DNA of 64,000 nt from Salinispira sp. Lineage in GTDB: Bacteria; Spirochaetota; Spirochaetia; DSM-27196; Salinispiraceae. The stretch spans positions 1,056,001 to 1,120,000 of the forward strand of contig OZ271918.1 of assembly GCA_965602015.1 (NCBI GenBank). The letters are read 5' to 3'. The translations under genes and the position numbers were made by a program. A model generated the notes under the pieces. The model saw only the letters and a list, made by a program, of their open reading frames with translations, made no database searches and was not told the origin of the DNA. This document shows positions 1 to 64,000 of this stretch, one piece after another (position 1 is the stretch's first letter; each line of letters begins with the position of its first letter).

Positions 1-1
1 T

Positions 2-1126
2 CGACTCGTTTTCCCCTTATTATTGACGCTTATTCCCTTGTTTTCGTTTTCCTCCTGCTATTACATAAACCAGGGTTCGGTACTATTATCTCATCGCCTG
101 TCGTCCCGTAGCGTCGCATCGAGCCTGAGACGAGCCGCCGGGGAATACGGGACTGATAGCGCCGAGTATCGCGAAATGAGAGCCTTTTTCCGGAAAGTCG
201 ATGACATCAGGGAATTCGGCATCAAAAACCTTGGCCTGGAAGATGACGGCAACTATGGGAAATACCTCGAACTTGATCGGGATTTTCTCGTAGCGGTGGT
301 TAACGCGGCTCCGCACGACAGCCTTGAGCCCTACCTGTGGCGGTACCCCTTATTCGGACCGGCGCCCTATCGGGGGTTTTACAATGAAGATCACGCCCGG
401 GCGGAGGCGGACCGCCTGGACCGGGACGGGTATGAAGTGTGGGTGCGCCGGGTTGACGGCTTCAGTACCCTGGGCATCACCAGGGATCCCCTGATTTCCT
501 TTATGCAGGAGTACAGTCTCTTCCGGCTCGCGGAACTGATTTTCCATGAACAGATCCACGCAAGCTTCTGGGTACCCCGCCAGATCCAGTTTAACGAAGA
601 GCTGGCAACCGTCCTGGGCAGACAGGCTGCCCTGGAATACCTGGCACACTCCTTTGGGGAGGGCACTCCGGAGCTCCTGGCGGCGAAAAACTCCGCCCGG
701 GATTCCCGGCTATTTTTTCGGGACATGAATTCCCTCGCCGGGGAGCTGGACAGCCTCTATACATCCGTCCCCGGCGACGGATTGACCCGCGAGGAAATTC
801 TCTCTCAAAGGGATGCTGTTATTGCGGAGTTTCAGGCCGACTTCGCCGAGCAATATGCACAGCGTTATCTGGGCCAGGGCTTTACCCGCTTTTCAGAAAT
901 GGAAATCAACAATGCATTTCTTTCGCTGTATCGAACCTACAGCGAACGGGGCGAGAGCTACGAGCGCCTCTATGAGAGGGCCGGATCAGTTCGGCAGTTT
1001 CTTGCCCTTCTGCAGTCCGCCATGGACGACCCGGAATCGTTCGCCATTGACTATGAGCGGGGCGACGATCCCTATGCGCTAATTCGGGGCCTGTTGGACT
1101 GGCATCACCAACGAAGCGCCTCGTAG
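2..1126 (+). CDS. Putative zinc aminopeptidase lipoprotein (DUF2265/Aminopep family), 5'-truncated by window edge
   Basis: Frame is open from base 2. Lipobox-like FSSC-YY, WRYPLFG..PYRG, STLG..RDP, HExxH (IFHEQIH) and FNEELA motifs. 3' end overlaps aroC convergently (1105-1126). Confidence 0.75.
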   Translation, partial: RLVFPLLLTLIPLFSFSSCYYINQGSVLLSHRLSSRSVASSLRRAAGEYGTDSAEYREMRAFFRKVDDIREFGIKNLGLEDDGNYGKYLELDRDFLVAVVNAAPHDSLEPYLWRYPLFGPAPYRGFYNEDHARAEADRLDRDGYEVWVRRVDGFSTLGITRDPLISFMQEYSLFRLAELIFHEQIHASFWVPRQIQFNEELATVLGRQAALEYLAHSFGEGTPELLAAKNSARDSRLFFRDMNSLAGELDSLYTSVPGDGLTREEILSQRDAVIAEFQADFAEQYAQRYLGQGFTRFSEMEINNAFLSLYRTYSERGESYERLYERAGSVRQFLALLQSAMDDPESFAIDYERGDDPYALIRGLLDWHHQRSAS

Positions 1127-2160
1127 CGTTTGTAGTGATCCAGCAGCACAATTGCCGACATGGCCTCGACTACCGGTATGATTCGGGGGCAGATGCATGC
1201 ATCGTGACGGCCCTCGGTGCGGATTTCCCGCTCTTCGCCGCTGGTGCTGACGGTCTGCTGGGGTTTGTTAATGGAAGAGGTGGGCTTAACGACGATGCGA
1301 AAGAGTATTTCGGCTCCCGTGGAGATTCCCCCGATGATTCCCCCCGCGTTGTTGGTGATAAATCCCTCGGCGTTCATTTCATCATTATGTTCACTTCCCC
1401 GCATATCGGCGGCGGCAAAGCCCTTTCCGAACTCAATTCCCTTGACCGCACCGATGGACAGCATGGCGTGGGCTAACTCGGCGTCCAGCTTGTCAAAGAC
1501 CGGTTCGCCCAGGCCTGGAGTCACGCCGGAAACCCGGCATTCCACAATTCCCCCCATGCTGTCTTCCTCGTCCTTGATGCGGGAAATAATTTCATTCATC
1601 TTCTCGGCGGCTTTCATGTCCGGCGCACGGAGGGGGTTTTTTTCGATAACCGAAGGGTCGTATTCTTCAATCTCAATGCCTCCGGCCCGACGGGTATAAG
1701 CCACGATGTTCACCCCACGGGATTCGAGGATTTTGCGGGCGACGGCTCCGGCGGCGACCCGGCCGGCGGTTTCCCGGCCGCTTGCCCTGCCGCTGCCTCT
1801 CCAGTCACGGAAGCCGTATTTGCTGGTGTAGCTGAAATCCGCGTGGCCCGGCCGGTAGAGCTCCTTGATCTCATTGTACGCGCTGGGCTGGGCGTCCTTG
1901 TTGTACAGAATCATCATAAGCGGCGTGCCGGTGGTCTTGCATTCGAATATGCCCGACATAAAATGCACTTTGTCGGGTTCTTTCCGGGGAGTGGTTATGT
2001 ACGACTGACCGGTCTTCCTGCGGTCGAGTTCCTTCTGCACGTCTTCGACGCTGATTTCAACGCCCGGGGTAACCCCGTCGACGATGACACCCACAGCCCC
2101 ACCGTGGGATTCGCCGAAGGTGGTGATGCGGAAAGCCTGACCGAAACTGTTGCCTGACAT
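1105..2160 (-). CDS. aroC: Chorismate synthase
   Basis: TFGESHG, RPGHAD, GRASGRETA, GRHDACI signatures. Confidence 0.97.
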   Translation of the reverse strand: MSGNSFGQAFRITTFGESHGGAVGVIVDGVTPGVEISVEDVQKELDRRKTGQSYITTPRKEPDKVHFMSGIFECKTTGTPLMMILYNKDAQPSAYNEIKELYRPGHADFSYTSKYGFRDWRGSGRASGRETAGRVAAGAVARKILESRGVNIVAYTRRAGGIEIEEYDPSVIEKNPLRAPDMKAAEKMNEIISRIKDEEDSMGGIVECRVSGVTPGLGEPVFDKLDAELAHAMLSIGAVKGIEFGKGFAAADMRGSEHNDEMNAEGFITNNAGGIIGGISTGAEILFRIVVKPTSSINKPQQTVSTSGEEREIRTEGRHDACICPRIIPVVEAMSAIVLLDHYKRYEALRW

Positions 2161-2210
2161 AACTATGCTCCTTATGGTTCACGTATCGCCCCATGGCTCA
2201 TTCCCGGCAA

Positions 2211-2738
2211 TTAGTGCAGCTGGGGACCAATGAGACTGAGAATTCGTCGCATTACCGCAGTCTTTGATTCATCTCCCGCGGATACCACAACTTCAGAGGT
2301 CTCAAGGGCCTTGGTTCTGCGCCTGAAGTATACCTGCCGGAAATTTTCCCTCGGATCTCCGCCTTCGAGGAAGGGTGGGATGCCTCCAGCGGCGATTCGC
2401 TCCCACAGAAGATCCTCAGCGACATCGATAAATACCGTTTGATACTTTTCCCGGTTTTCAAGGCGTTTCATCAGATCCTGATTTTCCATGCTTCCGCCGC
2501 CGGTGGCGATCACCATGAACCGGTCACTGGGCAATGAGTCCAGGGCATGTACCTCTGCTGCGGAAAACCACTCAAGACCGCGGTCCCGATACAACTCACG
2601 GATGCCTGGGTAGGAGGAATTGCGACTAAGGATGATCTCGTCCAGGTCGAAAAAGTTACAGTGGAAATGTGAAGCCAGGCGACGGGCCTGACTGCTTTTT
2701 CCGCTGTGTTTTAATCCCATGAGGACGATAATCCGCAC
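2211..2738 (-). CDS. aroK: Shikimate kinase
   Basis: P-loop GLKHSGKS, DLD, ATGGG; directly upstream of aroC; GTG start. Confidence 0.88.
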   Translation of the reverse strand: MRIIVLMGLKHSGKSSQARRLASHFHCNFFDLDEIILSRNSSYPGIRELYRDRGLEWFSAAEVHALDSLPSDRFMVIATGGGSMENQDLMKRLENREKYQTVFIDVAEDLLWERIAAGGIPPFLEGGDPRENFRQVYFRRRTKALETSEVVVSAGDESKTAVMRRILSLIGPQLH

Positions 2739-2828
2739 AATGACCCCTGACGCAGTTGTATAAAAACCGATGAATACCGTATGAATATACGCAAAACCCG
2801 TCCGGTCTTACAAGACTGGCGGTGATAG

Positions 2829-2853
2829 AAAAAACGCCGGCCATTGGCCGGCG
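2829..2853 (-). terminator. Rho-independent terminator ending the Nqr-like operon plus the 149-aa gene
   Basis: Minus strand CGCCGGCC-AAT-GGCCGGCG followed by TTTTTT. Confidence 0.75.
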
Positions 2854-2880
2854 CGTATTACCTACTGTGCGTTTTCTGAC

Positions 2881-3330
2881 TCAGTACAAAACAGCCTTGA
2901 TATCCTTGGGCTCCATGCGGAAGGCTGAGCCCCGGCCCTCGAGAAAATGGAAATTTCGTATCATGTGAATATTGAGTTCGGTAAAAATGAGTTTTGTTCC
3001 GCCGCCTTTCTTTTCCACCTCAACGTTAATCTTGTGGAAGACTCCGGTTCCGAAGGGGGAGGGAAGGTAGCCCCGGGCCTCGTCGGTTCTCACCAGGAAA
3101 CGGTCCTGGACTGTTATCGGTTCTCCAAGCCCTTTTTGACCGGCCTTTAGCAATTCTTCCAGCTTTTGCGCCACGTCCTCGAAGTCCAGGCCGAGGGAAG
3201 AAAAGCTCTCCTCATCGTGCTCGATGATATCCGTCAGGGGCCGTTTGTCGTCCCCCAGAAAACCATCGGCGGTAATGACCCCAGCCTGCATATTGGCTTC
3301 GGCTTTGCTGTAATCCGGTGTTTGTTTCAT
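2881..3330 (-). CDS. Conserved hypothetical protein (149 aa)
   Basis: SD GGAGGAG; protein-like sequence with GFLGDDxR, RGxLPSPF and GxGSxFR motifs; last gene downstream of nqrF-like. Confidence 0.75.
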   Translation of the reverse strand: MKQTPDYSKAEANMQAGVITADGFLGDDKRPLTDIIEHDEESFSSLGLDFEDVAQKLEELLKAGQKGLGEPITVQDRFLVRTDEARGYLPSPFGTGVFHKINVEVEKKGGGTKLIFTELNIHMIRNFHFLEGRGSAFRMEPKDIKAVLY

Positions 3331-3416
3331 GGTTTCTCCTCCTGCTTCCCTTTTGCCCGCTTTGCGGCCGGAAAAGCGAAAGGCCCTCTCTGGTGAAAGG
3401 GCCGTATAAGGTATTA

Positions 3417-4544
3417 TCAGGCAAACTTGTCGAAGAAAATTCGCTCTTCTTCCATGCCGTTATTGCGCATAACAACCATACAGGCATCGAGCATACCCGG
3501 GCTTCCGCACAGGTATCCTTCCTTTTCGGCGTCCTTCAAGTTGTCTGCATTGAGGTACTTGTCCATAACGTCGGTAATAAGACCGGTCTCGCCGTCCCAT
3601 CCGTCGCCGTCCTGGGGTTCGGAAAGGGCGGGAATGAAATGAAACTTTTCGTATTTCTTTTCAAGTTCCCGAAGCCATTCGAGGTAGAAAATGTCCTTGG
3701 TGGTCCGTGCACCAAAGAAGTACCAGACTTCCCGGTTTTTGATGCTGCCGTCATGAATCATCGAATTAAAAATCGACTTAAACGGAGCCATGCCCGAACC
3801 GCCTGCCACGCAGATCATGGCTGCATCGGTATCCTTCACGTGAAAATCGCCTACCGGGGCCACCACGTTAATCTTGTCCCCCTCCTTGAGATGGTCGTGA
3901 ACAAAGGTGGTTACGATGCCGCCGGGAACAAGACGAATGAGGAACTCAAGATGTTCTTTATCTTCCGGGTCCGACGAAAACGAATATGCTCTTTGGGTAG
4001 GCTGTTTGACCTTGGCGTACTTTGGCGCCTCAAACTGGCCGTATTGCCCCGCTACATAGTCGATGCTCACGCCCTCCGGCAGTTTGACAAGAACTTCCTT
4101 AATATCATGGGTAACGTCGGTGATCTTTTCGACGGTAGTCGTCACTTTTTTGATGTTGAACAGGCTTTCGGGAATCTCGATAGCCAGTTCCTGCTTGACC
4201 TTGACCTGACATGCCAGGCGGACCGAGTCGTTTAATTCCTCTTTGGACAGGTAGGGAGTTTCGGTGGGAAGCACCGGACCCACATCGCTGGTAATTTTTA
4301 CCTTGCAAGCTCCGCAGGAGCCCCGTCCGCCGCAGGCCGAGGGCACGAATATATCCTGTTCGGACAGGGCCAACAGGAGGGAATTACCGCCTGTTACTTC
4401 AACCTGTTTCTTTCCATTGTTGATGTCGACATTGAGCTGTCCGTAATTATTTACAATCTTGTCGGTGACCGCTATTAGGGCGCCGAGAATTGCGCTTACA
4501 AAACCGACGGCCACCGGCGCGATGAGTAATGCTGTCATTGTCAT
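3417..4544 (-). CDS. nqrF: NqrF-like NADH-oxidising subunit (N-terminal TM, 2Fe-2S ferredoxin, FAD- and NAD-binding FNR domains)
   Basis: CGGRGSCGAC...RLAC, RAYS, AGGSG, YLCG, C-terminal FDKFA. Confidence 0.85.
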   Translation of the reverse strand: MTMTALLIAPVAVGFVSAILGALIAVTDKIVNNYGQLNVDINNGKKQVEVTGGNSLLLALSEQDIFVPSACGGRGSCGACKVKITSDVGPVLPTETPYLSKEELNDSVRLACQVKVKQELAIEIPESLFNIKKVTTTVEKITDVTHDIKEVLVKLPEGVSIDYVAGQYGQFEAPKYAKVKQPTQRAYSFSSDPEDKEHLEFLIRLVPGGIVTTFVHDHLKEGDKINVVAPVGDFHVKDTDAAMICVAGGSGMAPFKSIFNSMIHDGSIKNREVWYFFGARTTKDIFYLEWLRELEKKYEKFHFIPALSEPQDGDGWDGETGLITDVMDKYLNADNLKDAEKEGYLCGSPGMLDACMVVMRNNGMEEERIFFDKFA

Positions 4545-4556
4545 AGAGATGTCCTC

Positions 4557-5150
4557 CTACTGGACCTGTAACATACCGGAAAAACCGATAAACGCCATGG
4601 CCATAAATCCAATGGTTATCATGGTGATTCCCGGCCCCTGGAGGCCTGCGGGAACCGGCGCCTTGTCGGTCTTTTTCCTAATCGCCGCCAGAGCCATGAT
4701 TGCCAGCCACCAGCCGAGTCCCGATCCAAAACTGTAGATCAGGCTTTGGGTAAAGCTGTAATTCCTGATTTGCATGAACAGACTGACGCCGAGGATCGCA
4801 CAGTTTACGGTGATCAGGGGAAGAAAAATACCTAGGCTCATGTAAAGCGCCGGACTGACCCGGTCAATGATCATTTCGAGCATCTGCACCACGGCGGCGA
4901 TGACGATGATAAATACAATAAATCTGAGATACTCAAGGCCCAGTGGAATCAGCACAAAATGCAGCACCGCCCAGTTTGCGGCCGTGGTGATTACCAGGAC
5001 GAGAGTTACGGCCATCCCCAATCCGTTGGAGCTCTTGATGTCCTTGGATATGGAAATGAAGGAACACATTCCCAGGAAGTTGGCCAGAAGAATATTCGAT
5101 GTGAATATCGATGCGAAAAACAGGCTAAATGGATTTAATATCGGGCTCAT
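4557..5150 (-). CDS. nqrE: NqrE/RnfA family membrane subunit
   Basis: FLGMCSF, LGIFLPLITVNCAILG; about 6 TM. Confidence 0.85.
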   Translation of the reverse strand: MSPILNPFSLFFASIFTSNILLANFLGMCSFISISKDIKSSNGLGMAVTLVLVITTAANWAVLHFVLIPLGLEYLRFIVFIIVIAAVVQMLEMIIDRVSPALYMSLGIFLPLITVNCAILGVSLFMQIRNYSFTQSLIYSFGSGLGWWLAIMALAAIRKKTDKAPVPAGLQGPGITMITIGFMAMAFIGFSGMLQVQ

Positions 5151-5776
5151 TTATCACCTCCCTGGGCTGCTTCATTTTTGAGCATGATGGATTTGGCTAT
5201 CCACAGCAGTAAACCCACCATGAAGAATGCGCTGGGCGCCACGACCATGATGGTCCAGTTGTACCCGCCGTCGCTGTAGGCAAGGGGGAATACCCGGAAT
5301 CCGAAAAGGGTCCCGAATCCCAGAAGCTCCCGGACGAAGGCGATGAGCATGAGCACCGACATGTACCCCAGGCCGCTGGTAAAGCCGTCCCAGAAGGAAA
5401 TCAACGGGGGATTGCTCTGAGCGAAAGCTTCGGCGCGCCCCATGATGATACAGTTGGTAATAATGAGGCCGACGTAGGGCCCGAGGTTTTTACTGATCTC
5501 CGGGCTAAACGCCTTGAGCAGCAAATCAACGATGATTACGTAAAACGCGATCACCAGGGTCTGGACTATCATCCGAACCTTGCGGGGGATGAGTTTTTTA
5601 ATAATCGATATGGTCAGGCTGGAAAATGCGGTTACCAGCGTAACTCCAATAGTCATGATGGCGGTGTTGGTCAAAAGGTTCGTGACCGCCAGGGTGGAAC
5701 AGATGCCCAAAATCTGAATGAGTATCGGGTTGTTGTCCCAAATGTTGTTTTTTAATACTTCTCGTGCCTGGCCCAT
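5147..5776 (-). CDS. nqrD: NqrD/RnfE family membrane subunit
   Basis: NNPILIQILGICSTLAVT, VGLIITNCIIMGRAEAFA. Confidence 0.85.
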   Translation of the reverse strand: MGQAREVLKNNIWDNNPILIQILGICSTLAVTNLLTNTAIMTIGVTLVTAFSSLTISIIKKLIPRKVRMIVQTLVIAFYVIIVDLLLKAFSPEISKNLGPYVGLIITNCIIMGRAEAFAQSNPPLISFWDGFTSGLGYMSVLMLIAFVRELLGFGTLFGFRVFPLAYSDGGYNWTIMVVAPSAFFMVGLLLWIAKSIMLKNEAAQGGDK

Positions 5777-6405
5777 TACAGCCCTCCCACTATGCTCTTC
5801 ATGTCCCGAGCCGCCTCTGAAACGATTACCTTCATGGCCTCGCTGGTTCGCGTGGCGCCGGTGATGGCGTCGACTTCATCGTCGTTGTAATCCGTTGCCG
5901 CTCCGGTGCCCGCCGGTGCCTGACGAAGGTTTTGGCCCTGGAAAACGTAATCGGGAATGCGCTGTCCGGCGAATTGTGCCTTGTACCAGTCTTCGGTAAT
6001 GCGGCCGCCCAGTCCCGGGGTCTCGTTCTGCTCGATAATCTCCAGGCCAACATAACGGTCGACGTCCTCATTAAAACCCATGACGACTTCTATGTTTCCC
6101 CACAGACCGGCGCCGTTGGTTCTCAGGGCATAATAATCTTCACCGCCTACCTCGGCTCGGTACCATGTAAGGCCGTCTTCAGTTTCATTGGCTTCTATGG
6201 CATTGAATCTGGTAAAAATACCTTCCCGATCGCCTCTGTCATACGGGATATCCAATGCGGAAAGCACCGCCCTGGCCGAGGCGAGTCTGCCGTTTTCTTC
6301 CACGATGTCTTCTGTACCGACATTGGCCAAGGCCAGGAAAAATACGAAGGCGAAAGTCACAACAAATGAAAATATGATGGTGTAAATCAGTCCGTCTTTA
6401 CTCAC
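5776..6405 (-). CDS. nqrC: NqrC/RnfG family FMN-binding subunit
   Basis: N-terminal TM, GLWG, ETPGLG, flavinylation motif DAITGAT. Confidence 0.85.
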   Translation of the reverse strand: MSKDGLIYTIIFSFVVTFAFVFFLALANVGTEDIVEENGRLASARAVLSALDIPYDRGDREGIFTRFNAIEANETEDGLTWYRAEVGGEDYYALRTNGAGLWGNIEVVMGFNEDVDRYVGLEIIEQNETPGLGGRITEDWYKAQFAGQRIPDYVFQGQNLRQAPAGTGAATDYNDDEVDAITGATRTSEAMKVIVSEAARDMKSIVGGL

Positions 6406-7658
6406 TAATTTGCTCCTTTTGCGCTCACGTTGCTATCCAGTTTTGCCGCCACCTTGGGAGCGCCGGTGTTCTTTTTTTTCTTTTTCTTCGGGGCCGGGGC
6501 GTACTCATCGAGGAGGCTCGCAAAGGTGTTCCCGATCATAATACCGAAGCTCGTTCCCTCGGGAAAACCGCTGAAAGTACGCACCAGAATAGTCACCGAA
6601 CCAATGAGTATGCCGTATATAAACTGAGACAACGGCTTGTTTGGTCCGGAAACCGGGTCGGTTGCCATAAAAACCGCCACGTAAAACAGTGACCCGGAGA
6701 ACAGAAACTTTGTTATATCCACAATCTGTTCAGTAAGGGTTTTCCCGGCTGGGTTCATCATGACGGGGTTCTCGGGGCTCAGGGCGTCCAGCAGTCCGGC
6801 ATAGTAAAAAATCACCGTCATCACGGTTGCGGAAAGCAGCGTCATGCTGATCATTCGCCAGTTAGCCGTCTTGGTCCACATCAGATAGATCGCGGCGAGA
6901 ATAATGAGAAAAATCGCCGACTCGCCCATGGACCCGACCCGTCTGCCCAAAAAGAGGTTGAGGAGGGTGTTTTCTCCCAGGTATTCGCTTCCGGCGGGAA
7001 GATTTGTGGTGGACAGACCCCGATATATTTCAAGAGGGGTCACGGTGCTCACCGCGTCTATTTCCGGATAGATAAGACCGGCGTATGCGCTGATGACATA
7101 CAGTACAACGGTTAAACCGATGGAGCCAAAAATTGTCGCCTGGACGAGCTTCTTCTTCTCGTAATTGTTGGTGATAATCCAGTATGCAGCGGCGACGATG
7201 AGTATCATAAAGATCGCTTCCACATATCCGCTGCCCTGTACCTGGGAATTCACCCCGATGGTGCCGAAGGCCCCGGGTATCATCCAGGTGGTCTGCATCA
7301 GCAGCGGGAAAGAAATGTAGGTGAACAGCCGGCCGGTGATGGCCGGGTTAAACACGTTCCGGCCGAATCCGCCGTATACGCCTTTGCCCATAACCACCGC
7401 AAAAACCGATGCTATGGCCGCGATCCACAGGGGAACTGCCGGAGGGAAGGAAAGAGCCAGAAGCATTGATGTGACAAGAACCGCCTCGCTGACTTTTTTG
7501 TTTCGCGCTTTTTCCATGATGAATTCGGAAATGATACCGACTCCGAAGACCACCGCACTGACGGCGATAACCCGCCATCCGTACAGAAATATGGAGTACA
7601 GGAAAATGGGTATGAGGGAGTACATCACCTTCCTCATGATTTGTTGTTTTTGAAACAC
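6405..7658 (-). CDS. nqrB: NqrB/RnfD family membrane subunit
   Basis: GGFGRNVFNPA, GSMGE, FMATDPVS, FPEG; GTG start with SD AGGAGG. Confidence 0.85.
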   Translation of the reverse strand: MFQKQQIMRKVMYSLIPIFLYSIFLYGWRVIAVSAVVFGVGIISEFIMEKARNKKVSEAVLVTSMLLALSFPPAVPLWIAAIASVFAVVMGKGVYGGFGRNVFNPAITGRLFTYISFPLLMQTTWMIPGAFGTIGVNSQVQGSGYVEAIFMILIVAAAYWIITNNYEKKKLVQATIFGSIGLTVVLYVISAYAGLIYPEIDAVSTVTPLEIYRGLSTTNLPAGSEYLGENTLLNLFLGRRVGSMGESAIFLIILAAIYLMWTKTANWRMISMTLLSATVMTVIFYYAGLLDALSPENPVMMNPAGKTLTEQIVDITKFLFSGSLFYVAVFMATDPVSGPNKPLSQFIYGILIGSVTILVRTFSGFPEGTSFGIMIGNTFASLLDEYAPAPKKKKKKNTGAPKVAAKLDSNVSAKGAN

Positions 7659-7974
7659 AATTCCTCCTAACGACCGTTGGCAGCTGATAATGTTACGTAT
7701 TGTGATGCTGATTCTGTGCCCTTAGTATACTCCAAGTGATTTTTCTTGTGTGCAAAAAATCCCTCACAGCTTTGCCGGGCCCAGATATACCTTATTAAAT
7801 AAGTAAGCTTATCTGTGTATGATGGTACTATATGAATCTAAAATTATCAATAAAAAAATATCGTGAACCGGCGGTGTTTTGCTGGACGTCGGGAGCTTCT
7901 CTAGATACTTTTTAGGTGAATGCTATTTTCTTATTCTTAAAAAGATAGTAGAATACTCAGGAATTAGCGGGTCG

Positions 7975-8961
7975 ATGTTCGGTAGAAAGGCAGATGATAC
8001 GCATAAAAAACGGCGTCGTTTTGCCCTCTCGCTGTTTCCATCTCAGGACCCGGTGAAAAATCTCAGCCTTGAACACGCACTCTTCTCATCCGAAGAAATC
8101 GGCAAGCACCTTGAGCGCCTGTCCTTTTATATAGATGAGCCTGCGGTGGTCATCGGCAAACACCAAAACCCCTGGAATGAAGTCTCCCTCGATGTTCTCC
8201 TCGAAGGAAGACTAGCGATTTTGCGGCGGTTCAGCGGAGGAGGGACGGTTTTTCACGACAGGGGCAATGTAAACTGGAGTTTTATCTCCCGCAAGGAAGG
8301 ATTCAGCCAGGAAGAAAACCTTCAAATAATCGCCGATTTAGCGGCGGAGTACAGCGCCCTGGCCCCCAATGATTTTTCCATCGGGGAGCGCGGCGACGTT
8401 TTTTGGCGGGGAAAGAAAGTGAGCGGCAACGCCTTGGCGTTCCGGGGGGAGAAGGTGCTGCATCACGGCACGCTTTTGGTAGACTCTGACCTGGGAAAAC
8501 TGGGAAATGCCCTCGGAGGTCTAACACGGCGCTACCCCGGTATTCGGATTGAGGGTGCAGCGGTGGCATCGAACCCTTCTCCGGTTATCAGTCTGTCCCG
8601 TGCCGCAGGACGGGAGCTCAGCGCCGAAGGATTTGTTCGTTTTGCCCTTGGCGGGGATTCCAGTCTCTCGGGAATGTCTGTGGATTCCCACAACGGTTCA
8701 ACTGGTGCAGGGGGTTTGCCGCGTGTGCCGAAGGAGCTCATTGAACTGTATCGTTCAACCGACTGGCATTTTCGGCGCACCCCCGCCTTTCGTATTATAA
8801 TAGAGGAAGGCGTTGAAATATCGGTGGAGAAGGGCGTCGCCGCCATCAGTATCGCCGGCAAGGAAGAGAACATGCGCACATGCGACCTGTTGAACGGCGA
8901 GTGTCTGCGCTGGCTCGATGAAACTATTGCAACATATCATGCAGCCGGAAAAAAAGGCTGA
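7975..8961 (+). CDS. lplA: Lipoate-protein ligase A
   Basis: VVIGKHQNPW, RRFSGGGTVFHD, KVSGNA, HHGTLL; upstream of pdh genes; start uncertain (ATG 7975 preferred to TTG 7879). Confidence 0.88.
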   Translation: MFGRKADDTHKKRRRFALSLFPSQDPVKNLSLEHALFSSEEIGKHLERLSFYIDEPAVVIGKHQNPWNEVSLDVLLEGRLAILRRFSGGGTVFHDRGNVNWSFISRKEGFSQEENLQIIADLAAEYSALAPNDFSIGERGDVFWRGKKVSGNALAFRGEKVLHHGTLLVDSDLGKLGNALGGLTRRYPGIRIEGAAVASNPSPVISLSRAAGRELSAEGFVRFALGGDSSLSGMSVDSHNGSTGAGGLPRVPKELIELYRSTDWHFRRTPAFRIIIEEGVEISVEKGVAAISIAGKEENMRTCDLLNGECLRWLDETIATYHAAGKKG

Positions 8962-9035
8962 GTTCCCGGCAGCGGTCCGTTGGGCTGAGATGCCGCCAAA
9001 TATACAAATGTGTAGTGCTTGATCAGGAGGATTGA

Positions 9036-9488
9036 ATGGACAACAAGCAGATGATGAACATCCTTGACCGACTGCTTGAAGAGGCAAAGGTGGCGATTCT
9101 CGCCAACATTGATGAAGACGGCAAGCCCGTCATGCGCTGGATGAGTCCCGGATTGGTACGCGGCCAGGAAGGATTGCTCTATGCGGTAACCAGCCCGAAC
9201 TTCAAAAAAACCGTTCAGCTCGAGAAAAACCCGAACGTCCAGTGGATGGTGCAGAAGAAAGATCTCTCCGAGGTCGTCTCCATCAAGGGCAGCATGCAGG
9301 TGCTTGATAATCCGAGCCTGCGCTCCATGGTGTTGGAAGCTATCGGTACCAAACTTGCCACCTTCTGGAAAGTAAACATGAACGACACCGAAGTGGTTAT
9401 ACTCGAAACCGTAATCGAAGAAATGGAGTACTTCTCAGCCACAAAGGGCATTAAGGAACAGGTTGAAATCATCCGGGGAGAAAATTAA
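9036..9488 (+). CDS. Pyridoxamine 5'-phosphate oxidase-like (FMN-binding split-barrel) protein
   Basis: LANIDEDGKPVMRWM...KTVQLEKNPNV pattern; SD AGGAGG; stop overlaps pdhA start. Confidence 0.75.
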   Translation: MDNKQMMNILDRLLEEAKVAILANIDEDGKPVMRWMSPGLVRGQEGLLYAVTSPNFKKTVQLEKNPNVQWMVQKKDLSEVVSIKGSMQVLDNPSLRSMVLEAIGTKLATFWKVNMNDTEVVILETVIEEMEYFSATKGIKEQVEIIRGEN

Positions 9489-10483
9489 TGAGCAGAGCCA
9501 AGAAATATGATAAGGATTTTCTCATCGAATCTCTTCGGGAGATGACCCTGATGCGCCGGTTTGAAGAAAAGGCCGGGCAGATGTATGGACTGAAAAAAAT
9601 CGGCGGATTTTGCCACCTCTATAACGGTCAGGAAGCCGTGGCTTCCGGATCGATCCGTGCCCTGGATCTGAAGCGAGACTATGTGCTCACCAGCTACCGG
9701 GACCATGCCCACGCGATCGCCTGCGGTATGGATCCGAAGAACATCATGGCCGAACTATACGGGAAAATCACCGGCGTCAGCCGGGGAAAAGGCGGCTCCA
9801 TGCATATGTTCGACTCTGAGAAGCATATGCTCGGGGGCAACGGTATCGTCGGGGCGCAAATTCCCCTTGCGACGGGGACGGCGTTCAGCCAGGCGTATTG
9901 GTACAAGCTGGGCAAGGTCAAGGAAATGGGGGTCAGCCTCTGTTACTTCGGCGACGGAGCCATTCACCAGGGCGCTTTTCACGAAAGCCTGAACCTCGCC
10001 CGGGTCTGGGACCTGCCGGTAATCTATTTGGTCGAAAATAACCGCTTCGGGATGGGCACCGCGGTCAAGCGGGTTTCCGCCGTGGAAGATTTTAATCTCA
10101 AAGCCAGCGGCTACGACATCGAGGGGCGGATTCTCAACGGTATGGATTTCTTCGACATGTACGAAGGCGTGCTGGACATGGTCAAGGATAGCCGGAAATC
10201 CGGCAAAGCCTTCCTTGTCGATGTAAAAACCTACCGCTACAAAGGACATTCGATGAGTGACCCGGCGAAGTATCGGACAAAAGAAGAACTGGAATCCTTT
10301 AAGAATCAGGATCCCATCATCACGCTGAAAAAGGACATGCTCGATGCCGGTATGATTTCCGACGAAGAGTACAAGGCCATGGATGACGAGGTGAAGCAGC
10401 AGGTGAGCGAGGCGGTGGATTTTGCCGAAAAGAGCCCCGAGCCCCCGCTTCACACTATGTATGAAGACATCTACGCCGACTGA
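9488..10483 (+). CDS. pdhA: Pyruvate dehydrogenase E1 alpha
   Basis: GGFCHLYNGQEA, GKGGSMH, TPP motif GDGA...NN, YRYKGHSMSDP. Confidence 0.96.
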   Translation: MSRAKKYDKDFLIESLREMTLMRRFEEKAGQMYGLKKIGGFCHLYNGQEAVASGSIRALDLKRDYVLTSYRDHAHAIACGMDPKNIMAELYGKITGVSRGKGGSMHMFDSEKHMLGGNGIVGAQIPLATGTAFSQAYWYKLGKVKEMGVSLCYFGDGAIHQGAFHESLNLARVWDLPVIYLVENNRFGMGTAVKRVSAVEDFNLKASGYDIEGRILNGMDFFDMYEGVLDMVKDSRKSGKAFLVDVKTYRYKGHSMSDPAKYRTKEELESFKNQDPIITLKKDMLDAGMISDEEYKAMDDEVKQQVSEAVDFAEKSPEPPLHTMYEDIYAD

Positions 10484-10513
10484 GTCAGCGGATCTGATTA
10501 AGAGAGGATAAAC

Positions 10514-11494
10514 ATGGGAATTTTAACAGTAAGAGAAGCATTGAATCAGGCCCTCGATGAGGAGATGACCCGCGATGAAGCGGTGCTGCTTATGGGGGAG
10601 GAAGTTGCCGAGTACAACGGCGCGTACAAGGTCAGCAAAGGCCTTTTGGACAAGTTTGGCCCCCATCGGGTGCTCGATACCCCGATAGCCGAGCTTGGAT
10701 TCACCGGCATAGGGGTGGGAGCCGCCCAAGTGGGCTTGCGTCCCGTTGTTGAATGGATGACCATGAATTTCTCCCTTCTGGCTCTGGACCAGGTGGTCAA
10801 CAACGCGGCGAAACTTCGCCATATGTCCGGAGGTCAGCTCCAGGTGCCCATCGTGTTCCGGGCTCCCAACGGCCCCGCAGAGTTCCTGAGTTCTCAGCAC
10901 AGCCAGAGCTTTGCTTCATACTATGCGCACATTCCGGGCTTAAAAGTGGTGGCCATTTCCACCCCCCACAATGCCAAGGGGCTCCTGAAATCCGCAATCC
11001 GGGACAATAACCCGGTGGTGTTTCTGGAAGCGGAAATGATGTACGGACTTAAGGGCGACGTCCCCGAAGAAGAGTATCTGCTCCCCCTGGACAAGGCGGA
11101 AATCGCCCGGGAGGGCAGCGACATAACCCTCATTACTTTCGGCAAGGTTCGCCACATGGTGCTTCAGGCAGCGGAAGAACTGGCCAAACTGGGAATTGAA
11201 GCCGAGGTCATCGACATGATATCACTGCGGCCAATCGACGAAGATACAATTTACGAGTCAGTGCGGAAAACCAACCGGGCGGTGGTGATCGATGAAGCCT
11301 GGCCACTTGCTTCGGTGGGATCCCACGTTTCCTACCTGATAAGCAGTAACTGCTTCGATGACCTGGACGCCCAGGTGGAGTTTATTTCCAGCGAGGACGT
11401 GCCGATGCCCTACAACCATACCCTTGAGCTCGAAGTCCAGCCCACGGTAGAGAAAATCGTCAACGCTTCAAAGCGCGCACTGTACATGGAATAG
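10514..11494 (+). CDS. pdhB: Pyruvate dehydrogenase E1 beta
   Basis: [23 protein letters not shown]. Confidence 0.96.
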
Positions 11495-11559
11495 AGTATG
11501 CAGACGCCGCAGCTAATCGCGGCGTTGCCGGCGGGGCCCGGACCCCACAGGAGAATCAC

Positions 11560-12858
11560 ATGGCTGAAAAGATTTTTATGATTGCCCTCAGTCCCACGAT
11601 GGAAGAGGGAACCATACTAAAATGGACAAAAAAAGAAGGGGATGTCATCGCCACCGGCGACGTCATCTGCGAAGTCGAGACCGACAAGGCGAGCATGGAT
11701 TACGAGTCCGCCCAGGAAGGCACCCTGCTCAAAATCGTAAAAGGCGAGGGCAGTGGGGCTAAGGTCGGCGATACCATCGGCATTATCGGCGAGAGCGGCG
11801 AAGACATAGCCGAGATTCTTAAAGAGGCCGAAAACGAAGCCGCCGCCCCATCCGGAGAAGGCGACGGGGACGCCGCTGACACGGATAAGTCAGCAGATAA
11901 CGCGGCCGATACCAAGGCGGCCGACAAAACATCGGCATCGTCCCCGGCTCCGTCACCAGCTCCAGCACCACAAGGGCGGTCCGACGGGCGAATCGTCGCC
12001 AGCCCCCTGGCTCTTAAATTGGCAGCCCAAAAAGGAATCGATATTTCAACCGTTCACGGCAGCGGACCAAACGGCCGCATCGTAAAGCGGGACATCGAAA
12101 GCTATAAGGGCCCGGCCGGCGCCACATCGGCGCCTTCAAGACCCGCCCAGTCCTTCGCCCCCGCAGCAGCAGCCGGGGAAGACCGGGAGATACCCGTAAC
12201 CGGAAAACGAGCGGTAATCGCCAAGCGCTTGGCTGAAAGCATGTTTAGTGCGGTTCACTACTACGTCAAAAACAAGGTTGCCATGGACAATCTGATGGCA
12301 GCCCGCTCGATGCTGAACAAGGAAGTCCCCGAAAAGGTCAGTTTTAACGCGTTTATGATCAAATTCGTTGCGGAAGCCCTGAAGCGCTACCCCGCGGTAA
12401 ACGCTAGCTGGCAGGGGGATAAAATTCTCGAGTTCGGCAGCATAGACATCGGCCTTGCGGTCGACCTGGGCAACGGTCTTATCACCCCGATTGTCAGGAA
12501 TGCGGGCAACAAGGGCGTGGTCCAGATAGACTCCGAGCTGAAGGAACTCATCAAGAAGGCCGGAGACGGAAGTCTTAAGCCCGAAGAATACACGGGAGCG
12601 ACGTTCAGCATATCCAATCTGGGAAGCTTTGGTGTGGATGAGTTTACCGCGGTGATAAATCCTCCGGGGTCGGCAATTCTTGCCCTGGGCAAGGTCACCA
12701 AAACGCCGGTATATGACGACGGCGGAAACCTGGTGCCGGTCAACCAGATGGTCATGACCCTCAGCTGCGACCATCGGGTTATTGACGGTGCGTTGGGCGG
12801 ACGGTTCCTTTCGGAGCTTCAGAAAATGATGGAGAATCCCGTTCGGCTCCTGTTCTAA
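11560..12858 (+). CDS. pdhC: Pyruvate dehydrogenase E2 dihydrolipoamide acetyltransferase (one lipoyl domain)
   Basis: [13 protein letters not shown] lipoyl Lys, Ala/Pro linker, GSGPNGRI binding domain, DHRVIDG. Confidence 0.96.
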
Positions 12859-12916
12859 GGTGCCGGGAGGTCTGCAGCAAAGACGCCGCAGTCCTCCCGA
12901 AGTAAGGAAGGTAACT

Positions 12917-14323
12917 ATGGCAGATAAAAAATACGACGTAGCAATAATCGGAGCCGGCCCCGGGGGCTATGTTGCGGCAATCCGCGCCAGCCAGCTCGGC
13001 TTAAAAACCGCGGTAATCGAGAAAGACAAGGCCGGGGGGGTCTGCGGAAACTGGGGCTGCATACCCTCAAAAGCCCTTCTTCACCAGGCGGAGATGTTCA
13101 ACGATATTTCCCACCTGGAGAAGATGGGGGTAAAGGTGGACAGCTCGGGCCTCGACTATTCGAAGGTCCACGCCATCAGCCGCAAGGCGGCCTCCAAGAG
13201 CGGGAAGGGCGTCGAGTATCTGCTCAAGAAAAACAAGGTTGATCTCGTCTCCGGAACTGCGGAAATCTCCGGACCAAAAGAAGTATCGGTTACCGGCGGC
13301 AAGGACGGAGATCTCAAAATTGAGACCAAGTTTATCCTCATCGCCACGGGTTCCCGCCCGAGGGAGATCCCCGGCTTCGAGTTCGATGAAGAACAGGTTC
13401 TCAGCTCGACGGGAATTTTGAGTCTGGAAAAGCTGCCCAAGAGCCTGTTGATCCTCGGAGCCGGCGCCATCGGTATGGAATTCGCCTACGTGATGAGCGC
13501 CTTCGGCGTCCAGGTTACCGTGGTCGAGATGATGGACCGCCTGCTTCCCCTTGAAGACGCCGAGGTAAGCAAGGTTATGGAGGCTGAATTCAAAAAACTC
13601 GGTGTGACCTACCACACCGGAGTCAAGGCCGGCGATCTCAAGAAAACAAAAACCGGGGTCAGCATTTCCGCCGAGGCTAAGGACGGCAAGAAGGAAAATC
13701 TCAAGGCCGATAAAATACTGGTCGCCGTGGGCCGGGCGCCCAACTCCGAAGGCATCGGTTTGGAAAACCTCGGCATCCGCACCGAAAAGGGTTTTATCAA
13801 GACCGGCGATTACTACCAGACCGACATCCCCGGCGTCTATGCCATCGGCGACGTCATCTCTTCGCCTCTTCTGGCCCATGTGGCGAGCAAGGAAGGGGAA
13901 ATTGCCGTTGAACATATGGCGGGACATGCGGGGCATGAAAAACGGGTAGACCCCGACGAAATTCCCGGCGCCGTCTATACCGAACCCGGAGTGGGATCCT
14001 TCGGTCCGACCGAGGAAGAGGCAAAGAAGCGGGGACTGAACTACGGCAGCTACAGTTTCCCCTACAACGGCATCGGCAAGGCAAACGCCATTGAGAAGGC
14101 AAACGGGCTGGTCAAAATCATTTTTGACAAGGAAACCCACGAAATTCTCGGCGGTCACGTGGTGGGCTATAGTGCTACCGAACTGGTTCACGAAATACTA
14201 CTGGCCAAGTGCACCGAACTGCTTCCCGAAGACCTTGCGACGATGATCCATGCCCATCCCACCATTAGCGAGGGAATAATGGAATCGATGAGAGGCGTCG
14301 AGGGCTGGGCCATTCACATATAG
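12917..14323 (+). CDS. lpdA: Dihydrolipoamide dehydrogenase (E3)
   Basis: GAGPGG, GGVCGNWGCIPSK, GAGAIG, HAHPTISE; start ATG 12917 after AAGGAAGG. Confidence 0.96.
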   Translation: MADKKYDVAIIGAGPGGYVAAIRASQLGLKTAVIEKDKAGGVCGNWGCIPSKALLHQAEMFNDISHLEKMGVKVDSSGLDYSKVHAISRKAASKSGKGVEYLLKKNKVDLVSGTAEISGPKEVSVTGGKDGDLKIETKFILIATGSRPREIPGFEFDEEQVLSSTGILSLEKLPKSLLILGAGAIGMEFAYVMSAFGVQVTVVEMMDRLLPLEDAEVSKVMEAEFKKLGVTYHTGVKAGDLKKTKTGVSISAEAKDGKKENLKADKILVAVGRAPNSEGIGLENLGIRTEKGFIKTGDYYQTDIPGVYAIGDVISSPLLAHVASKEGEIAVEHMAGHAGHEKRVDPDEIPGAVYTEPGVGSFGPTEEEAKKRGLNYGSYSFPYNGIGKANAIEKANGLVKIIFDKETHEILGGHVVGYSATELVHEILLAKCTELLPEDLATMIHAHPTISEGIMESMRGVEGWAIHI

Positions 14324-14351
14324 GCTCCACGCACGCCGTTGACGGTTTATG

Positions 14352-14387
14352 CCGCCGCTTTCCTCATTGGATTGCGGCGGTTTTTTT
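14352..14387 (+). terminator. Rho-independent terminator after lpdA
   Basis: CCGCCGC...GCGGCGG stem then TTTTTTT. Confidence 0.8.
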
Positions 14388-14398
14388 AGATCGATTTA

Positions 14399-15313
14399 TC
14401 AGAATCGATGTTCGGAAAAAGGCAGAAAATCCTGGTTGCTCACGCTTGAGACCTCAAAAGACAATCCGTTCCCCTGGATCAGCTGGCGGCTGTCATTAAC
14501 CGGCGAAGATGCGGTGTGAGGAAAACCTGCAAAACTGCCCCATTCGTCTGTCCCGGTGTCGACCACCCCGTCTGACCGAAACAGCACATATTCATATTCA
14601 CCGGGATTTGTCTCGAGGGTGTCGGTTATGACAAAGACATTGGCTTGTGATGCCGACCAGCGGAAATCCAGGTACGAGTTAAAATCATAACTGAAGGTCC
14701 GGATTTCGCTGAGGCTGGCAGAGTTGAGAAAGCGCAGGCGCGCCCGGGTAGGGGGAAACCATTCGGGATCGAAAAAGCTTTCCTGCCCGTACGCTTCTTC
14801 ATAGCTGCATTCGCTGCTCCAGACCCCCGGACTGCATTCAAGCTCCGGCCAGACTACGGCAATGATGCTTCCGTCGGGACTCGGATAAGCCCGTACCAGG
14901 TTCTCACTGGGCAAGCGGGCTTCCCCAACGACGGTTTCCATCCGGCCATCACTGTAGATAATACTAATGTACTCACCGGCGCGGTCATACCAGTTGAGCA
15001 TTATGTAGCCTTCCTGATTCTGATAGTATATTTCCACAGGCCAGCCCTCAACCTCCGGACCCCACTGGCTCGCATCGGCATCCGGCGCCGAGGCAGTCAT
15101 GACCCGAAATACCTCATTCCATTTGTGGGGAACACTGGAAAGGATTACATCACGCTCACGATGCTCCAAATCGACATAGGCTATGCCGCTGCCGGTCTCG
15201 GACCACACCGGCGAGGTGAAGTAGCGGACATCCCTGGCAAAGGAACATGAACTCATGGTTATAACAAGGGCAATTATCAACCCAAAGCCTGCAGACATGC
15301 CGGATCGTTTCAT
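14399..15313 (-). CDS. Hypothetical lipoprotein, possibly beta-propeller (TolB/PD40-like repeats)
   Basis: SD GGAGG; signal peptide with MSSC lipobox; SPVWS, YPSPDG, FRWS repeats. Confidence 0.65.
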   Translation of the reverse strand: MKRSGMSAGFGLIIALVITMSSCSFARDVRYFTSPVWSETGSGIAYVDLEHRERDVILSSVPHKWNEVFRVMTASAPDADASQWGPEVEGWPVEIYYQNQEGYIMLNWYDRAGEYISIIYSDGRMETVVGEARLPSENLVRAYPSPDGSIIAVVWPELECSPGVWSSECSYEEAYGQESFFDPEWFPPTRARLRFLNSASLSEIRTFSYDFNSYLDFRWSASQANVFVITDTLETNPGEYEYVLFRSDGVVDTGTDEWGSFAGFPHTASSPVNDSRQLIQGNGLSFEVSSVSNQDFLPFSEHRF

Positions 15314-15515
15314 ACTGACCTCCAGTTACAGGGTAATTGTAGCCCAATGGTGCCCGATAAGCATATACCTGAGTGAAATACCCGGGAAAAAAGCGGCAAT
15401 AAGACTCCATAGGATACATTTTCACATAGTGATCCCCAAGTGCTGTGTTAAGCATTTTTCACTCTGAACAATTCCCTTGTACTATGACAAAGGACCCGCT
15501 ATTCTATGATCCGCT

Positions 15516-17306
15516 ATGAGTCAAAGATCAGAACCAGCTGCAAATCCAAGCCTGCGGACACGAATAATCGCATTAGTGCTACTCCTGCTGGTTTTACCCC
15601 TGGTATTTTTTTCTGTTGCTGAAGTCATTTTGCAGCTTTCGGGTTACGGTATTGCACCGCGCCTGTTTATAGAGTCTGGAATCCCGGAAACTCTTGTTAT
15701 TAATGATGATTTTTTTAGACTCTTCTACCCTTCAATTAGCCAGACAGCCGTCGAAAGCGGTGAGGTATATAGGCCCAGCCTATTGACCATGCCAAAGCCC
15801 AATGATGTATATCGTGTGTTTATTCTGGGTGGTTCAACCGCCAAAGGATTTCCTTATTACGACCGGCATGCATTTCCCAATATCGCCGCGGAACAGCTCA
15901 ACGCCAATCTGAGGGGAAAGCGCATAGAAGTACATAATCTCGCTCAATCCGCAATGAGCTCATATTATGTCCGTGAAACCGCAAGATTGGCCCGGAAATA
16001 TGAACCGGACCTTATTATCATTTATAGCGGCCATAATGAGTATTACGGGACAATTGCTGCGGGTTCCGGAGGCGGCCACTTCGGCAAAAAACTGTTCATT
16101 GCTCTTAATCGCTTCAGGGTTTTTCAGTTTCTTTTCACTTTGATGGACGGCACAGACCGGACAGCCCCCGTCTCCGAGTCGCTTATGGCTCAGAGATTGA
16201 GGCAGGGTAGTTACCCCGCTGATGTGAATTTTGATGAGCGGATTGCGCGCCGATTTATTGATAACATAGATGATAGCGCACGCTATGCCCGTCAGGCCGG
16301 AATAGATGTACTTGTAATGGAACCCATAAGCAATCTCCTGGACATGCCGCCGTTTTCTTCAACGGCACCAGATCACATCCTCAATGAAATTCGTGACACC
16401 GCATCCCAAGCTCCGGCTAAGGGGCGATGGCCTGACATCGCTGCGGATTTGTTTTCCGATGTTATTGACTCGGAAGATAATGCTCACTTTCTGTACCTGC
16501 GCGAGTACGGTAGCACTGATCCCTCTATTGAAAATCTTGTCATGGCCAAGGATCGAGACACAAGCCCGTTTCGGGCCCGATCCGTTTTGATTGACTCCCT
16601 GCGGGACTGGGCTAATAGAAATCCTGATGTTGGCTATATTGCGACGGATCAGGAAATCCTAAGACTTGATGCTATCGAGAATAGGGGGAACAGTCTTTTT
16701 ATTGATCACTTGCATTTTACCTTTACAGGACAGCTTATCGTGGGCAACATAGTGGCCCGACGTATTGCAGAGCAGTTCTTAGTCGTTGAGGACATGAGTA
16801 TTCTTACAGAGTCCGAAGTAAGAGAACGCATCTTTTTCCATCCGGCACTGCAATACGAAAAGGAAAAATCCGTATTAGAGTTAATCACCCAGCCGCCGTT
16901 TATCAACATGGCATTCCCTTACGTAAATAATCACCTGCGAGAAACTTTGGTAAAAAATCCGCTGAATGACATACCGCAAATTGGAGAGCAGTTAGCACGT
17001 AGCCGTTCAATGGATATACTCCAGTTGGTTGGCGAGTATTATCTCGAGAATCGCCAGTTCGAACAGCTATACGACTTTTTACAGACCCTTGTGTACATAA
17101 ACCCCGGCGATCCGCGGACACATTTGAACCTGGCAGACCTGGTATCCATCAATCCCCAAACCCACCAGGCTGCCTTGTATCATTTTCAAATTGGATATTT
17201 ACTGTCTGGCCGAGATCCTGAAGTTCTCTCGCGCTTTAAGAATTTTACTGAGCAAAATGGATACCAGTCGCAGCTGGAAGCTTTTCTTCAGCGTCTGGGT
17301 GAATAG
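15516..17306 (+). CDS. Membrane-anchored SGNH/GDSL hydrolase-fold protein with C-terminal TPR-like region
   Basis: N-terminal TM, ILGGSTAKG (block I), YSGHNEYYG, FIDHLH (DxxH); TPR-like NPGDPRTHLNLA. Confidence 0.75.
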   Translation: MSQRSEPAANPSLRTRIIALVLLLLVLPLVFFSVAEVILQLSGYGIAPRLFIESGIPETLVINDDFFRLFYPSISQTAVESGEVYRPSLLTMPKPNDVYRVFILGGSTAKGFPYYDRHAFPNIAAEQLNANLRGKRIEVHNLAQSAMSSYYVRETARLARKYEPDLIIIYSGHNEYYGTIAAGSGGGHFGKKLFIALNRFRVFQFLFTLMDGTDRTAPVSESLMAQRLRQGSYPADVNFDERIARRFIDNIDDSARYARQAGIDVLVMEPISNLLDMPPFSSTAPDHILNEIRDTASQAPAKGRWPDIAADLFSDVIDSEDNAHFLYLREYGSTDPSIENLVMAKDRDTSPFRARSVLIDSLRDWANRNPDVGYIATDQEILRLDAIENRGNSLFIDHLHFTFTGQLIVGNIVARRIAEQFLVVEDMSILTESEVRERIFFHPALQYEKEKSVLELITQPPFINMAFPYVNNHLRETLVKNPLNDIPQIGEQLARSRSMDILQLVGEYYLENRQFEQLYDFLQTLVYINPGDPRTHLNLADLVSINPQTHQAALYHFQIGYLLSGRDPEVLSRFKNFTEQNGYQSQLEAFLQRLGE

Positions 17307-17315
17307 AGGGTATAT

Positions 17316-17474
17316 ATGGCAAAAACCAGAGTCATAAAAGAGTTGGTAGAGTACTTGGCAAAAAACAAACGGCTTTTTCTCCTTCCCCTCCTGGTAATTC
17401 TCGGAGTGGTAGGTATCGTGACAATAATTGCTCAGTCGCAGGCAATTGCACCGCTCATTTATACCTTGTTTTAG
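17316..17474 (+). CDS. Small SxtK-like / DUF5989 membrane peptide (52 aa), missing from the ORF track
   Basis: MAKTRVIKELVEYLAKNKRLFLLPLLVILGVVGIVTIIAQSQAIAPLIYTLF*, characteristic IAPxIYTLF end; SD GAGGG; fills the gap before the carbamoyltransferase. Confidence 0.85.
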   Translation: MAKTRVIKELVEYLAKNKRLFLLPLLVILGVVGIVTIIAQSQAIAPLIYTLF

Positions 17475-17475
17475 C

Positions 17476-19332
17476 ATGAACATACTTGGAATCTCAGCCT
17501 TCTACCATGACAGTGCTGCCGCGATAATTACTGATGGGAAAATTGCTGCCGCTGCCCAGGAAGAGCGTTTTAGTCGAAAAAAAGGTGATTCCGGTTTTCC
17601 ACAAAGAGCTGTAGAGTTCTGCTTGAAACAAGCTAATATTTCCGTCGATCAGCTCGAAGCTGTGGTCTACTACGATAAGCCACTTGTAACCTTTGAGCGC
17701 TTAATCATGAGCTATTTACACCGGGCTCCCCATGGCTTTTTCTCGTTTTTCCGCTCCATTCCGGTGTGGATTAAACGCAAGCTTTGGATTGAAGATATTA
17801 TCCGCAAAAAAATTCCTGGTGAGTACACAATACTCTTTTCGAGACATCACCACAGCCATGCGGCCAGTGCGTTTTTCCCCTCCCCATTCAAATCTGCCGC
17901 AATTGTGACATTGGACGGGGTCGGGGAATGGGAAACAACGACCATCGGCAGGGGGAGGGGGAGTTCGCTCGAATTAACCAGAGCAATTCACTTTCCTCAT
18001 TCCCTGGGGCTCTTATACTCTTCGTTCACCTATTACTGCGGTTTCCGGGTTAACTCCGGCGAATACAAACTCATGGGCTTGGCGCCCTATGGCAAACCGA
18101 AGTATGTCCAGCTAATTAAAGATCATTTGATCAGGCTAGAAGAAGACGGGAGCTTTAATCTGAATGAGCGTTACTTCAATTACATTTCCGGCTTGAGGAT
18201 GATAAATACCCGTTTCGAGAAACTTTTTAATCGTGCTGCACGCAAACCTGAGACAAATCCCGATCAATTTTACATGGATGTAGCTGCAAGTATTCAGAAG
18301 GTAACTGAAGATGCGGTGATTGGGATTGCCCGCCAAGCCAAAGCTATCAGCGGGGAAGATAACTTGGTGCTCGCCGGAGGGGTCGCTCTGAATTCCGTTG
18401 CAAATTATCGTATTTTGAAAGAAGGAGGTTTTTCCAATGTGTGGATTCAGCCCGCAGCCGGTGACGCCGGCGGAGCGCTCGGCGCCGCCTTGTATGCCTG
18501 GAATATGTATTATAAGAAGCCTCGGGCCATACCAAGCGAGCTCTCTTCCTCGGAGTATGGCTGGCATGATTTAATGGAAGGGGCCTTGTTGGGACCGGAT
18601 TTTACAGATTCTGAGATCGAAGAAAGCCTGAAAAAGCAGCAGTTGTTCTATGAAAAACTCACAGATTCACAATTATATGATCGGGCCGCTGATTCTTTGA
18701 GCAACGGAAAGGTGCTTGGATGGTTTCAAGGCCGAATGGAGTACGGGCCACGGGCTCTCGGCAGCCGGTCGATTCTCGCCGACCCCCGACAATCAGAAAT
18801 GCAAAAAACTCTCAATTTCAAAATAAAATTCAGAGAGGGATTCCGGCCCTTCGCACCGGTGGTCCTTGCCGAGAAACAGCAAGAATGGTTTGATTTGCAG
18901 CAGGTTTCCCCTTATATGCTCATGGTTGCGCCGGTTTCCGAAATAAAGCGAGTCGGAAGTACGGGCAGGCATCAGAAGGAATCGGGTTTTTCTAGCCTCC
19001 GAGAGAAAAGGTCGGAAATTCCATCGGTAACTCATGTGGATTATAGCGCCCGCCTGCAGTCGGTCCATCGCAAACTTCATGGGAAACTGTACGAGCTGTT
19101 ACAATGCTTCGATAGAAAAACCGGATGCCCTGTTCTGATCAATACGAGTTTTAATGTACGGGGAGAGCCTATCGTGAATTCCCCAGATGACGCTATCCGC
19201 TGTTTCCTCGGCACCCACATGGATGCCCTTGCGATTGGTAACTACTACGTTTCAAAATCAAGGCAAAACCTCGATAAGACTACTTTGGATGATCTACTCG
19301 AAGGCTGGAGGCAAGGACATGTCTATGACTAG
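17476..19332 (+). CDS. O-carbamoyltransferase (NodU/CmcH/TobZ/SxtI family)
   Basis: MNILGISAFYHDSAAA, QEERFSR, HHHSHAASAF, DGVGE, GEYKLMGLAPYG, GPRALG, NTSFN; start ATG 17476. Confidence 0.93.
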   Translation: MNILGISAFYHDSAAAIITDGKIAAAAQEERFSRKKGDSGFPQRAVEFCLKQANISVDQLEAVVYYDKPLVTFERLIMSYLHRAPHGFFSFFRSIPVWIKRKLWIEDIIRKKIPGEYTILFSRHHHSHAASAFFPSPFKSAAIVTLDGVGEWETTTIGRGRGSSLELTRAIHFPHSLGLLYSSFTYYCGFRVNSGEYKLMGLAPYGKPKYVQLIKDHLIRLEEDGSFNLNERYFNYISGLRMINTRFEKLFNRAARKPETNPDQFYMDVAASIQKVTEDAVIGIARQAKAISGEDNLVLAGGVALNSVANYRILKEGGFSNVWIQPAAGDAGGALGAALYAWNMYYKKPRAIPSELSSSEYGWHDLMEGALLGPDFTDSEIEESLKKQQLFYEKLTDSQLYDRAADSLSNGKVLGWFQGRMEYGPRALGSRSILADPRQSEMQKTLNFKIKFREGFRPFAPVVLAEKQQEWFDLQQVSPYMLMVAPVSEIKRVGSTGRHQKESGFSSLREKRSEIPSVTHVDYSARLQSVHRKLHGKLYELLQCFDRKTGCPVLINTSFNVRGEPIVNSPDDAIRCFLGTHMDALAIGNYYVSKSRQNLDKTTLDDLLEGWRQGHVYD

Positions 19333-19714
19333 GGTCACGCGGTTCGGACAAAAGCGGATAATCCAAAGCATAGTGTTCAGTCTGATTGGCATGGGCTTGC
19401 TCGCCAGTCTTCTACTTTTGCGTGGGCACCGAACCGCGGCTATTACGGTAATTATCCTTGCGTTCTTACATGGCGCGTTGAATCTTTTATGGCGCGGATA
19501 TAGAACTGCTTTTAGCCGTTTTTCAGTTGCCATGATACGGCTGATTGGGACTATCATCAGCGCCGTTGTCCTGGGTTTGTTTTATTTCACCGTGTTCTCC
19601 GTTTTCTCATTGCTGTGGAAACTTTTCAGAAAGGATGAACTTATACGCAATGGCGGATGGCAGGTAATCGATTCCAGGGAAAACGACCCTTCACGGCTTG
19701 AGAAACTCTATTAG
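19319..19714 (+). CDS. SxtJ-like membrane protein
   Basis: 3 TM; C-terminal LGLFYFTVF...LFRKDEL...W...RLEKLY pattern; overlaps the carbamoyltransferase stop (start 19319 or 19325). Confidence 0.7.
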   Translation: MSMTRVTRFGQKRIIQSIVFSLIGMGLLASLLLLRGHRTAAITVIILAFLHGALNLLWRGYRTAFSRFSVAMIRLIGTIISAVVLGLFYFTVFSVFSLLWKLFRKDELIRNGGWQVIDSRENDPSRLEKLY

Positions 19715-19784
19715 CTAAACCAACTCCTGTGATTTGTTTCTCTTTTGATTGGACAGCAGCAATTGCTCTGCCTATATTGGACTT

Positions 19785-20054
19785 ATGGTCACAAAAACCA
19801 TTACCCTCACCAATCCCAAGGGCATTCACGCGCGCCCGTCTGCTATGATTCTCCAGACTGCGCAGAATTACAAATCGGATATTGAACTGATCAAGGACGG
19901 CGAAGTAGCACATGCCGGAGACATCATGTCCATAATAGCCCTTGGCGCAATGCATGGCGATGAAATTACCCTTCGCTGTAACGGACCTGATGAAGGCGCC
20001 GCCCTGGAGCATATGCTTGAAATATTCGCTCGACGCTTTGATGACCATGATTAG
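19785..20054 (+). CDS. ptsH: HPr-family phosphocarrier protein (His15 present, position 46 = Asp)
   Basis: GIHARP with His at exactly residue 15; IMSIIALG, GPDE; 89 aa. Confidence 0.92.
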   Translation: MVTKTITLTNPKGIHARPSAMILQTAQNYKSDIELIKDGEVAHAGDIMSIIALGAMHGDEITLRCNGPDEGAALEHMLEIFARRFDDHD

Positions 20055-20346
20055 ACCGCAAAAAACTGTATGTATATACAGGTATTAACCGAATTTTTGT
20101 ATTTTCTTCCAAAACAATTCCCATTCTATGTATATCAATGCAATTAAATCGCTTTACCCTGTATTTTAATGAGAAAGTTGGACTGTTTCGCAACGAATTT
20201 TTCCTTGTCAAATAAAAAAAGTGATGGTTAAATGATGTGTATCAAGGGGTATTCTTGGGGGACTACTCTTGAAGCTGTGTTTTTCACAGTTGCAGCAGCC
20301 GACCCACGGCTTTCTCCGGACTGAAAATGGGGTTTTAGTCCGATTG

Positions 20347-20383
20347 TTGGAAAGGTTTCCAATACTATTGGAAACCTTTCCAA
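20347..20383. promoter_or_regulatory. Two inverted copies of TTGGAAAGGTTTCCAA forming a perfect 18-bp-arm palindrome; candidate LacI-family operators
   Basis: TTGGAAAGGTTTCCAATA-C-TATTGGAAACCTTTCCAA. Confidence 0.6.
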
Positions 20384-20580
20384 GGCATTTCCGCCTTGGG
20401 TTCGGCGCTGTACCATCGGCTTCAGTACCAGGCACCAAATCTTCGCCGTTCTCCACGACCTACCTCCGCGCGTCATTTCGGCGCCAACTAAATTATGGGA
20501 ATAACCGGAGCGGAAAACCGTTCCGGCAGACATTTCATTCTGCCCGTTGGGTGTGAAAAATGTTTCAAGGAGGTTTCGTA

Positions 20581-21801
20581 ATGAAGAAACTGCGAAATTT
20601 GGGGATAGCGCTTCTGGCCGCATTGGTTCTCTTGGCCGGCTGTGCAAACCCCTTTGTTGGAGAAGATGGTGAAGTTGCCACCGTCAGCGGAATCGAAGGT
20701 TCCTCTGGTTTAGGTGTCATCGAACTGTCTTGGACTGAACCGGATGTAGACTTTGCTCAGGTGGAAATCTCATTTTCATCGGAGACTGATACCGACAACA
20801 CAGTCGTTACAGTAGACAAAGGGACCACGTCCTATACATTCGAAGAATTGACCGGTGTCGACGAAGAATACACCTTCGTGTTTACCACCGTCACTTCGAA
20901 TGGTGTGAAGGCAAGTAAAACGGCGACGTTCGCAATCACCGAAGGTCAACTGACTGTAGCCGATTTGGCCGCTGCGGTGGAAAGCACCAGCTCTGCAATG
21001 CTCACATGGACAGAGCCGGACTTCCCCTATGACAGCGTTACCATCGATTGGGTTAACGTTAATGACGCCGCGGACAACGGATCGGTAGCCGATATTGCCC
21101 GTGACGAAAAATACGATGACACCGACACAGAAACCGAATGGGACCCCAACAGATCCTATGAGGTTACGGGACTTACTCTCGACGAAACCTATACCTTCGA
21201 GGTGACCATCGTTCTCGGCAGCCGCTCATCTTCAGTCTCCGTTACTTCTGATGAATTGCTTCTTGAACTCTATCAGGGTTTCCCGAATATCTACACTTTC
21301 GGACCCGAGCTGGTAGGTGGATGGCCCGGTCAGGCTGACGTTGCGGTTAATGCTGATACTGGTCTTCGAAGCATCACCTTCGCTGCGCAAAGTTCAATCG
21401 ACGGAGTAATTCTGAACGGCGGCGGACTCACACAGACTGGTAATATCGCTATTAGCGCTCCCGGCGTGTATCTCATCGACGTGGACAATGATACGGTTTT
21501 CGGAGCTACTGATCCCAGCACTGTAATTGTAATGTGGGCGGACAGAAACAGACCGAACGTATATACATTCACTCCCGAAGCTGCAGGTGGATGGCCCGGC
21601 ACAAGCCCCGATGAAGTTAAGGGAATCCGTTCATTTGATACCGAATTGACAAGTGTCGGCGGAGTAATCCTCAACGGAACCGGCCAGACCGGAAACATGA
21701 CCAATACCACCGAAGCCGGTTATTACCTCTATACCGCGGTTGATACCCTTACCAAGCTCGGTCCGGACGGCGGTACTGACATCGTTATTTATTGGAAATA
21801 A
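20581..21801 (+). CDS. Acidic surface lipoprotein with two fibronectin-III-like domains and two tandem CBM26/CBM25-like repeats
   Basis: SD AAGGAGG; LAGC lipobox; LSWTEP/LTWTEP...Y.F FN3 pattern; repeats PNxYTF..GGWPG...GVILNG..QTGN. Confidence 0.7.
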   Translation: MKKLRNLGIALLAALVLLAGCANPFVGEDGEVATVSGIEGSSGLGVIELSWTEPDVDFAQVEISFSSETDTDNTVVTVDKGTTSYTFEELTGVDEEYTFVFTTVTSNGVKASKTATFAITEGQLTVADLAAAVESTSSAMLTWTEPDFPYDSVTIDWVNVNDAADNGSVADIARDEKYDDTDTETEWDPNRSYEVTGLTLDETYTFEVTIVLGSRSSSVSVTSDELLLELYQGFPNIYTFGPELVGGWPGQADVAVNADTGLRSITFAAQSSIDGVILNGGGLTQTGNIAISAPGVYLIDVDNDTVFGATDPSTVIVMWADRNRPNVYTFTPEAAGGWPGTSPDEVKGIRSFDTELTSVGGVILNGTGQTGNMTNTTEAGYYLYTAVDTLTKLGPDGGTDIVIYWK

Positions 21802-21816
21802 GCACAGGAGAATGAC

Positions 21817-23928
21817 ATGAAAAAACTAGTTCTTGTTGTAACAGCTCTCCTTCTCGCGGTACTGCCCGTTGTGGCCCAGTCTTCCGTGAGTCTTGAGCTC
21901 CCCGATGAGCTGGTACTGGTGTTCCGCTATGAGAACGCCGATGCCGCCACGGTGAATATTGCCGGCCCCTTCCAGGGCTGGGATCCCGAAGCCACTCCCA
22001 TGGAGCAGGTTGAACCGGGAATCTGGGAATATCGGCTCGATGTAACAGCCGCCGACTCCATCACATTCAAATATGTTGTCGATGGTGAGTATCTCGGAAG
22101 CATGGAAGGTCTTGCTCCTTCTACCAGCGAAGACGGATTCGGTGGTAAGAACGGGGTTGTGGCTGTGGCTGACATGGCTGCTGCAGGTGGAGCAGATGAC
22201 GATGTGTTCCGCACAAGCCTTACCTTCGGCTCATTTACCCAGTTCTACTCAGACACCAGCATCAGAACAACATCTATCGCTCCCGGCGATGACGGCGATT
22301 TTCTCAAGGGCTTTGAAATGGATAACAGTATTTTCAAGGCTGCGTCCTACTGGAAATACACTGCCGGCATCCTTCCCGGTATCGATTCCTTTATTGAGCT
22401 AAAAGCCTTTGACGGAACCATCACCATATTCGAACAGGCTCCCGATGCCAGTGCGGATCCCGATAATATTCTCGATCCAGCAGTCACCATCGAGGATGGA
22501 CTGGAAAATATCGCTGAAGCGCTTTTTGGTCCTTTCCATACCTTCAACGGCGATGCCCAGCCCGAGCTCGGCCATTTTAAGGCCGGCATAACGACTCCGT
22601 TTGTTGAGTTCTCGACAGGGTACAAAAATGCCAAAAGCGACGAATCCAGCCGCGAGTTGATGTACGAAACCTTCGACAACGGCGCCAGTGCCAACGACGG
22701 TTTCTTTGAAATCGCAAACGGTGCAGAAATTTCCGAGTTCGGCGGGCTGACTCTTGATGTCTTGCTCGGACTCACTAAGCGGGCCGGCGGACACGGTATG
22801 TACTCCTGGATCGATCTCGGCGTTGCAGGTTTCGATATCAGCATCGCATACAACACCCTCGCCAACCGTCTTGATGACGATGCCCTTCGCTACTACTTCT
22901 TCGATGCACGGCACACCATCGGTCTCGGACTGGATGCAGCTGACCTGGTTCCCGATCTTCTGAGCCTAAAAGTAGAAGCCTTGACCACCATTGACGCACT
23001 TGAAACCTATGATGCCGCTGATGACATTGTTGCCGGTCTCGCAGGTGATCTTACTCTCAGTGATATTTTCTCAAGCGGCTTCTATGCAAAGTATGCGGGC
23101 AACGGTGTTGTTACCCTCTTCGGTGACGACAGCACTCTCGATGCAGGACTGTTCAAAGCCGGTATTTCGCCGGTAAGCAAACCCATCGAACTTCTTCAGG
23201 TCGGGGCCAATTACGATCTTGAGGTGGACAATGAGTTCGCTGGGGACCTGGAACACGATATCAATCCGTACCTGAACGTGTATCTGGCTTCCGTACTCGG
23301 TCTCGACATCACCGTCGGCGGCTTTTCGAACCTCGCCCTTGTTGGTTCGGACTTCAGCTTCGTCGATGCAGGCGGTACCGTGAGCGTAAAGGACGTGGCT
23401 ATTCTTTCTGAAATTGGTCTGGGGTACACCTACAAGCAGGATGCGGCCGATACCGGATACTTCAATGTGGCAACCGGCGAACTGATTCCGGTTATATCCA
23501 CCGTATACGCCGGATATGATTACACCGCTGAAGCCCTCGATCAGGGTGCGGCTTATCTGGGTACTGAAATTGTCGGAATCGCCGAAGCCATCGAAGGCAT
23601 CAATGTAGATTTCGGCTGGAAGGCCCAGGATGTGTCCATGATGGCTCAGGCGGATTTTGTCAACGATTTCGCTGCAAACCTCGGCGCCATCGTACGACTG
23701 GCAGACGGCGAAACTTCTCCCTTCGGTGTGGCACTCGGCGGTAACGTGACCCTCAATGACGCCTGGAAGAAAGGCATCGCCTTCCTCCAGATGGGATATG
23801 ATTTTGATCCCTATGGCGGCATAAATGACGGCAAGATTGACTTCGACGAAGATTCACCCAACTACCTCGAAAATGTTGGCGGTCAGGGCGAAGCGTTTGT
23901 ATCTTTTGGTATCACCTGGAACTTCTAA
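21817..23928 (+). CDS. Predicted outer-membrane beta-barrel protein with N-terminal CBM48/AMPK-beta-like glycogen-binding domain
   Basis: Sec signal (VVA|Q); V.IAGPFQGW..PM...GIW...FKYVVDG...DGFGGKN; amphipathic Gly/aromatic strands; C-terminal FGITWNF. Confidence 0.7.
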   Translation: MKKLVLVVTALLLAVLPVVAQSSVSLELPDELVLVFRYENADAATVNIAGPFQGWDPEATPMEQVEPGIWEYRLDVTAADSITFKYVVDGEYLGSMEGLAPSTSEDGFGGKNGVVAVADMAAAGGADDDVFRTSLTFGSFTQFYSDTSIRTTSIAPGDDGDFLKGFEMDNSIFKAASYWKYTAGILPGIDSFIELKAFDGTITIFEQAPDASADPDNILDPAVTIEDGLENIAEALFGPFHTFNGDAQPELGHFKAGITTPFVEFSTGYKNAKSDESSRELMYETFDNGASANDGFFEIANGAEISEFGGLTLDVLLGLTKRAGGHGMYSWIDLGVAGFDISIAYNTLANRLDDDALRYYFFDARHTIGLGLDAADLVPDLLSLKVEALTTIDALETYDAADDIVAGLAGDLTLSDIFSSGFYAKYAGNGVVTLFGDDSTLDAGLFKAGISPVSKPIELLQVGANYDLEVDNEFAGDLEHDINPYLNVYLASVLGLDITVGGFSNLALVGSDFSFVDAGGTVSVKDVAILSEIGLGYTYKQDAADTGYFNVATGELIPVISTVYAGYDYTAEALDQGAAYLGTEIVGIAEAIEGINVDFGWKAQDVSMMAQADFVNDFAANLGAIVRLADGETSPFGVALGGNVTLNDAWKKGIAFLQMGYDFDPYGGINDGKIDFDEDSPNYLENVGGQGEAFVSFGITWNF

Positions 23929-23940
23929 GAGGAGAAGGCA

Positions 23941-24378
23941 ATGAAAAAAACAGTATTAGTTATTGCCGTCCTTATGGCGGCAGTGCTTCTTGGTTCCTGC
24001 GGGAATACCCTTTTTAACGCAAGCGGAGTGTTCATCACCGAGCTTACTGTTGAGAACCTTCCTGCAGAGGGCGAATATGCTCTTGCCGGTTCGTTTTTCG
24101 AGGAAGAATGGACCAACACCTATCTGGCAACCCAGTCGGTGGAAGGTTCGGTAACCTGGGAATTTGACCCCGCGCTTGAGGTACCGGTCGGTGATTCGGA
24201 GTTCAAGATTGTTCAGTCCGGCACTTGGAATTTCGCTGTCGAAGGAGGATTTAGAGATCCCCACGGCAACGCGAACGTCTTCGACGCCGAAGGTCTGACC
24301 ATCGACGGCGGCGAGTGGGTTATTACCTTCGATGCCACCAAGACCGAGTCTGAAGCCATGACTGCGGTTAAACCGTAA
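23941..24378 (+). CDS. Small lipoprotein with SusE/F- or X25-like carbohydrate-binding module
   Basis: LGSC lipobox; YALAGSF...W...EFKIV..GTW pattern; operon context. Confidence 0.6.
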   Translation: MKKTVLVIAVLMAAVLLGSCGNTLFNASGVFITELTVENLPAEGEYALAGSFFEEEWTNTYLATQSVEGSVTWEFDPALEVPVGDSEFKIVQSGTWNFAVEGGFRDPHGNANVFDAEGLTIDGGEWVITFDATKTESEAMTAVKP

Positions 24379-24485
24379 CAGCATTTTTCCCTTCCGGCAT
24401 TCGCCGGGGGGGATTTCGAGCGTCGCTTTCGATTCCGAAGCGGCGCCCGGTATCCTCCTTTTTTGGGGTAGCGTTGGGGTTTCGG

Positions 24486-24521
24486 GGCTGCTTGGTGTTT
24501 CACCAGGCAGCCTTCTTTTTT
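24486..24521 (+). terminator. Intrinsic terminator immediately upstream of the GH13 ribosome-binding site
   Basis: GGCTGCTTGGTG-TTT-CACCAGGCAGCC followed by TTCTTTTTT. Confidence 0.75.
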
Positions 24522-24530
24522 GGGGGAGTA

Positions 24531-26501
24531 ATGAATAAGAGCGTAATCATTTTGTCGGGCATTTTGGCGGTGCTTATATTATTAACATCCTGTCCCGGAC
24601 CGGTGGACAGCGGCACAACTATTCCGGCCGATTGGCAGTACGGTGCCGAATATTTGGGTTCAGGCCGGGGAACGCGATTTGTTCTTCACGCTCCCGGGGC
24701 TTCCACCGTCTATGTCAGCGGTACGTTCAATAGTTGGGATAAGACCCCTATGAACCGGGACGGCGATAATTTCTGGGTTTAAATTACCTCTGCATCCCCG
24801 GGCGACCGGTACAAGTACCGGTCAGATGATTTTAGCGGTGAATGGATAGCCGATCCATTTTCCCGGGCGGTGAGCGCTGACGCCGATGAGAACTCGGTAA
24901 TAATTGACCCTGACGGCCCTGCTTCCAATTATATCTGGCAGTCCACTGCCTGGGCCCGCCCGGACCGCCGGGATTTGGTCATTTACGAGATGCATGTGGC
25001 GGACTTCACCTGGCAGGAAAGGGAGGCTCCGTCTTCAAGCGCAGGCCTGGTTGACGGAGATGCGGTGTCCGACGGCAACCAGGGAAGCTTCGACGGTGTC
25101 ACCGAACGCATTGAGTACCTTGAGGCCTTGGGTGTCAATGCGGTCCAGCTCATGCCGGTCCAGGAATGGCCGGGGCAGTTCTACAGCTGGGGGTACAATC
25201 CCTCGCTCTATTGGGCAATCGAAGCGGGGCTTTCCAGCAATAGAAGCGATCCGGAACAGGTGCTTCTGGACTTCAAGGAAATGGTCGACGCTCTCCATCA
25301 ATCGGGGATAGCGGTGATTCTTGATGTGGTGTACAACCACGTTGACGGCTCCTCTCCGTTGAGCAGAATCAATACTGCTGGCTATATCGACGGCGATACT
25401 CCCTGGGGCCCAAGGCTGGACATTAGCGATGACTTTATCTACTCCTATGTTCTGGATAATCTTAAGTACTTAATGGATGAGTTTCGAATTGACGGCTTCC
25501 GGTTTGATGCCACGGAACACAGCGACGGGGCCTCAATGCGCTCGCTGATTAATGAACTCTACAGCCTGGGTTACGGCGACCGCTATTATATTTTTGAGGA
25601 ATTCAACGGCGACCACAACGAGGCGATTCAAGCATATAATGCCCTCCACGGGGAAACCCGAATATCCAGCTGGGGCACGGGCTACAAGGATGCCATCTAT
25701 CCGGCACTGGCTGATGCGGGATACTCCGGCCTGGGTTCGGTGACCTATCACTCAAATGATAACGGCTGGATTCAGGCGGCTTCGGCCATCAGCTATGCAA
25801 GCAGCCACGACGAGGGAACCCTGTACTTTCATGCAGGCAATGACGATATAAGCTCTGACGGAATCGGCGATGACCTTGCCGATCAAAAGCAGCTTGCGCT
25901 GACCTCCCTTACCCATGTACTCACAAGCCTCGGAATTCCCATGATCTGGATGGGAGACGAGCTCATGCGCGATCACCGGGGCAATAGTTCCGATACGGTC
26001 AGCGGTTCCGGAAGCAATGTGGATGAAATCAACAATCAGGTCGATTGGCAGGGGCTTGCCTCGGCAAACAGCGAGTACTTTCTATACCTCAGTAACCTGA
26101 TTCACCTGCGTGCTATACATCCGAGCATCGGCCGGGCAGTCAGCCAACCGGACAGCGACGGAAGTTCTCTGTCCGACGGATTTATGTGGTTAAATAGTTG
26201 GGGAGATGAGGGTGACATTAGCACCGGCCTGATTGCGTACATCAGGGCGGTAGCAGGAGACCGGCCCTTCGCCGTCTTTATCAATTACGGTGATTCCGAC
26301 AAATCAGGATTTGTTGTTAATCTTCAGCCGCCATACCAGTCGTTAAATGAGAGCTGGACCCTTGTTGCCGACAGTTCAATCCCTCTGGCTTCTCAGGCCG
26401 GGCTGTCTGTGGGCGGTGATTTGCTGTTTGCCGGTGGACAGGCGACGCTTACAATTCCTTCCAATACCGCATATATTTTTATGGGGCCCGTGAATTTCTA
26501 A
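24531..26501 (+). pseudogene. GH13 alpha-amylase-family lipoprotein (CBM48 + catalytic domain), interrupted by a single in-frame TAA at 24780-24782
   Basis: ORFs 24531-24782 and 24870-26501 share one frame; read-through gives NFWV*ITSASPGDRYKY...IADPFSRA (CBM48); LTSC lipobox; IYEMHV, WGYNP, LDVVYNH, GFRFDA, FEEF, SHDE catalytic motifs intact. Confidence 0.85.
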
Positions 26502-26519
26502 CGCCACTGGAGGTGAGCC

Positions 26520-26975
26520 ATGCGCCGTTTTTTTATAATTTACACCAGCCTGTCCCTCCTCTTTTGCGCCCCGCTGTGGACCCAGGAGCTTCCCCGTGAG
26601 GTGACAAGTTTTATGGCGGTTGATGAAAATTTCTCCGCCGACCGCAGGTATGCCCAGGTAATAAAGGCCGAGGCCAGACAGGCGCCCAACGGAACGTGGG
26701 TTATTTCCACCACAATTGACCACAATGACGAACGGCTTCCCGACGGAACCGAGCACTACGCCGACCGTTGGGAGGTGGTAGACCCGCGAAACGGCGAGGT
26801 GCTGGCCGTGCGCAGGCTTCTTCACTCCCATATGTACGAAATGCCCTTTACCCGCAGCCTAAGCGGCGTGGTGATTCCCGAGGGACTGGACCGGGCACAC
26901 ATTCGGGCGGCCTGCACCCATCATGGTTTTGCGGGCCGGCAGGTTCTTTTGCCCCTGTTCAGCCGGGAAGAGTAA
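26520..26975 (+). CDS. Exported His-rich hypothetical protein, superoxide-reductase-like metal-site motifs
   Basis: SD GGAGGTG; signal peptide; IDH...EHYADRW, LLHSH..E.PFTRSL, ACTHHG. Confidence 0.7.
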   Translation: MRRFFIIYTSLSLLFCAPLWTQELPREVTSFMAVDENFSADRRYAQVIKAEARQAPNGTWVISTTIDHNDERLPDGTEHYADRWEVVDPRNGEVLAVRRLLHSHMYEMPFTRSLSGVVIPEGLDRAHIRAACTHHGFAGRQVLLPLFSREE

Positions 26976-27066
26976 AGACCAAAATCCGTGCTCGGGGAGT
27001 TTTCCTTGTCCCCTTTACATAAATTAGATATCTTTTCAAAAATCACAGAATGTAATAGAGGCAGAC

Positions 27067-27960
27067 ATGAGCAGCAGCACGGCCACAGCGGTACCGGTAC
27101 AGGATATACATCTACAGCTTTTTGAGCAGGGGAGTCGGACCTACTACAACGCCACCCGTTTTTTTCCCCGGGAGCTCAGAGAGAGGGTAACCCTCCTGTA
27201 TGCCTTTGTGCGCAAGGCCGACAGTCTTGTGGATGATATCCCCCAGGATCGGGCAGGTTTTGAAGCGTTCTGCAAGGCATTCGAGAGCCTGCGGGAGGCC
27301 GCAGCGGTGGATCTGTCCATTGTAAACAGCCCCGATGTTGATCCGGTGATCGGCGGTTTTGTCTACCTCGAGAAAACCTGTCCCTTTGATCCGGCTTGGG
27401 CAGATGCTTTTCTTTACAGCATGCGACTCGACCTTGAAAAGAGTCATTACGACTCCCTTAATGAAACCCTCGAATATATCTACGGCTCGGCTGAGGTAAT
27501 AGGGCTTTTTATGGCGAGAATAATGGGCCTGCCGGATGACTCTCTGGAAGGGGCAAAAATGCTCGGACGGGCAATGCAGTATATCAATTTCCTGCGGGAC
27601 GCCGACGAAGACAATGAACTTGGCAGACGCTATATCCCTTTGAGGGAGTCGGGACTTGCGGGACTCGACAAGGCAAGCGCCTCCAAACAGCCATTGGTGT
27701 TTGAGAAATTCTACCGGGAAGAACTGAACCGTTTTCGCCGGTGGCAGGCCGACGCGGATACAGCGTTTAAATATATTCCCCGCAGATACCGAATACCCAT
27801 AAGAACCGCGTCGGATATGTACCTGTGGACCGCAGAACAGATTTACCGTGATCCCTGGGTGATCTTCGACCGTCAGGTAAAGCCCGGAAAGCTCCGAATT
27901 ATCCTCAGGGGCTTAGCAAATACGCTTCGAGGCGGCATGCCGCGGAAAATGCGCTACTAA
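27067..27960 (+). CDS. crtB: Phytoene synthase
   Basis: LYAFVRKADSLVD, YIYGSAEVIGL, LGRAMQYINFLRD..ED..GRRY. Confidence 0.92.
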   Translation: MSSSTATAVPVQDIHLQLFEQGSRTYYNATRFFPRELRERVTLLYAFVRKADSLVDDIPQDRAGFEAFCKAFESLREAAAVDLSIVNSPDVDPVIGGFVYLEKTCPFDPAWADAFLYSMRLDLEKSHYDSLNETLEYIYGSAEVIGLFMARIMGLPDDSLEGAKMLGRAMQYINFLRDADEDNELGRRYIPLRESGLAGLDKASASKQPLVFEKFYREELNRFRRWQADADTAFKYIPRRYRIPIRTASDMYLWTAEQIYRDPWVIFDRQVKPGKLRIILRGLANTLRGGMPRKMRY

Positions 27961-27989
27961 AGCGATTAGCCAAAACGGAGATCGGATAC

Positions 27990-29504
27990 GTGAACCACAG
28001 TGCAGCTAAAAAAAAGACGGTGATTATCGGGGCGGGTTTCGGCGGTTTGGCCTCTGCCCTCTATCTGGCCTCCAAGGGCAGGTCTGTCGCCGTATACGAC
28101 AAACGGGATCAACCGGGCGGCAAGGCCTACTCCTTTAGCCTCGGGGAATACCGGTTCGATGCCGGTCCCAGCCTCTTCACCCTCCGGGATTATTTTGAAG
28201 AGCTTTTTTCCCTCTCGGGGGCCCGATTTTCCGACTATGTAGAAACAATTGAACTTGACCCCATCACCAGCTATTTCTTCGCCGACGGCAGCACAATCCG
28301 CAGCAGACCGGGAAAGGCTTTTCTCGATGAGGTGGAACAGTTCGCCCCGAATCAGCGGGAGGGTATGATGCGGTACCTGGAGTACTCGAAGCGCATACTC
28401 GACATCAGTGAGGACCTCTTTCTCAAGAATCCGTTGAGTCACTGGAAATCCGGCGGTCCTCTGACCGCGGTTAAAAACCTTATGAAGCTCGGGGGAATAG
28501 ACGTTTTCCGCCGCATGCACAATGCCAACTCGGGCTTCGTGTCTGATCCTCGGTTAATCCAGCTTCTCGACCGCTTCGCGACATATAACGGGTCCAATCC
28601 ATATCTGGCGCCGGCGGCTCTCAACTGCATAGCCTGGGTGGAACACGGACGCCCGGTGTATGCCCTTCGTCATGGAATCGCAGCCATCCCTGCGGCCATG
28701 GAAAAGCGTGCGAGGGAGCTGGGGGTTGAGTTTCACTATGGAAAAGAACTGATGTCGTTCCAGCCTCCTGATTCGGGTGCGGATAAGTTCCGCCTGCATT
28801 TTTCCGACGGCGAAATTGTGCGAGCCGATAAACTCATCGCCGATGTGGACATCCTGCGATGGTACGAAGACATCGCCAAAACTCCTAAGCGTCATGCGGC
28901 AAAACGCTATAGAAGGCAACCCTCCAGTTCCTCGGCAGTGGTGTTCTTTTGGGGAGTTAAAGAAGCGTTCCCCCGCTTGGGGCTGCACAACATATTCTTC
29001 TCGTCGGATTACCGGCATGAGTTCGACCAGATTCACCGGGAAAAAAAACTGCCCGATGATCCGACGGTGTATGTAAACATCGGGTCGAAATTCAGCCCCG
29101 AGGATGCTCCGGAGGGCTGTGAAAACTGGTTCGTCATGGTCAATGCTCCCTGGCACAGCGAGGGGCGTTCCTGGGAAAAGGATATCGGAAAGCTTCGCTC
29201 GACGGTAATCGAACGGATAAATCGGGACCTCGGGACCAACCTCAGCCCGCTCATTGCGGAGGAGAGGATTCTCAGTCCCGACATAATAGAGGAAGAAACC
29301 GGCAGTTATCGCGGCAGTCTGTACGGAATCAGTTCAAACAATATGACCGCCGCGTTTCGCCGACACCCGAACCGGTCGCCCTATTTGAGGGGTTTGTACC
29401 ACTGCGGCGGAAGCGTACACCCGGGCGGCGGCATGCCCCTTGCCGTCAGTTCAGGCATGATAGCTGCCCGACAACTTTTGGAGGATGAAAGTGGAAGCAA
29501 GTAA
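27990..29504 (+). CDS. crtD: Phytoene-desaturase-family FAD oxidoreductase, probably 1-hydroxycarotenoid 3,4-desaturase
   Basis: GAGFGG, FDAGPSLFT, RFATYNGSNPY, GSLYGISSN, GSVHPGGGMP; adjacent to cruF. Confidence 0.75.
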   Translation: MNHSAAKKKTVIIGAGFGGLASALYLASKGRSVAVYDKRDQPGGKAYSFSLGEYRFDAGPSLFTLRDYFEELFSLSGARFSDYVETIELDPITSYFFADGSTIRSRPGKAFLDEVEQFAPNQREGMMRYLEYSKRILDISEDLFLKNPLSHWKSGGPLTAVKNLMKLGGIDVFRRMHNANSGFVSDPRLIQLLDRFATYNGSNPYLAPAALNCIAWVEHGRPVYALRHGIAAIPAAMEKRARELGVEFHYGKELMSFQPPDSGADKFRLHFSDGEIVRADKLIADVDILRWYEDIAKTPKRHAAKRYRRQPSSSSAVVFFWGVKEAFPRLGLHNIFFSSDYRHEFDQIHREKKLPDDPTVYVNIGSKFSPEDAPEGCENWFVMVNAPWHSEGRSWEKDIGKLRSTVIERINRDLGTNLSPLIAEERILSPDIIEEETGSYRGSLYGISSNNMTAAFRRHPNRSPYLRGLYHCGGSVHPGGGMPLAVSSGMIAARQLLEDESGSK

Positions 29505-30252
29505 GAAACCCTATGTTCCGGCTCTGGCCCTTGGGGTTATTCTCATTATGTATGCCGTAGGAGTGGTCGGACATGTGGTTCCGTTTTTTCTGCCGCTGAT
29601 GATTACCCTGACCCCGTGGATTCTTCTGGGATTCGCTGTGGTGACCATAGTCATGACTCTCATTTCACCCCGGCGCAGCGCCGCGGAAAAGCGGAACATA
29701 ATGATCTGGCTTGGGGTTACCTGGATAGCCACATTCATCCTGGAAGCCGTGGGGGTGGAGACCGGCAAGGTTTTCGGGGAGTACTACTACGGCGAAACCC
29801 TCGGTCCCCAGCTTTTTGAGACTCCGGTAATCATCGGCCTTAACTGGTGCATAATTATTTTTGGTATTTCAGAAACCCTGAGAATGAAGCGCTTCAGCCT
29901 TCTGGCAGCCCTTATCGGGGTGCCGATCGGCGCGGTGCTGTTCGATATCGCCCTGGAGCCGGTAGCCATGTCGGTTCTCGACTACTGGACCTGGCCCGGA
30001 GGAACAGTTCCCCTGCAAAATTACATTGCCTGGGGTGTGATCAGCTTTGTTTTCGCCATTCTGTATTTCCTGATGATTCCCTATCCCCTGCCGGACCGGG
30101 ACTTTGGGAAGCCCGAGCCCGGTGCCGACGGGCGCAGGAAGGCCGTTGATATGCTGTTCTACCGCAGCGACAAATATTTCCCGGGCTTATACGTGGCCGT
30201 TCAGTTCCTGTTTATCTTCTCGCTCAACCGCCTTCTGCCATTTATCGGATAG
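29485..30252 (+). CDS. cruF: Carotenoid 1,2-hydratase (CruF family membrane protein)
   Basis: EAVGVETGKVFGEYYYG, NW, FDIALEPVA, YWTW, VPLQNYIAW. Confidence 0.82.
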   Translation: MKVEASKKPYVPALALGVILIMYAVGVVGHVVPFFLPLMITLTPWILLGFAVVTIVMTLISPRRSAAEKRNIMIWLGVTWIATFILEAVGVETGKVFGEYYYGETLGPQLFETPVIIGLNWCIIIFGISETLRMKRFSLLAALIGVPIGAVLFDIALEPVAMSVLDYWTWPGGTVPLQNYIAWGVISFVFAILYFLMIPYPLPDRDFGKPEPGADGRRKAVDMLFYRSDKYFPGLYVAVQFLFIFSLNRLLPFIG

Positions 30253-30942
30253 GACGGATCGGCGGCTCAGTATGACTATCAGCGCGCCGAGCAGCACAAA
30301 AAACGAGATGACCATCGCCAGCTGTGCGGCGTAGACCGGGGGGTTCCGGTTTGCGAAATCGAGAAAGAAATATCTGAAGCTGCCGGTAAGCAAACCTTCG
30401 ATGCTCCCGTATACGGCATAGAGTAGCGGGTATATGAGCCAGAACCCCAGGTATTTCCAGGGGTATTTCCCCGGTTTTCTGTTGGTCAGCCAGTCGAGCA
30501 GAAAGAGCAGGGGGGTTACTCCGTGGTTAATGTTGAGGACCAGGAGATCGAATCCCTGACTCTGGGTATTTCCCGCCAGAAGCAGGTTGTATACAAGCCC
30601 GGTAATAAGAATATAGAGGAGAACGGCGCCGTGAACCGACGGTGGCAGTTTACCTGCTCCGACCGGGGAGTCATACCGGGCGCTTCCGTCTTGGTGCCCG
30701 TCTGTCTGCATCTCTATGTGTCTGTCTATGTGCCTGTCTATGTGTCTGGCGGTTTTGCTTCGGCGGGTGATTTCTGTGAGCAAAAACAGACAGACCATAA
30801 TGTTACTCTGCACTGTAAAGTAGCCGAAGATAAATGCGGCATTTCCCCTTGTCATGGAAATCACCAGCCGGCTAATGGTACCTACAACGGCTACCACACA
30901 GGTGAGGTATCTCAAGACGCTTGCTGTACTTCTCAGTTTCAT
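30187..30942 (-). CDS. Pr6Pr / FAR-17a-AIG1-like integral membrane protein
   Basis: YFTVQSN, NHGVTP, LDW, IYPLLY, YFFLD; start uncertain (ATG 30942 or 30990); overlaps cruF 3' end. Confidence 0.72.
   Translation of the reverse strand: MKLRSTASVLRYLTCVVAVVGTISRLVISMTRGNAAFIFGYFTVQSNIMVCLFLLTEITRRSKTARHIDRHIDRHIEMQTDGHQDGSARYDSPVGAGKLPPSVHGAVLLYILITGLVYNLLLAGNTQSQGFDLLVLNINHGVTPLLFLLDWLTNRKPGKYPWKYLGFWLIYPLLYAVYGSIEGLLTGSFRYFFLDFANRNPPVYAAQLAMVISFFVLLGALIVILSRRSVLSDKWQKAVEREDKQELNGHV
30713..30748. repeat. 3 x 12-bp in-frame tandem repeat (TCTATGTGTCTG) encoding RHID RHID RHIE
   Basis: tctatgtgtctg tctatgtgcctg tctatgtgtctg. Confidence 0.85.
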
Positions 30943-31019
30943 CGCTGCAATCTTCTCCGTGATGCTGAATATTTTACCTGGACGATGCAATGTCGCTGAC
31001 TATATGTTAGTCTAATACC

Positions 31020-32147
31020 ATGGGAATGTTAAATCCACGAGCGGAACGAACGATTATCGCCCTGCTGGCCACCATTGCGGTTTTTCTCATTTTGGGTTTC
31101 CTGAAACTTGCGGGAACCGTGCTTATTCCCTTTATTGTGGCGTTTTTACTGTCGTTTGTGCTCAATCCCGCGGTGGAAGCGTTGGTTAAAATCCGTATTC
31201 CCCGAATTATCGCCATTATAATTATCATTCTCATTCTGCTGGGACTCAGTTTCCTGGTCGGGCTTATACTCTACGAGTCCGTTCAAAGCATACTGAGCAA
31301 TTTCGGAAAGTATCAGCAGCGATACCTCGATCTCATCGCTTTCGCCTCCGAAACCTTCAATCTACCGGCTGATTACTTCGAAACCCTCGAGCTGACCGGC
31401 ACCATCCTGTCGCTGGTAGGGCAGGTGTCGTCCAATCTTGTGGGATTTCTGGGAAACGTATCGCTAGTTCTGATTTTTATGCTGTTTCTGTTTCTTGAAA
31501 AGCCCTTGATAAGGCGGAAACTTGTGGATGCCATCCGGCATGATGAAACCGAACGCCTCGCCCGGATATTCGCCGACATCACCAAACAGGTAGGCCGGTA
31601 CCTCTTTGTAAAATTCTTTGTCAGCACGCTCACGGCGATTGTGGTTTATTTCGGTTTCTCCCTCATAGGGGTTGATTTTGCATTCATTTGGGCTGTGCTC
31701 ACCTTCCTGTTCAACTTCATTCCGACCATCGGATCCATAACCATATCGGCCGTTACCGCTGCCTTCGCGGTTATTCAGTTCTTTCCTACATATCAGCCGA
31801 TTGTCCTGGCCATGCTTGCCATGGCGGTGCCCCAGCTGATCATCGGAAATATCCTGGATCCGAAGCTGCTGGGAAACAGTCTGAATTTGTCGCCGGTGGT
31901 TATCCTCATCGCCCTTTTGATTTGGGGATACCTCTGGGGCGTGGCAGGCCTCTTCCTCGCGGTCCCGCTGACAGTCGGCTTGAAAATTATCTTCGAGCAT
32001 TTCCCAAATATGCGTTATATCGGTATAATCATGGGAACCGGCACGTTCAGCGAAACTGAAGAGCGCCGAAAACAGCGGATGCTGCGCAACAAGGCGAAGG
32101 CCGAAGAGAAACTTCAGGAAAAAGCCAATACTCCTTTAGAGAGCTGA
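31020..32147 (+). CDS. AI-2E family transporter
   Basis: [37 protein letters not shown]. Confidence 0.9.
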
Positions 32148-32193
32148 TCGGGCTCTCGATTTCCTTCCCCGCAAAGCATCACAGGAGTACATC

Positions 32194-33246
32194 ATGGAGA
32201 AAAAACGCTTACTCACGGGAGACCGGCCCACGGGCAAGCTCCACCTGGGCCACTATGTGGGCTCCCTTCAAAACAGGGTTAAGCTTCAGGACAGGTATGA
32301 CTCGTTCATTTTTGTGGCTGACCTGCATATGCTCACCACAAAACCGAGCAAGGAAGCAATCGAAAAGGTCAGCGAAAATGCCCGGGAAATTGTGCTCGAT
32401 TACCTGGCCTGCGGCATCGATCCGGAAAAAGCCACGATTTACATGCAATCCGCACTTCACGAGGTCTACGAGCTGAACCTTATTCTTGAGATGCTGGTGA
32501 GCGTACCGCGACTCGAGCGGCTACCGAGCCTGAAAGATATGGCAAGGGACGCCCATCTGAATGAAATGCCCTTCGGTCTGTTGGGGTATCCGGTACTCCA
32601 AAGCGCGGACATACTTCTTCCCCGGGCCCATGTTGTTCCCGTCGGCAAGGATAACGAAGCGCATGTTGAGCTGACCAGGGAGATTGCCAGGCGCTTCAAC
32701 CACCACTACGGCGAGGTGTTTCCCATCCCCGACTCAATCATCGGCACCGCCACCCTTGTGGGAACCGACGGCCAGGCGAAGATGTCCAAGAGTCTGAACA
32801 ACGCGATCCTTCTGTCCGATGATGCAAAAACCGTCGAGAAGCGGGTCAAGGGAATGTTTACCGACCCGAACAGGATTCGGGCTGACATCCCCGGTACCGT
32901 CGAGGGCAACCCGGTGTTTATCTATCACGACATGTTTAATCCCGATAAGGCGGAAATCGAGGACCTGAAAAAACGCTACAAGGCAGGCAGCGTCGGCGAT
33001 GTAGAAGTCAAGGAGAAGCTCGCACGGGCGCTAAACGCGTTTATGGATCCGCTGCGGGAGCGACGGGAAATGTACGCAAATGATTCGGGATTCGTCGATG
33101 AGGTGATTTACAACGGTACGGTTAAAATGCGGGAGATAGCCCGGGAAACCCTCATAGAGACCAAGAAAGCCATGGGCCTCACCGGAGCGTGGAACCGCAT
33201 TAGCCGCAAGGCCGAAAAGTACCGGAAAAAGCGGGAGAAGTCCTGA
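32194..33246 (+). CDS. trpS: Tryptophan-tRNA ligase
   Basis: [29 protein letters not shown]. Confidence 0.96.
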
Positions 33247-33248
33247 AG

Positions 33249-33941
33249 ATGGCATCAGGCGGTAAAATTGAAGCTGTCCTCTTCGATATGGACGGAACCC
33301 TCGTCGATTCAGAACCCCTGTGGCACCGGGCCGATGAGGCCTGGCTCGGCACTCACGGCATTGAGCTCAGCGATGATGAGTGGATTCACATCGTCGGTCT
33401 CGGCGGCGGGCCCTTCGTCAGGATGCTCATGGATAAAAAGGGACTACAGGGCGAGTATGATCAGCTTCTGCGGGAAAAAAACTCGGTGTTCCAAAAGCTG
33501 GCCGCCACCGATTCGGTACCCTTTCGGGAAATGTTTGGACTGGCGCACTCCCTCAAGCAACGGGGTGGAAAAATTGCCGTCGCATCAGCTTCCAGCTGTG
33601 AGATAATCCATACCACCCTGGCATGCGTGGGAGAGGCGGACAGCTTCCACGGCGAGTTTTCCAGCGACATGGTGGAGCACAGCAAGCCGGCGCCCGACCT
33701 CTTTTTATATGCCGCCGACAAGCTCGGTGTGACTGCAGATACATGCCTGGTGATCGAAGACAGCCAATACGGTGTTGAAGCGGGAAAACGGGCGGGCATG
33801 ACGGTCGTCGCCGTGCCCTACCATATTCACGACCAGACCCGGGAGTATTTCGAAAAGGCTGACCTGCTTTTTCGCCGGGGAATGAAGGACTTCACCGCCG
33901 AATTGGTACTTACCTGGCTTGAGGATCGGGAGCTGTTGTAG
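33249..33941 (+). CDS. HAD-family phosphatase (beta-PGM-like)
   Basis: FDMDGTLVDSE, VASAS, KPAPD, IEDS. Confidence 0.9.
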   Translation: MASGGKIEAVLFDMDGTLVDSEPLWHRADEAWLGTHGIELSDDEWIHIVGLGGGPFVRMLMDKKGLQGEYDQLLREKNSVFQKLAATDSVPFREMFGLAHSLKQRGGKIAVASASSCEIIHTTLACVGEADSFHGEFSSDMVEHSKPAPDLFLYAADKLGVTADTCLVIEDSQYGVEAGKRAGMTVVAVPYHIHDQTREYFEKADLLFRRGMKDFTAELVLTWLEDRELL

Positions 33942-34807
33942 TGCCGGGCAATGATTCTCCCGATTTTCCCTCCAATACTTCAATAAACGGGTTTCAGAAA
34001 AAGATATTGGCATTCTATGAAGACTACGGACGTTCAATGCCCTGGCGCGATGACGTCAGTCCGTACAGCATCTTCCTTTCGGAGGTCATGCTGCAGCAGA
34101 CCCAGGTTTCCCGGGTAACGGATTACTACTGGACGTTTATGAATCGCTTCCCGGACTTTTCTTCCCTCGCCGACGCCGAACTGCAGGAGGTGCTGGATGT
34201 CTGGAAGGGACTCGGGTATAACCGGCGCGCCAGGTTCCTCCGGGAGGCCGCGAGGATAATTTGTGAACAGTACGCCGGCCGGCTTCCCGCAGATCCCGAT
34301 GAGCTGATCAAACTTCCGGGAATCGGAAAAAATACCGCTGGTTCCATATCGGCCTTTGCATTTAATCTTCCGGTGGCTTTTATCGAGACCAATATCCGTC
34401 GGGTTTTTATATACGAGTTCTTTCCCGGTGATGAAGAGGTTCACGACAGGCGGATTATGCCGCTTATAGAGGCGACGCTCCCCCAAGACAACGCCCGTCG
34501 ATGGTATTGGGCACTCATGGATTACGGCGTCAGCCTAAAAGGAGAGGGCCGGCAGGCAAACCGAAAAAGCGCTCACTACAGCCGACAAAGCCCCTTCGAA
34601 GGCTCTGCCCGGCAATTGAGGGGAGAAATCCTTCGCCAGCTTGGGAGGCGCGGTGGGGTCGGCATCGGCGAGCTGGACCGCGGCATTAGGGCTGCCCTCC
34701 CGAAGCATCCGTATGATGTGACGCTGTTGACCAAGATCCTGAGTGACCTGGACCGGGAGGGATTCGTAACCGGCGAGGCCGGCGGGATATACCGCATCGC
34801 AGATTAA
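33941..34807 (+). CDS. mutY: A/G-specific adenine glycosylase, short form without Fe-S cysteines
   Basis: MPWR, SEVMLQQTQV, WKGLGYNRRA, HhH LPGIGKNTA, ALMDYG. Confidence 0.85.
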   Translation: MPGNDSPDFPSNTSINGFQKKILAFYEDYGRSMPWRDDVSPYSIFLSEVMLQQTQVSRVTDYYWTFMNRFPDFSSLADAELQEVLDVWKGLGYNRRARFLREAARIICEQYAGRLPADPDELIKLPGIGKNTAGSISAFAFNLPVAFIETNIRRVFIYEFFPGDEEVHDRRIMPLIEATLPQDNARRWYWALMDYGVSLKGEGRQANRKSAHYSRQSPFEGSARQLRGEILRQLGRRGGVGIGELDRGIRAALPKHPYDVTLLTKILSDLDREGFVTGEAGGIYRIAD

Positions 34808-34819
34808 GACACTGCTGGT

Positions 34820-35806
34820 TCAGTACACCCAGCTTGCGGCGGCCACCGCCAGGCCGGCACCCGAGGCGACGGCCATCACCTTGTCGCCCCGTTTTATCCG
34901 TCCTTCCCGGACCGCCTCATGGAAGGCCATGGGAATGCAGGCGCTGCCGGTGTATCCATACCGGTCCATTACCGCGGTTGTTTTATCCATGCCCTGTCCG
35001 AGAATCTCCATTACCTGGGCGATAACCGACAGATTGATCTGGGTAAACAGGTAGTGATCGATATCATCTCTTTCAAGGTTGATTTTTTCTAAGAGCTTGT
35101 CGACCATCTCGGGCCATAGCTTTACATTTCGGTCGCCGGGCAGGCGCTGAAGGAGCTGAAGGCCGTATTCACCGGATTCAAGCCGCTGGCGGGTTACCGG
35201 CTGCCGGGTAGCCCCGGAGTACACGCCCACATAGTCGAACTGGGTCCCGTCGGCAAGGAGCTGGCCGCCCAGGTATTTGTCGCTTTTTTCGAGAATAAAA
35301 GCGGCTGCCCCGTCGGCGAAAATAGAGTAGCCGAAGCTGTCCCCAGGCCGGACGAAGGCGGGCATATTGTACAGGCCGATGACGCATGCGTAGCGCATGC
35401 CGGGGTCGGCGGCCAGAAGTGCCTGGGCGCTGTGCAGGGCCGCGACAAAACTCGAACAGCTGGCGTTGACGTCGAAGGTGCCGCAATACCGCTGTCCGCC
35501 CTGGATCCGTCCCTGCACGATCATGCTGGTTGCCGGTGAAATGTATTCAGGGGTGTCGCTGGCCACGATAAACAGCCCGATGTCTTCCGCGTTGATGCCG
35601 CCGGCGAGAATGGCGTCCCGGGCAGCCTTTTCAGCGAAGTCGGCGCTGGTTTCATCCAATCCGCGCAGATGGGCGATGTGGCGCTTTTCAATGCCGAGTT
35701 TGGCCTTTGTCCGATCCCCGTCGAATTCTATTCCCGCCAGTTCCATCAGCTCCAGATTATCAATAGCCTCTCCCGGGACATAAAGCCCCGTTGATACGAT
35801 GTTCAT
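34820..35806 (-). CDS. KAS III (FabH)-like protein with non-canonical active site (Cys/Thr/Tyr)
   Basis: DVNASCSSF, FADGA, YLFTQIN, YGYTGSAC, SGAG. Confidence 0.85.
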   Translation of the reverse strand: MNIVSTGLYVPGEAIDNLELMELAGIEFDGDRTKAKLGIEKRHIAHLRGLDETSADFAEKAARDAILAGGINAEDIGLFIVASDTPEYISPATSMIVQGRIQGGQRYCGTFDVNASCSSFVAALHSAQALLAADPGMRYACVIGLYNMPAFVRPGDSFGYSIFADGAAAFILEKSDKYLGGQLLADGTQFDYVGVYSGATRQPVTRQRLESGEYGLQLLQRLPGDRNVKLWPEMVDKLLEKINLERDDIDHYLFTQINLSVIAQVMEILGQGMDKTTAVMDRYGYTGSACIPMAFHEAVREGRIKRGDKVMAVASGAGLAVAAASWVY

Positions 35807-36915
35807 TCCTTGACTCCTTTGTGTAGTAGCCCGGCCAGCTCATGAATAAAACCGGGAATATCGCCGATTCTCCGGTTCAGCAGGGCTTCGATGCCCACAT
35901 AATGGGACAATCCCATGAGAAAATTCGCAACCATCCGCCTATCATCTTCATCGAACATATCGAGGTTATGCATGTACCCCGCTTCGAAGGCATCGTAGTA
36001 CCGGCGGACCCAGGGCTTGGCGACGAATTCCGCCTCCCTCACGATGGCATAGTAGTCGCTGTGTTTGCTGAAATAGCTGAGAAAATGCCATACGCCGTAT
36101 ACCTCCCGCTCAAGACTGCTGGGATGGGTGGTGGATTTCTCCCGCAAATATCGCCGGGTTTCCTGTCCGATTTGTTCAACGATGATGGAAAAAAACTGCT
36201 CCTTGCTCTCGAAGTGGGTATAAAAGGTGCCCACGGCGAGTTGGTTTGCCCGGACGATATCCGCAACGCCTATTGCGTGGTATCCTTTTTTACCGATTAA
36301 CTCCATTCCCGTGCGCAATAGTCGCCCGCGGCTGTCCTGGGGCTGATCCTCGGGAATTTCAGGAAAATCCGATGGTATGTCCAGCTTCCCGGGAGACTCA
36401 TTTGCAAACATGCCGTTGAGCACGAGCTTGGCGATAAGCCCGGAATTTCTCGGCAGACCGTCGTAAATGGCCCGGGTGGAAATGAAGCGAAGTCCCGATA
36501 TGATGTATAGATACTCGGCTTCAGTCACCGGACGCCGGTAAACCTGAGTGCAGCAGGCCATGTATATGCTCCGCAATCGGCTTTCATATTCGGGAAATCG
36601 ATACTGGCCTTCCCGGAAGACTGTTACCTGTTCGGCATGTTGTATTCCCGCATCCAGGATCACCGTATACAGGCGCTGTAAACGCTCCTCTACAGTTTCT
36701 CCGCCGATACCCGCCAGTTCATTTTCGAAGTCGCTGAGAAACTCGTCGAGCAGAAGGCGGACCAGCTCGGTCTTGTTGGGGAAATAGCGGTAGAACACTC
36801 CGTTGGAAACTTCGGCATCCCGGCAGATCTCCGCAATGGAAACCGTTTCGAACCATTGCCGGGAAAATAGCCGCAGGGCCGCGTTCTTGATTTTTTCCGG
36901 AGTGTTCTTGGCCAC
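35803..36915 (-). CDS. Tandem (double) TetR-family transcriptional regulator
   Basis: Two HTHs: SIAEIC..AEVSNGVFYRYF and GVADIV..NQLAVGTFYTHF. Confidence 0.88.
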   Translation of the reverse strand: MAKNTPEKIKNAALRLFSRQWFETVSIAEICRDAEVSNGVFYRYFPNKTELVRLLLDEFLSDFENELAGIGGETVEERLQRLYTVILDAGIQHAEQVTVFREGQYRFPEYESRLRSIYMACCTQVYRRPVTEAEYLYIISGLRFISTRAIYDGLPRNSGLIAKLVLNGMFANESPGKLDIPSDFPEIPEDQPQDSRGRLLRTGMELIGKKGYHAIGVADIVRANQLAVGTFYTHFESKEQFFSIIVEQIGQETRRYLREKSTTHPSSLEREVYGVWHFLSYFSKHSDYYAIVREAEFVAKPWVRRYYDAFEAGYMHNLDMFDEDDRRMVANFLMGLSHYVGIEALLNRRIGDIPGFIHELAGLLHKGVKE

Positions 36916-36916
36916 T

Positions 36917-37693
36917 TTACATATCCTTTATAAAACTGATAACCGCCTGACAAAACTCGTCGGGTATCTCCACCATGGGGCTGTGGCCGCAGGTATCGAA
37001 TTTGATGCGCTTTGCCGAGAAGAACTCCGCGGTCTGTTGTGCCCGGTCCTCGGTAATGAGGGGATCCATGGAGCCGTGCATGACTGCGACGGGAAGCGAG
37101 GCATCCCGCAGCTTGTCGGTAAAATCCGCGACCGAAAGGGCTTCGGCGTGTCCGATAAAGCAATCTCTGTTCATTTTCCAGGCGTCATCCACCAGAGCGG
37201 AATATAGTTCGTTATCCTGTATCATGGGCATTATAGATTTCAAGGCCTGGGCGAGAATGTTTTTGTCGGCCTTGTACGCTTCGATAGCCGGATAATGTTC
37301 CACCGGCGTAACAAGTCCCTCCACCGGCGCGGAATCCACCAGCACCATGGCGCGGGGAAACTGAGGCTTCTGGAAGAGCAGCTCCATGGCTACGGCGCCC
37401 CCGAGGCTGTGGCCTAAAACCACGGGATTATGCAGCTCGAGGCTGTGGGCGATAAAGCCCACCCAACGGGCGTAGTCCCCAATTGCCCAGCCCTCAATAG
37501 CCTCGGATTCCCCGAAATTGGGCATATCCGGGGCAATGACCTGCCCGGGATACCGCTCCGCCAGGGGTTCGAACCATCTTCCGCTTCCAAGGTTGCCGTG
37601 GATGCAAAGCAGAGTAGGAAGCGAGTCATCTTTGCCTTCGCTTCGCCTCAGTTGAATGAGCTTGTCGCGGATTCGCAGGCTGATTTGTTCCAT
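36917..37693 (-). CDS. Alpha/beta hydrolase (esterase; PHB-depolymerase-like)
   Basis: IHGN oxyanion, GHSLGG nucleophile, GSMD, GHSP. Confidence 0.88.
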   Translation of the reverse strand: MEQISLRIRDKLIQLRRSEGKDDSLPTLLCIHGNLGSGRWFEPLAERYPGQVIAPDMPNFGESEAIEGWAIGDYARWVGFIAHSLELHNPVVLGHSLGGAVAMELLFQKPQFPRAMVLVDSAPVEGLVTPVEHYPAIEAYKADKNILAQALKSIMPMIQDNELYSALVDDAWKMNRDCFIGHAEALSVADFTDKLRDASLPVAVMHGSMDPLITEDRAQQTAEFFSAKRIKFDTCGHSPMVEIPDEFCQAVISFIKDM

Positions 37694-37694
37694 T

Positions 37695-38900
37695 TTACGC
37701 TCTCCTTATGATAAGCGCCGTTCCCATGCCCCCGCCTATACACAGGGAGGCAAGACCTGTTTTCGCTCCCCGTTTAATCATTTCATAAAGCAGGGTAATG
37801 GTGATCCGGGCGCCGCTGGCTCCAATGGGATGTCCGAGGGCGATGGCGCCGCCGTTCACATTGGTACGTTCCAGCAGGCTGACCATACTGTCCCCGTGTT
37901 CTGCCGAGAGTTCCTTCAAAACGCCTATGCTCTGGGCGGCGAAGGCTTCATTGAGCTCTATGAGCTCCATGTCCGAAAGGGTCAAGCCGGTTTTTTTTAA
38001 TAAGCTGCGGATCGCCGGAACCGGTCCCAGGCCCATTACCGACGGGTCGAGGGCCGCCTGGGAGTATGCCACGATTTCGGCCATGGGCTCGAGGCGGTAT
38101 TTATTTACCGCGTCCTCGGAAGCCAAGAGCAGGGCGGCTGCGCCGTCGTTCAATCCCGATGCATTTCCGGCGGTTACCGTCCCGTCCTTCTCGAACGCCG
38201 GACGCAGACCCGCCAGGGTCTCCTCGGTGGTCTCCGGACGAATATACTCGTCGGTATCTATTGTAGAGACCTTTTTTCGCTCGGCTACGTCCACCGGAGT
38301 AATTTCATCGGCGAAGCGCCCTGAATCCCTGGCGGCTGCAGCCCGTCTCTGGCTTTCTGCAGCAAAGGCATCCTGTTCGCTACGGCTTATGGAATGCTTG
38401 CGGGCAATATTTTCGGCGGTAATGCCCATATGGTAATTGTTGAACACGTCGGTGAGCCCGTCCTGAAGCAGACTGTCTTCCAGCTGCATGGCTCCGAGCT
38501 TGTTGCCCCATCTGGCCTTGGCGGAAACCGTGAACGGTGCAAGGCTCATATTCTCCATTCCCGCCGCAATCGACAGCTGATGTTCTCCCAGGCGGATATT
38601 GTCCGCCGCGAGCATTGCCGCCTTCATACCGCTGCCGCAAAGTATATTTACCGCGTAGGCGGGAACGCTCTCGGGGACCCCGGCGTATATGGAAGCCTGA
38701 CGGCCCGGACCCATGCCCTGACCGTTGTTTATTACGTTACCGACGATGACCTCATCGAGATCCGCAGGGTCTATTCCCGCATCGGAAATCACCGACTTTA
38801 TTACTTCGGCTGCCAGCTTCGCCGCGGGCACGTTTTTAAAACTGCCGCCGAATGCTCCGATTGCCGTACGCTTTGCAGCGACGATGTATACCTTGCTCAC
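37695..38900 (-). CDS. Acetyl-CoA C-acyltransferase (thiolase)
   Basis: NILCGSG, NEAFA, GHPIGASG, LCIGGGMG. Confidence 0.95.
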   Translation of the reverse strand: MSKVYIVAAKRTAIGAFGGSFKNVPAAKLAAEVIKSVISDAGIDPADLDEVIVGNVINNGQGMGPGRQASIYAGVPESVPAYAVNILCGSGMKAAMLAADNIRLGEHQLSIAAGMENMSLAPFTVSAKARWGNKLGAMQLEDSLLQDGLTDVFNNYHMGITAENIARKHSISRSEQDAFAAESQRRAAAARDSGRFADEITPVDVAERKKVSTIDTDEYIRPETTEETLAGLRPAFEKDGTVTAGNASGLNDGAAALLLASEDAVNKYRLEPMAEIVAYSQAALDPSVMGLGPVPAIRSLLKKTGLTLSDMELIELNEAFAAQSIGVLKELSAEHGDSMVSLLERTNVNGGAIALGHPIGASGARITITLLYEMIKRGAKTGLASLCIGGGMGTALIIRRA

Positions 38901-38915
38901 TGTTTCTCTCCTCGT

Positions 38916-40235
38916 TTATACATATCCCAGTTTTTCCGCTTCAGCGGTGAGCTGAGCCCTGAAATCCGGATGGGCGATGGAAATCAACGCCTTGGCCCGT
39001 TGGCTCACCGTTCGGCCTACCAGCCTGACCGCGCCGTATTCCGTGGCGACGAAATCCAGGTCCTGGCGGGGCACCGTCACCGCCGAACCGGCGGGTAGCA
39101 TCGGGACGATGGTGCTGATGCTTCCCTTTTTCGCGCTTGACCTCAGGGCGATAATGCCCTTGCCGTTTTTCGCCTTCTGCGCTCCTCGGTGAGTGTCGAG
39201 CTGACCTCCGGTTCCCGAATACTGCACAGGGCCCAGGCTTTCAGAGCAGACCTGTCCGGTAAGGTCTACGGTTATTGCGGTGTTGATGCTCACCATGTTG
39301 TCGTTCTGAGCGATCACATAGGGGTCGTTGACATAATTTCCCCGCAGTTCGAGAATCGCCGGATTATTATCCAGCCATCGGTACATCCGTTCGCTGCCCA
39401 AGGCAAAGGTGAACACGAATTTGTTCGGCCACAGGGATTTTTTCCGGTTTGTTATGGCTCCGGATTCGAACAAATCGATCATGCTCTCGGTAAACATTTC
39501 GGTATGCACACCCAGGTCCTTTTTGTCGGAGAGCAGGGCGGCCACGGCGTTGGGTATACCGCCTATGCCGATTTGCAGGGTGGCGCCGTCTCCCACGAGG
39601 CCCGCGATATGGGAGGCAATCTCCTTTTCAACCGCGCCGGGCTCAAGAACCGGTATGGTGGGAGGGGCGGCGTCGTGTTCAACGAGGATGTCGGCCTGGC
39701 TGATGTGAACCTGGGTGTCCCCGTGAAGGAAGGGGATTTTCCCGTTTACCTCGAGAACCACTATGTCTGCCGCCTCGATAACCTCGCCTTCATATACATT
39801 CGAAAGACCCAGGTTAAAAAAGCCCGTGGAATCCTGCATAGGCGTCACGGGCCCCCAGTACACAATAGAGGCGCCTTCTTCCTTGAGAGCCTTGAGTTTA
39901 TTTCCTCCGGCTTGATGCAGATTGTTGGGAATAAAATCCACCAGTTTATAGCCCATTTTTGCGGCCTTGCGGTTCGACGGGCCGAAAAACCAATTCTCGT
40001 TCATAAAGATCCCTTCGTAACGGGGATCTTCGCAAAACTCATAGCTCTGCATATTCAGACAGGATAGCACCCGCAGGTGATCAAAATGATCGGCGAAACG
40101 GTGAACCGCTGACATAAAACCCTGACTTTCCATGGAGGCCATGCCCATAATGATTGCCGCGTTTTTCGGCAGTGCCCGGATGGCATTCTCCATGCTTCGC
40201 AATTTACCGGTATATTGGCTTTTCCAATCTGACAT
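38916..40235 (-). CDS. Acetyl-CoA hydrolase/transferase family (4-hydroxybutyrate CoA-transferase-like)
   Basis: LQIGIGGIPNAV, LGVHTEMF, SGTGGQLD, VATEYG, LISIAHPDFR; ATG 40235 after AAGGAG. Confidence 0.92.
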   Translation of the reverse strand: MSDWKSQYTGKLRSMENAIRALPKNAAIIMGMASMESQGFMSAVHRFADHFDHLRVLSCLNMQSYEFCEDPRYEGIFMNENWFFGPSNRKAAKMGYKLVDFIPNNLHQAGGNKLKALKEEGASIVYWGPVTPMQDSTGFFNLGLSNVYEGEVIEAADIVVLEVNGKIPFLHGDTQVHISQADILVEHDAAPPTIPVLEPGAVEKEIASHIAGLVGDGATLQIGIGGIPNAVAALLSDKKDLGVHTEMFTESMIDLFESGAITNRKKSLWPNKFVFTFALGSERMYRWLDNNPAILELRGNYVNDPYVIAQNDNMVSINTAITVDLTGQVCSESLGPVQYSGTGGQLDTHRGAQKAKNGKGIIALRSSAKKGSISTIVPMLPAGSAVTVPRQDLDFVATEYGAVRLVGRTVSQRAKALISIAHPDFRAQLTAEAEKLGYV

Positions 40236-40315
40236 TGACACTCCTTTTCTTATCGGTGAGATTTCCCGGCGGACGTTGAAGATGAATCATCCCGCCCGCT
40301 ACTGCCTAATAGGGG

Positions 40316-41053
40316 CTATATTACCAGGCCGCCGTCAACGCTGATTGTCTGGGCTGTGACGAAGCTCGAGTAATCGCTTGCAAGCCACAAAGCCGCATCA
40401 GCAATGTCTTGGGGCTCGCCCATTCTGGCCAGAAGGGTTTTTGACACCATGGAATCCAGTATCTTCTCGGGTACCTTCTCTGTCATGGGTGTGCGGATAA
40501 ATCCGGGAGCAATGGCGTTGGAACGAACCTTCGCGCCTTTGCGGGCGAACTCTTTTGCCCAGGTCTTTGTCATCGAGACAACTCCGCCTTTGGTTGCCGC
40601 ATAGTTGGACTGGCCCACGTTCCCCGTGAGGGCTACTATGCTCGCCATATTGATAATCGAGCCCGTGCCCTGATTCATCATCCGCGGTCCGATTTCCCGC
40701 CCCATGTTGAATACGCCGGTGAGGTTCACCGCAATGACGGAGTTCCAGTCCTCATCGCTCATCTTTTGAATCAGCCCGTCCCGGGTGATGCCGGCGTTAT
40801 TAACCAGAACGTCGATACGCCCTTCATCTCCCCAGATTTTTTCCACCACTTCCTTAACGCCGGCCGAGTCGGTGACATTACAAACCGCGCTTTTGACGTT
40901 GGGGTACTTCACGGTGACTTCGTCAAAACCGTCGAAGCCCATATCCAGGGCGTACACCGCTTTTGCTTCGGCGGCTGCGAATGTTTCTACGATTTTCCTT
41001 CCAATTCCCCGGGCTCCCCCGGTTACCAAACATACTTTTCCTTCAATTTTCAT
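40316..41053 (-). CDS. fabG: 3-oxoacyl reductase (FabG/PhaB-type SDR)
   Basis: TGGARGIG, NNAGITRD, GQSNYAATK; ATGA overlap with upstream gene. Confidence 0.88.
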   Translation of the reverse strand: MKIEGKVCLVTGGARGIGRKIVETFAAAEAKAVYALDMGFDGFDEVTVKYPNVKSAVCNVTDSAGVKEVVEKIWGDEGRIDVLVNNAGITRDGLIQKMSDEDWNSVIAVNLTGVFNMGREIGPRMMNQGTGSIINMASIVALTGNVGQSNYAATKGGVVSMTKTWAKEFARKGAKVRSNAIAPGFIRTPMTEKVPEKILDSMVSKTLLARMGEPQDIADAALWLASDYSSFVTAQTISVDGGLVI

Positions 41054-42063
41054 GTGCTTACTCCCCATTGTATTGTGGCGGCCGCCCAGACAAATCCGAT
41101 TCCGGCCCCGACCATAACAATATGGTCTCCGTTTTTGATTTTTCCGCTTTTAATCCCCTCCATAATGGAGATGATCTGGTCGTTCTGGCCGACATGGCCG
41201 TATTCATTCAGATAGGTTGTCTGATCATCGCTCAGTCCGAGCTCCTGAAGCACCAGGTCATGGGTGCTTCGCTTAAAATGGAGAATGGCCAAATAGTCGA
41301 TGTCAGCGTCGGTGAGCCCGCCCTTTTTAAGGGATTCGCGGATTACCGCATAAAAATTCGGCAGGGTCCGTTCACCAAGTTTTTTCTTGAAGCTGTCCAC
41401 GTCGTCGATGACGAAGTGCATGTTGTGGGTATCCTCGGGACTGGGCGGCCAGGCAGCGCTTCCGCCGGCCTTGATTACGCAATCAGTGGAAAAACTTCCG
41501 TCGCCCCTGAAGGCAGTTCCCACTATGCGGTTAGCTTTTTGGTTTTTTCCGAGAATCATTGCGGCGCCTCCGGCACCGATGTCGTACATAAATGAAGTCT
41601 CTTTTACGTCATAACTTACCATGTCGCCGTTGCGGTAGCCGCTGACCAGGAGGACCGTTTTATACTCGCTGTTGGCGATCATCAGGCTTCGGGCTACTTC
41701 CATTCCCGCCATCATTGAGCCGCACATTGCCTCCATATCGAAGCTCCAAGCGTTATCGGCCCCGATTTCCCGGGCGACGTGCAGGCCTGCCAGCCAGTTC
41801 AGGTAATCCTTGTGCTGGGCACCGTTCCAGATAACCACGTCTATATCTTTTGGGTCGATGCCGGCCATTTCTATGGCATCACGGGCGGCGGCAATACCCA
41901 TCGCGCTGGTGGTGTCTTCAGGTCCGGGCACCGGTTTGCGGTCGACGCCGAATTTCTCCCGGATGACGTTTTCCGGTATTCCGCTTTTTTCCGCAATCTG
42001 CGAGGCATCCATCCAATGATCCGGGGTGTACACCCCGAGCCCCATAATTCCAATTTCAGTCAT
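41050..42063 (-). CDS. KAS III (FabH)-like protein with Cys/His/His active site
   Basis: DMEAMCGS, AILHFK, YGHVGQND, GAGIG; ATG 42063. Confidence 0.85.
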   Translation of the reverse strand: MTEIGIMGLGVYTPDHWMDASQIAEKSGIPENVIREKFGVDRKPVPGPEDTTSAMGIAAARDAIEMAGIDPKDIDVVIWNGAQHKDYLNWLAGLHVAREIGADNAWSFDMEAMCGSMMAGMEVARSLMIANSEYKTVLLVSGYRNGDMVSYDVKETSFMYDIGAGGAAMILGKNQKANRIVGTAFRGDGSFSTDCVIKAGGSAAWPPSPEDTHNMHFVIDDVDSFKKKLGERTLPNFYAVIRESLKKGGLTDADIDYLAILHFKRSTHDLVLQELGLSDDQTTYLNEYGHVGQNDQIISIMEGIKSGKIKNGDHIVMVGAGIGFVWAAATIQWGVST

Positions 42064-42081
42064 AAGATTGTCCTGTTCCCA

Positions 42082-42103
42082 AAAAATGAGAACCAATTCA
42101 GTT
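42082..42103. promoter_or_regulatory. Candidate operator copy 1 (AAAAATGAGAACCAATTCAGTT)
   Basis: 20/22 identical to the reverse complement of 46934-46955; just upstream of the second KAS III gene. Confidence 0.6.
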
Positions 42104-42110
42104 CGTTTTC

Positions 42111-42144
42111 AAAAAAACACCCCTTCCCGAATGTTCGGGAAGGG
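42111..42144 (-). terminator. Rho-independent terminator after the Liv-type binding protein gene
   Basis: CCCTTCCCGA-ACAT-TCGGGAAGGG then GTGTTTTTTT on the minus strand. Confidence 0.8.
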
Positions 42145-42163
42145 ATGGTTCCGTAGTTCGCAA

Positions 42164-43387
42164 TCAGTCGAGAATGTCGGTTATGGCTTCGAGGGGCTGA
42201 TCCACAACCCAACCGGGGGCGCCGTCATAGGTTGCCAGAAGGAGGGCCATGGCCTGGGTTCCCACCCGGCGGCCGTTTGCGAAATCTACCGTGCCTCCCA
42301 GGGGGATTTCCACCGGTGCATCTTCCATCGCGTCGATGTAGTTATCCCAGGTGAGGGCGCCATCGCCGACCCGCTCAAGACCCTGTACGAAAATTGCCGC
42401 CGCAATCCAGCCTGCCTGGGCGTAGGGATTGCCTGCAAGCGCGGCATCGATTTTGCTGACTTCATCGACGAAGGTGTTGAGGGCGTCGGTCGGATTGCCG
42501 TCTGCATCGACTACCTGGAGCCAGGCGTTCGCGTAGACATCAAAACTTTCGAGTGCTTCGCTGACCCCTTCGACGAAGGTGGGTGCTGCGTTAACATAGC
42601 TGGTGATGACCGGAACATCATTGCCCGCTGCCGCGAGAGCCTTAATGGCCACTTCCGCAGGGACCTGATTTGCCGCAACCAGGACCACGTCCACATCTTC
42701 ACTGAGAATAGTCTGGGCTGCGGAACTCATATCGTTTGAATCCGGGGCGACCTGTACCTCAACCACGTCGACCCCAAGGGCGCCGGCACGGAGGTAGATT
42801 CCCGCCAAAAGCCCTTTTCCGTCATCGGCGTTGGGGTAAATGACGCCGATTTTGTCGGCACCAAAATCCGCCACGGCCCGGGCCACCATTACTTCGCCTT
42901 CGGCGTCATAGATGGGCTGGACGGGGAAAGATGCCCGCTCGCCGCCTTCGGCTTCGAGATTAAAAAGGGATCGCAGACCTGTTGCGTAATACACCCGGGG
43001 AATTCCCACGGTATTGAGGTATTCCTGGGTTGCCGCTACCGTCGGGGTGCCGAAGTGGCCGACGAATGCGAATATTTGATCGTCTTCAACAAGGCGCTGG
43101 GCGTAGGTGAGGCCCTGAGCTCCGTCGAACTCGTCATCGTAGTGCACCCATTCGATGGTTCTCCCGGCGACTCCGCCGGCGCCGTTTACCATGGCAAAGT
43201 AGGCTTCGATTCCCTGGTTGAAGGGAACTCCGACGAAAGCAAGGGCGCCGCTGGTGGCGGCCGCGTTACCGACCAGGACCGTAGTGTCGGTTACCCCCTG
43301 GGATGCCGCTTCTTCGCCTGCGCCATTCGCCCATGCGGCGAATGCCAACGCTACAATCAGCACGATCGCTATTGTAAACCTTTTCAT
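42164..43387 (-). CDS. Liv/HAAT-family ABC transporter substrate-binding protein
   Basis: Signal peptide, SGALA..G, N..GGVAGR, YDD; ATG 43387 after AGGAGG. Confidence 0.88.
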   Translation of the reverse strand: MKRFTIAIVLIVALAFAAWANGAGEEAASQGVTDTTVLVGNAAATSGALAFVGVPFNQGIEAYFAMVNGAGGVAGRTIEWVHYDDEFDGAQGLTYAQRLVEDDQIFAFVGHFGTPTVAATQEYLNTVGIPRVYYATGLRSLFNLEAEGGERASFPVQPIYDAEGEVMVARAVADFGADKIGVIYPNADDGKGLLAGIYLRAGALGVDVVEVQVAPDSNDMSSAAQTILSEDVDVVLVAANQVPAEVAIKALAAAGNDVPVITSYVNAAPTFVEGVSEALESFDVYANAWLQVVDADGNPTDALNTFVDEVSKIDAALAGNPYAQAGWIAAAIFVQGLERVGDGALTWDNYIDAMEDAPVEIPLGGTVDFANGRRVGTQAMALLLATYDGAPGWVVDQPLEAITDILD

Positions 43388-43449
43388 AACTCCTCCTAGA
43401 GTTGTGTCTGCTGTTTTCCGCCGGGGGCGGTTCGATTGAATAATCATTG

Positions 43450-44175
43450 CTATTTACCTAAATAGGCCTCGACCAGCTCGGGATCCTTCCTCAGCTGCTC
43501 GGCGCTGCCGGATTTAACCAGGCTTCCTACCTGAAGCACGTAGGCATAGTCGGCAATTTTCAGGGTTTGCATGGCGTTCTGCTCGACGATGAGGACCGTG
43601 GTGCCGTTATTTCGGATTTCCTCGATGATTGCGAAAATATCCCTGACAATCAGCGGCGCAAGGCCCAAAGAAGGTTCATCCAGTATGAGCAGTTTCGGGC
43701 TTGCCATAAGCGCGCGGCCTATGGCGAGCATCTGCTGTTCCCCTCCCGAAAGGGTTTGAGCGATCTGGGAATCCCGCTCCTTCAGGACCGGAAAATAGGC
43801 AAACACCTGATCAAGGTTTTTCTGCAGCTTCCGTTTGTCCTTCACGGTGAACCCGCCGATCTGAAGGTTTTCCCGCACCGTCAACTCGCCAAAAATCTGC
43901 CGGCCCTCCGGCGACTGGGAAATCCCTCCCTGGGCAATAAGCTCGGGGCTCAAGCGGGTGATGTCCCGGTCTTCAAACAGGATGGATCCCGATGCCGCAG
44001 GTATCAGACCGGATATTTTTTTAAGGAGACTCGTCTTGCCCCCGCCGTTCGCGCCGAGAATCGCGACGATGCTGCCCCGGGGTACGTCCAGGCTCACGGA
44101 TTTTAATGCCTGAATCGCTCCGTAGCTCACGCTCAGGTCGGTAATTTTCAGAAGCAGTTCCTTGTGTTCTTTCAT
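43450..44175 (-). CDS. livF: Liv-type ABC ATPase (LivF-like)
   Basis: GANGGGKT, LSGGEQQMLAIGRALM, LDEPSLGLAP, VEQNA. Confidence 0.9.
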   Translation of the reverse strand: MKEHKELLLKITDLSVSYGAIQALKSVSLDVPRGSIVAILGANGGGKTSLLKKISGLIPAASGSILFEDRDITRLSPELIAQGGISQSPEGRQIFGELTVRENLQIGGFTVKDKRKLQKNLDQVFAYFPVLKERDSQIAQTLSGGEQQMLAIGRALMASPKLLILDEPSLGLAPLIVRDIFAIIEEIRNNGTTVLIVEQNAMQTLKIADYAYVLQVGSLVKSGSAEQLRKDPELVEAYLGK

Positions 44176-44963
44176 GCTTCCTCCTCCCGGCCGAGATAGG
44201 CCTCCTGAACCTGGGGATCGGTTTTGATTTTGTCAGGGGTGTCCATCGCCAGAAACTTCCCGAAATTGATTGCGCATACCCGGTCGCAGATATTCATAAC
44301 CAGCCCCATGTCGTGTTCGATGAGAAGTATGGAGGTGCTGAACTCGTCGCGGATGCGGTAAATAAGCTTGTCCAACTCCTCGGTTTCCTTGTCGTTGAGT
44401 CCGGCGGCGGGTTCATCGAGGATGAGCAGCCGGGGACGGGCCAATAGGGCCCGGGCAATCTCTATTTTTTTCAGGATGCCGTAAGGCTGACCGGCGGCAT
44501 ATGCGTACATCAGTTGATCGATGCCGAGGAATTTCAGCACTGCCACCGCCCGCTCCCGGGCAGCATCTTCCTCCAGCCGGGCCTTTTTGGTTTTTATCAG
44601 GTGTGAGAACACGCCGGTGGCGAACTGTGTATGGGCTCCAATCATCACATTGTCCAGAATTGAAAGATCAGGAACCAGCTCGAGGTTCTGAAAGGTGCGG
44701 ACTATTCCCTGGTTGACCACCCGGGAGACGTCCACATCTTTTAGATCGATCATGCCTCCGGGACCCGAGTAGGTAATCGAACCCTGGTATCCCTTGTAAA
44801 ATTGGGTGACGCAGTTAAAAACCGTCGTTTTGCCCGCCCCGTTGGGGCCGATCAGGCCGACAATCTCGCCCTCGTTTATAGTGAAGCTTAAGCCGTCGAC
44901 GGCTCTCAGCCCGCCGAAGGTCATGGTGACCGAATCAAGGCGGAGTAGGGGAGTGCTGTTCAT
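44172..44963 (-). CDS. livG: Liv-type ABC ATPase (LivG-like)
   Basis: GPNGAGKTT, RTFQN, LDEPAAG, IEHDM. Confidence 0.9.
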   Translation of the reverse strand: MNSTPLLRLDSVTMTFGGLRAVDGLSFTINEGEIVGLIGPNGAGKTTVFNCVTQFYKGYQGSITYSGPGGMIDLKDVDVSRVVNQGIVRTFQNLELVPDLSILDNVMIGAHTQFATGVFSHLIKTKKARLEEDAARERAVAVLKFLGIDQLMYAYAAGQPYGILKKIEIARALLARPRLLILDEPAAGLNDKETEELDKLIYRIRDEFSTSILLIEHDMGLVMNICDRVCAINFGKFLAMDTPDKIKTDPQVQEAYLGREEEA

Positions 44964-46036
44964 TTCTTACCTCCCGGAATACCGTCTGCGGGCCGGACCT
45001 TTCTGCGGAACAGCCTTTTAATATCCTCACCGACGAATACGAATCCCCGGGGGTAAAAGAGGATAACCAGGATGATCAGCACCCCCGAAAACACGTAGGA
45101 GATATCGCCGAGCAAATCTTTCAAAAAGAGATTGGGAATACCGTAAATTATCAGAGCTCCCAGGAAGGTGCCGATGATGGATTTGAATCCGCCCACGACG
45201 ACCATGGCGATTATTAAAAGGCTGATATTCAGGGTCCAGGCCCGGGTAGGGGCATTCTGAAAAAACATCGCGTACAAGATTCCCCCGCCGGTGGCGTAGA
45301 CCGTGGCGGTGATAAAGGCGATCAGCCGGTATTTCAGAATATTGATTCCCATTGCCTGTGCTGCGTGTTCGCTGCGGCTCATGGCCATGAGCGCTCTGCC
45401 GGTGCGGCTTTTGACCAGATTGTGCATCAGCAGCATGCCGATCAATTGTGCGGCAATTATCAACGCGAATAAGATGCTCCGGTGCACCTGAAGGATCTGG
45501 TTGAGCTCAATAAAACCCAGGAGGCGAACCGCTCCGATCTTGATAAATTCCCCGCCGAAAATGGGAACCGAGGTGTATATCTGCCGGAGTATTTCACCGA
45601 TGAAGAGGGTGGCGATGGCAAGGTATATGCTCTCGACTTTCAGGGAAAACAACCCGATCAAGGCACCCAGGCCTGCGGCTATCAGCAATACGAGGACCGC
45701 CGACAGTTCGAAGGGTAGACCCATCTGCAGGAATACCCCCATCCCTAAAGCGCCGGCGCCGATAAATCCCGCAGTACCCAGTGAAATCAGGCCGCTGAAT
45801 CCCAGAAGTATGTTCATTCCCAGCGCCACCACCGTGTAAATGCCCGTGTAGGCGAATATGCTCATGGTGGAGAAACGCATAAGACCCAGGTGGGGCAAAA
45901 CGGCGATTAGCATTAATCCCAGGTTCAGAAGCAGAATTTGCAACACCGGATTCCCGGAAAGCGCCGGACGGGGTTTCCCGCTGCCCCCGCCTTTATGGCT
46001 CGATTTTTTTTCTATTTTACTTTTCATCGACGTCAT
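44960..46036 (-). CDS. livM: Liv-type ABC permease (LivM-like)
   Basis: GFSGLISLG, YLAIATL, SRTGRA, GG..S..G; ATGA overlap with livH. Confidence 0.88.
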   Translation of the reverse strand: MTSMKSKIEKKSSHKGGGSGKPRPALSGNPVLQILLLNLGLMLIAVLPHLGLMRFSTMSIFAYTGIYTVVALGMNILLGFSGLISLGTAGFIGAGALGMGVFLQMGLPFELSAVLVLLIAAGLGALIGLFSLKVESIYLAIATLFIGEILRQIYTSVPIFGGEFIKIGAVRLLGFIELNQILQVHRSILFALIIAAQLIGMLLMHNLVKSRTGRALMAMSRSEHAAQAMGINILKYRLIAFITATVYATGGGILYAMFFQNAPTRAWTLNISLLIIAMVVVGGFKSIIGTFLGALIIYGIPNLFLKDLLGDISYVFSGVLIILVILFYPRGFVFVGEDIKRLFRRKVRPADGIPGGKK

Positions 46037-46908
46037 ACCTTTTTGATGAGTTTCTTGCCGAACAGGCCGTAGGGCTTGAAGTAGAGGAATACAAGGATTG
46101 CCGAATACACAATGACATTTCCCCATACGTCTGAGATGTAGAACGCGGTGAAATTCCTGGCGAAGGCGATGATAAACGATCCGGCAACCGGACCGGCGAA
46201 GGTGGAAAATCCCCCGAGCACGCCTGCGAAGAAGGCGCTCACCTGCACATCGAGCAGCATGTTCGGATTAACGCTGGACTGGGGGGCAACGATGAGGGCC
46301 GCCAGGGTACCCATCATGGCTGCGCTGGCCCAGGAAATCATGGTCACAGTCCTGGTCGGAACGCCCATGAGCTTTGCCGTGCTCTCGCTGGCGGCGGTTA
46401 CGCGGATGGCAAGGCCCCAGCGGGTTTTCTGAATGAACCAGAACAGGAAGCCCATGAGGGTAAGCGATACGGCGATAACAAAAACCGTATTGTAACGCAG
46501 GGTGGCGTCCCCGATGTTCACGCTCGCGCCCGGTATGAAGCTCGGAAGCCGGTAGGGGTCGACTCCGAAGAGCAAAGGAATCAGTCCGACAATGACCATA
46601 ATCAAACCGAGGGTGATAATCTGCTTCGAAATCGGGCTAACCCTGGCTGCGGGCCTGATAATAAAGGTATCGATGAGAATACCCGTTAAAAAAGCGGTTA
46701 CCAGGGATACCAGGGCCACAAGCCAGATGCTCCAGCCCCAGGTGGTTAACAGGATTCCCGCCACATATGCATTCAATGTCCCTATGGAGCCTTGGGCGAA
46801 ATTCGTCGTGCGGCTCGTTTTCCAGATCAGCGCTATGCCCAAGGCTGCCAGGGCATAGGTGCTGCCGGTTTGCATGCTGTTAAACAGAATCCGGAGGATG
46901 TTATCCAT
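46033..46908 (-). CDS. livH: Liv-type ABC permease (LivH-like)
   Basis: YALAALG, NFAQG, KTRWGLAIR, VLGG, KPYGLFG. Confidence 0.88.
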   Translation of the reverse strand: MDNILRILFNSMQTGSTYALAALGIALIWKTSRTTNFAQGSIGTLNAYVAGILLTTWGWSIWLVALVSLVTAFLTGILIDTFIIRPAARVSPISKQIITLGLIMVIVGLIPLLFGVDPYRLPSFIPGASVNIGDATLRYNTVFVIAVSLTLMGFLFWFIQKTRWGLAIRVTAASESTAKLMGVPTRTVTMISWASAAMMGTLAALIVAPQSSVNPNMLLDVQVSAFFAGVLGGFSTFAGPVAGSFIIAFARNFTAFYISDVWGNVIVYSAILVFLYFKPYGLFGKKLIKKV

Positions 46909-46933
46909 CGAATCTCCTCGATCATTTTTCGAA

Positions 46934-46955
46934 AACCGAATCGGTTCTCATTTTT
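46934..46955. promoter_or_regulatory. Candidate operator copy 2 (contains palindrome AACCGA-A-TCGGTT), downstream of a minus-strand TTGACA (46983-46988)
   Basis: Near-identical inverted copy of 42082-42103. Confidence 0.6.
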
Positions 46956-47171
46956 AGTGATTTTCACCCCGGTTTTACCATCTGTCAAGAAAAAAGTGAG
47001 AGGTGATTCATCTCTTACTTTTTTCTGTTTTTATGGCTGCAGCGGGGTTTATTGGCTGCAAGCCGAGTACGCTTGACAAAAGAGGACGGCGATCTGATAT
47101 TTGGACGTGCCGGAATGTCCCCGTCAATGGAGAAGATCCTCCGGCAGCTATTGCTCTAAGGAGGAAATCCG

Positions 47172-49385
47172 TTGATTCGACTTTTCAGGTATTTTACCCC
47201 GTGGCTCGGGGCCATTCTGTTAGCCCTCATTTTTTTATTCGCCCAGGCCAACCTGGACCTTGCCCTGCCGGATTACCTTTCGCGGATAATTAATACGGGT
47301 ATCCAGCAGGGGGGAATCGAATCTCCCTTCCCCCGGGAAATGCGCAGCTCGAGCTGGAATGCTGTAATTGCCCGGCTGGAGGAAGAGCGGGGAGATATCG
47401 AGTTTCCCCGGGCTCTCTACCGCAGTGGAGAGGGCGGCGAAAATACCGTGCAGGTCAACCCGGACCTTCTTGCACAGGTGGAGTCTGATAAGCGCTTGCG
47501 ACGGGCTTTCCTCGAGTCCTTCGCCCTCAGTCTTTCCCGGGAAGCGATGGAGTCGGGCGATCTTGATGTGTTTGCCGGTGCTGGGCAGAATGGGGAATCC
47601 TCTGAGCAGCTTGGGGGGGACCCGGTAGCCGCCGGTCCGGGCTTGGCCGGTATGCTCGGGGATGATGATTTCCTCCTTGAGCAGCTTGCCGTCCGCTTGG
47701 TGCTCAGAGAGTACCGCCTGCTCGGCCGGGATACCGATGCCATTCAGAACCGCTATATTTGGCGTATGGGCGGCACAATGATCCTGCTGACCCTTCTTTC
47801 CGCCGCGGCGACAATCTGCGTCAGCTACATCGGCGCCCGGGTATCCGCGGGAGTGGCAAAATCAATTCGGGCTGACCTGTTTCGCACGGTCGAAGGCTTT
47901 TCCGCCGCTGAAATAGACAAATTTTCAACAGCCAGTCTGATCACCCGGAGCACCAATGATATAACCCAGGTTCAAATGGTGACCTTCCTCATAATCCGGA
48001 TGGTGTTCCTGGCTCCGCTCATGGGTGTCGGGGGCGTGATCAGGGCGATGGGAAAAGCGCCGAATATGGCCTGGCTCATAGGGTTGGCGGTTCTTGTTCT
48101 GCTCGGGTTGGTCCTGCTGGTCATGGCCATCGTCCTTCCCCGCTTCAAGATGATTCAAAAGCTCACTGACGCGTTGAACCGGGTCGGGAGGGAACAGCTT
48201 TCGGGCATAATGGTCATCCGGGCATTTAACCGCCAGGATTTTGAACAGGAGCGCTTTGACAAAGCCAACCGGGATCTCACTTCAACCAATCTTTTTGTGG
48301 GAAGGACCATGGCCACCATCATGCCGCTGATATGGCTGATAATGAACGTCCTGGTCATTTCAATCATATGGGTGGGAGCAGGCCAGGTCGCCGGTTTTTC
48401 AATGGCCATCGGAGATTTGCTGGCCTTTATGCAGTATGCCATTCAAATCGTTATGTCCTTTCTGATGCTCACCATGGTGTTTATTATCCTGCCCCGAGCC
48501 AGCGTTTCTGCCCGGCGCATTGCCGAGGTGCTTGAGACCGAGCCGTCTATTGTGGATCCAGATGTTCCCGAAACCCCCGATTCGCCGGAGCCGTCCAATA
48601 ATCGTATTACTGTTTCAACCGCTGAGGAATCCGGGCAATTAAAGGGATTTCTTGAGTTTAAGGATGTAAGTTTCGCGTACCCCGGAGCCGATGAAAATGC
48701 CCTTTGTCATATAAGCTTCACCGCCGAACCGGGCAAGACCACTGCGATAATCGGATCTACGGGCTCGGGAAAAACTTCGGTGGTCAATCTTATACCCCGA
48801 TTCTATGATGTCAGCGGCGGAGGCATCTTTCTCGACGGGGTGGACATCCGCAGGATGAGCCAGAAAGATCTTCGAAGCCGCATCGGCTACGTCCCCCAGA
48901 AAAGCAGCCTGTTCACCGGAACCATTAAAAGCAATCTTCTGTTTGGTGACGAGAATGCCAGCCATGAAGACATAAAACAGACTGCCCAGGTCGCCCAGGC
49001 CCTCGACTTTATAGAGGACCGTGAAGACGGATTTGCCTCGGCGGTGAGTCAGGGCGGGGTAAACGTTTCCGGCGGTCAGCGCCAACGCTTGTCCATAGCC
49101 CGGGCCATTTTGGCGAAACCGGAGCTGCTGATTTTCGACGACAGTTTTTCCGCATTGGATTTCCGCACCGACGCGGCGCTCCGGCGCGCCCTGGGTGACC
49201 ATGCAAAAAATTCCACCCGAATCATCGTCGCCCAGAGGGTTTCGACAATAATAAACGCCGAACAGATACTGGTCCTGGAAGACGGAAAGCTGGCGGGCAG
49301 GGGAACCCACAAGGAGCTGATGGACAGCTGTGGTGAATACCGGGAAATCGTTCTTTCCCAGCTGAGCATCGAGGAGGCATCGTGA
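47172..49385 (+). CDS. Heterodimeric ABC exporter, TMD-NBD subunit 1
   Basis: SLITRSTND, GSTGSGKT, VSGGQRQR, degenerate FDD Walker B, VAQR; TTG start after GAGG. Confidence 0.92.
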   Translation: MIRLFRYFTPWLGAILLALIFLFAQANLDLALPDYLSRIINTGIQQGGIESPFPREMRSSSWNAVIARLEEERGDIEFPRALYRSGEGGENTVQVNPDLLAQVESDKRLRRAFLESFALSLSREAMESGDLDVFAGAGQNGESSEQLGGDPVAAGPGLAGMLGDDDFLLEQLAVRLVLREYRLLGRDTDAIQNRYIWRMGGTMILLTLLSAAATICVSYIGARVSAGVAKSIRADLFRTVEGFSAAEIDKFSTASLITRSTNDITQVQMVTFLIIRMVFLAPLMGVGGVIRAMGKAPNMAWLIGLAVLVLLGLVLLVMAIVLPRFKMIQKLTDALNRVGREQLSGIMVIRAFNRQDFEQERFDKANRDLTSTNLFVGRTMATIMPLIWLIMNVLVISIIWVGAGQVAGFSMAIGDLLAFMQYAIQIVMSFLMLTMVFIILPRASVSARRIAEVLETEPSIVDPDVPETPDSPEPSNNRITVSTAEESGQLKGFLEFKDVSFAYPGADENALCHISFTAEPGKTTAIIGSTGSGKTSVVNLIPRFYDVSGGGIFLDGVDIRRMSQKDLRSRIGYVPQKSSLFTGTIKSNLLFGDENASHEDIKQTAQVAQALDFIEDREDGFASAVSQGGVNVSGGQRQRLSIARAILAKPELLIFDDSFSALDFRTDAALRRALGDHAKNSTRIIVAQRVSTIINAEQILVLEDGKLAGRGTHKELMDSCGEYREIVLSQLSIEEAS

Positions 49386-51247
49386 AGAACGCAAACGAGC
49401 GGAAAAACGAGTCGGCCTCAGGCCGGCCGGCGGTGGGTCGGGGACCCATGGCGATGATGAAGGGAGAGAACGCCCGGGACTTCCGGGGAACCATGCGCCG
49501 GCTCGTCGCCTATTTTGGCAAGTACCGCTGGATGATTCTCCTCGGAGTGGCGCTCACCCTGGTCGGCACCATTTTCGGCATTATCGGTCCGCGCTGGCAG
49601 GGCTATGCCATCGATGAGCTCACAGCCATAGTCGGGGTCCGAATGGGCGGGGGAGAAGCGGAGTTTGACGGGCTGTTGAGCTGGATACTTCGCTTGTTGG
49701 CAATTTACGGAGCCTTTGCCCTGGCTTCATATTTTATGGGTTTTATTATGACCGGGGTTTCAGCCGATATTGCCTACCGTTTCCGCAGGGATATATCGGC
49801 GAAAATGCATCGTCTCCCCCTGAAATACTACGACGGAACAACGCACGGCGAAGTACTCAGCCGGATTACCAACGATGTCGATGTCATCAATCAGACCCTG
49901 AGCCAGGGCATCAGCCAGATGATAACCAGTGTGGTAACCGTCGTGGGATCGATGATTATGATGTTCACCATAGACTGGCGGCTCACCATGGCGGCCCTGG
50001 TTATTATTCCCCTCTCGATGATCGTCGTCGGTGCGATTATCAAGCGAAGCCAGCGCTATTTCAAGGATCAGCAGGCAAATCTCGGCCATGTGAACGGCCA
50101 TATTGAGGAAATGTTTTCAGGTCACTTGGTGGTAAAAGCCTTCAATGGCGAAGGCCGTGCCGTGGAAAAATTCGACACGCACAACGACGATCTCTATGAA
50201 TCCGCCTGGAAAAGTCAGTTTCTTTCCGGGCTGATGATGCCCATCATGCTGGTGTTCGGCAATATCAGTTTCGTGGTTGTCGCCGTCATGGGGGGCTGGC
50301 TGGTAGCCGCCGGCACCCTGACCATCGGCGCCATCGCCTCTTTTATTCAGTATGTGCGCCAATTCAATCAACCGCTGATGAATATTGCCAATATCAGCAA
50401 CGTCCTCCAGCAGACCGCCGCGGCGGCCGAGCGGGTATTGGAATTCCTTGATGAGAAAGAGGAAATCGCCGAGACCCAATCTCCCGTTGCTCTCGAGAAG
50501 GCTTCGGGTCATGTGGCGTTTGACCGCGTCAGATTCGGCTACGAGAGCCAACATCCGGTAATTCGGGATTTTTCTGCAGAGGCGGCACCGGGACAGAAAA
50601 TTGCCATAGTCGGACCAACCGGAGCCGGCAAAACCACCATGGTAAAGCTCCTTATGCGTTTCTACGACCTGGATGCCGGGCGAATCCTTATTGACGGACA
50701 TGACATTCGGGATTTCGCCCGGAAGAGATTGCGTGAAAACTTCGCCATGGTGCTCCAGGACAGCTGGCTCTATAACGCCAGCGTAATGGAAAATATCCGC
50801 TACGGCCGTCCCGACGCCAGTGACGAGGAAGTCATGGAAGCCGCAAAGGCCGCTCACGTCGATCACTTCATTCACACCTGGCCGGATGGCTACGACATGG
50901 TGATAAATGAAGAGACCAGCAATATTAGTCAGGGACAGAAACAGCTTCTGACCATCGCCAGGGCCATCCTTGCCGATCCGAGAATGCTGATTCTCGATGA
51001 GGCAACCAGCTCGGTCGACACCCGCACCGAGGTGCTCACCCAAAAGGCGATGGACAGGCTTATGCAGGGGCGAACCAGTTTTATCATCGCTCATCGGCTT
51101 TCCACAATCAGGAATGCGGACCTGATTCTGGTCATGAACGAGGGAGATATTATCGAACAGGGCAGTCATGAACAGCTGATGGCAGCCGGGGGTTTTTACG
51201 CCGACCTGTACAACAGCCAGTTCGAACAGGTGAGCCCTGTAAAATGA
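49382..51247 (+). CDS. Heterodimeric ABC exporter, TMD-NBD subunit 2
   Basis: GPTGAGKTT, ISQGQKQ, LDEATS, IAHRLST. Confidence 0.92.
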   Translation: MKNANERKNESASGRPAVGRGPMAMMKGENARDFRGTMRRLVAYFGKYRWMILLGVALTLVGTIFGIIGPRWQGYAIDELTAIVGVRMGGGEAEFDGLLSWILRLLAIYGAFALASYFMGFIMTGVSADIAYRFRRDISAKMHRLPLKYYDGTTHGEVLSRITNDVDVINQTLSQGISQMITSVVTVVGSMIMMFTIDWRLTMAALVIIPLSMIVVGAIIKRSQRYFKDQQANLGHVNGHIEEMFSGHLVVKAFNGEGRAVEKFDTHNDDLYESAWKSQFLSGLMMPIMLVFGNISFVVVAVMGGWLVAAGTLTIGAIASFIQYVRQFNQPLMNIANISNVLQQTAAAAERVLEFLDEKEEIAETQSPVALEKASGHVAFDRVRFGYESQHPVIRDFSAEAAPGQKIAIVGPTGAGKTTMVKLLMRFYDLDAGRILIDGHDIRDFARKRLRENFAMVLQDSWLYNASVMENIRYGRPDASDEEVMEAAKAAHVDHFIHTWPDGYDMVINEETSNISQGQKQLLTIARAILADPRMLILDEATSSVDTRTEVLTQKAMDRLMQGRTSFIIAHRLSTIRNADLILVMNEGDIIEQGSHEQLMAAGGFYADLYNSQFEQVSPVK

Positions 51248-51315
51248 TGTGAGGTCTCTATGCATCCGGCCGCCGGTAATGGAGGCAGGGGCCGTCTGCT
51301 TTTGTTAGACGATAC

Positions 51316-52167
51316 TTACTTTCCTATACCCGATGACAGCCCGGTCACCACGTAGCGCTGGAAAACCAGAACCGCCAGCACAATGGGAACAAGGGTGAGT
51401 ACGGTGCCCGCGGCAATCCATGTCCACTGAAGCTCAAAGGCCTGACTCAGGCTCAGTATTGCCACCGGCACGGTTTCAACCTCATCGGCGCCGATGGATA
51501 CCACATTCGCAAGCATAAACTCCCCCCAGGAACCCAGAAAAGCAAGAACCCCTGCGGAAAATATTCCCGGGGCGGCTATGGGAAGCACCACCTGCATAAT
51601 TGTTCTCCACGGACCGGCGCCGTCTATTTTGGCAGCGTCGTCGAGCTCAAACGGCACGTTGGCGAAATAGCTGGCGATGAGAAAGGATGAGAGGGGTACC
51701 GCATAGGCCGCATTGGGAAGGATCATTGCCCAGTAGGTCCTGATCAGTCCAAGGGCCCGAAGCAGTACAAAGGTCGGCGCTATAACGATAATCGGCGGAA
51801 TCATTCCGGCAATCTGCATCCCGTACAATGTTATCATTCTGTAGCGAAAGCGAAGCCGGGCGATGGCGAAGGCCGACAGGGTGGAGAGTACCAGGGTACC
51901 CACAAGTGCGCCGCTTGAGACAACCAGACTGTTGAGAATGGAGCGCTGCACGGTGAACCGTTCACCCAAAACCGTTCGGTAGTTTTCCAGGGTCGGGTTT
52001 TCCGGCCAGTATTCCACGGGAATACGGAATTCCGTCCCCGCTGGTTTTATGGATGTCAGACCGATCCACACCAGAGGTGCCAGGCACCACACGGCGATCA
52101 GCGCAAACAGAAGAACTGAAAATGACCGGTTTAACCGGCGTCGCGCGCTTAAGGTCATAATTGTCAC
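51316..52167 (-). CDS. Carbohydrate ABC permease (MalG-type)
   Basis: ENY, NSL, EAA-like LDDAAKIDGA, FQRY..GL. Confidence 0.9.
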   Translation of the reverse strand: MTIMTLSARRRLNRSFSVLLFALIAVWCLAPLVWIGLTSIKPAGTEFRIPVEYWPENPTLENYRTVLGERFTVQRSILNSLVVSSGALVGTLVLSTLSAFAIARLRFRYRMITLYGMQIAGMIPPIIVIAPTFVLLRALGLIRTYWAMILPNAAYAVPLSSFLIASYFANVPFELDDAAKIDGAGPWRTIMQVVLPIAAPGIFSAGVLAFLGSWGEFMLANVVSIGADEVETVPVAILSLSQAFELQWTWIAAGTVLTLVPIVLAVLVFQRYVVTGLSSGIGK

Positions 52168-53064
52168 CTATTCCCGAAAATTAAAATTCCGACGGACCCG
52201 ATTAATATAGAGAACTCCGATTACCGCAACCAGCAGGAATGTGACCACCGCATAGGTTGATCCCTGTCCGAATTGGGCGTACCTGAAGTATTCCGTATAG
52301 GCATAGGAACTGAGGGTGTCGGTTGCGGTCCCCGGTCCGCCACCGGTAAGCCCGTATACCACATCGAAGACTCTCAGGGCATCCTGGGTGCGGTACAGCA
52401 GGGCTACATACACCGTCGGCATGAGCACCGGTAAAGTTATTGAGAAAAATCGGCGCAGGGGTCCGGCTCCGTCCACCCTGGCGGATTCGATTATTTCCCG
52501 TGGCACAAGCGCAAGGCCGCCCATAAGAAAGAATGCGGCCACACTCGCCCCCTTCCAGGTATAGGCGAGGGCTACGCTCCCCATTGCCAGAAACTGATTG
52601 ACCAAAAACAGCGGGGGCTCGGAGGTGATGCCGCTGCGGACAAAGAGGTCGGCTATTGGCCCCACATCGGCATTAAGCATCCATCGCCACATGGAGGCCT
52701 GAATCACCTTTGGTATAGCCCACGGGACAATGATTATTGCCCGCAAAATCCCCCGAGCTCTCTTTGGCACAAAAAAGGTCGCCAGAGCCAGGCCCATTCC
52801 GAGGCTAAGGTCGAGGGCGACGACCGCAATCGTGAACCCGACGGTAAACATCAGGGTATACCAGAACTGTCCACTGCTCATTACCCGGCGGTAGTTATCC
52901 AGCCCCGCAAAGGGGCTGTTTACCCAGTCCGTCGTGAGATCGAGATCAAAAAACGAATATATCAGAGTTTGAATAATTGGATAGTAATTAAAGACCGCCA
53001 AAGCCGCCAGGGCGGGAAAAACAAGCAGTACTCCGAGGCGAGTTTCATTTCCTTTTTTTAGCAG
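52168..53064 (-). CDS. Carbohydrate ABC permease (MalF-type), probable CTG start
   Basis: GLDNY, PWAIP, ESARVDGA, FD..YGLTGGGPG; AGGAG 6 nt before in-frame CTG at 53064. Confidence 0.85.
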   Translation of the reverse strand: MLKKGNETRLGVLLVFPALAALAVFNYYPIIQTLIYSFFDLDLTTDWVNSPFAGLDNYRRVMSSGQFWYTLMFTVGFTIAVVALDLSLGMGLALATFFVPKRARGILRAIIIVPWAIPKVIQASMWRWMLNADVGPIADLFVRSGITSEPPLFLVNQFLAMGSVALAYTWKGASVAAFFLMGGLALVPREIIESARVDGAGPLRRFFSITLPVLMPTVYVALLYRTQDALRVFDVVYGLTGGGPGTATDTLSSYAYTEYFRYAQFGQGSTYAVVTFLLVAVIGVLYINRVRRNFNFRE

Positions 53065-53122
53065 AGTACGCTCCTGAAGAATCCCGCCACCGATAAACCG
53101 ACGGCGGCGGGAGGGTAATACC

Positions 53123-54400
53123 TTAATCCCGTAGGGCTTCTGCACGCTCGGCCATGCTGGCCAAAACCGCATCGATCGACCGGGTGCCGGTTACCGCGGC
53201 GTTGAGTTCTTCCTGAAGCATTCCCGATAGCTGGGCATAGCTTTCCGACGGGGGACGGTTCGTTGCTCTTTCCAGTAGCGGAATAAGCCGGTCCACATTC
53301 GGATTAAAAGCCTGAACCTCCGGGTCATCGTAGAGGCCGTTAAAATACTGCACCGGTCCCCAGGCAAGGGCGAAGCCTTTCTGAACCGCCTCGCTGGCAA
53401 TGACTTCCATTACCTGCAATGCCGCTTCGGTTTTCTCGCTAAAGGGATTCACCGCAAAGGCGAATCCGCCGGTTATGGAGACTTCTTCACCGTCGCTCTG
53501 GGCGGGAAAGCGCATGAGGTTCCAGTTGCCGGCGATTTGTGACTGCTGTGGATCATCGAGCCAAATAACAAGGTCGTTATTGTCCCAGAGAAAAATACCG
53601 TTGCCCCCGGCGAACCGCTGGCGGGCTTCGGTTCGCTGCCAGTTCTGAACCACCTGCGGAGAAACGCCGCTGTCTATGGATTGCCGCATAAACTCAAGGG
53701 CTTCACGGCTTGCCTGTGAGTCAAATGCATAACTTCCGTCTTCATTGAGGTAGCCGCCGCCGAAGGCGTGGAGAAGGGTGGAATAGTACATCACCAGGTC
53801 TTCGTCCCTGGCGCCGGGCCAGAGGAAACCGCTTATCTCCGGATCATCGGCCTGGACAGCCTCGATTATCGCCACCATTTCATCAATGGATTCCGGCGGC
53901 GCAAACCCGTACTCTTCGAGGATGTCGGTCCGGTAGTACAATCCGGTAACCGAACCCCAGAAGGGTACGCCGAGACGGCTGCCTTCATATGAAAATGTGT
54001 CCAGACCTGAAGAGCTGAAACTGCCTTCGAGTTCGGGCAGAGCGTCGTTCAGGGGGAGCGCCCAGCCGGCGCGTCCGAACTGGGTCACCCAGGGTTCATC
54101 GATTCCGTAAATATCGACGGTGGTGTCCCGGGAGGTCATCCAGATAATAAGAGTGTCCAGGAGATCCTGAGCCATGGTCTCGTACTCGAGTACGATATCC
54201 GGATACTGTATGGCCAGTTCGGCCCGGATAGCGTCGATGGGCGCCGGGGCATCGGTAAACGAATTGGACAGAAACGCGTTGTAGCCCAGGGTCACCGTTA
54301 CCGGTCCCTCTGGCGCAGGCTCTTCGCCGCCGCCGCCCGCGAAGGCCAGCGACGAGATCAACAGCAGCGCCGCCGCTGCCATAAAAGGTGTTTTCCACAT
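53123..54400 (-). CDS. Carbohydrate ABC substrate-binding protein (trehalose/maltose-binding-like)
   Basis: Signal peptide AFAGGGG, LYYRTD, F..G..IF..N, GG..FAVN; ATG 54400 after GGAGG. Confidence 0.88.
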   Translation of the reverse strand: MWKTPFMAAAALLLISSLAFAGGGGEEPAPEGPVTVTLGYNAFLSNSFTDAPAPIDAIRAELAIQYPDIVLEYETMAQDLLDTLIIWMTSRDTTVDIYGIDEPWVTQFGRAGWALPLNDALPELEGSFSSSGLDTFSYEGSRLGVPFWGSVTGLYYRTDILEEYGFAPPESIDEMVAIIEAVQADDPEISGFLWPGARDEDLVMYYSTLLHAFGGGYLNEDGSYAFDSQASREALEFMRQSIDSGVSPQVVQNWQRTEARQRFAGGNGIFLWDNNDLVIWLDDPQQSQIAGNWNLMRFPAQSDGEEVSITGGFAFAVNPFSEKTEAALQVMEVIASEAVQKGFALAWGPVQYFNGLYDDPEVQAFNPNVDRLIPLLERATNRPPSESYAQLSGMLQEELNAAVTGTRSIDAVLASMAERAEALRD

Positions 54401-54538
54401 ATGTTCCTCCTTGTGCTTCACCTCGGGCGATGGGGGCGTCCTTCGCCCGACCGTCGCCAATAAACAATGCTGCTCACATGCCGTCAATTCCGGACGTATC
54501 CTCACTCATGCAGGGCATCCGGACTCGGGCTGCAAAAC

Positions 54539-55345
54539 CTAGTGTGGCTTCCACCGGAACTCAAGCATGCGGTATTCCGCCATTCCCCGGTGCTGAAGAT
54601 TCAAAAGGGCGTTTCCGCCGATTATATTATCAAGATAACCGCCGCTGGCACCCAGGGTATTGAGAATGGCGCTTGCGGCGTTTCCCAGTCGGCGGACAAA
54701 ACCACGCCGGGCCATAAGGGGACTGAGATCGGCGTTCTGTTCCAGTACAAAACCTTCCCCGGCATAGGCGGCGACCAGCTCTGATACCTGTCTGACTCCC
54801 GGAACCCGCCAGTGCCGGTGAAAACGCTTCACCAGTGGATGATTGATATCCGTGCCCTCGGTGAGGAAATCATCAATGACTATTAATGTGCTTCCCTCCC
54901 GGCAGAGGCTTCGAAGGTTCGATGCCAGACGGCGGTGATCCGGATTGTGCTGCATGCTCTCAATTGCGTACATCACATCTACCGCCGGCTGGCGGCTAAA
55001 CCATGTGCTGTCCAGGTAATCAGCCAGTTCCAGGTTGACACCCATGCTGGCCGCGGCTTGCACCTGATATGGACTGATGGTTATGCCCACATATTCGGCG
55101 TCGAAATGTTTGGAAAGGTAGCGGATGCTTCCTCCGATTCCGCATCCGATATCGAGAATTCTTGAGGGCCGTGTGTCAATTAGTGCCTGGAGGATGAGGT
55201 CATTTGCATGGTGGAAGGCCCTCTCGAGGTCCCGGACTCCCGGCGGATATAAGCGGCGGTGAATGGCGCCTATTCTTTTGTCACGCTTCAGGTTGAGAAA
55301 CTTTTTGGTGTTTTTATCGTAATAATCGGCGATACCGGGGGCCAT
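54539..55345 (-). CDS. Class I SAM-dependent methyltransferase
   Basis: IADYYD, ILDIGCGIGG, GITIS, AIES..H; ATG 55345. Confidence 0.85.
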   Translation of the reverse strand: MAPGIADYYDKNTKKFLNLKRDKRIGAIHRRLYPPGVRDLERAFHHANDLILQALIDTRPSRILDIGCGIGGSIRYLSKHFDAEYVGITISPYQVQAAASMGVNLELADYLDSTWFSRQPAVDVMYAIESMQHNPDHRRLASNLRSLCREGSTLIVIDDFLTEGTDINHPLVKRFHRHWRVPGVRQVSELVAAYAGEGFVLEQNADLSPLMARRGFVRRLGNAASAILNTLGASGGYLDNIIGGNALLNLQHRGMAEYRMLEFRWKPH

Positions 55346-55468
55346 CTTTCTCCTCACCAATAAATATACTAATGAAAACCTCACAAACGGAACAGGAAAA
55401 CGCGCGCATTACGGGCATATTGCGGCATTTGCTGGACTGATCCAGCCAACATCCCCTATATTGCAGCG

Positions 55469-57073
55469 ATGGATGAGTTTAATCCGGCAAAAAGCGTTTG
55501 GCTTCCCCGTCTCAGCATTCTTATACTCCTGCACGCTTCATGGGTTTCCTTTGGTCTGGTTCCCTCACAAGCAGATAACAGCTTTCTGATGTCCGCACAG
55601 TTCTGGCTGCTTCTTTTACCCGCTCTCTTATATCCGCCGGTAATGGCAACCTGGCTTGCTATTTTCAGGCGGAGGGGAAACGCGTCGCTGGTGCAATTCT
55701 TTCGCCGGCCCGCCAATTTCGTCAGCTATTCCCGGCCGTTTTTTATAATGACCGGTGTGGTTCTCGGAAGCCTGCTCATCGCGTGGCCCCAAGGCGGAAC
55801 GGGGATACGCGCTTTTGCCGGTAACAGGTTGCCGTGGAATATCATTTCAAGTCTCCTGGTAGCCCTGGGCTTTGCCGGGGATTTTCTCGATGGTTTTCTT
55901 GCACGGCGGGAAAACCCGGACTCCCTGCGCCGGCGGGGCACTCCGGAGGAGGCCCGGCAGGTAGGCCCATGGCTCGATGCCGAGAGCGACTCCCTGGCGG
56001 TGTATTTTACCGTTGCCGCCATGGTCGGTTTGTCGATCGCGCCGGGCTTCATGTTGCTGCCCGCCGTCGCCCGATATGCGTACGCCCTCCCGTCGGTTTT
56101 TATTCCACCCCGCCTGAGCTATCCCGTGTGGTTCAAATGGTATTCCAAGTCGGCGGCGGCCTCGCTGCAGACCCTCGTCGCCGCCTATTGGATCAGCGCT
56201 GTTTTCGGCCTCGACAGCGACGCCCCGGTATTCACGGGAATAGCCCTGGCAGTGTGCTCGGCAATTGCTCTGAGCTTTGCCATATCTCTCTGGTTTCGTG
56301 TTGTGACGGCGTTCCGTCTTCTGCAGACAAAGGGTTCGGGCATTCTCAGATCGTGGATTGTGTACTACATCGTGCCCTTTGTCCTTTTCCCCTTCCGCTT
56401 CCGCCGGATGACAAAACTCTACGCTTCGTTCATCAGTCCCGGAGACCTCGTGTATGACGTCGGGTCCCATCTGGGCAATCGCATTGCAGTTTTCCTTCAT
56501 TTGGGAGCGAGAGTCCGGGCCTTCGAACCTCAGCAAGCATGCATTGCCCCGCTTAACGAATGGTACGGCGCTGAGAAGCAGGTAACCCTGCGCTTTGCCG
56601 GACTCGGCGAAAAAAAAGGAGCTGTGCCGATTTATCGCTCCGTTGCGCATCCCACTCTGACGAGCCTCGACCCGGACTGGGTGTCCAGACGAGGTGAGGA
56701 AGATGCATTCTCGAAAATACAGTGGGATCGGGGCAGTACGGTGGAAATGAGCACCTTAGACGATGAAATCCGCGAAAGCGGGATGCCGGCGTTTACCAAA
56801 ATTGATGTTGAGGGATTCGAAACCAGGGTCCTTCGGGGAAACAGCCATGCTCTGCCGGCATTGAGCTTCGAGTTTCTCCCGTCGGATGTAGACGCCGTCT
56901 TGCAATGCATTGACGAGGTTTGCAGGCTCGGTAATTACCAGTTCAATTACTCTCCTGGAGAAAGCATGAAGTTCGAGTGGCAAACATGGATTGACGCCGA
57001 TGCCTTAAAAACATTCCTGTCCGAGTACCCCCTTGGCAGTCGAAGCGGAGATGTGTATGCCCGACGTCGATAA
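55469..57073 (+). CDS. Fusion: CDP-alcohol phosphatidyltransferase + FkbM-family methyltransferase
   Basis: DFLDGFLARR...GPWLDAESD (CDP-AP motif), several TM; C-terminal YDVGSHLG, FEP, KIDVEGFE. Confidence 0.82.
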   Translation: MDEFNPAKSVWLPRLSILILLHASWVSFGLVPSQADNSFLMSAQFWLLLLPALLYPPVMATWLAIFRRRGNASLVQFFRRPANFVSYSRPFFIMTGVVLGSLLIAWPQGGTGIRAFAGNRLPWNIISSLLVALGFAGDFLDGFLARRENPDSLRRRGTPEEARQVGPWLDAESDSLAVYFTVAAMVGLSIAPGFMLLPAVARYAYALPSVFIPPRLSYPVWFKWYSKSAAASLQTLVAAYWISAVFGLDSDAPVFTGIALAVCSAIALSFAISLWFRVVTAFRLLQTKGSGILRSWIVYYIVPFVLFPFRFRRMTKLYASFISPGDLVYDVGSHLGNRIAVFLHLGARVRAFEPQQACIAPLNEWYGAEKQVTLRFAGLGEKKGAVPIYRSVAHPTLTSLDPDWVSRRGEEDAFSKIQWDRGSTVEMSTLDDEIRESGMPAFTKIDVEGFETRVLRGNSHALPALSFEFLPSDVDAVLQCIDEVCRLGNYQFNYSPGESMKFEWQTWIDADALKTFLSEYPLGSRSGDVYARRR

Positions 57074-58709
57074 ACGTAAGCAGTTTCTGTTGGCCGTGCT
57101 GGTAACCCATTTGCTGTTTTCCGCCTATTACCTGCTTCGGATAGAGGCGGATCGCTGGTATAGCTGGTTTCTGCCTTCATTCGAGGTAGCCCTTGCGGCT
57201 CTGCTCATCATTTCCGGGGAGAAAAAGGGCAAAGCATTCTCCCTGCGGATGTGGAGCGCCTCTCTGTTGTACGGTTTGCTGATATACCGGCTTGCCGGAC
57301 AGCTCTTCTTTCGCTTTTTCTACCTGCAAAATTTTTCAATTGTAAACGATTCGGCTCTCATGGTGGGTTTTGCCGGTATGCTGATGGGCGAGGCCGCCCT
57401 GCCGGGGGTTATTCTGGGAATTATTGTATGGGCTGCCATCGGCTTCGTCCTTCTGCTATTGGGAAAATTGACTGCCTCGCTGGTCGCCGGACTACGAGCG
57501 AGCTCGAAGGAAAAGCTCGGACCCCTTCCCATTGCAATCATTCTCCTTTCGGCCCTCGGGATAAACCTGCTCGTACCAGCGGCGGGTCCCGGGGGCAGCA
57601 TAATCGCCGATCTGCAGGCACAGAGAGAACTCAGACGAATGATGGCCGGCCCTTCGTCCCGGGACCCCATCCTCCAGGGCGGGGCCGCAGCGGACGAAAG
57701 TGCGGATCAGGCTGAGGATTTTGCTTTTCCTATAATCGGCGACGAGGACGTACATTTTTTCGTAATCGAGTCTTACGGCATGACGCTCTTCATGCGGGAA
57801 GAGTATATACAGGCCATGAGGGCCACCTACGGCGAACTGGAGCCCCGGCTTCGCGCACGGGGATGGGATATTTACACCGGAATGGTCCGCTCGCCGGCAT
57901 TCGGCGGCCGCAGTTGGCTTGCGGACTCCAGTCTGCTGACCGGCACCTTCCAGGCGAATCAGGCGATTTTCGAAGCGGAAATCTCCGACGGTTTACCCGC
58001 CGACATGCTCACCTTTATGGGCTCGGCGGGGTACCACCGAATCTATGCCGCCCCGGGCACCAACGGGGCCACAGACGAATGGAAAATCGCCTATCCCTTC
58101 GAGGAATACTTTGAGCGGTACAGCTTCGGTTACCGTGGCCCCTTTTTGAACCTTGGGGCCATGAGCGATCAGTATTTCCTGGACAGGGTAGGCCGCTATC
58201 ATTTGGAGGATGAGCGCCGGGAATTCGCCATGTACGTCATGGTCAGTTCCCATGTACCATTCACCATCATCCCGCAATACAAGCCCGACTGGGATTTTTC
58301 CCGTTTCGGGAGGGAATATGAGGATGGGTTCCTACGCTATTTTGACAACAACTGGTTGAGCGGCAACGAACTGGCGGAGGGATATTTGACGGGAATTGAT
58401 TATTCCCTGAGGACAATTGAAGGCTACATCGAGACCCACCTGAACGACCGGGGATTTGTGTTAATCATCGGCGATCACCAGCCCAGAAAGCCGGTCAGCG
58501 TTCCAACAGCCGGCTATGCGGTGCCCTTTCATATTCTGGTACGGCGGGGAACAACTCTGCAATTTCCCCCGGATTGGCTCATCAGCAGGGAAATGACACC
58601 GCCGCCGCTGCCTCCCGATGAATCGGTTCTGGGAACCATAGCGGACATCCCGCATCTGGTACAGGAGCTTCTATCGACTCCCCTCGAGGCGGGGTATTTC
58701 ACACGGTAA
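57057..58709 (+). CDS. Membrane-anchored alkaline-phosphatase/sulfatase-superfamily protein (LtaS/OpgB-like architecture)
   Basis: About 5 N-terminal TM; IESYG, SPAFGGRSWLA, SSHVPF, IGDHQP. Confidence 0.75.
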   Translation: MPDVDKRKQFLLAVLVTHLLFSAYYLLRIEADRWYSWFLPSFEVALAALLIISGEKKGKAFSLRMWSASLLYGLLIYRLAGQLFFRFFYLQNFSIVNDSALMVGFAGMLMGEAALPGVILGIIVWAAIGFVLLLLGKLTASLVAGLRASSKEKLGPLPIAIILLSALGINLLVPAAGPGGSIIADLQAQRELRRMMAGPSSRDPILQGGAAADESADQAEDFAFPIIGDEDVHFFVIESYGMTLFMREEYIQAMRATYGELEPRLRARGWDIYTGMVRSPAFGGRSWLADSSLLTGTFQANQAIFEAEISDGLPADMLTFMGSAGYHRIYAAPGTNGATDEWKIAYPFEEYFERYSFGYRGPFLNLGAMSDQYFLDRVGRYHLEDERREFAMYVMVSSHVPFTIIPQYKPDWDFSRFGREYEDGFLRYFDNNWLSGNELAEGYLTGIDYSLRTIEGYIETHLNDRGFVLIIGDHQPRKPVSVPTAGYAVPFHILVRRGTTLQFPPDWLISREMTPPPLPPDESVLGTIADIPHLVQELLSTPLEAGYFTR

Positions 58710-58788
58710 TAGCGGGGATCTGATAAATAAATGCCCCGCAATCGCGGGAGCTTACTATAATATACCCATGGATTTTTCGGAGGACTTG

Positions 58789-60339
58789 ATGGCATCAACA
58801 GGAAAGCGGGTAGCGGTAATCGGAGCGGGCTTCGGGGGAATTTCGGCGGCGGCGTATCTTGCGAAGGCGGGCTATGAAGTCACAGTCTATGAAAAAAACT
58901 CCTGGGTCGGCGGACGGGCAAGGGTTCTAAAGCGCGACGGCTTCCAAATGGACATGGGTCCCAGCTGGTACTGGATGCCGGAGGAGCATGACCGATGGTT
59001 TACCGATATGGGGGCGCGCCGGGAGGATTACTACGCTATTCACCGGGTGGACCCCAGTTACAAGGTGTACTACGGTCAGAGTCTGGAAGGTGAACAGCGC
59101 AATCAGGTTACGGTCCCCGCGGATTTCGAAGAGGCCAAACAGGTATTCGAAAGCTACGAAGCCGGTGCGGGTAGAAAGCTTGAACTCTTCGTCAATCAGG
59201 CGAAGAGAAAATACGAGTTTGCCATGTCCGGTTTCATTTACCGCAACTTCAGGTCCCTGGTCGATATGGTCAACGGCACGCTGGTGAAGAACCTTCTGCG
59301 GCTCAATCTTTTTACCAGCTACCGCCGCCTTATCAGACGCTATTTCAAACATCCTTATCTTCAGAAAATTCTCGAATTTCCCGTAGTCTTCCTCGGCAGC
59401 TATGCCGCAAAGACCCCGGCGGTGTACACCCTGATGAACTACATAGATTTCGGGCTGGGAACTTGGTATCCCGAAGGGGGGTTTGGACGGGTTGTACGGT
59501 CAATGCAGCAGGTTGCCGAAGGCCTGGGGGTGAAGTTTGTATTCGACACCGAAGTTACGGATATCCGGGGAGAAGACGGCCTTGCACAGAGCTTGTCGGT
59601 ATACAGCGGAGATACGGAGGATGAAGTTCAGGCAGACATCATCGTGGCGAATGCCGACTATGTTCATGTGGAGAATGCCCTTCTTCAACAGCAGGACCGA
59701 AGCATGCCCCTTGAGAAATGGAAAAACCGCACATTCGCCCCGGCGGTACTGAATTTTTACGTAGGATTTAACCGGAAGCTTCCGGAATTTGAGCATCACA
59801 CTTTTTTCTTCGATACCGACTGGAACGATCACTTTGATGCGGTATACGGAAACCGTCGCTGGCCGAAGGATCCGCTGTTCTATCTCCATATACCCTCAAA
59901 AACCGATCCGAATTGCGCTCCCGAAGGCCAGGAGGCCATGTTTATTCTGGTCCCCAGCGCCATCGGATTGGAAGACGGGGATGAAATTCGGGAACGGTAC
60001 TTCGACAGGGTTATTGAACGAATGGAGCAGCTCACGGGGCAAAATTATCGCGATGCCATCGTTTTCCGGGAATCCATGTCGATTCGGGAATTCAAGCACG
60101 ATTACAATGCCCATGAAGGCACGGCCTTCGGATTGGGGCAAACCCTATTTCAAACGGCATACTTCCGGCCAATGAACCGGAGCAAGAAGCTCGCTAATCT
60201 GTACTATTCCGGTCATTACACCGTGCCGGGCACCGGTACGACCATGAGCATGATCAGCGGTAAAATCGCCGCCATGCGAATCGCCGAAGAATGGCCCCAA
60301 GGGGATGCTCAGGCAAAAATTGCCGAGGGTTGGGGCTGA
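58789..60339 (+). CDS. crtI: Phytoene desaturase
   Basis: GAGFGG, DMGPSWYWMP, GTWYPEGG, GTAFGL..TLFQTA.FRP, TVPGTG; SD GGAGGA (alternative in-frame ATG 58768). Confidence 0.9.
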   Translation: MASTGKRVAVIGAGFGGISAAAYLAKAGYEVTVYEKNSWVGGRARVLKRDGFQMDMGPSWYWMPEEHDRWFTDMGARREDYYAIHRVDPSYKVYYGQSLEGEQRNQVTVPADFEEAKQVFESYEAGAGRKLELFVNQAKRKYEFAMSGFIYRNFRSLVDMVNGTLVKNLLRLNLFTSYRRLIRRYFKHPYLQKILEFPVVFLGSYAAKTPAVYTLMNYIDFGLGTWYPEGGFGRVVRSMQQVAEGLGVKFVFDTEVTDIRGEDGLAQSLSVYSGDTEDEVQADIIVANADYVHVENALLQQQDRSMPLEKWKNRTFAPAVLNFYVGFNRKLPEFEHHTFFFDTDWNDHFDAVYGNRRWPKDPLFYLHIPSKTDPNCAPEGQEAMFILVPSAIGLEDGDEIRERYFDRVIERMEQLTGQNYRDAIVFRESMSIREFKHDYNAHEGTAFGLGQTLFQTAYFRPMNRSKKLANLYYSGHYTVPGTGTTMSMISGKIAAMRIAEEWPQGDAQAKIAEGWG

Positions 60340-60373
60340 TACTCATAGTGAATCTACTGGCCGGGGTATCTCA

Positions 60374-61294
60374 ATGAGCAATCAGGGCAAGTCCGACGGC
60401 TTCCTTGTTATTCTCATGGTCCTCTCCATGAGTTTTTGGGGAGGGTCCTGGGTATCTGCGAAGCTGATTTCCACATCGCTTCCGCCTGAGTTGGCGGCCT
60501 TCTGGCGGTTTTTCTTTCACGCCCTGGCTTTCGGGCTGTGGATGCTCTTTGGCCGGAAGTCCTTCTCCATTGGCCTTCGGCAGCTCATAATGCTTATCGC
60601 GGCGGCGGTTTTGCTGTCCGCGTACAACTTCCTGTTTTTTTACGGCCTTATCATCGGCTTCGCGGGAAAGTCCGGAGTCATCGTCACCAGCTTGAACCCG
60701 ATTTTCTCCTTCGTCATTTCCAGCCTGGTATTCTCGACGGCGATTAGCTCCCGCCAGATCGTCGGATTACTGCTGGGACTGGCGGGGGGCGTCTTTCTCA
60801 TGGAACCTGCAAGCCTGCTGTCCGGCGGCTTCGATGTGAGCGCACTGTTGTTCGTAGCCGCCGCCCTGCTGTGGGCCGGACTGACTAACCTCAGCCGCCA
60901 CATACGAAAAAGCCTTGATATGCTGCCGTTTTCTTTTTACCTGTTTTTTCTGACGACGGTATTCCTGGGCTTATGGTCGCTGATGACCGGAAATTTTATT
61001 GTGCCGTTTAGCGCCGATCCCCGCTCAGACGGGTATGGTCTGCTGTTTTGGCTCAATGTGCTGTACCTATCCCTGCCCGCCGGAGTTTTCGCAAATAGCA
61101 TGTACTTTCATGCGGTGCATCGGCTCGGAGCTCATCGGGGGGCCAGTTTTACCTTCATCGTCCCCACCAGCGCCATGGTCTTTAGCCTGCTCTTTCTCGG
61201 GGAAGTGCCCAGGCTTTCAACCATCCTCGGCGGGGCGCTGGCGCTAACAGCTGTCTACATCATCAACAGCCAAAGACATCCTGAGAAAGAGTGA
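60374..61294 (+). CDS. DMT/EamA family transporter
   Basis: FWGGSW, two 5-TM repeats, LFLGE. Confidence 0.88.
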   Translation: MSNQGKSDGFLVILMVLSMSFWGGSWVSAKLISTSLPPELAAFWRFFFHALAFGLWMLFGRKSFSIGLRQLIMLIAAAVLLSAYNFLFFYGLIIGFAGKSGVIVTSLNPIFSFVISSLVFSTAISSRQIVGLLLGLAGGVFLMEPASLLSGGFDVSALLFVAAALLWAGLTNLSRHIRKSLDMLPFSFYLFFLTTVFLGLWSLMTGNFIVPFSADPRSDGYGLLFWLNVLYLSLPAGVFANSMYFHAVHRLGAHRGASFTFIVPTSAMVFSLLFLGEVPRLSTILGGALALTAVYIINSQRHPEKE

Positions 61295-61407
61295 GAACAG
61301 GCGGGGGCTCACCGAGCTTTTGAGATGGCGATTCCCGCAACGTGTATTGCAGGAACTACAGGACCATGGTAGTAAGCAGGGATCCCCAGTCCAATAATTG
61401 TGCAGTT

Positions 61408-63312
61408 TTATTTCTGAGCATTGAGGTCAGCCCGTTCAATGAGGCTTCGGTGCCAGTCCAGCAGGTACTGTTCGAGTTCAGGCCGGGAGCCCTTCACATC
61501 GGCCAGAACCCGGAACACCGGTTCGGTTCCCGATCCCCTCATCCAGATGTAGGCCTGTGCGTCTCCGGCGGCATTGCTGAACAGTATTTTGAATCCGCCT
61601 TTTTGCTTGCCGCTGCGGAAATCAGGCCCGAACCCCCGAATTTCCCGGCCACCTTCGGTGTTTATTTCTTCCCAGGAGACAATTCCCCATCGACTGGTCA
61701 GTTCCGGAAGCCGCTGTTCAACTTCGACTACAAAGAGCCGCTCATATGCTGTTTTTAAATTGCCGTGGTCAAGGCTTTTGATGCTCATGAGCGCCCGGTC
61801 TTCATATGCCGAAGTGCTCACATACCGGGGCAGGGAGTCCAGCACGTCGGCGAAGGTAAAATTATCATTGTAGGGGATATTTCTCCGTTCGCACCAAATG
61901 TGGAACAAGCCCTTGCGCATCACGTCGCTTCGAAGGCTCATGAGTTTTACAATCGACCCCAGGGTATTTATGGGGTCCCGCACCGCAGCGGGGTAGGTGA
62001 TGTTTCCGCCGTTTGACCCCTCTCCCATAAGCCGAACCAGATAGCCCCGGTCTCGTAAATCCTCTGCGAGGCCGACAACATTAGCTTCGCCTACTTCCGC
62101 CCGGAAGCAGGAAACTCCAAAGCTTCGGCATATCTCATCGATTCGCATGGATGTGGGTCCGTTGACCGCGACGGCAACCTTTTTTCCATCATGGAGCTGT
62201 CCGGAATATTCCAGCCAGGCGCATTCCGCAAGGGCCACCAATGCGAATACCGTCTGAGCTTCCAGTATTTCCGCCCTAGCCTCGCCTGCCATATAGACCA
62301 GGTTGCCCCGGTCTCCGTCGTTATCGGGCACATATCCGATAATAAAATCAGGGTCGGCGGCGTGCAGGGCCTGCAGTTCGTCCCGGCACATGTTCAGCGA
62401 CCGGCCTTCGGGTACTATCCGGTGGATTATTTTTCGCGGTTGGTTATGGATAAGACGGACCTTTACCCCCAGGGATTCAAGGAATTCCCGGTCTATACTG
62501 AGACTTCGGGCGCTGCCGTTTAACTCACCGAGAATCCCGATTGGGCGCTTTGCGCAGGCCTGCCTGAGTTCCTCAAGCCGCAGGTTCCGCTGCTTTTCCT
62601 CGAAACTGTCCGCCAGGACAATTTCGCTGAAATCCCGGTATGCCGAGAGGCTGGCGGGCTTATAGATTTCCTTTTGCCGAAAGGTTTCAGAGAGGGCGTC
62701 GGGCTCGGCGTTTTGAAGCATGTGGTAAACCGAATCATGGCTTGCGGGAGAGCCGATGTGATGCCGGAAGATAGCGCCGAGTTCTCCCGCCGATTCGGCG
62801 TCGAGGACGCCTCCGGTTTTCATGCCGAATTTGAACCCGTTATGCCCGATCGGGTTGTGAGATGCGGAGATGTAGGCAAATGCATCAAGGCGCTCCTCGC
62901 TTCTGGCATAACTCATGACCTCCGGAGCCGCGGCAATAAACAGGTAATGGATACCGATTCCCCGTGCCATGGCGACCCGTATAAAGGCGTCGGCGAGGAG
63001 GGTGCCGGTGGGACGGGAGTCCATTCCCAATGCGACGGTAATTTCCTGCGGAGCCTTCTCGAGGGCGGGGACCAGGAAGTCCGCCAGGCTGTGGGCAACC
63101 ATGCCGGCAATCATCAGATCCGCGGCTTCCACCTCGGGAGATTGGTTCTCCTCATCTCCTCCGGCGACAAAAACCTTCCGCCAGCCCGAGGCCGAGAGAA
63201 TCATGCTGTCAAAGGCCCGCTGCAGCGCCTTGCTGTCGGGTTTTTCGCCCAACAGGCGGGGAAGGGCGGCGGGATCTCCCATTATCAGATTGGAAACTGA
63301 GTCGCGAATCAT
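61408..63312 (-). CDS. Alpha-D-phosphohexomutase (phosphoglucomutase/phosphomannomutase family)
   Basis: DSRPTG, ISASHNP (phospho-Ser), PDNDGDR metal loop, GEGSNGG, RGSGTEP. Confidence 0.88.
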   Translation of the reverse strand: MIRDSVSNLIMGDPAALPRLLGEKPDSKALQRAFDSMILSASGWRKVFVAGGDEENQSPEVEAADLMIAGMVAHSLADFLVPALEKAPQEITVALGMDSRPTGTLLADAFIRVAMARGIGIHYLFIAAAPEVMSYARSEERLDAFAYISASHNPIGHNGFKFGMKTGGVLDAESAGELGAIFRHHIGSPASHDSVYHMLQNAEPDALSETFRQKEIYKPASLSAYRDFSEIVLADSFEEKQRNLRLEELRQACAKRPIGILGELNGSARSLSIDREFLESLGVKVRLIHNQPRKIIHRIVPEGRSLNMCRDELQALHAADPDFIIGYVPDNDGDRGNLVYMAGEARAEILEAQTVFALVALAECAWLEYSGQLHDGKKVAVAVNGPTSMRIDEICRSFGVSCFRAEVGEANVVGLAEDLRDRGYLVRLMGEGSNGGNITYPAAVRDPINTLGSIVKLMSLRSDVMRKGLFHIWCERRNIPYNDNFTFADVLDSLPRYVSTSAYEDRALMSIKSLDHGNLKTAYERLFVVEVEQRLPELTSRWGIVSWEEINTEGGREIRGFGPDFRSGKQKGGFKILFSNAAGDAQAYIWMRGSGTEPVFRVLADVKGSRPELEQYLLDWHRSLIERADLNAQK

Positions 63313-63549
63313 GCCATCTCCTAAAGCCAGGTTCTCGTTCGTGATTTACGCAGCGATAGTAGTACCTTTGCCCTGCTCTGTCCAGTTTGACCGTTCCGGG
63401 TTCCTTTACTGCCTCCTGGCTTTTGTGCTGCTGCCCCGAAAACAGCTGATTTGCCCCAAGGCAATTGCATTTGCAATGCACGCCGGGTCAATTTATGATG
63501 AGAACTGTAGCCCCGGGGACAGCTTTCGGGACCATCAGCGGAGGAGCTT

Positions 63550-64000
63550 GTGAAGAAGATTTTAATCATCGACGAGGCGGAACTTATCCGCTCTTTTCTC
63601 TCGAACAAACTGCAGGAATTGGGATTCGAAACCGACAAAGCCCAAAACGGACTCGAGGGATTCATGAAGCTTCGAACATTCGAGCCCGATCTCATAATAA
63701 TGGATTATTACCTGTCGAGAATGAGCGCCTCGGATTTTCTCGACAAGAAGTCCAAGGAACCGAATGCCAAAACAGTACCCGTGCTTCTCGCCTCGGGGAA
63801 GATTTCTCGCCAGGTTATCCTGGAGTTAAGCAAATACGGGGTGCGGAAATTTATCACCAAACCGATAAAAATCGACAGCCTGATAAACGCGGTTTCCGAG
63901 TTGCTGGACATCCGCATTGAACTGGATAATACCCCCTGCATTATCGATGCGAACTACAACGAGGAAGTGCTGTTTATTGAAGTAGCCCGGGGTCTGAATA
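63550..64000 (+). CDS. Response regulator (receiver domain + C-terminal domain), 3'-truncated; not in ORF track
   Basis: SD GGAGGAG, GTG start; MKKILIIDE...PDLIIMDYY...FITKP; frame open to window end. Confidence 0.85.
   Translation, partial: MKKILIIDEAELIRSFLSNKLQELGFETDKAQNGLEGFMKLRTFEPDLIIMDYYLSRMSASDFLDKKSKEPNAKTVPVLLASGKISRQVILELSKYGVRKFITKPIKIDSLINAVSELLDIRIELDNTPCIIDANYNEEVLFIEVARGLN

Follow-up and report, generated by a model that had tools for sequence, protein, structure and literature searches.

A predicted CBM48-bearing outer-membrane barrel and its lipoprotein partner in a conserved spirochaete gene cluster

The locus and its interrupted amylase gene

The window (the whole stretch of 64,000 nucleotides of Salinispira sp. 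analyzed here) contains four co-oriented genes, g1 to g4, each with an export signal (Table 1). This agrees with the earlier note on this DNA, whose coordinates, common orientation, and export signals are confirmed. The genes are separated by 15 nt (g1-g2), 12 nt (g2-g3), and 152 nt (g3-g4), and Shine-Dalgarno-like sites are present. The hairpins of the longest of these intergenic regions are strong (z of -5.06 vs 200 shuffles) and may attenuate transcription from g3 into g4. A homolog of g5 (62% identity) also lies behind the GH13 gene in the same-genus genome G002, and was not seen in the other four loci compared. A phosphohexomutase elsewhere in the window had been suggested as a further partner. 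Its ortholog (50% identity) abuts the barrel locus in genome G005, a second such case was not noticed, and linkage to the locus is unsupported as a rule.

Table 1. Positions in the window of the genes of the locus, the g3-g4 intergenic region, and a sugar ABC importer
Feature	Position	Strand	Description
g1	20581..21801	+	lipoprotein of 406 aa with lipobox Cys21; two FN3 domains and, at the C-terminus, two GGWPG repeats; accessory, varies among loci
g2	21817..23928	+	703 aa; signal peptide, AMPK-beta-type CBM48 (~26-125), predicted barrel (~134-703)
g3	23941..24378	+	145-aa lipoprotein, Cys20, single beta-sandwich, two conserved Trp; conserved slot directly 3' of barrel
g3-g4 intergenic region	24379..24530	+	strong hairpins; terminator-like stem 24484-24514, then U run
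g4	24531..26501	+	CBM48-GH13 lipoprotein gene, lipobox Cys21, frame broken by TAA
g5	26520..26975	+	exported protein, 151 aa, no assigned function; starts 18 nt 3' of g4
Sugar ABC importer	51316..54505	-	binding protein TMBP/MalE3-like (trehalose/maltose, disaccharide type); not gene-linked

The gene g4 had been regarded as the cutting element of the system. Its domains, its lipobox, and its catalytic regions (GFRFD, IFEE, and SSHDE, identified by alignment with intact homologs and corresponding to the Asp-Glu-Asp regions) bear this out, but the reading frame is interrupted by an in-frame TAA (24780-24782) that splits the CBM48. At this position G002 has GAA (Glu) within an intact gene of 629 aa, and the GTG found downstream of the stop in g4 lacks a Shine-Dalgarno-like site. 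Hence, judging from the sequence, g4 is probably a pseudogene in this strain. Contigs from the runs X1, X2, and X3, which represent one sample and possibly the source of the assembly itself, cover the TAA without a differing letter, and with this agreement among runs of a single, possibly source, sample a sequencing error is not supported. Readthrough or recoding is unlikely because the codon of the homolog is a sense codon one base away; TAA also ends g2, g3, and other genes of the stretch. The closest solved relatives of the intact g4 homolog are alpha-amylases (8xx9/8xxa) and BoGH13ASus of B. ovatus (8dge/8dl1). The genome codes for seven other predicted GH13 lipoproteins.

The predicted barrel and the two lipoproteins

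The N-terminal CBM48 of g2 scores above the Pfam cut-off and aligns with the glycogen-binding domain of AMPK-beta. The W, K, W/Y, and N of the site are conserved (K85 and N112 in 72/72 rows, W/Y92 also in 72/72), and in AMPK such residues have a role in glycogen binding. For the remainder of the protein, neither Pfam nor NCBIfam nor the PDB sequences gave a match. The structure of g2 was predicted, as the earlier note had proposed, and the model is an all-beta barrel (pLDDT 88.6, pTM 0.75) in which DSSP assigns 26 long strands, 24 of them common to the family. The strands show amphipathic alternation, the links between them are mostly long from odd to even and short from even to odd strands, and the protein ends in W-N-F. 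The top fold matches of the model are all outer-membrane barrels. The first Foldseek rows are the FimD/PapC ushers and LptD (TM 0.2-0.37, 7-9% identity), and the Z scores with maltoporin (13.9) and chitoporin (15.4) are generic, with an rmsd of 6.6-6.7 over ~260 residues and ties with many barrels. From the model, g2 is predicted to be an outer-membrane barrel of 24-26 strands. There is no plug domain in its sequence, and the model has nothing plug-sized between the CBM48 and strand 1. The strand topology places the CBM48 in the periplasm, and it is thus predicted to be a catcher and not a surface binder. Conserved aromatics occupy 10 of the 142 predicted lumen positions, seven of them on strands 25, 1, 2, 3, 6, and 8, the lumen being assigned by sequence periodicity and not from inspected model coordinates.

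An alpha-glucan-binding element had been attributed to each of the four genes. This is firm for the CBM48 domains of g2 and g4, whereas the assignments in g1 and g3 fall below significance. In g1 the two FN3 domains are clear (PF00041, E of 1e-11), and the two GGWPG repeats (21280-21552 and 21544-21798, ~88 aa each, 41% identical to each other) are weakly CBM26-like (E of 0.011, below the cut-off). Searches with the repeats gave nothing meaningful among PDB sequences and no usable match in the Atlas; a profile of the WPG-containing segments of partner proteins has no significant match to them, and across 300 other genomes the repeat region has a single weak match. In G005 and G022, the lipoproteins encoded upstream of the barrel share the N-terminal FN3 part. 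The model of g3 is a beta-sandwich (pLDDT 71) whose best fold matches are starch-binding domains (CBM20/26/25/41), with weak Z scores of 5-6.7 that are tied with unrelated folds; Foldseek returns nothing at E <= 0.001 for this model, and a PDB sequence search with the g3 profile returns nothing meaningful. Hence, the description of g3 as a small CBM-like lipoprotein stands for the lipoprotein and for the modeled sandwich, but the likeness to CBMs is weak. Because lipoproteins of the g3 type also follow barrels of a galactan type (19/20; see following), g3 is more likely a dedicated partner of the barrel than a starch-specific binder.

Distribution, gene neighborhood, and a galactan-type clade

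With a barrel-only profile, the family is found in 80 of 301 Treponemataceae-level genomes (about a quarter). Among the carriers are named species from the rumen, the gut, and the mouth, with Treponema represented in the last two. A first search of the phylum (22/401) scored three candidates per genome and counted CBM-only matches, and is not relied on. Some gut treponemes have up to at least four barrel paralogs, often each with its own lipoprotein, and some genomes have truncated CBM-only copies. The gene next after the barrel codes for a lipoprotein in 21/23 barrels and in 63/70 GTDB loci, against 76/736 long ORFs of the own genome; under a stricter lipoprotein rule the figures are 59/70 and 37/736. 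GH13, GH57, or GH31 genes occur in the flanks of 33/40 loci, against 9.7% of random 18-kb windows, and the neighbors include pullulanases, alpha-amylases, GH57, GH31, and sugar ABC genes. These counts come from loci related by kinship, the sets of 23 barrels and 70 loci overlap in part, and the background controls are from one genome. Exceptions are seven of the 70 barrels, which lack the lipoprotein, and seven of the 40 loci, which lack a detectable alpha-glucan hydrolase. The arrangement of barrel, lipoprotein, and hydrolase is thus conserved in many spirochaetes, as the synteny comparison proposed in the earlier note required, and the locus is one member of a widespread conserved gene cluster.

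The existence of multiple paralogs and truncated CBM-only copies recalls the Msp/Tpr proteins, and in a feature search of the ESM Atlas an Msp cluster comes third (0.92, with 170 features in common). The barrel could then be a general porin or adhesin of this kind, its CBM48 tethering cells to starch granules or to periplasmic glucan, with the hydrolases being incidental. Yet MOSP_N or MOSP_C match none of 28 family members, none of 21 ORFs taken from Msp/Tpr loci exceeds 2.6 bits with the barrel-only HMM, and an hhalign comparison with Msp covers the N-terminal signal region only (probability 56). Moreover, the linkage to hydrolases far exceeds the background, and the 10 extracellular loops modeled in Tprs, according to a passage of PMC13749626, contrast with 12-13 here. 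A general porin or adhesin of this type is therefore very improbable. Membership in Msp/Tpr itself is rejected, as there is no NF033926 or MOSP match and the positive control Msp matched NF033926 at E of 6e-178. In the two genera with MOSP_C matches, no genome gave a match to the barrel family (0/20 and 0/14), and none of the three barrel-bearing genomes tested gave one to MOSP_C.

A second type of barrel lacks the CBM48. In all 20 loci of this type examined, a GH53 galactanase is found directly upstream of the barrel or fused to it, and a second GH53 downstream; the fusion of GH53 and barrel, which has no signal peptide between the two parts, is seen repeatedly, in several assemblies. The two types differ at predicted lumen positions and share the neighboring wall residues W179, G295, and G641. 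In full-length numbering, position 178 is Y in 55/72 CBM48-bearing barrels vs N in 20/20 CBM-less ones, position 180 is K in 63/72 vs W in 20/20, and position 192 is F/Y in 56/72 vs D in 15/20. In a quick tree, which took in 9 of the 20 GH53-type loci plus the loci L066 and L067, the galactan-type barrels form a single clade (11 rows, SH-aLRT 100), and the GH53 swap therefore counts as one event. On the strength of these sequence patterns, the CBM-less variant likely imports galactan fragments.

The near-obligate pairing of barrel and lipoprotein genes, and the paralogs of some gut treponemes with a lipoprotein for each, would also suit a dedicated exporter or anchor that brings neighboring lipoproteins and amylases to the surface in a Slam- or usher-like role, sugars using other porins. 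A pore about as large as those of FimD/PapC and LptD, the proteins at the head of the Foldseek list, is in line with this. However, it is hard to see what such a protein would do with a conserved CBM48 for glycogen, with a fused galactanase, or with predicted lumen aromatics that change with the hydrolase family while the homologous partner lipoprotein stays, and a search of the PDB matched the barrel sequence to neither usher nor LptD chains. We consider export or anchoring, the main alternative, an unlikely function.

A proposed route for oligosaccharides and its known counterparts

The earlier note had proposed a TonB-independent Sus-like system built around a different barrel, having recognized neither SusC/SusD nor LamB. 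Profile searches extend this absence to the whole genome (99.67% complete). There is no TonB (PF03544) and no SusD (PF07980) in the genome, and neither TonB-dependent receptors (PF00593; the control matched in 3/14) nor LamB (PF02264) have matches in g2 or in the genome. LamB is also absent from the five barrel-bearing genomes tested for it; of five barrel-bearing genomes tested for TonB-dependent receptors, three have one elsewhere in the genome, and G002 and G005 have none. Along with these absences, the synteny of the family and the barrel model support the proposal, whereas the broken amylase gene, the predicted periplasmic CBM48, the role of g3, and the choice of importer depart from it. 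An ABC importer is gene-linked to the barrel in 8/40 relatives and is unlinked here. The importer of the window, named in the earlier note as one that could act downstream, is not the best candidate: the genome's closest relative of the barrel-linked importers lies at C1:569-572 kb.

We propose that the barrel is probably a TonB-independent channel for oligosaccharides derived from starch and glycogen, one that serves polysaccharide-utilization loci and feeds MalEFG-type ABC importers. Exported GH13/GH57 lipoproteins, whose genes are present and whose activity and location are presumed, would cut the polymer; in this strain, the seven other predicted GH13 lipoproteins could stand in for g4. 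Accessory lipoproteins of CBM type, such as g1, might perhaps keep the substrate close to the cell. Maltodextrins would then diffuse through the barrel along a predicted track of conserved aromatic and charged lumen residues (strands 25-26-1-2-3, 6, and 8), with g3 acting as lid, plug, or feeder, and the N-terminal CBM48, predicted on the periplasmic side, would capture them and keep the gradient inward. A MalEFG-type ABC importer would carry them over the inner membrane. A barrel of 24-26 strands is far wider than sugar porins need, an observation that speaks against reading it as a channel.

Such width could allow the passage of long chains, and one may conceive the same channel with all accessory binders and hydrolases in the periplasm, the barrel admitting long glucan chains or pre-cut dextrins for processing inside. 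From their N-terminal position, the CBM48 and the fused GH53 are predicted to be periplasmic, and according to the abstract of PMC7521688 the numerous immunogenic lipoproteins of T. pallidum reside in the periplasm. The design of g1 (an FN3 stalk with terminal repeats) and the homology of g4 to the structure of the B. ovatus Sus amylase would nevertheless fit surface display better, and a wholly periplasmic set seems quite unlikely. The pair of barrel and lipoprotein could represent a new class of outer-membrane glycan importer, the third after the TonB-dependent SusCD and the trimeric sugar porins: plug-free, with 24-26 strands, a small-lipoprotein lid, and swappable periplasmic modules (a CBM48 or a fused hydrolase) acting as a TonB-independent ratchet that draws oligosaccharides inward. 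We advance this tentatively, at slightly less than even chances. If true, the pair would stand in spirochaetes where SusCD stands in Bacteroidota, mark the polysaccharide-utilization loci of these bacteria, and explain the feeding of starch- and fiber-associated gut treponemes.

Literature searches, mainly of open papers, returned no description of the barrel family, whose members could be listed as hypothetical proteins in supplementary proteomics tables. A term search of a review on the glycoside transporters of bacteria, published in 2026 (PMC13543919), gave no occurrence of "spiroch" or "treponema". The passage of polysaccharide fragments across the spirochaete outer membrane has no coverage in the searched literature, and the barrel family is a concrete candidate for it. 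The barrel can also serve to locate glycan loci in spirochaete genomes, and the starch version and its galactan counterpart are a natural pair for the determinants of channel specificity.

Among known systems, the Msp/Tpr proteins are spirochaete outer-membrane barrels of similar length and with similar language-model features, but have no profile homology to the g2 family. LptD-LptE and FimD/PapC are barrels of 26 and 24 strands, respectively, and LptE is a small lipoprotein inside a large barrel. The predicted barrel size is similar here and these proteins provide the top Foldseek rows, but the gene context is one of glycan hydrolases, without LPS or pilus genes. Enterobacteria use LamB, an 18-strand trimer with a greasy slide and without fused CBM or lipoprotein partner. 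The likeness to LamB with MalEFGK (and to ScrY, chitoporin, and CymA) is in the route proposed here, by which maltodextrins would enter without energy input and pass to a MalE-type importer, and the aromatics predicted to line the lumen are reminiscent of the greasy slide; in contrast, g2 has no PF02264 match and its model has 26 strands instead of 18. In Bacteroidota, Sus combines the surface binders SusE/F and the amylase SusG with the TonB-dependent SusC and with SusD, and the SusC barrel has 22 strands, vs the 24-26 predicted here. Our genome lacks plug, TonB, TonB-dependent receptor, and SusD; the partner is a ~125-aa beta-sandwich and not SusD, the barrel bears its own CBM48, and in the barrel family inner-membrane uptake is by gene-linked ABC importers. 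The resemblance to Sus and other such loci lies in a barrel gene followed by that of its lipoprotein partner, in binder-like lipoproteins, in a lipoprotein GH13 common to both, with BoGH13ASus among the closest solved relatives of the intact g4 homolog, and in loci re-tooled for other glycans through hydrolase swaps.

The four-gene locus and its interrupted amylase gene

The genome of this Salinispira consists of one contig of 3.87 Mb (99.67% complete), and gene calls on the window recovered the four genes g1–g4 proposed in the earlier note (see table). The spacing is 15 nt between g1 and g2 and 12 nt between g2 and g3; the g3–g4 gap, at 152 nt, holds strong hairpins, among them a terminator-like stem. 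One GGWPG repeat of g1 weakly matches CBM26, under the cut-off (E 0.011), the ~570 residues of g2 beyond CBM48 have no match in Pfam or NCBIfam, and g3 has no significant family match. Named relatives of g2 belong to Spirochaetia. The block adjoining the locus upstream is also found beside the barrel locus in two other genomes, and the carotenoid-type block likewise comes after the locus in the same-genus genome G002.

The g4 gene had been described as encoding a CBM48-GH13 lipoprotein, which is right for the domains and the lipobox but not for an intact gene: a stop codon interrupts the CBM48 part, and beyond it the same frame runs through a complete GH13 domain, whose catalytic regions are intact in an alignment with homologs. 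Contigs from sequencing runs X1 and X2 cover the entire 3.1-kb stretch compared with zero differing letters, as does a 225-nt contig of X3 over the TAA site (X4 lacks coverage there), these three runs being from a single sample, possibly the source of this assembly. In G002, the homolog (629 aa, 54% identity) is uninterrupted and reads GAA where g4 has its stop codon; the best solved sequence matches of this homolog are the α-amylases 8xx9/8xxa and BoGH13ASus 8dge/8dl1. Because seven of the 24 GH13/GH31-like loci of the genome, besides g4, have a lipobox (pattern-based), the loss of g4 could be buffered by other GH13 lipoproteins.

Features of the barrel locus and of related loci (window positions unless a locus is named)
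Feature	Position	Description
g1	20581–21801, +	Lipoprotein; FN3 ×2; two GGWPG repeats, 41% identical to each other
g2	21817–23928, +	Barrel; signal peptide and CBM48 (Pfam), then ~570 residues
g3	23941–24378, +	145-aa lipoprotein
g4	24531–26501, +	Lipobox, CBM48, TAA at 24780–24782, GH13
g5	26520–26975, +	
Upstream block	15516–19714	SGNH-like protein, carbamoyltransferase, small membrane protein (names by sequence appearance)
Same block, G014; G350	L024:130–4356; L058:15342–19547	
Carotenoid-type block	27067–30252	Phytoene synthase-like, desaturase-like, membrane protein (names by sequence appearance)
ABC importer cluster	C1:569–573 kb (L166:9106–13530)	MalEFG-like, with LacI regulator
Rhodopsin-like ORF	L167:22–858 (G000:C1 ~612 kb)	Resembles microbial rhodopsin (sequence appearance only)
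CBM48-only copies	L068:5170–5553; L069:9533–9916; L060:11911–12369	Truncated copies of family N-terminus
Barrel gene, G376	L061:9267–11057	Two in-frame TGA stops; broken copy or sequencing error
Galactan-type members	L222–L241, L066, L067	Treponema clade; proteins P0105, P0175; 1217-aa ORF in L223

Conservation and distribution of the barrel and its partner

Across Spirochaetia, where synteny of the genes was to be checked, the barrel and the next lipoprotein are conserved, and the window's four genes do not recur in exactly that order: G002 has barrel-lipoprotein-lipoprotein-GH13 and G005 lipoprotein-barrel-lipoprotein. The conserved unit is the barrel plus the lipoprotein encoded behind it (the partner). 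Because kin loci are not independent and the 23-barrel and GTDB sets overlap, the synteny figures are descriptive counts, with controls from the Salinispira genome: a lipobox ORF starts ≤470 nt behind 21 of 23 barrels; a partner lies behind 63 of 70 GTDB barrels (79 loci minus 4 with an incomplete barrel end and 5 with <800 nt downstream) versus 76 of 736 long ORFs, or 59/70 versus 37/736 with a hydrophobic-core filter; and among 40 loci with ≥5 kb downstream, 33 have a GH13/57/31 gene (9.7% of random 18-kb windows) and 8 a MalE/MalF-like gene. Pfam searches on 58 neighbor genes confirmed pullulanases, α-amylases, GH57, GH31, and sugar-binding proteins; the linked binding proteins match MalE and GanS models alike, under the cut-off.

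The g3-type profile matches just 12 of 64 GTDB partners, so the partner slot is better conserved than the partner sequence. Partners at other loci are modular, one with a clear CBM26 (E 6e-8) and another with an X25 domain (E 1e-3). The g3 model (15-sequence alignment, pLDDT 71) is a β-sandwich whose top VIA matches are mostly the starch-binding modules CBM20, 26, 25, and 41, at Z 5.3–6.7, level with unrelated sandwiches and in the range VIA rates uninformative; Foldseek gave no match at E 0.001.

With the barrel-only profile matching 80/301 genomes of a Treponemataceae-level family and 24/401 of a class-wide sample, and the full-length profile 5/84 genomes of the window's order, the family is patchily distributed. 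Named GTDB records include Treponema socranskii, T. porcinum, T. saccharophilum, T. ruminis, Rectinema subterraneum, and Brucepastera parasyntrophica. A few carry non-spirochaete bin names (L105, L106, L108, L110, L111, L128, and L137); they are probably misbinned contigs, nesting among spirochaete sequences where placed in the tree. Four genomes (L053, L244, L245, and L246) have two tandem barrel paralogs in separate clades, mostly each with its own lipoprotein behind, suggesting an old duplication. In G302 and G310, which carry CBM48-only copies, no barrel domain was found elsewhere in the genome, so such copies may be what is left of a barrel since lost.

Predicted fold and the galactan-type clade

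The AlphaFold2 model of g2 (85-sequence alignment, pLDDT 88.6, pTM 0.75) has 26 long strands after CBM48. Strands 20–21 occur in just 10 of the 85 alignment rows and the remaining 24 in 84–85, so the predicted family core is 24 strands. In outer-membrane barrels, the strand-link rule indicates the side of the membrane where the termini sit. In the model, odd-to-even links are mostly long (≤43 residues) and even-to-odd ones mostly short (one low-confidence 34-residue exception), which by this rule predicts a periplasmic location for both termini, and hence for CBM48. Such a placement might also suit an all-periplasmic version of the system, which is improbable next to one with surface accessories.

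Foldseek's top rows for g2 are the FimD/PapC ushers and LptD (E ~1e-7 to 1e-6, TM ≤0.37, 7%–9% identity), matches that would be in line with an exporter or anchor; in a wide VIA search the scores were 15.8 for AlgE, 15.4 for chitoporin, and 13.9 for maltoporin, at an rmsd of 6–7 over ~260 residues. The barrel-only profile has no match at E 10 among PDB sequences. These fold matches show a predicted outer-membrane barrel, not family membership, and barrel closure and pore size are likewise predicted. An exporter or anchor is unlikely; a sugar channel with surface accessories is the probable role. An ESM Atlas feature search hinted at Msp, a kinship that profile tests did not confirm, and the family was not found in the two genera that have MOSP_C (20 and 14 genomes searched); an Msp-like role is very unlikely. 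Tprs have been modelled with 10 loops (PMC13749626, in excerpt).

The first two CBM48-less barrels found each lie between GH53 galactanase genes. Among ~32 similar short or fused barrel-profile hits in the Treponemataceae-level family, 20 were fetched, and every one of them has one GH53 immediately upstream, or fused to the barrel, and another GH53 downstream; a recurrent upstream gene is GH35 (one representative scanned). Several assemblies have a GH53-Big4-barrel fusion without internal signal peptide, alongside unfused forms. In a quick tree, the 11 GH53-type rows group together in a single clade whose sister is the starch-type (CBM48-bearing) barrel of G002, pointing to one substrate swap. 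Retention of the g3-type lipoprotein in 19/20 of these loci (profile; 32%–43% identity with the G002 partner) speaks for g3 as a partner of the barrel and against its being a binder specific for starch. Strand periodicity predicts that conserved aromatic and charged residues of strands 25, 26, 1, 2, 3, 6, and 8 point into the lumen. Between 72 CBM48-type and 20 GH53-type rows, this putative track changes at 178 (Y to N), 180 (K to W), 192 (F/Y to D), and 331 (W to mostly aliphatic), and wall residues are kept. The changes fit a sugar-contacting lumen, and shared ancestry alone could also yield them. This Treponema clade is a candidate galactan utilization locus that merits separate study.

TonB parts, importers, and the proposed route

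A search for TonB-system parts (TONB INDEPENDENCE), with working controls, gave no match to PF00593, PF02264, PF07980, or PF03544 in the Salinispira genome; thus, the lack of a SusC/SusD- or LamB-like gene claimed for the window holds genome-wide (PF00593, PF07980, PF02264). TonB-dependent transporters are absent from G002 and G005, and G014, G282, and G362 have one each, distant from the barrel locus; LamB is absent from all five barrel-bearing genomes searched. The window does contain the sugar importer to which a downstream role was given, but its binding protein is TMBP/MalE3-like, and the best match of the genome to barrel-linked ABC importers is the MalEFG-like cluster.

If the barrel is a sugar channel, we infer that the polymer would be hydrolyzed outside the cell, its products would diffuse through the barrel, periplasmic capture would follow, and an ABC importer would then take the captured sugar in. 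No description of the family was found in the portions of the literature searched, and the excerpts of PMC13749626, bioRxiv 10.1101/2025.01.03.631275, PMC13543919, and PMC5643300 do not mention one. In conclusion, what is new is the barrel family, undescribed so far, around which a PUL-like system is built; in its working this system would resemble a hybrid of Sus and LamB-MalEFG, and it is a member of neither.
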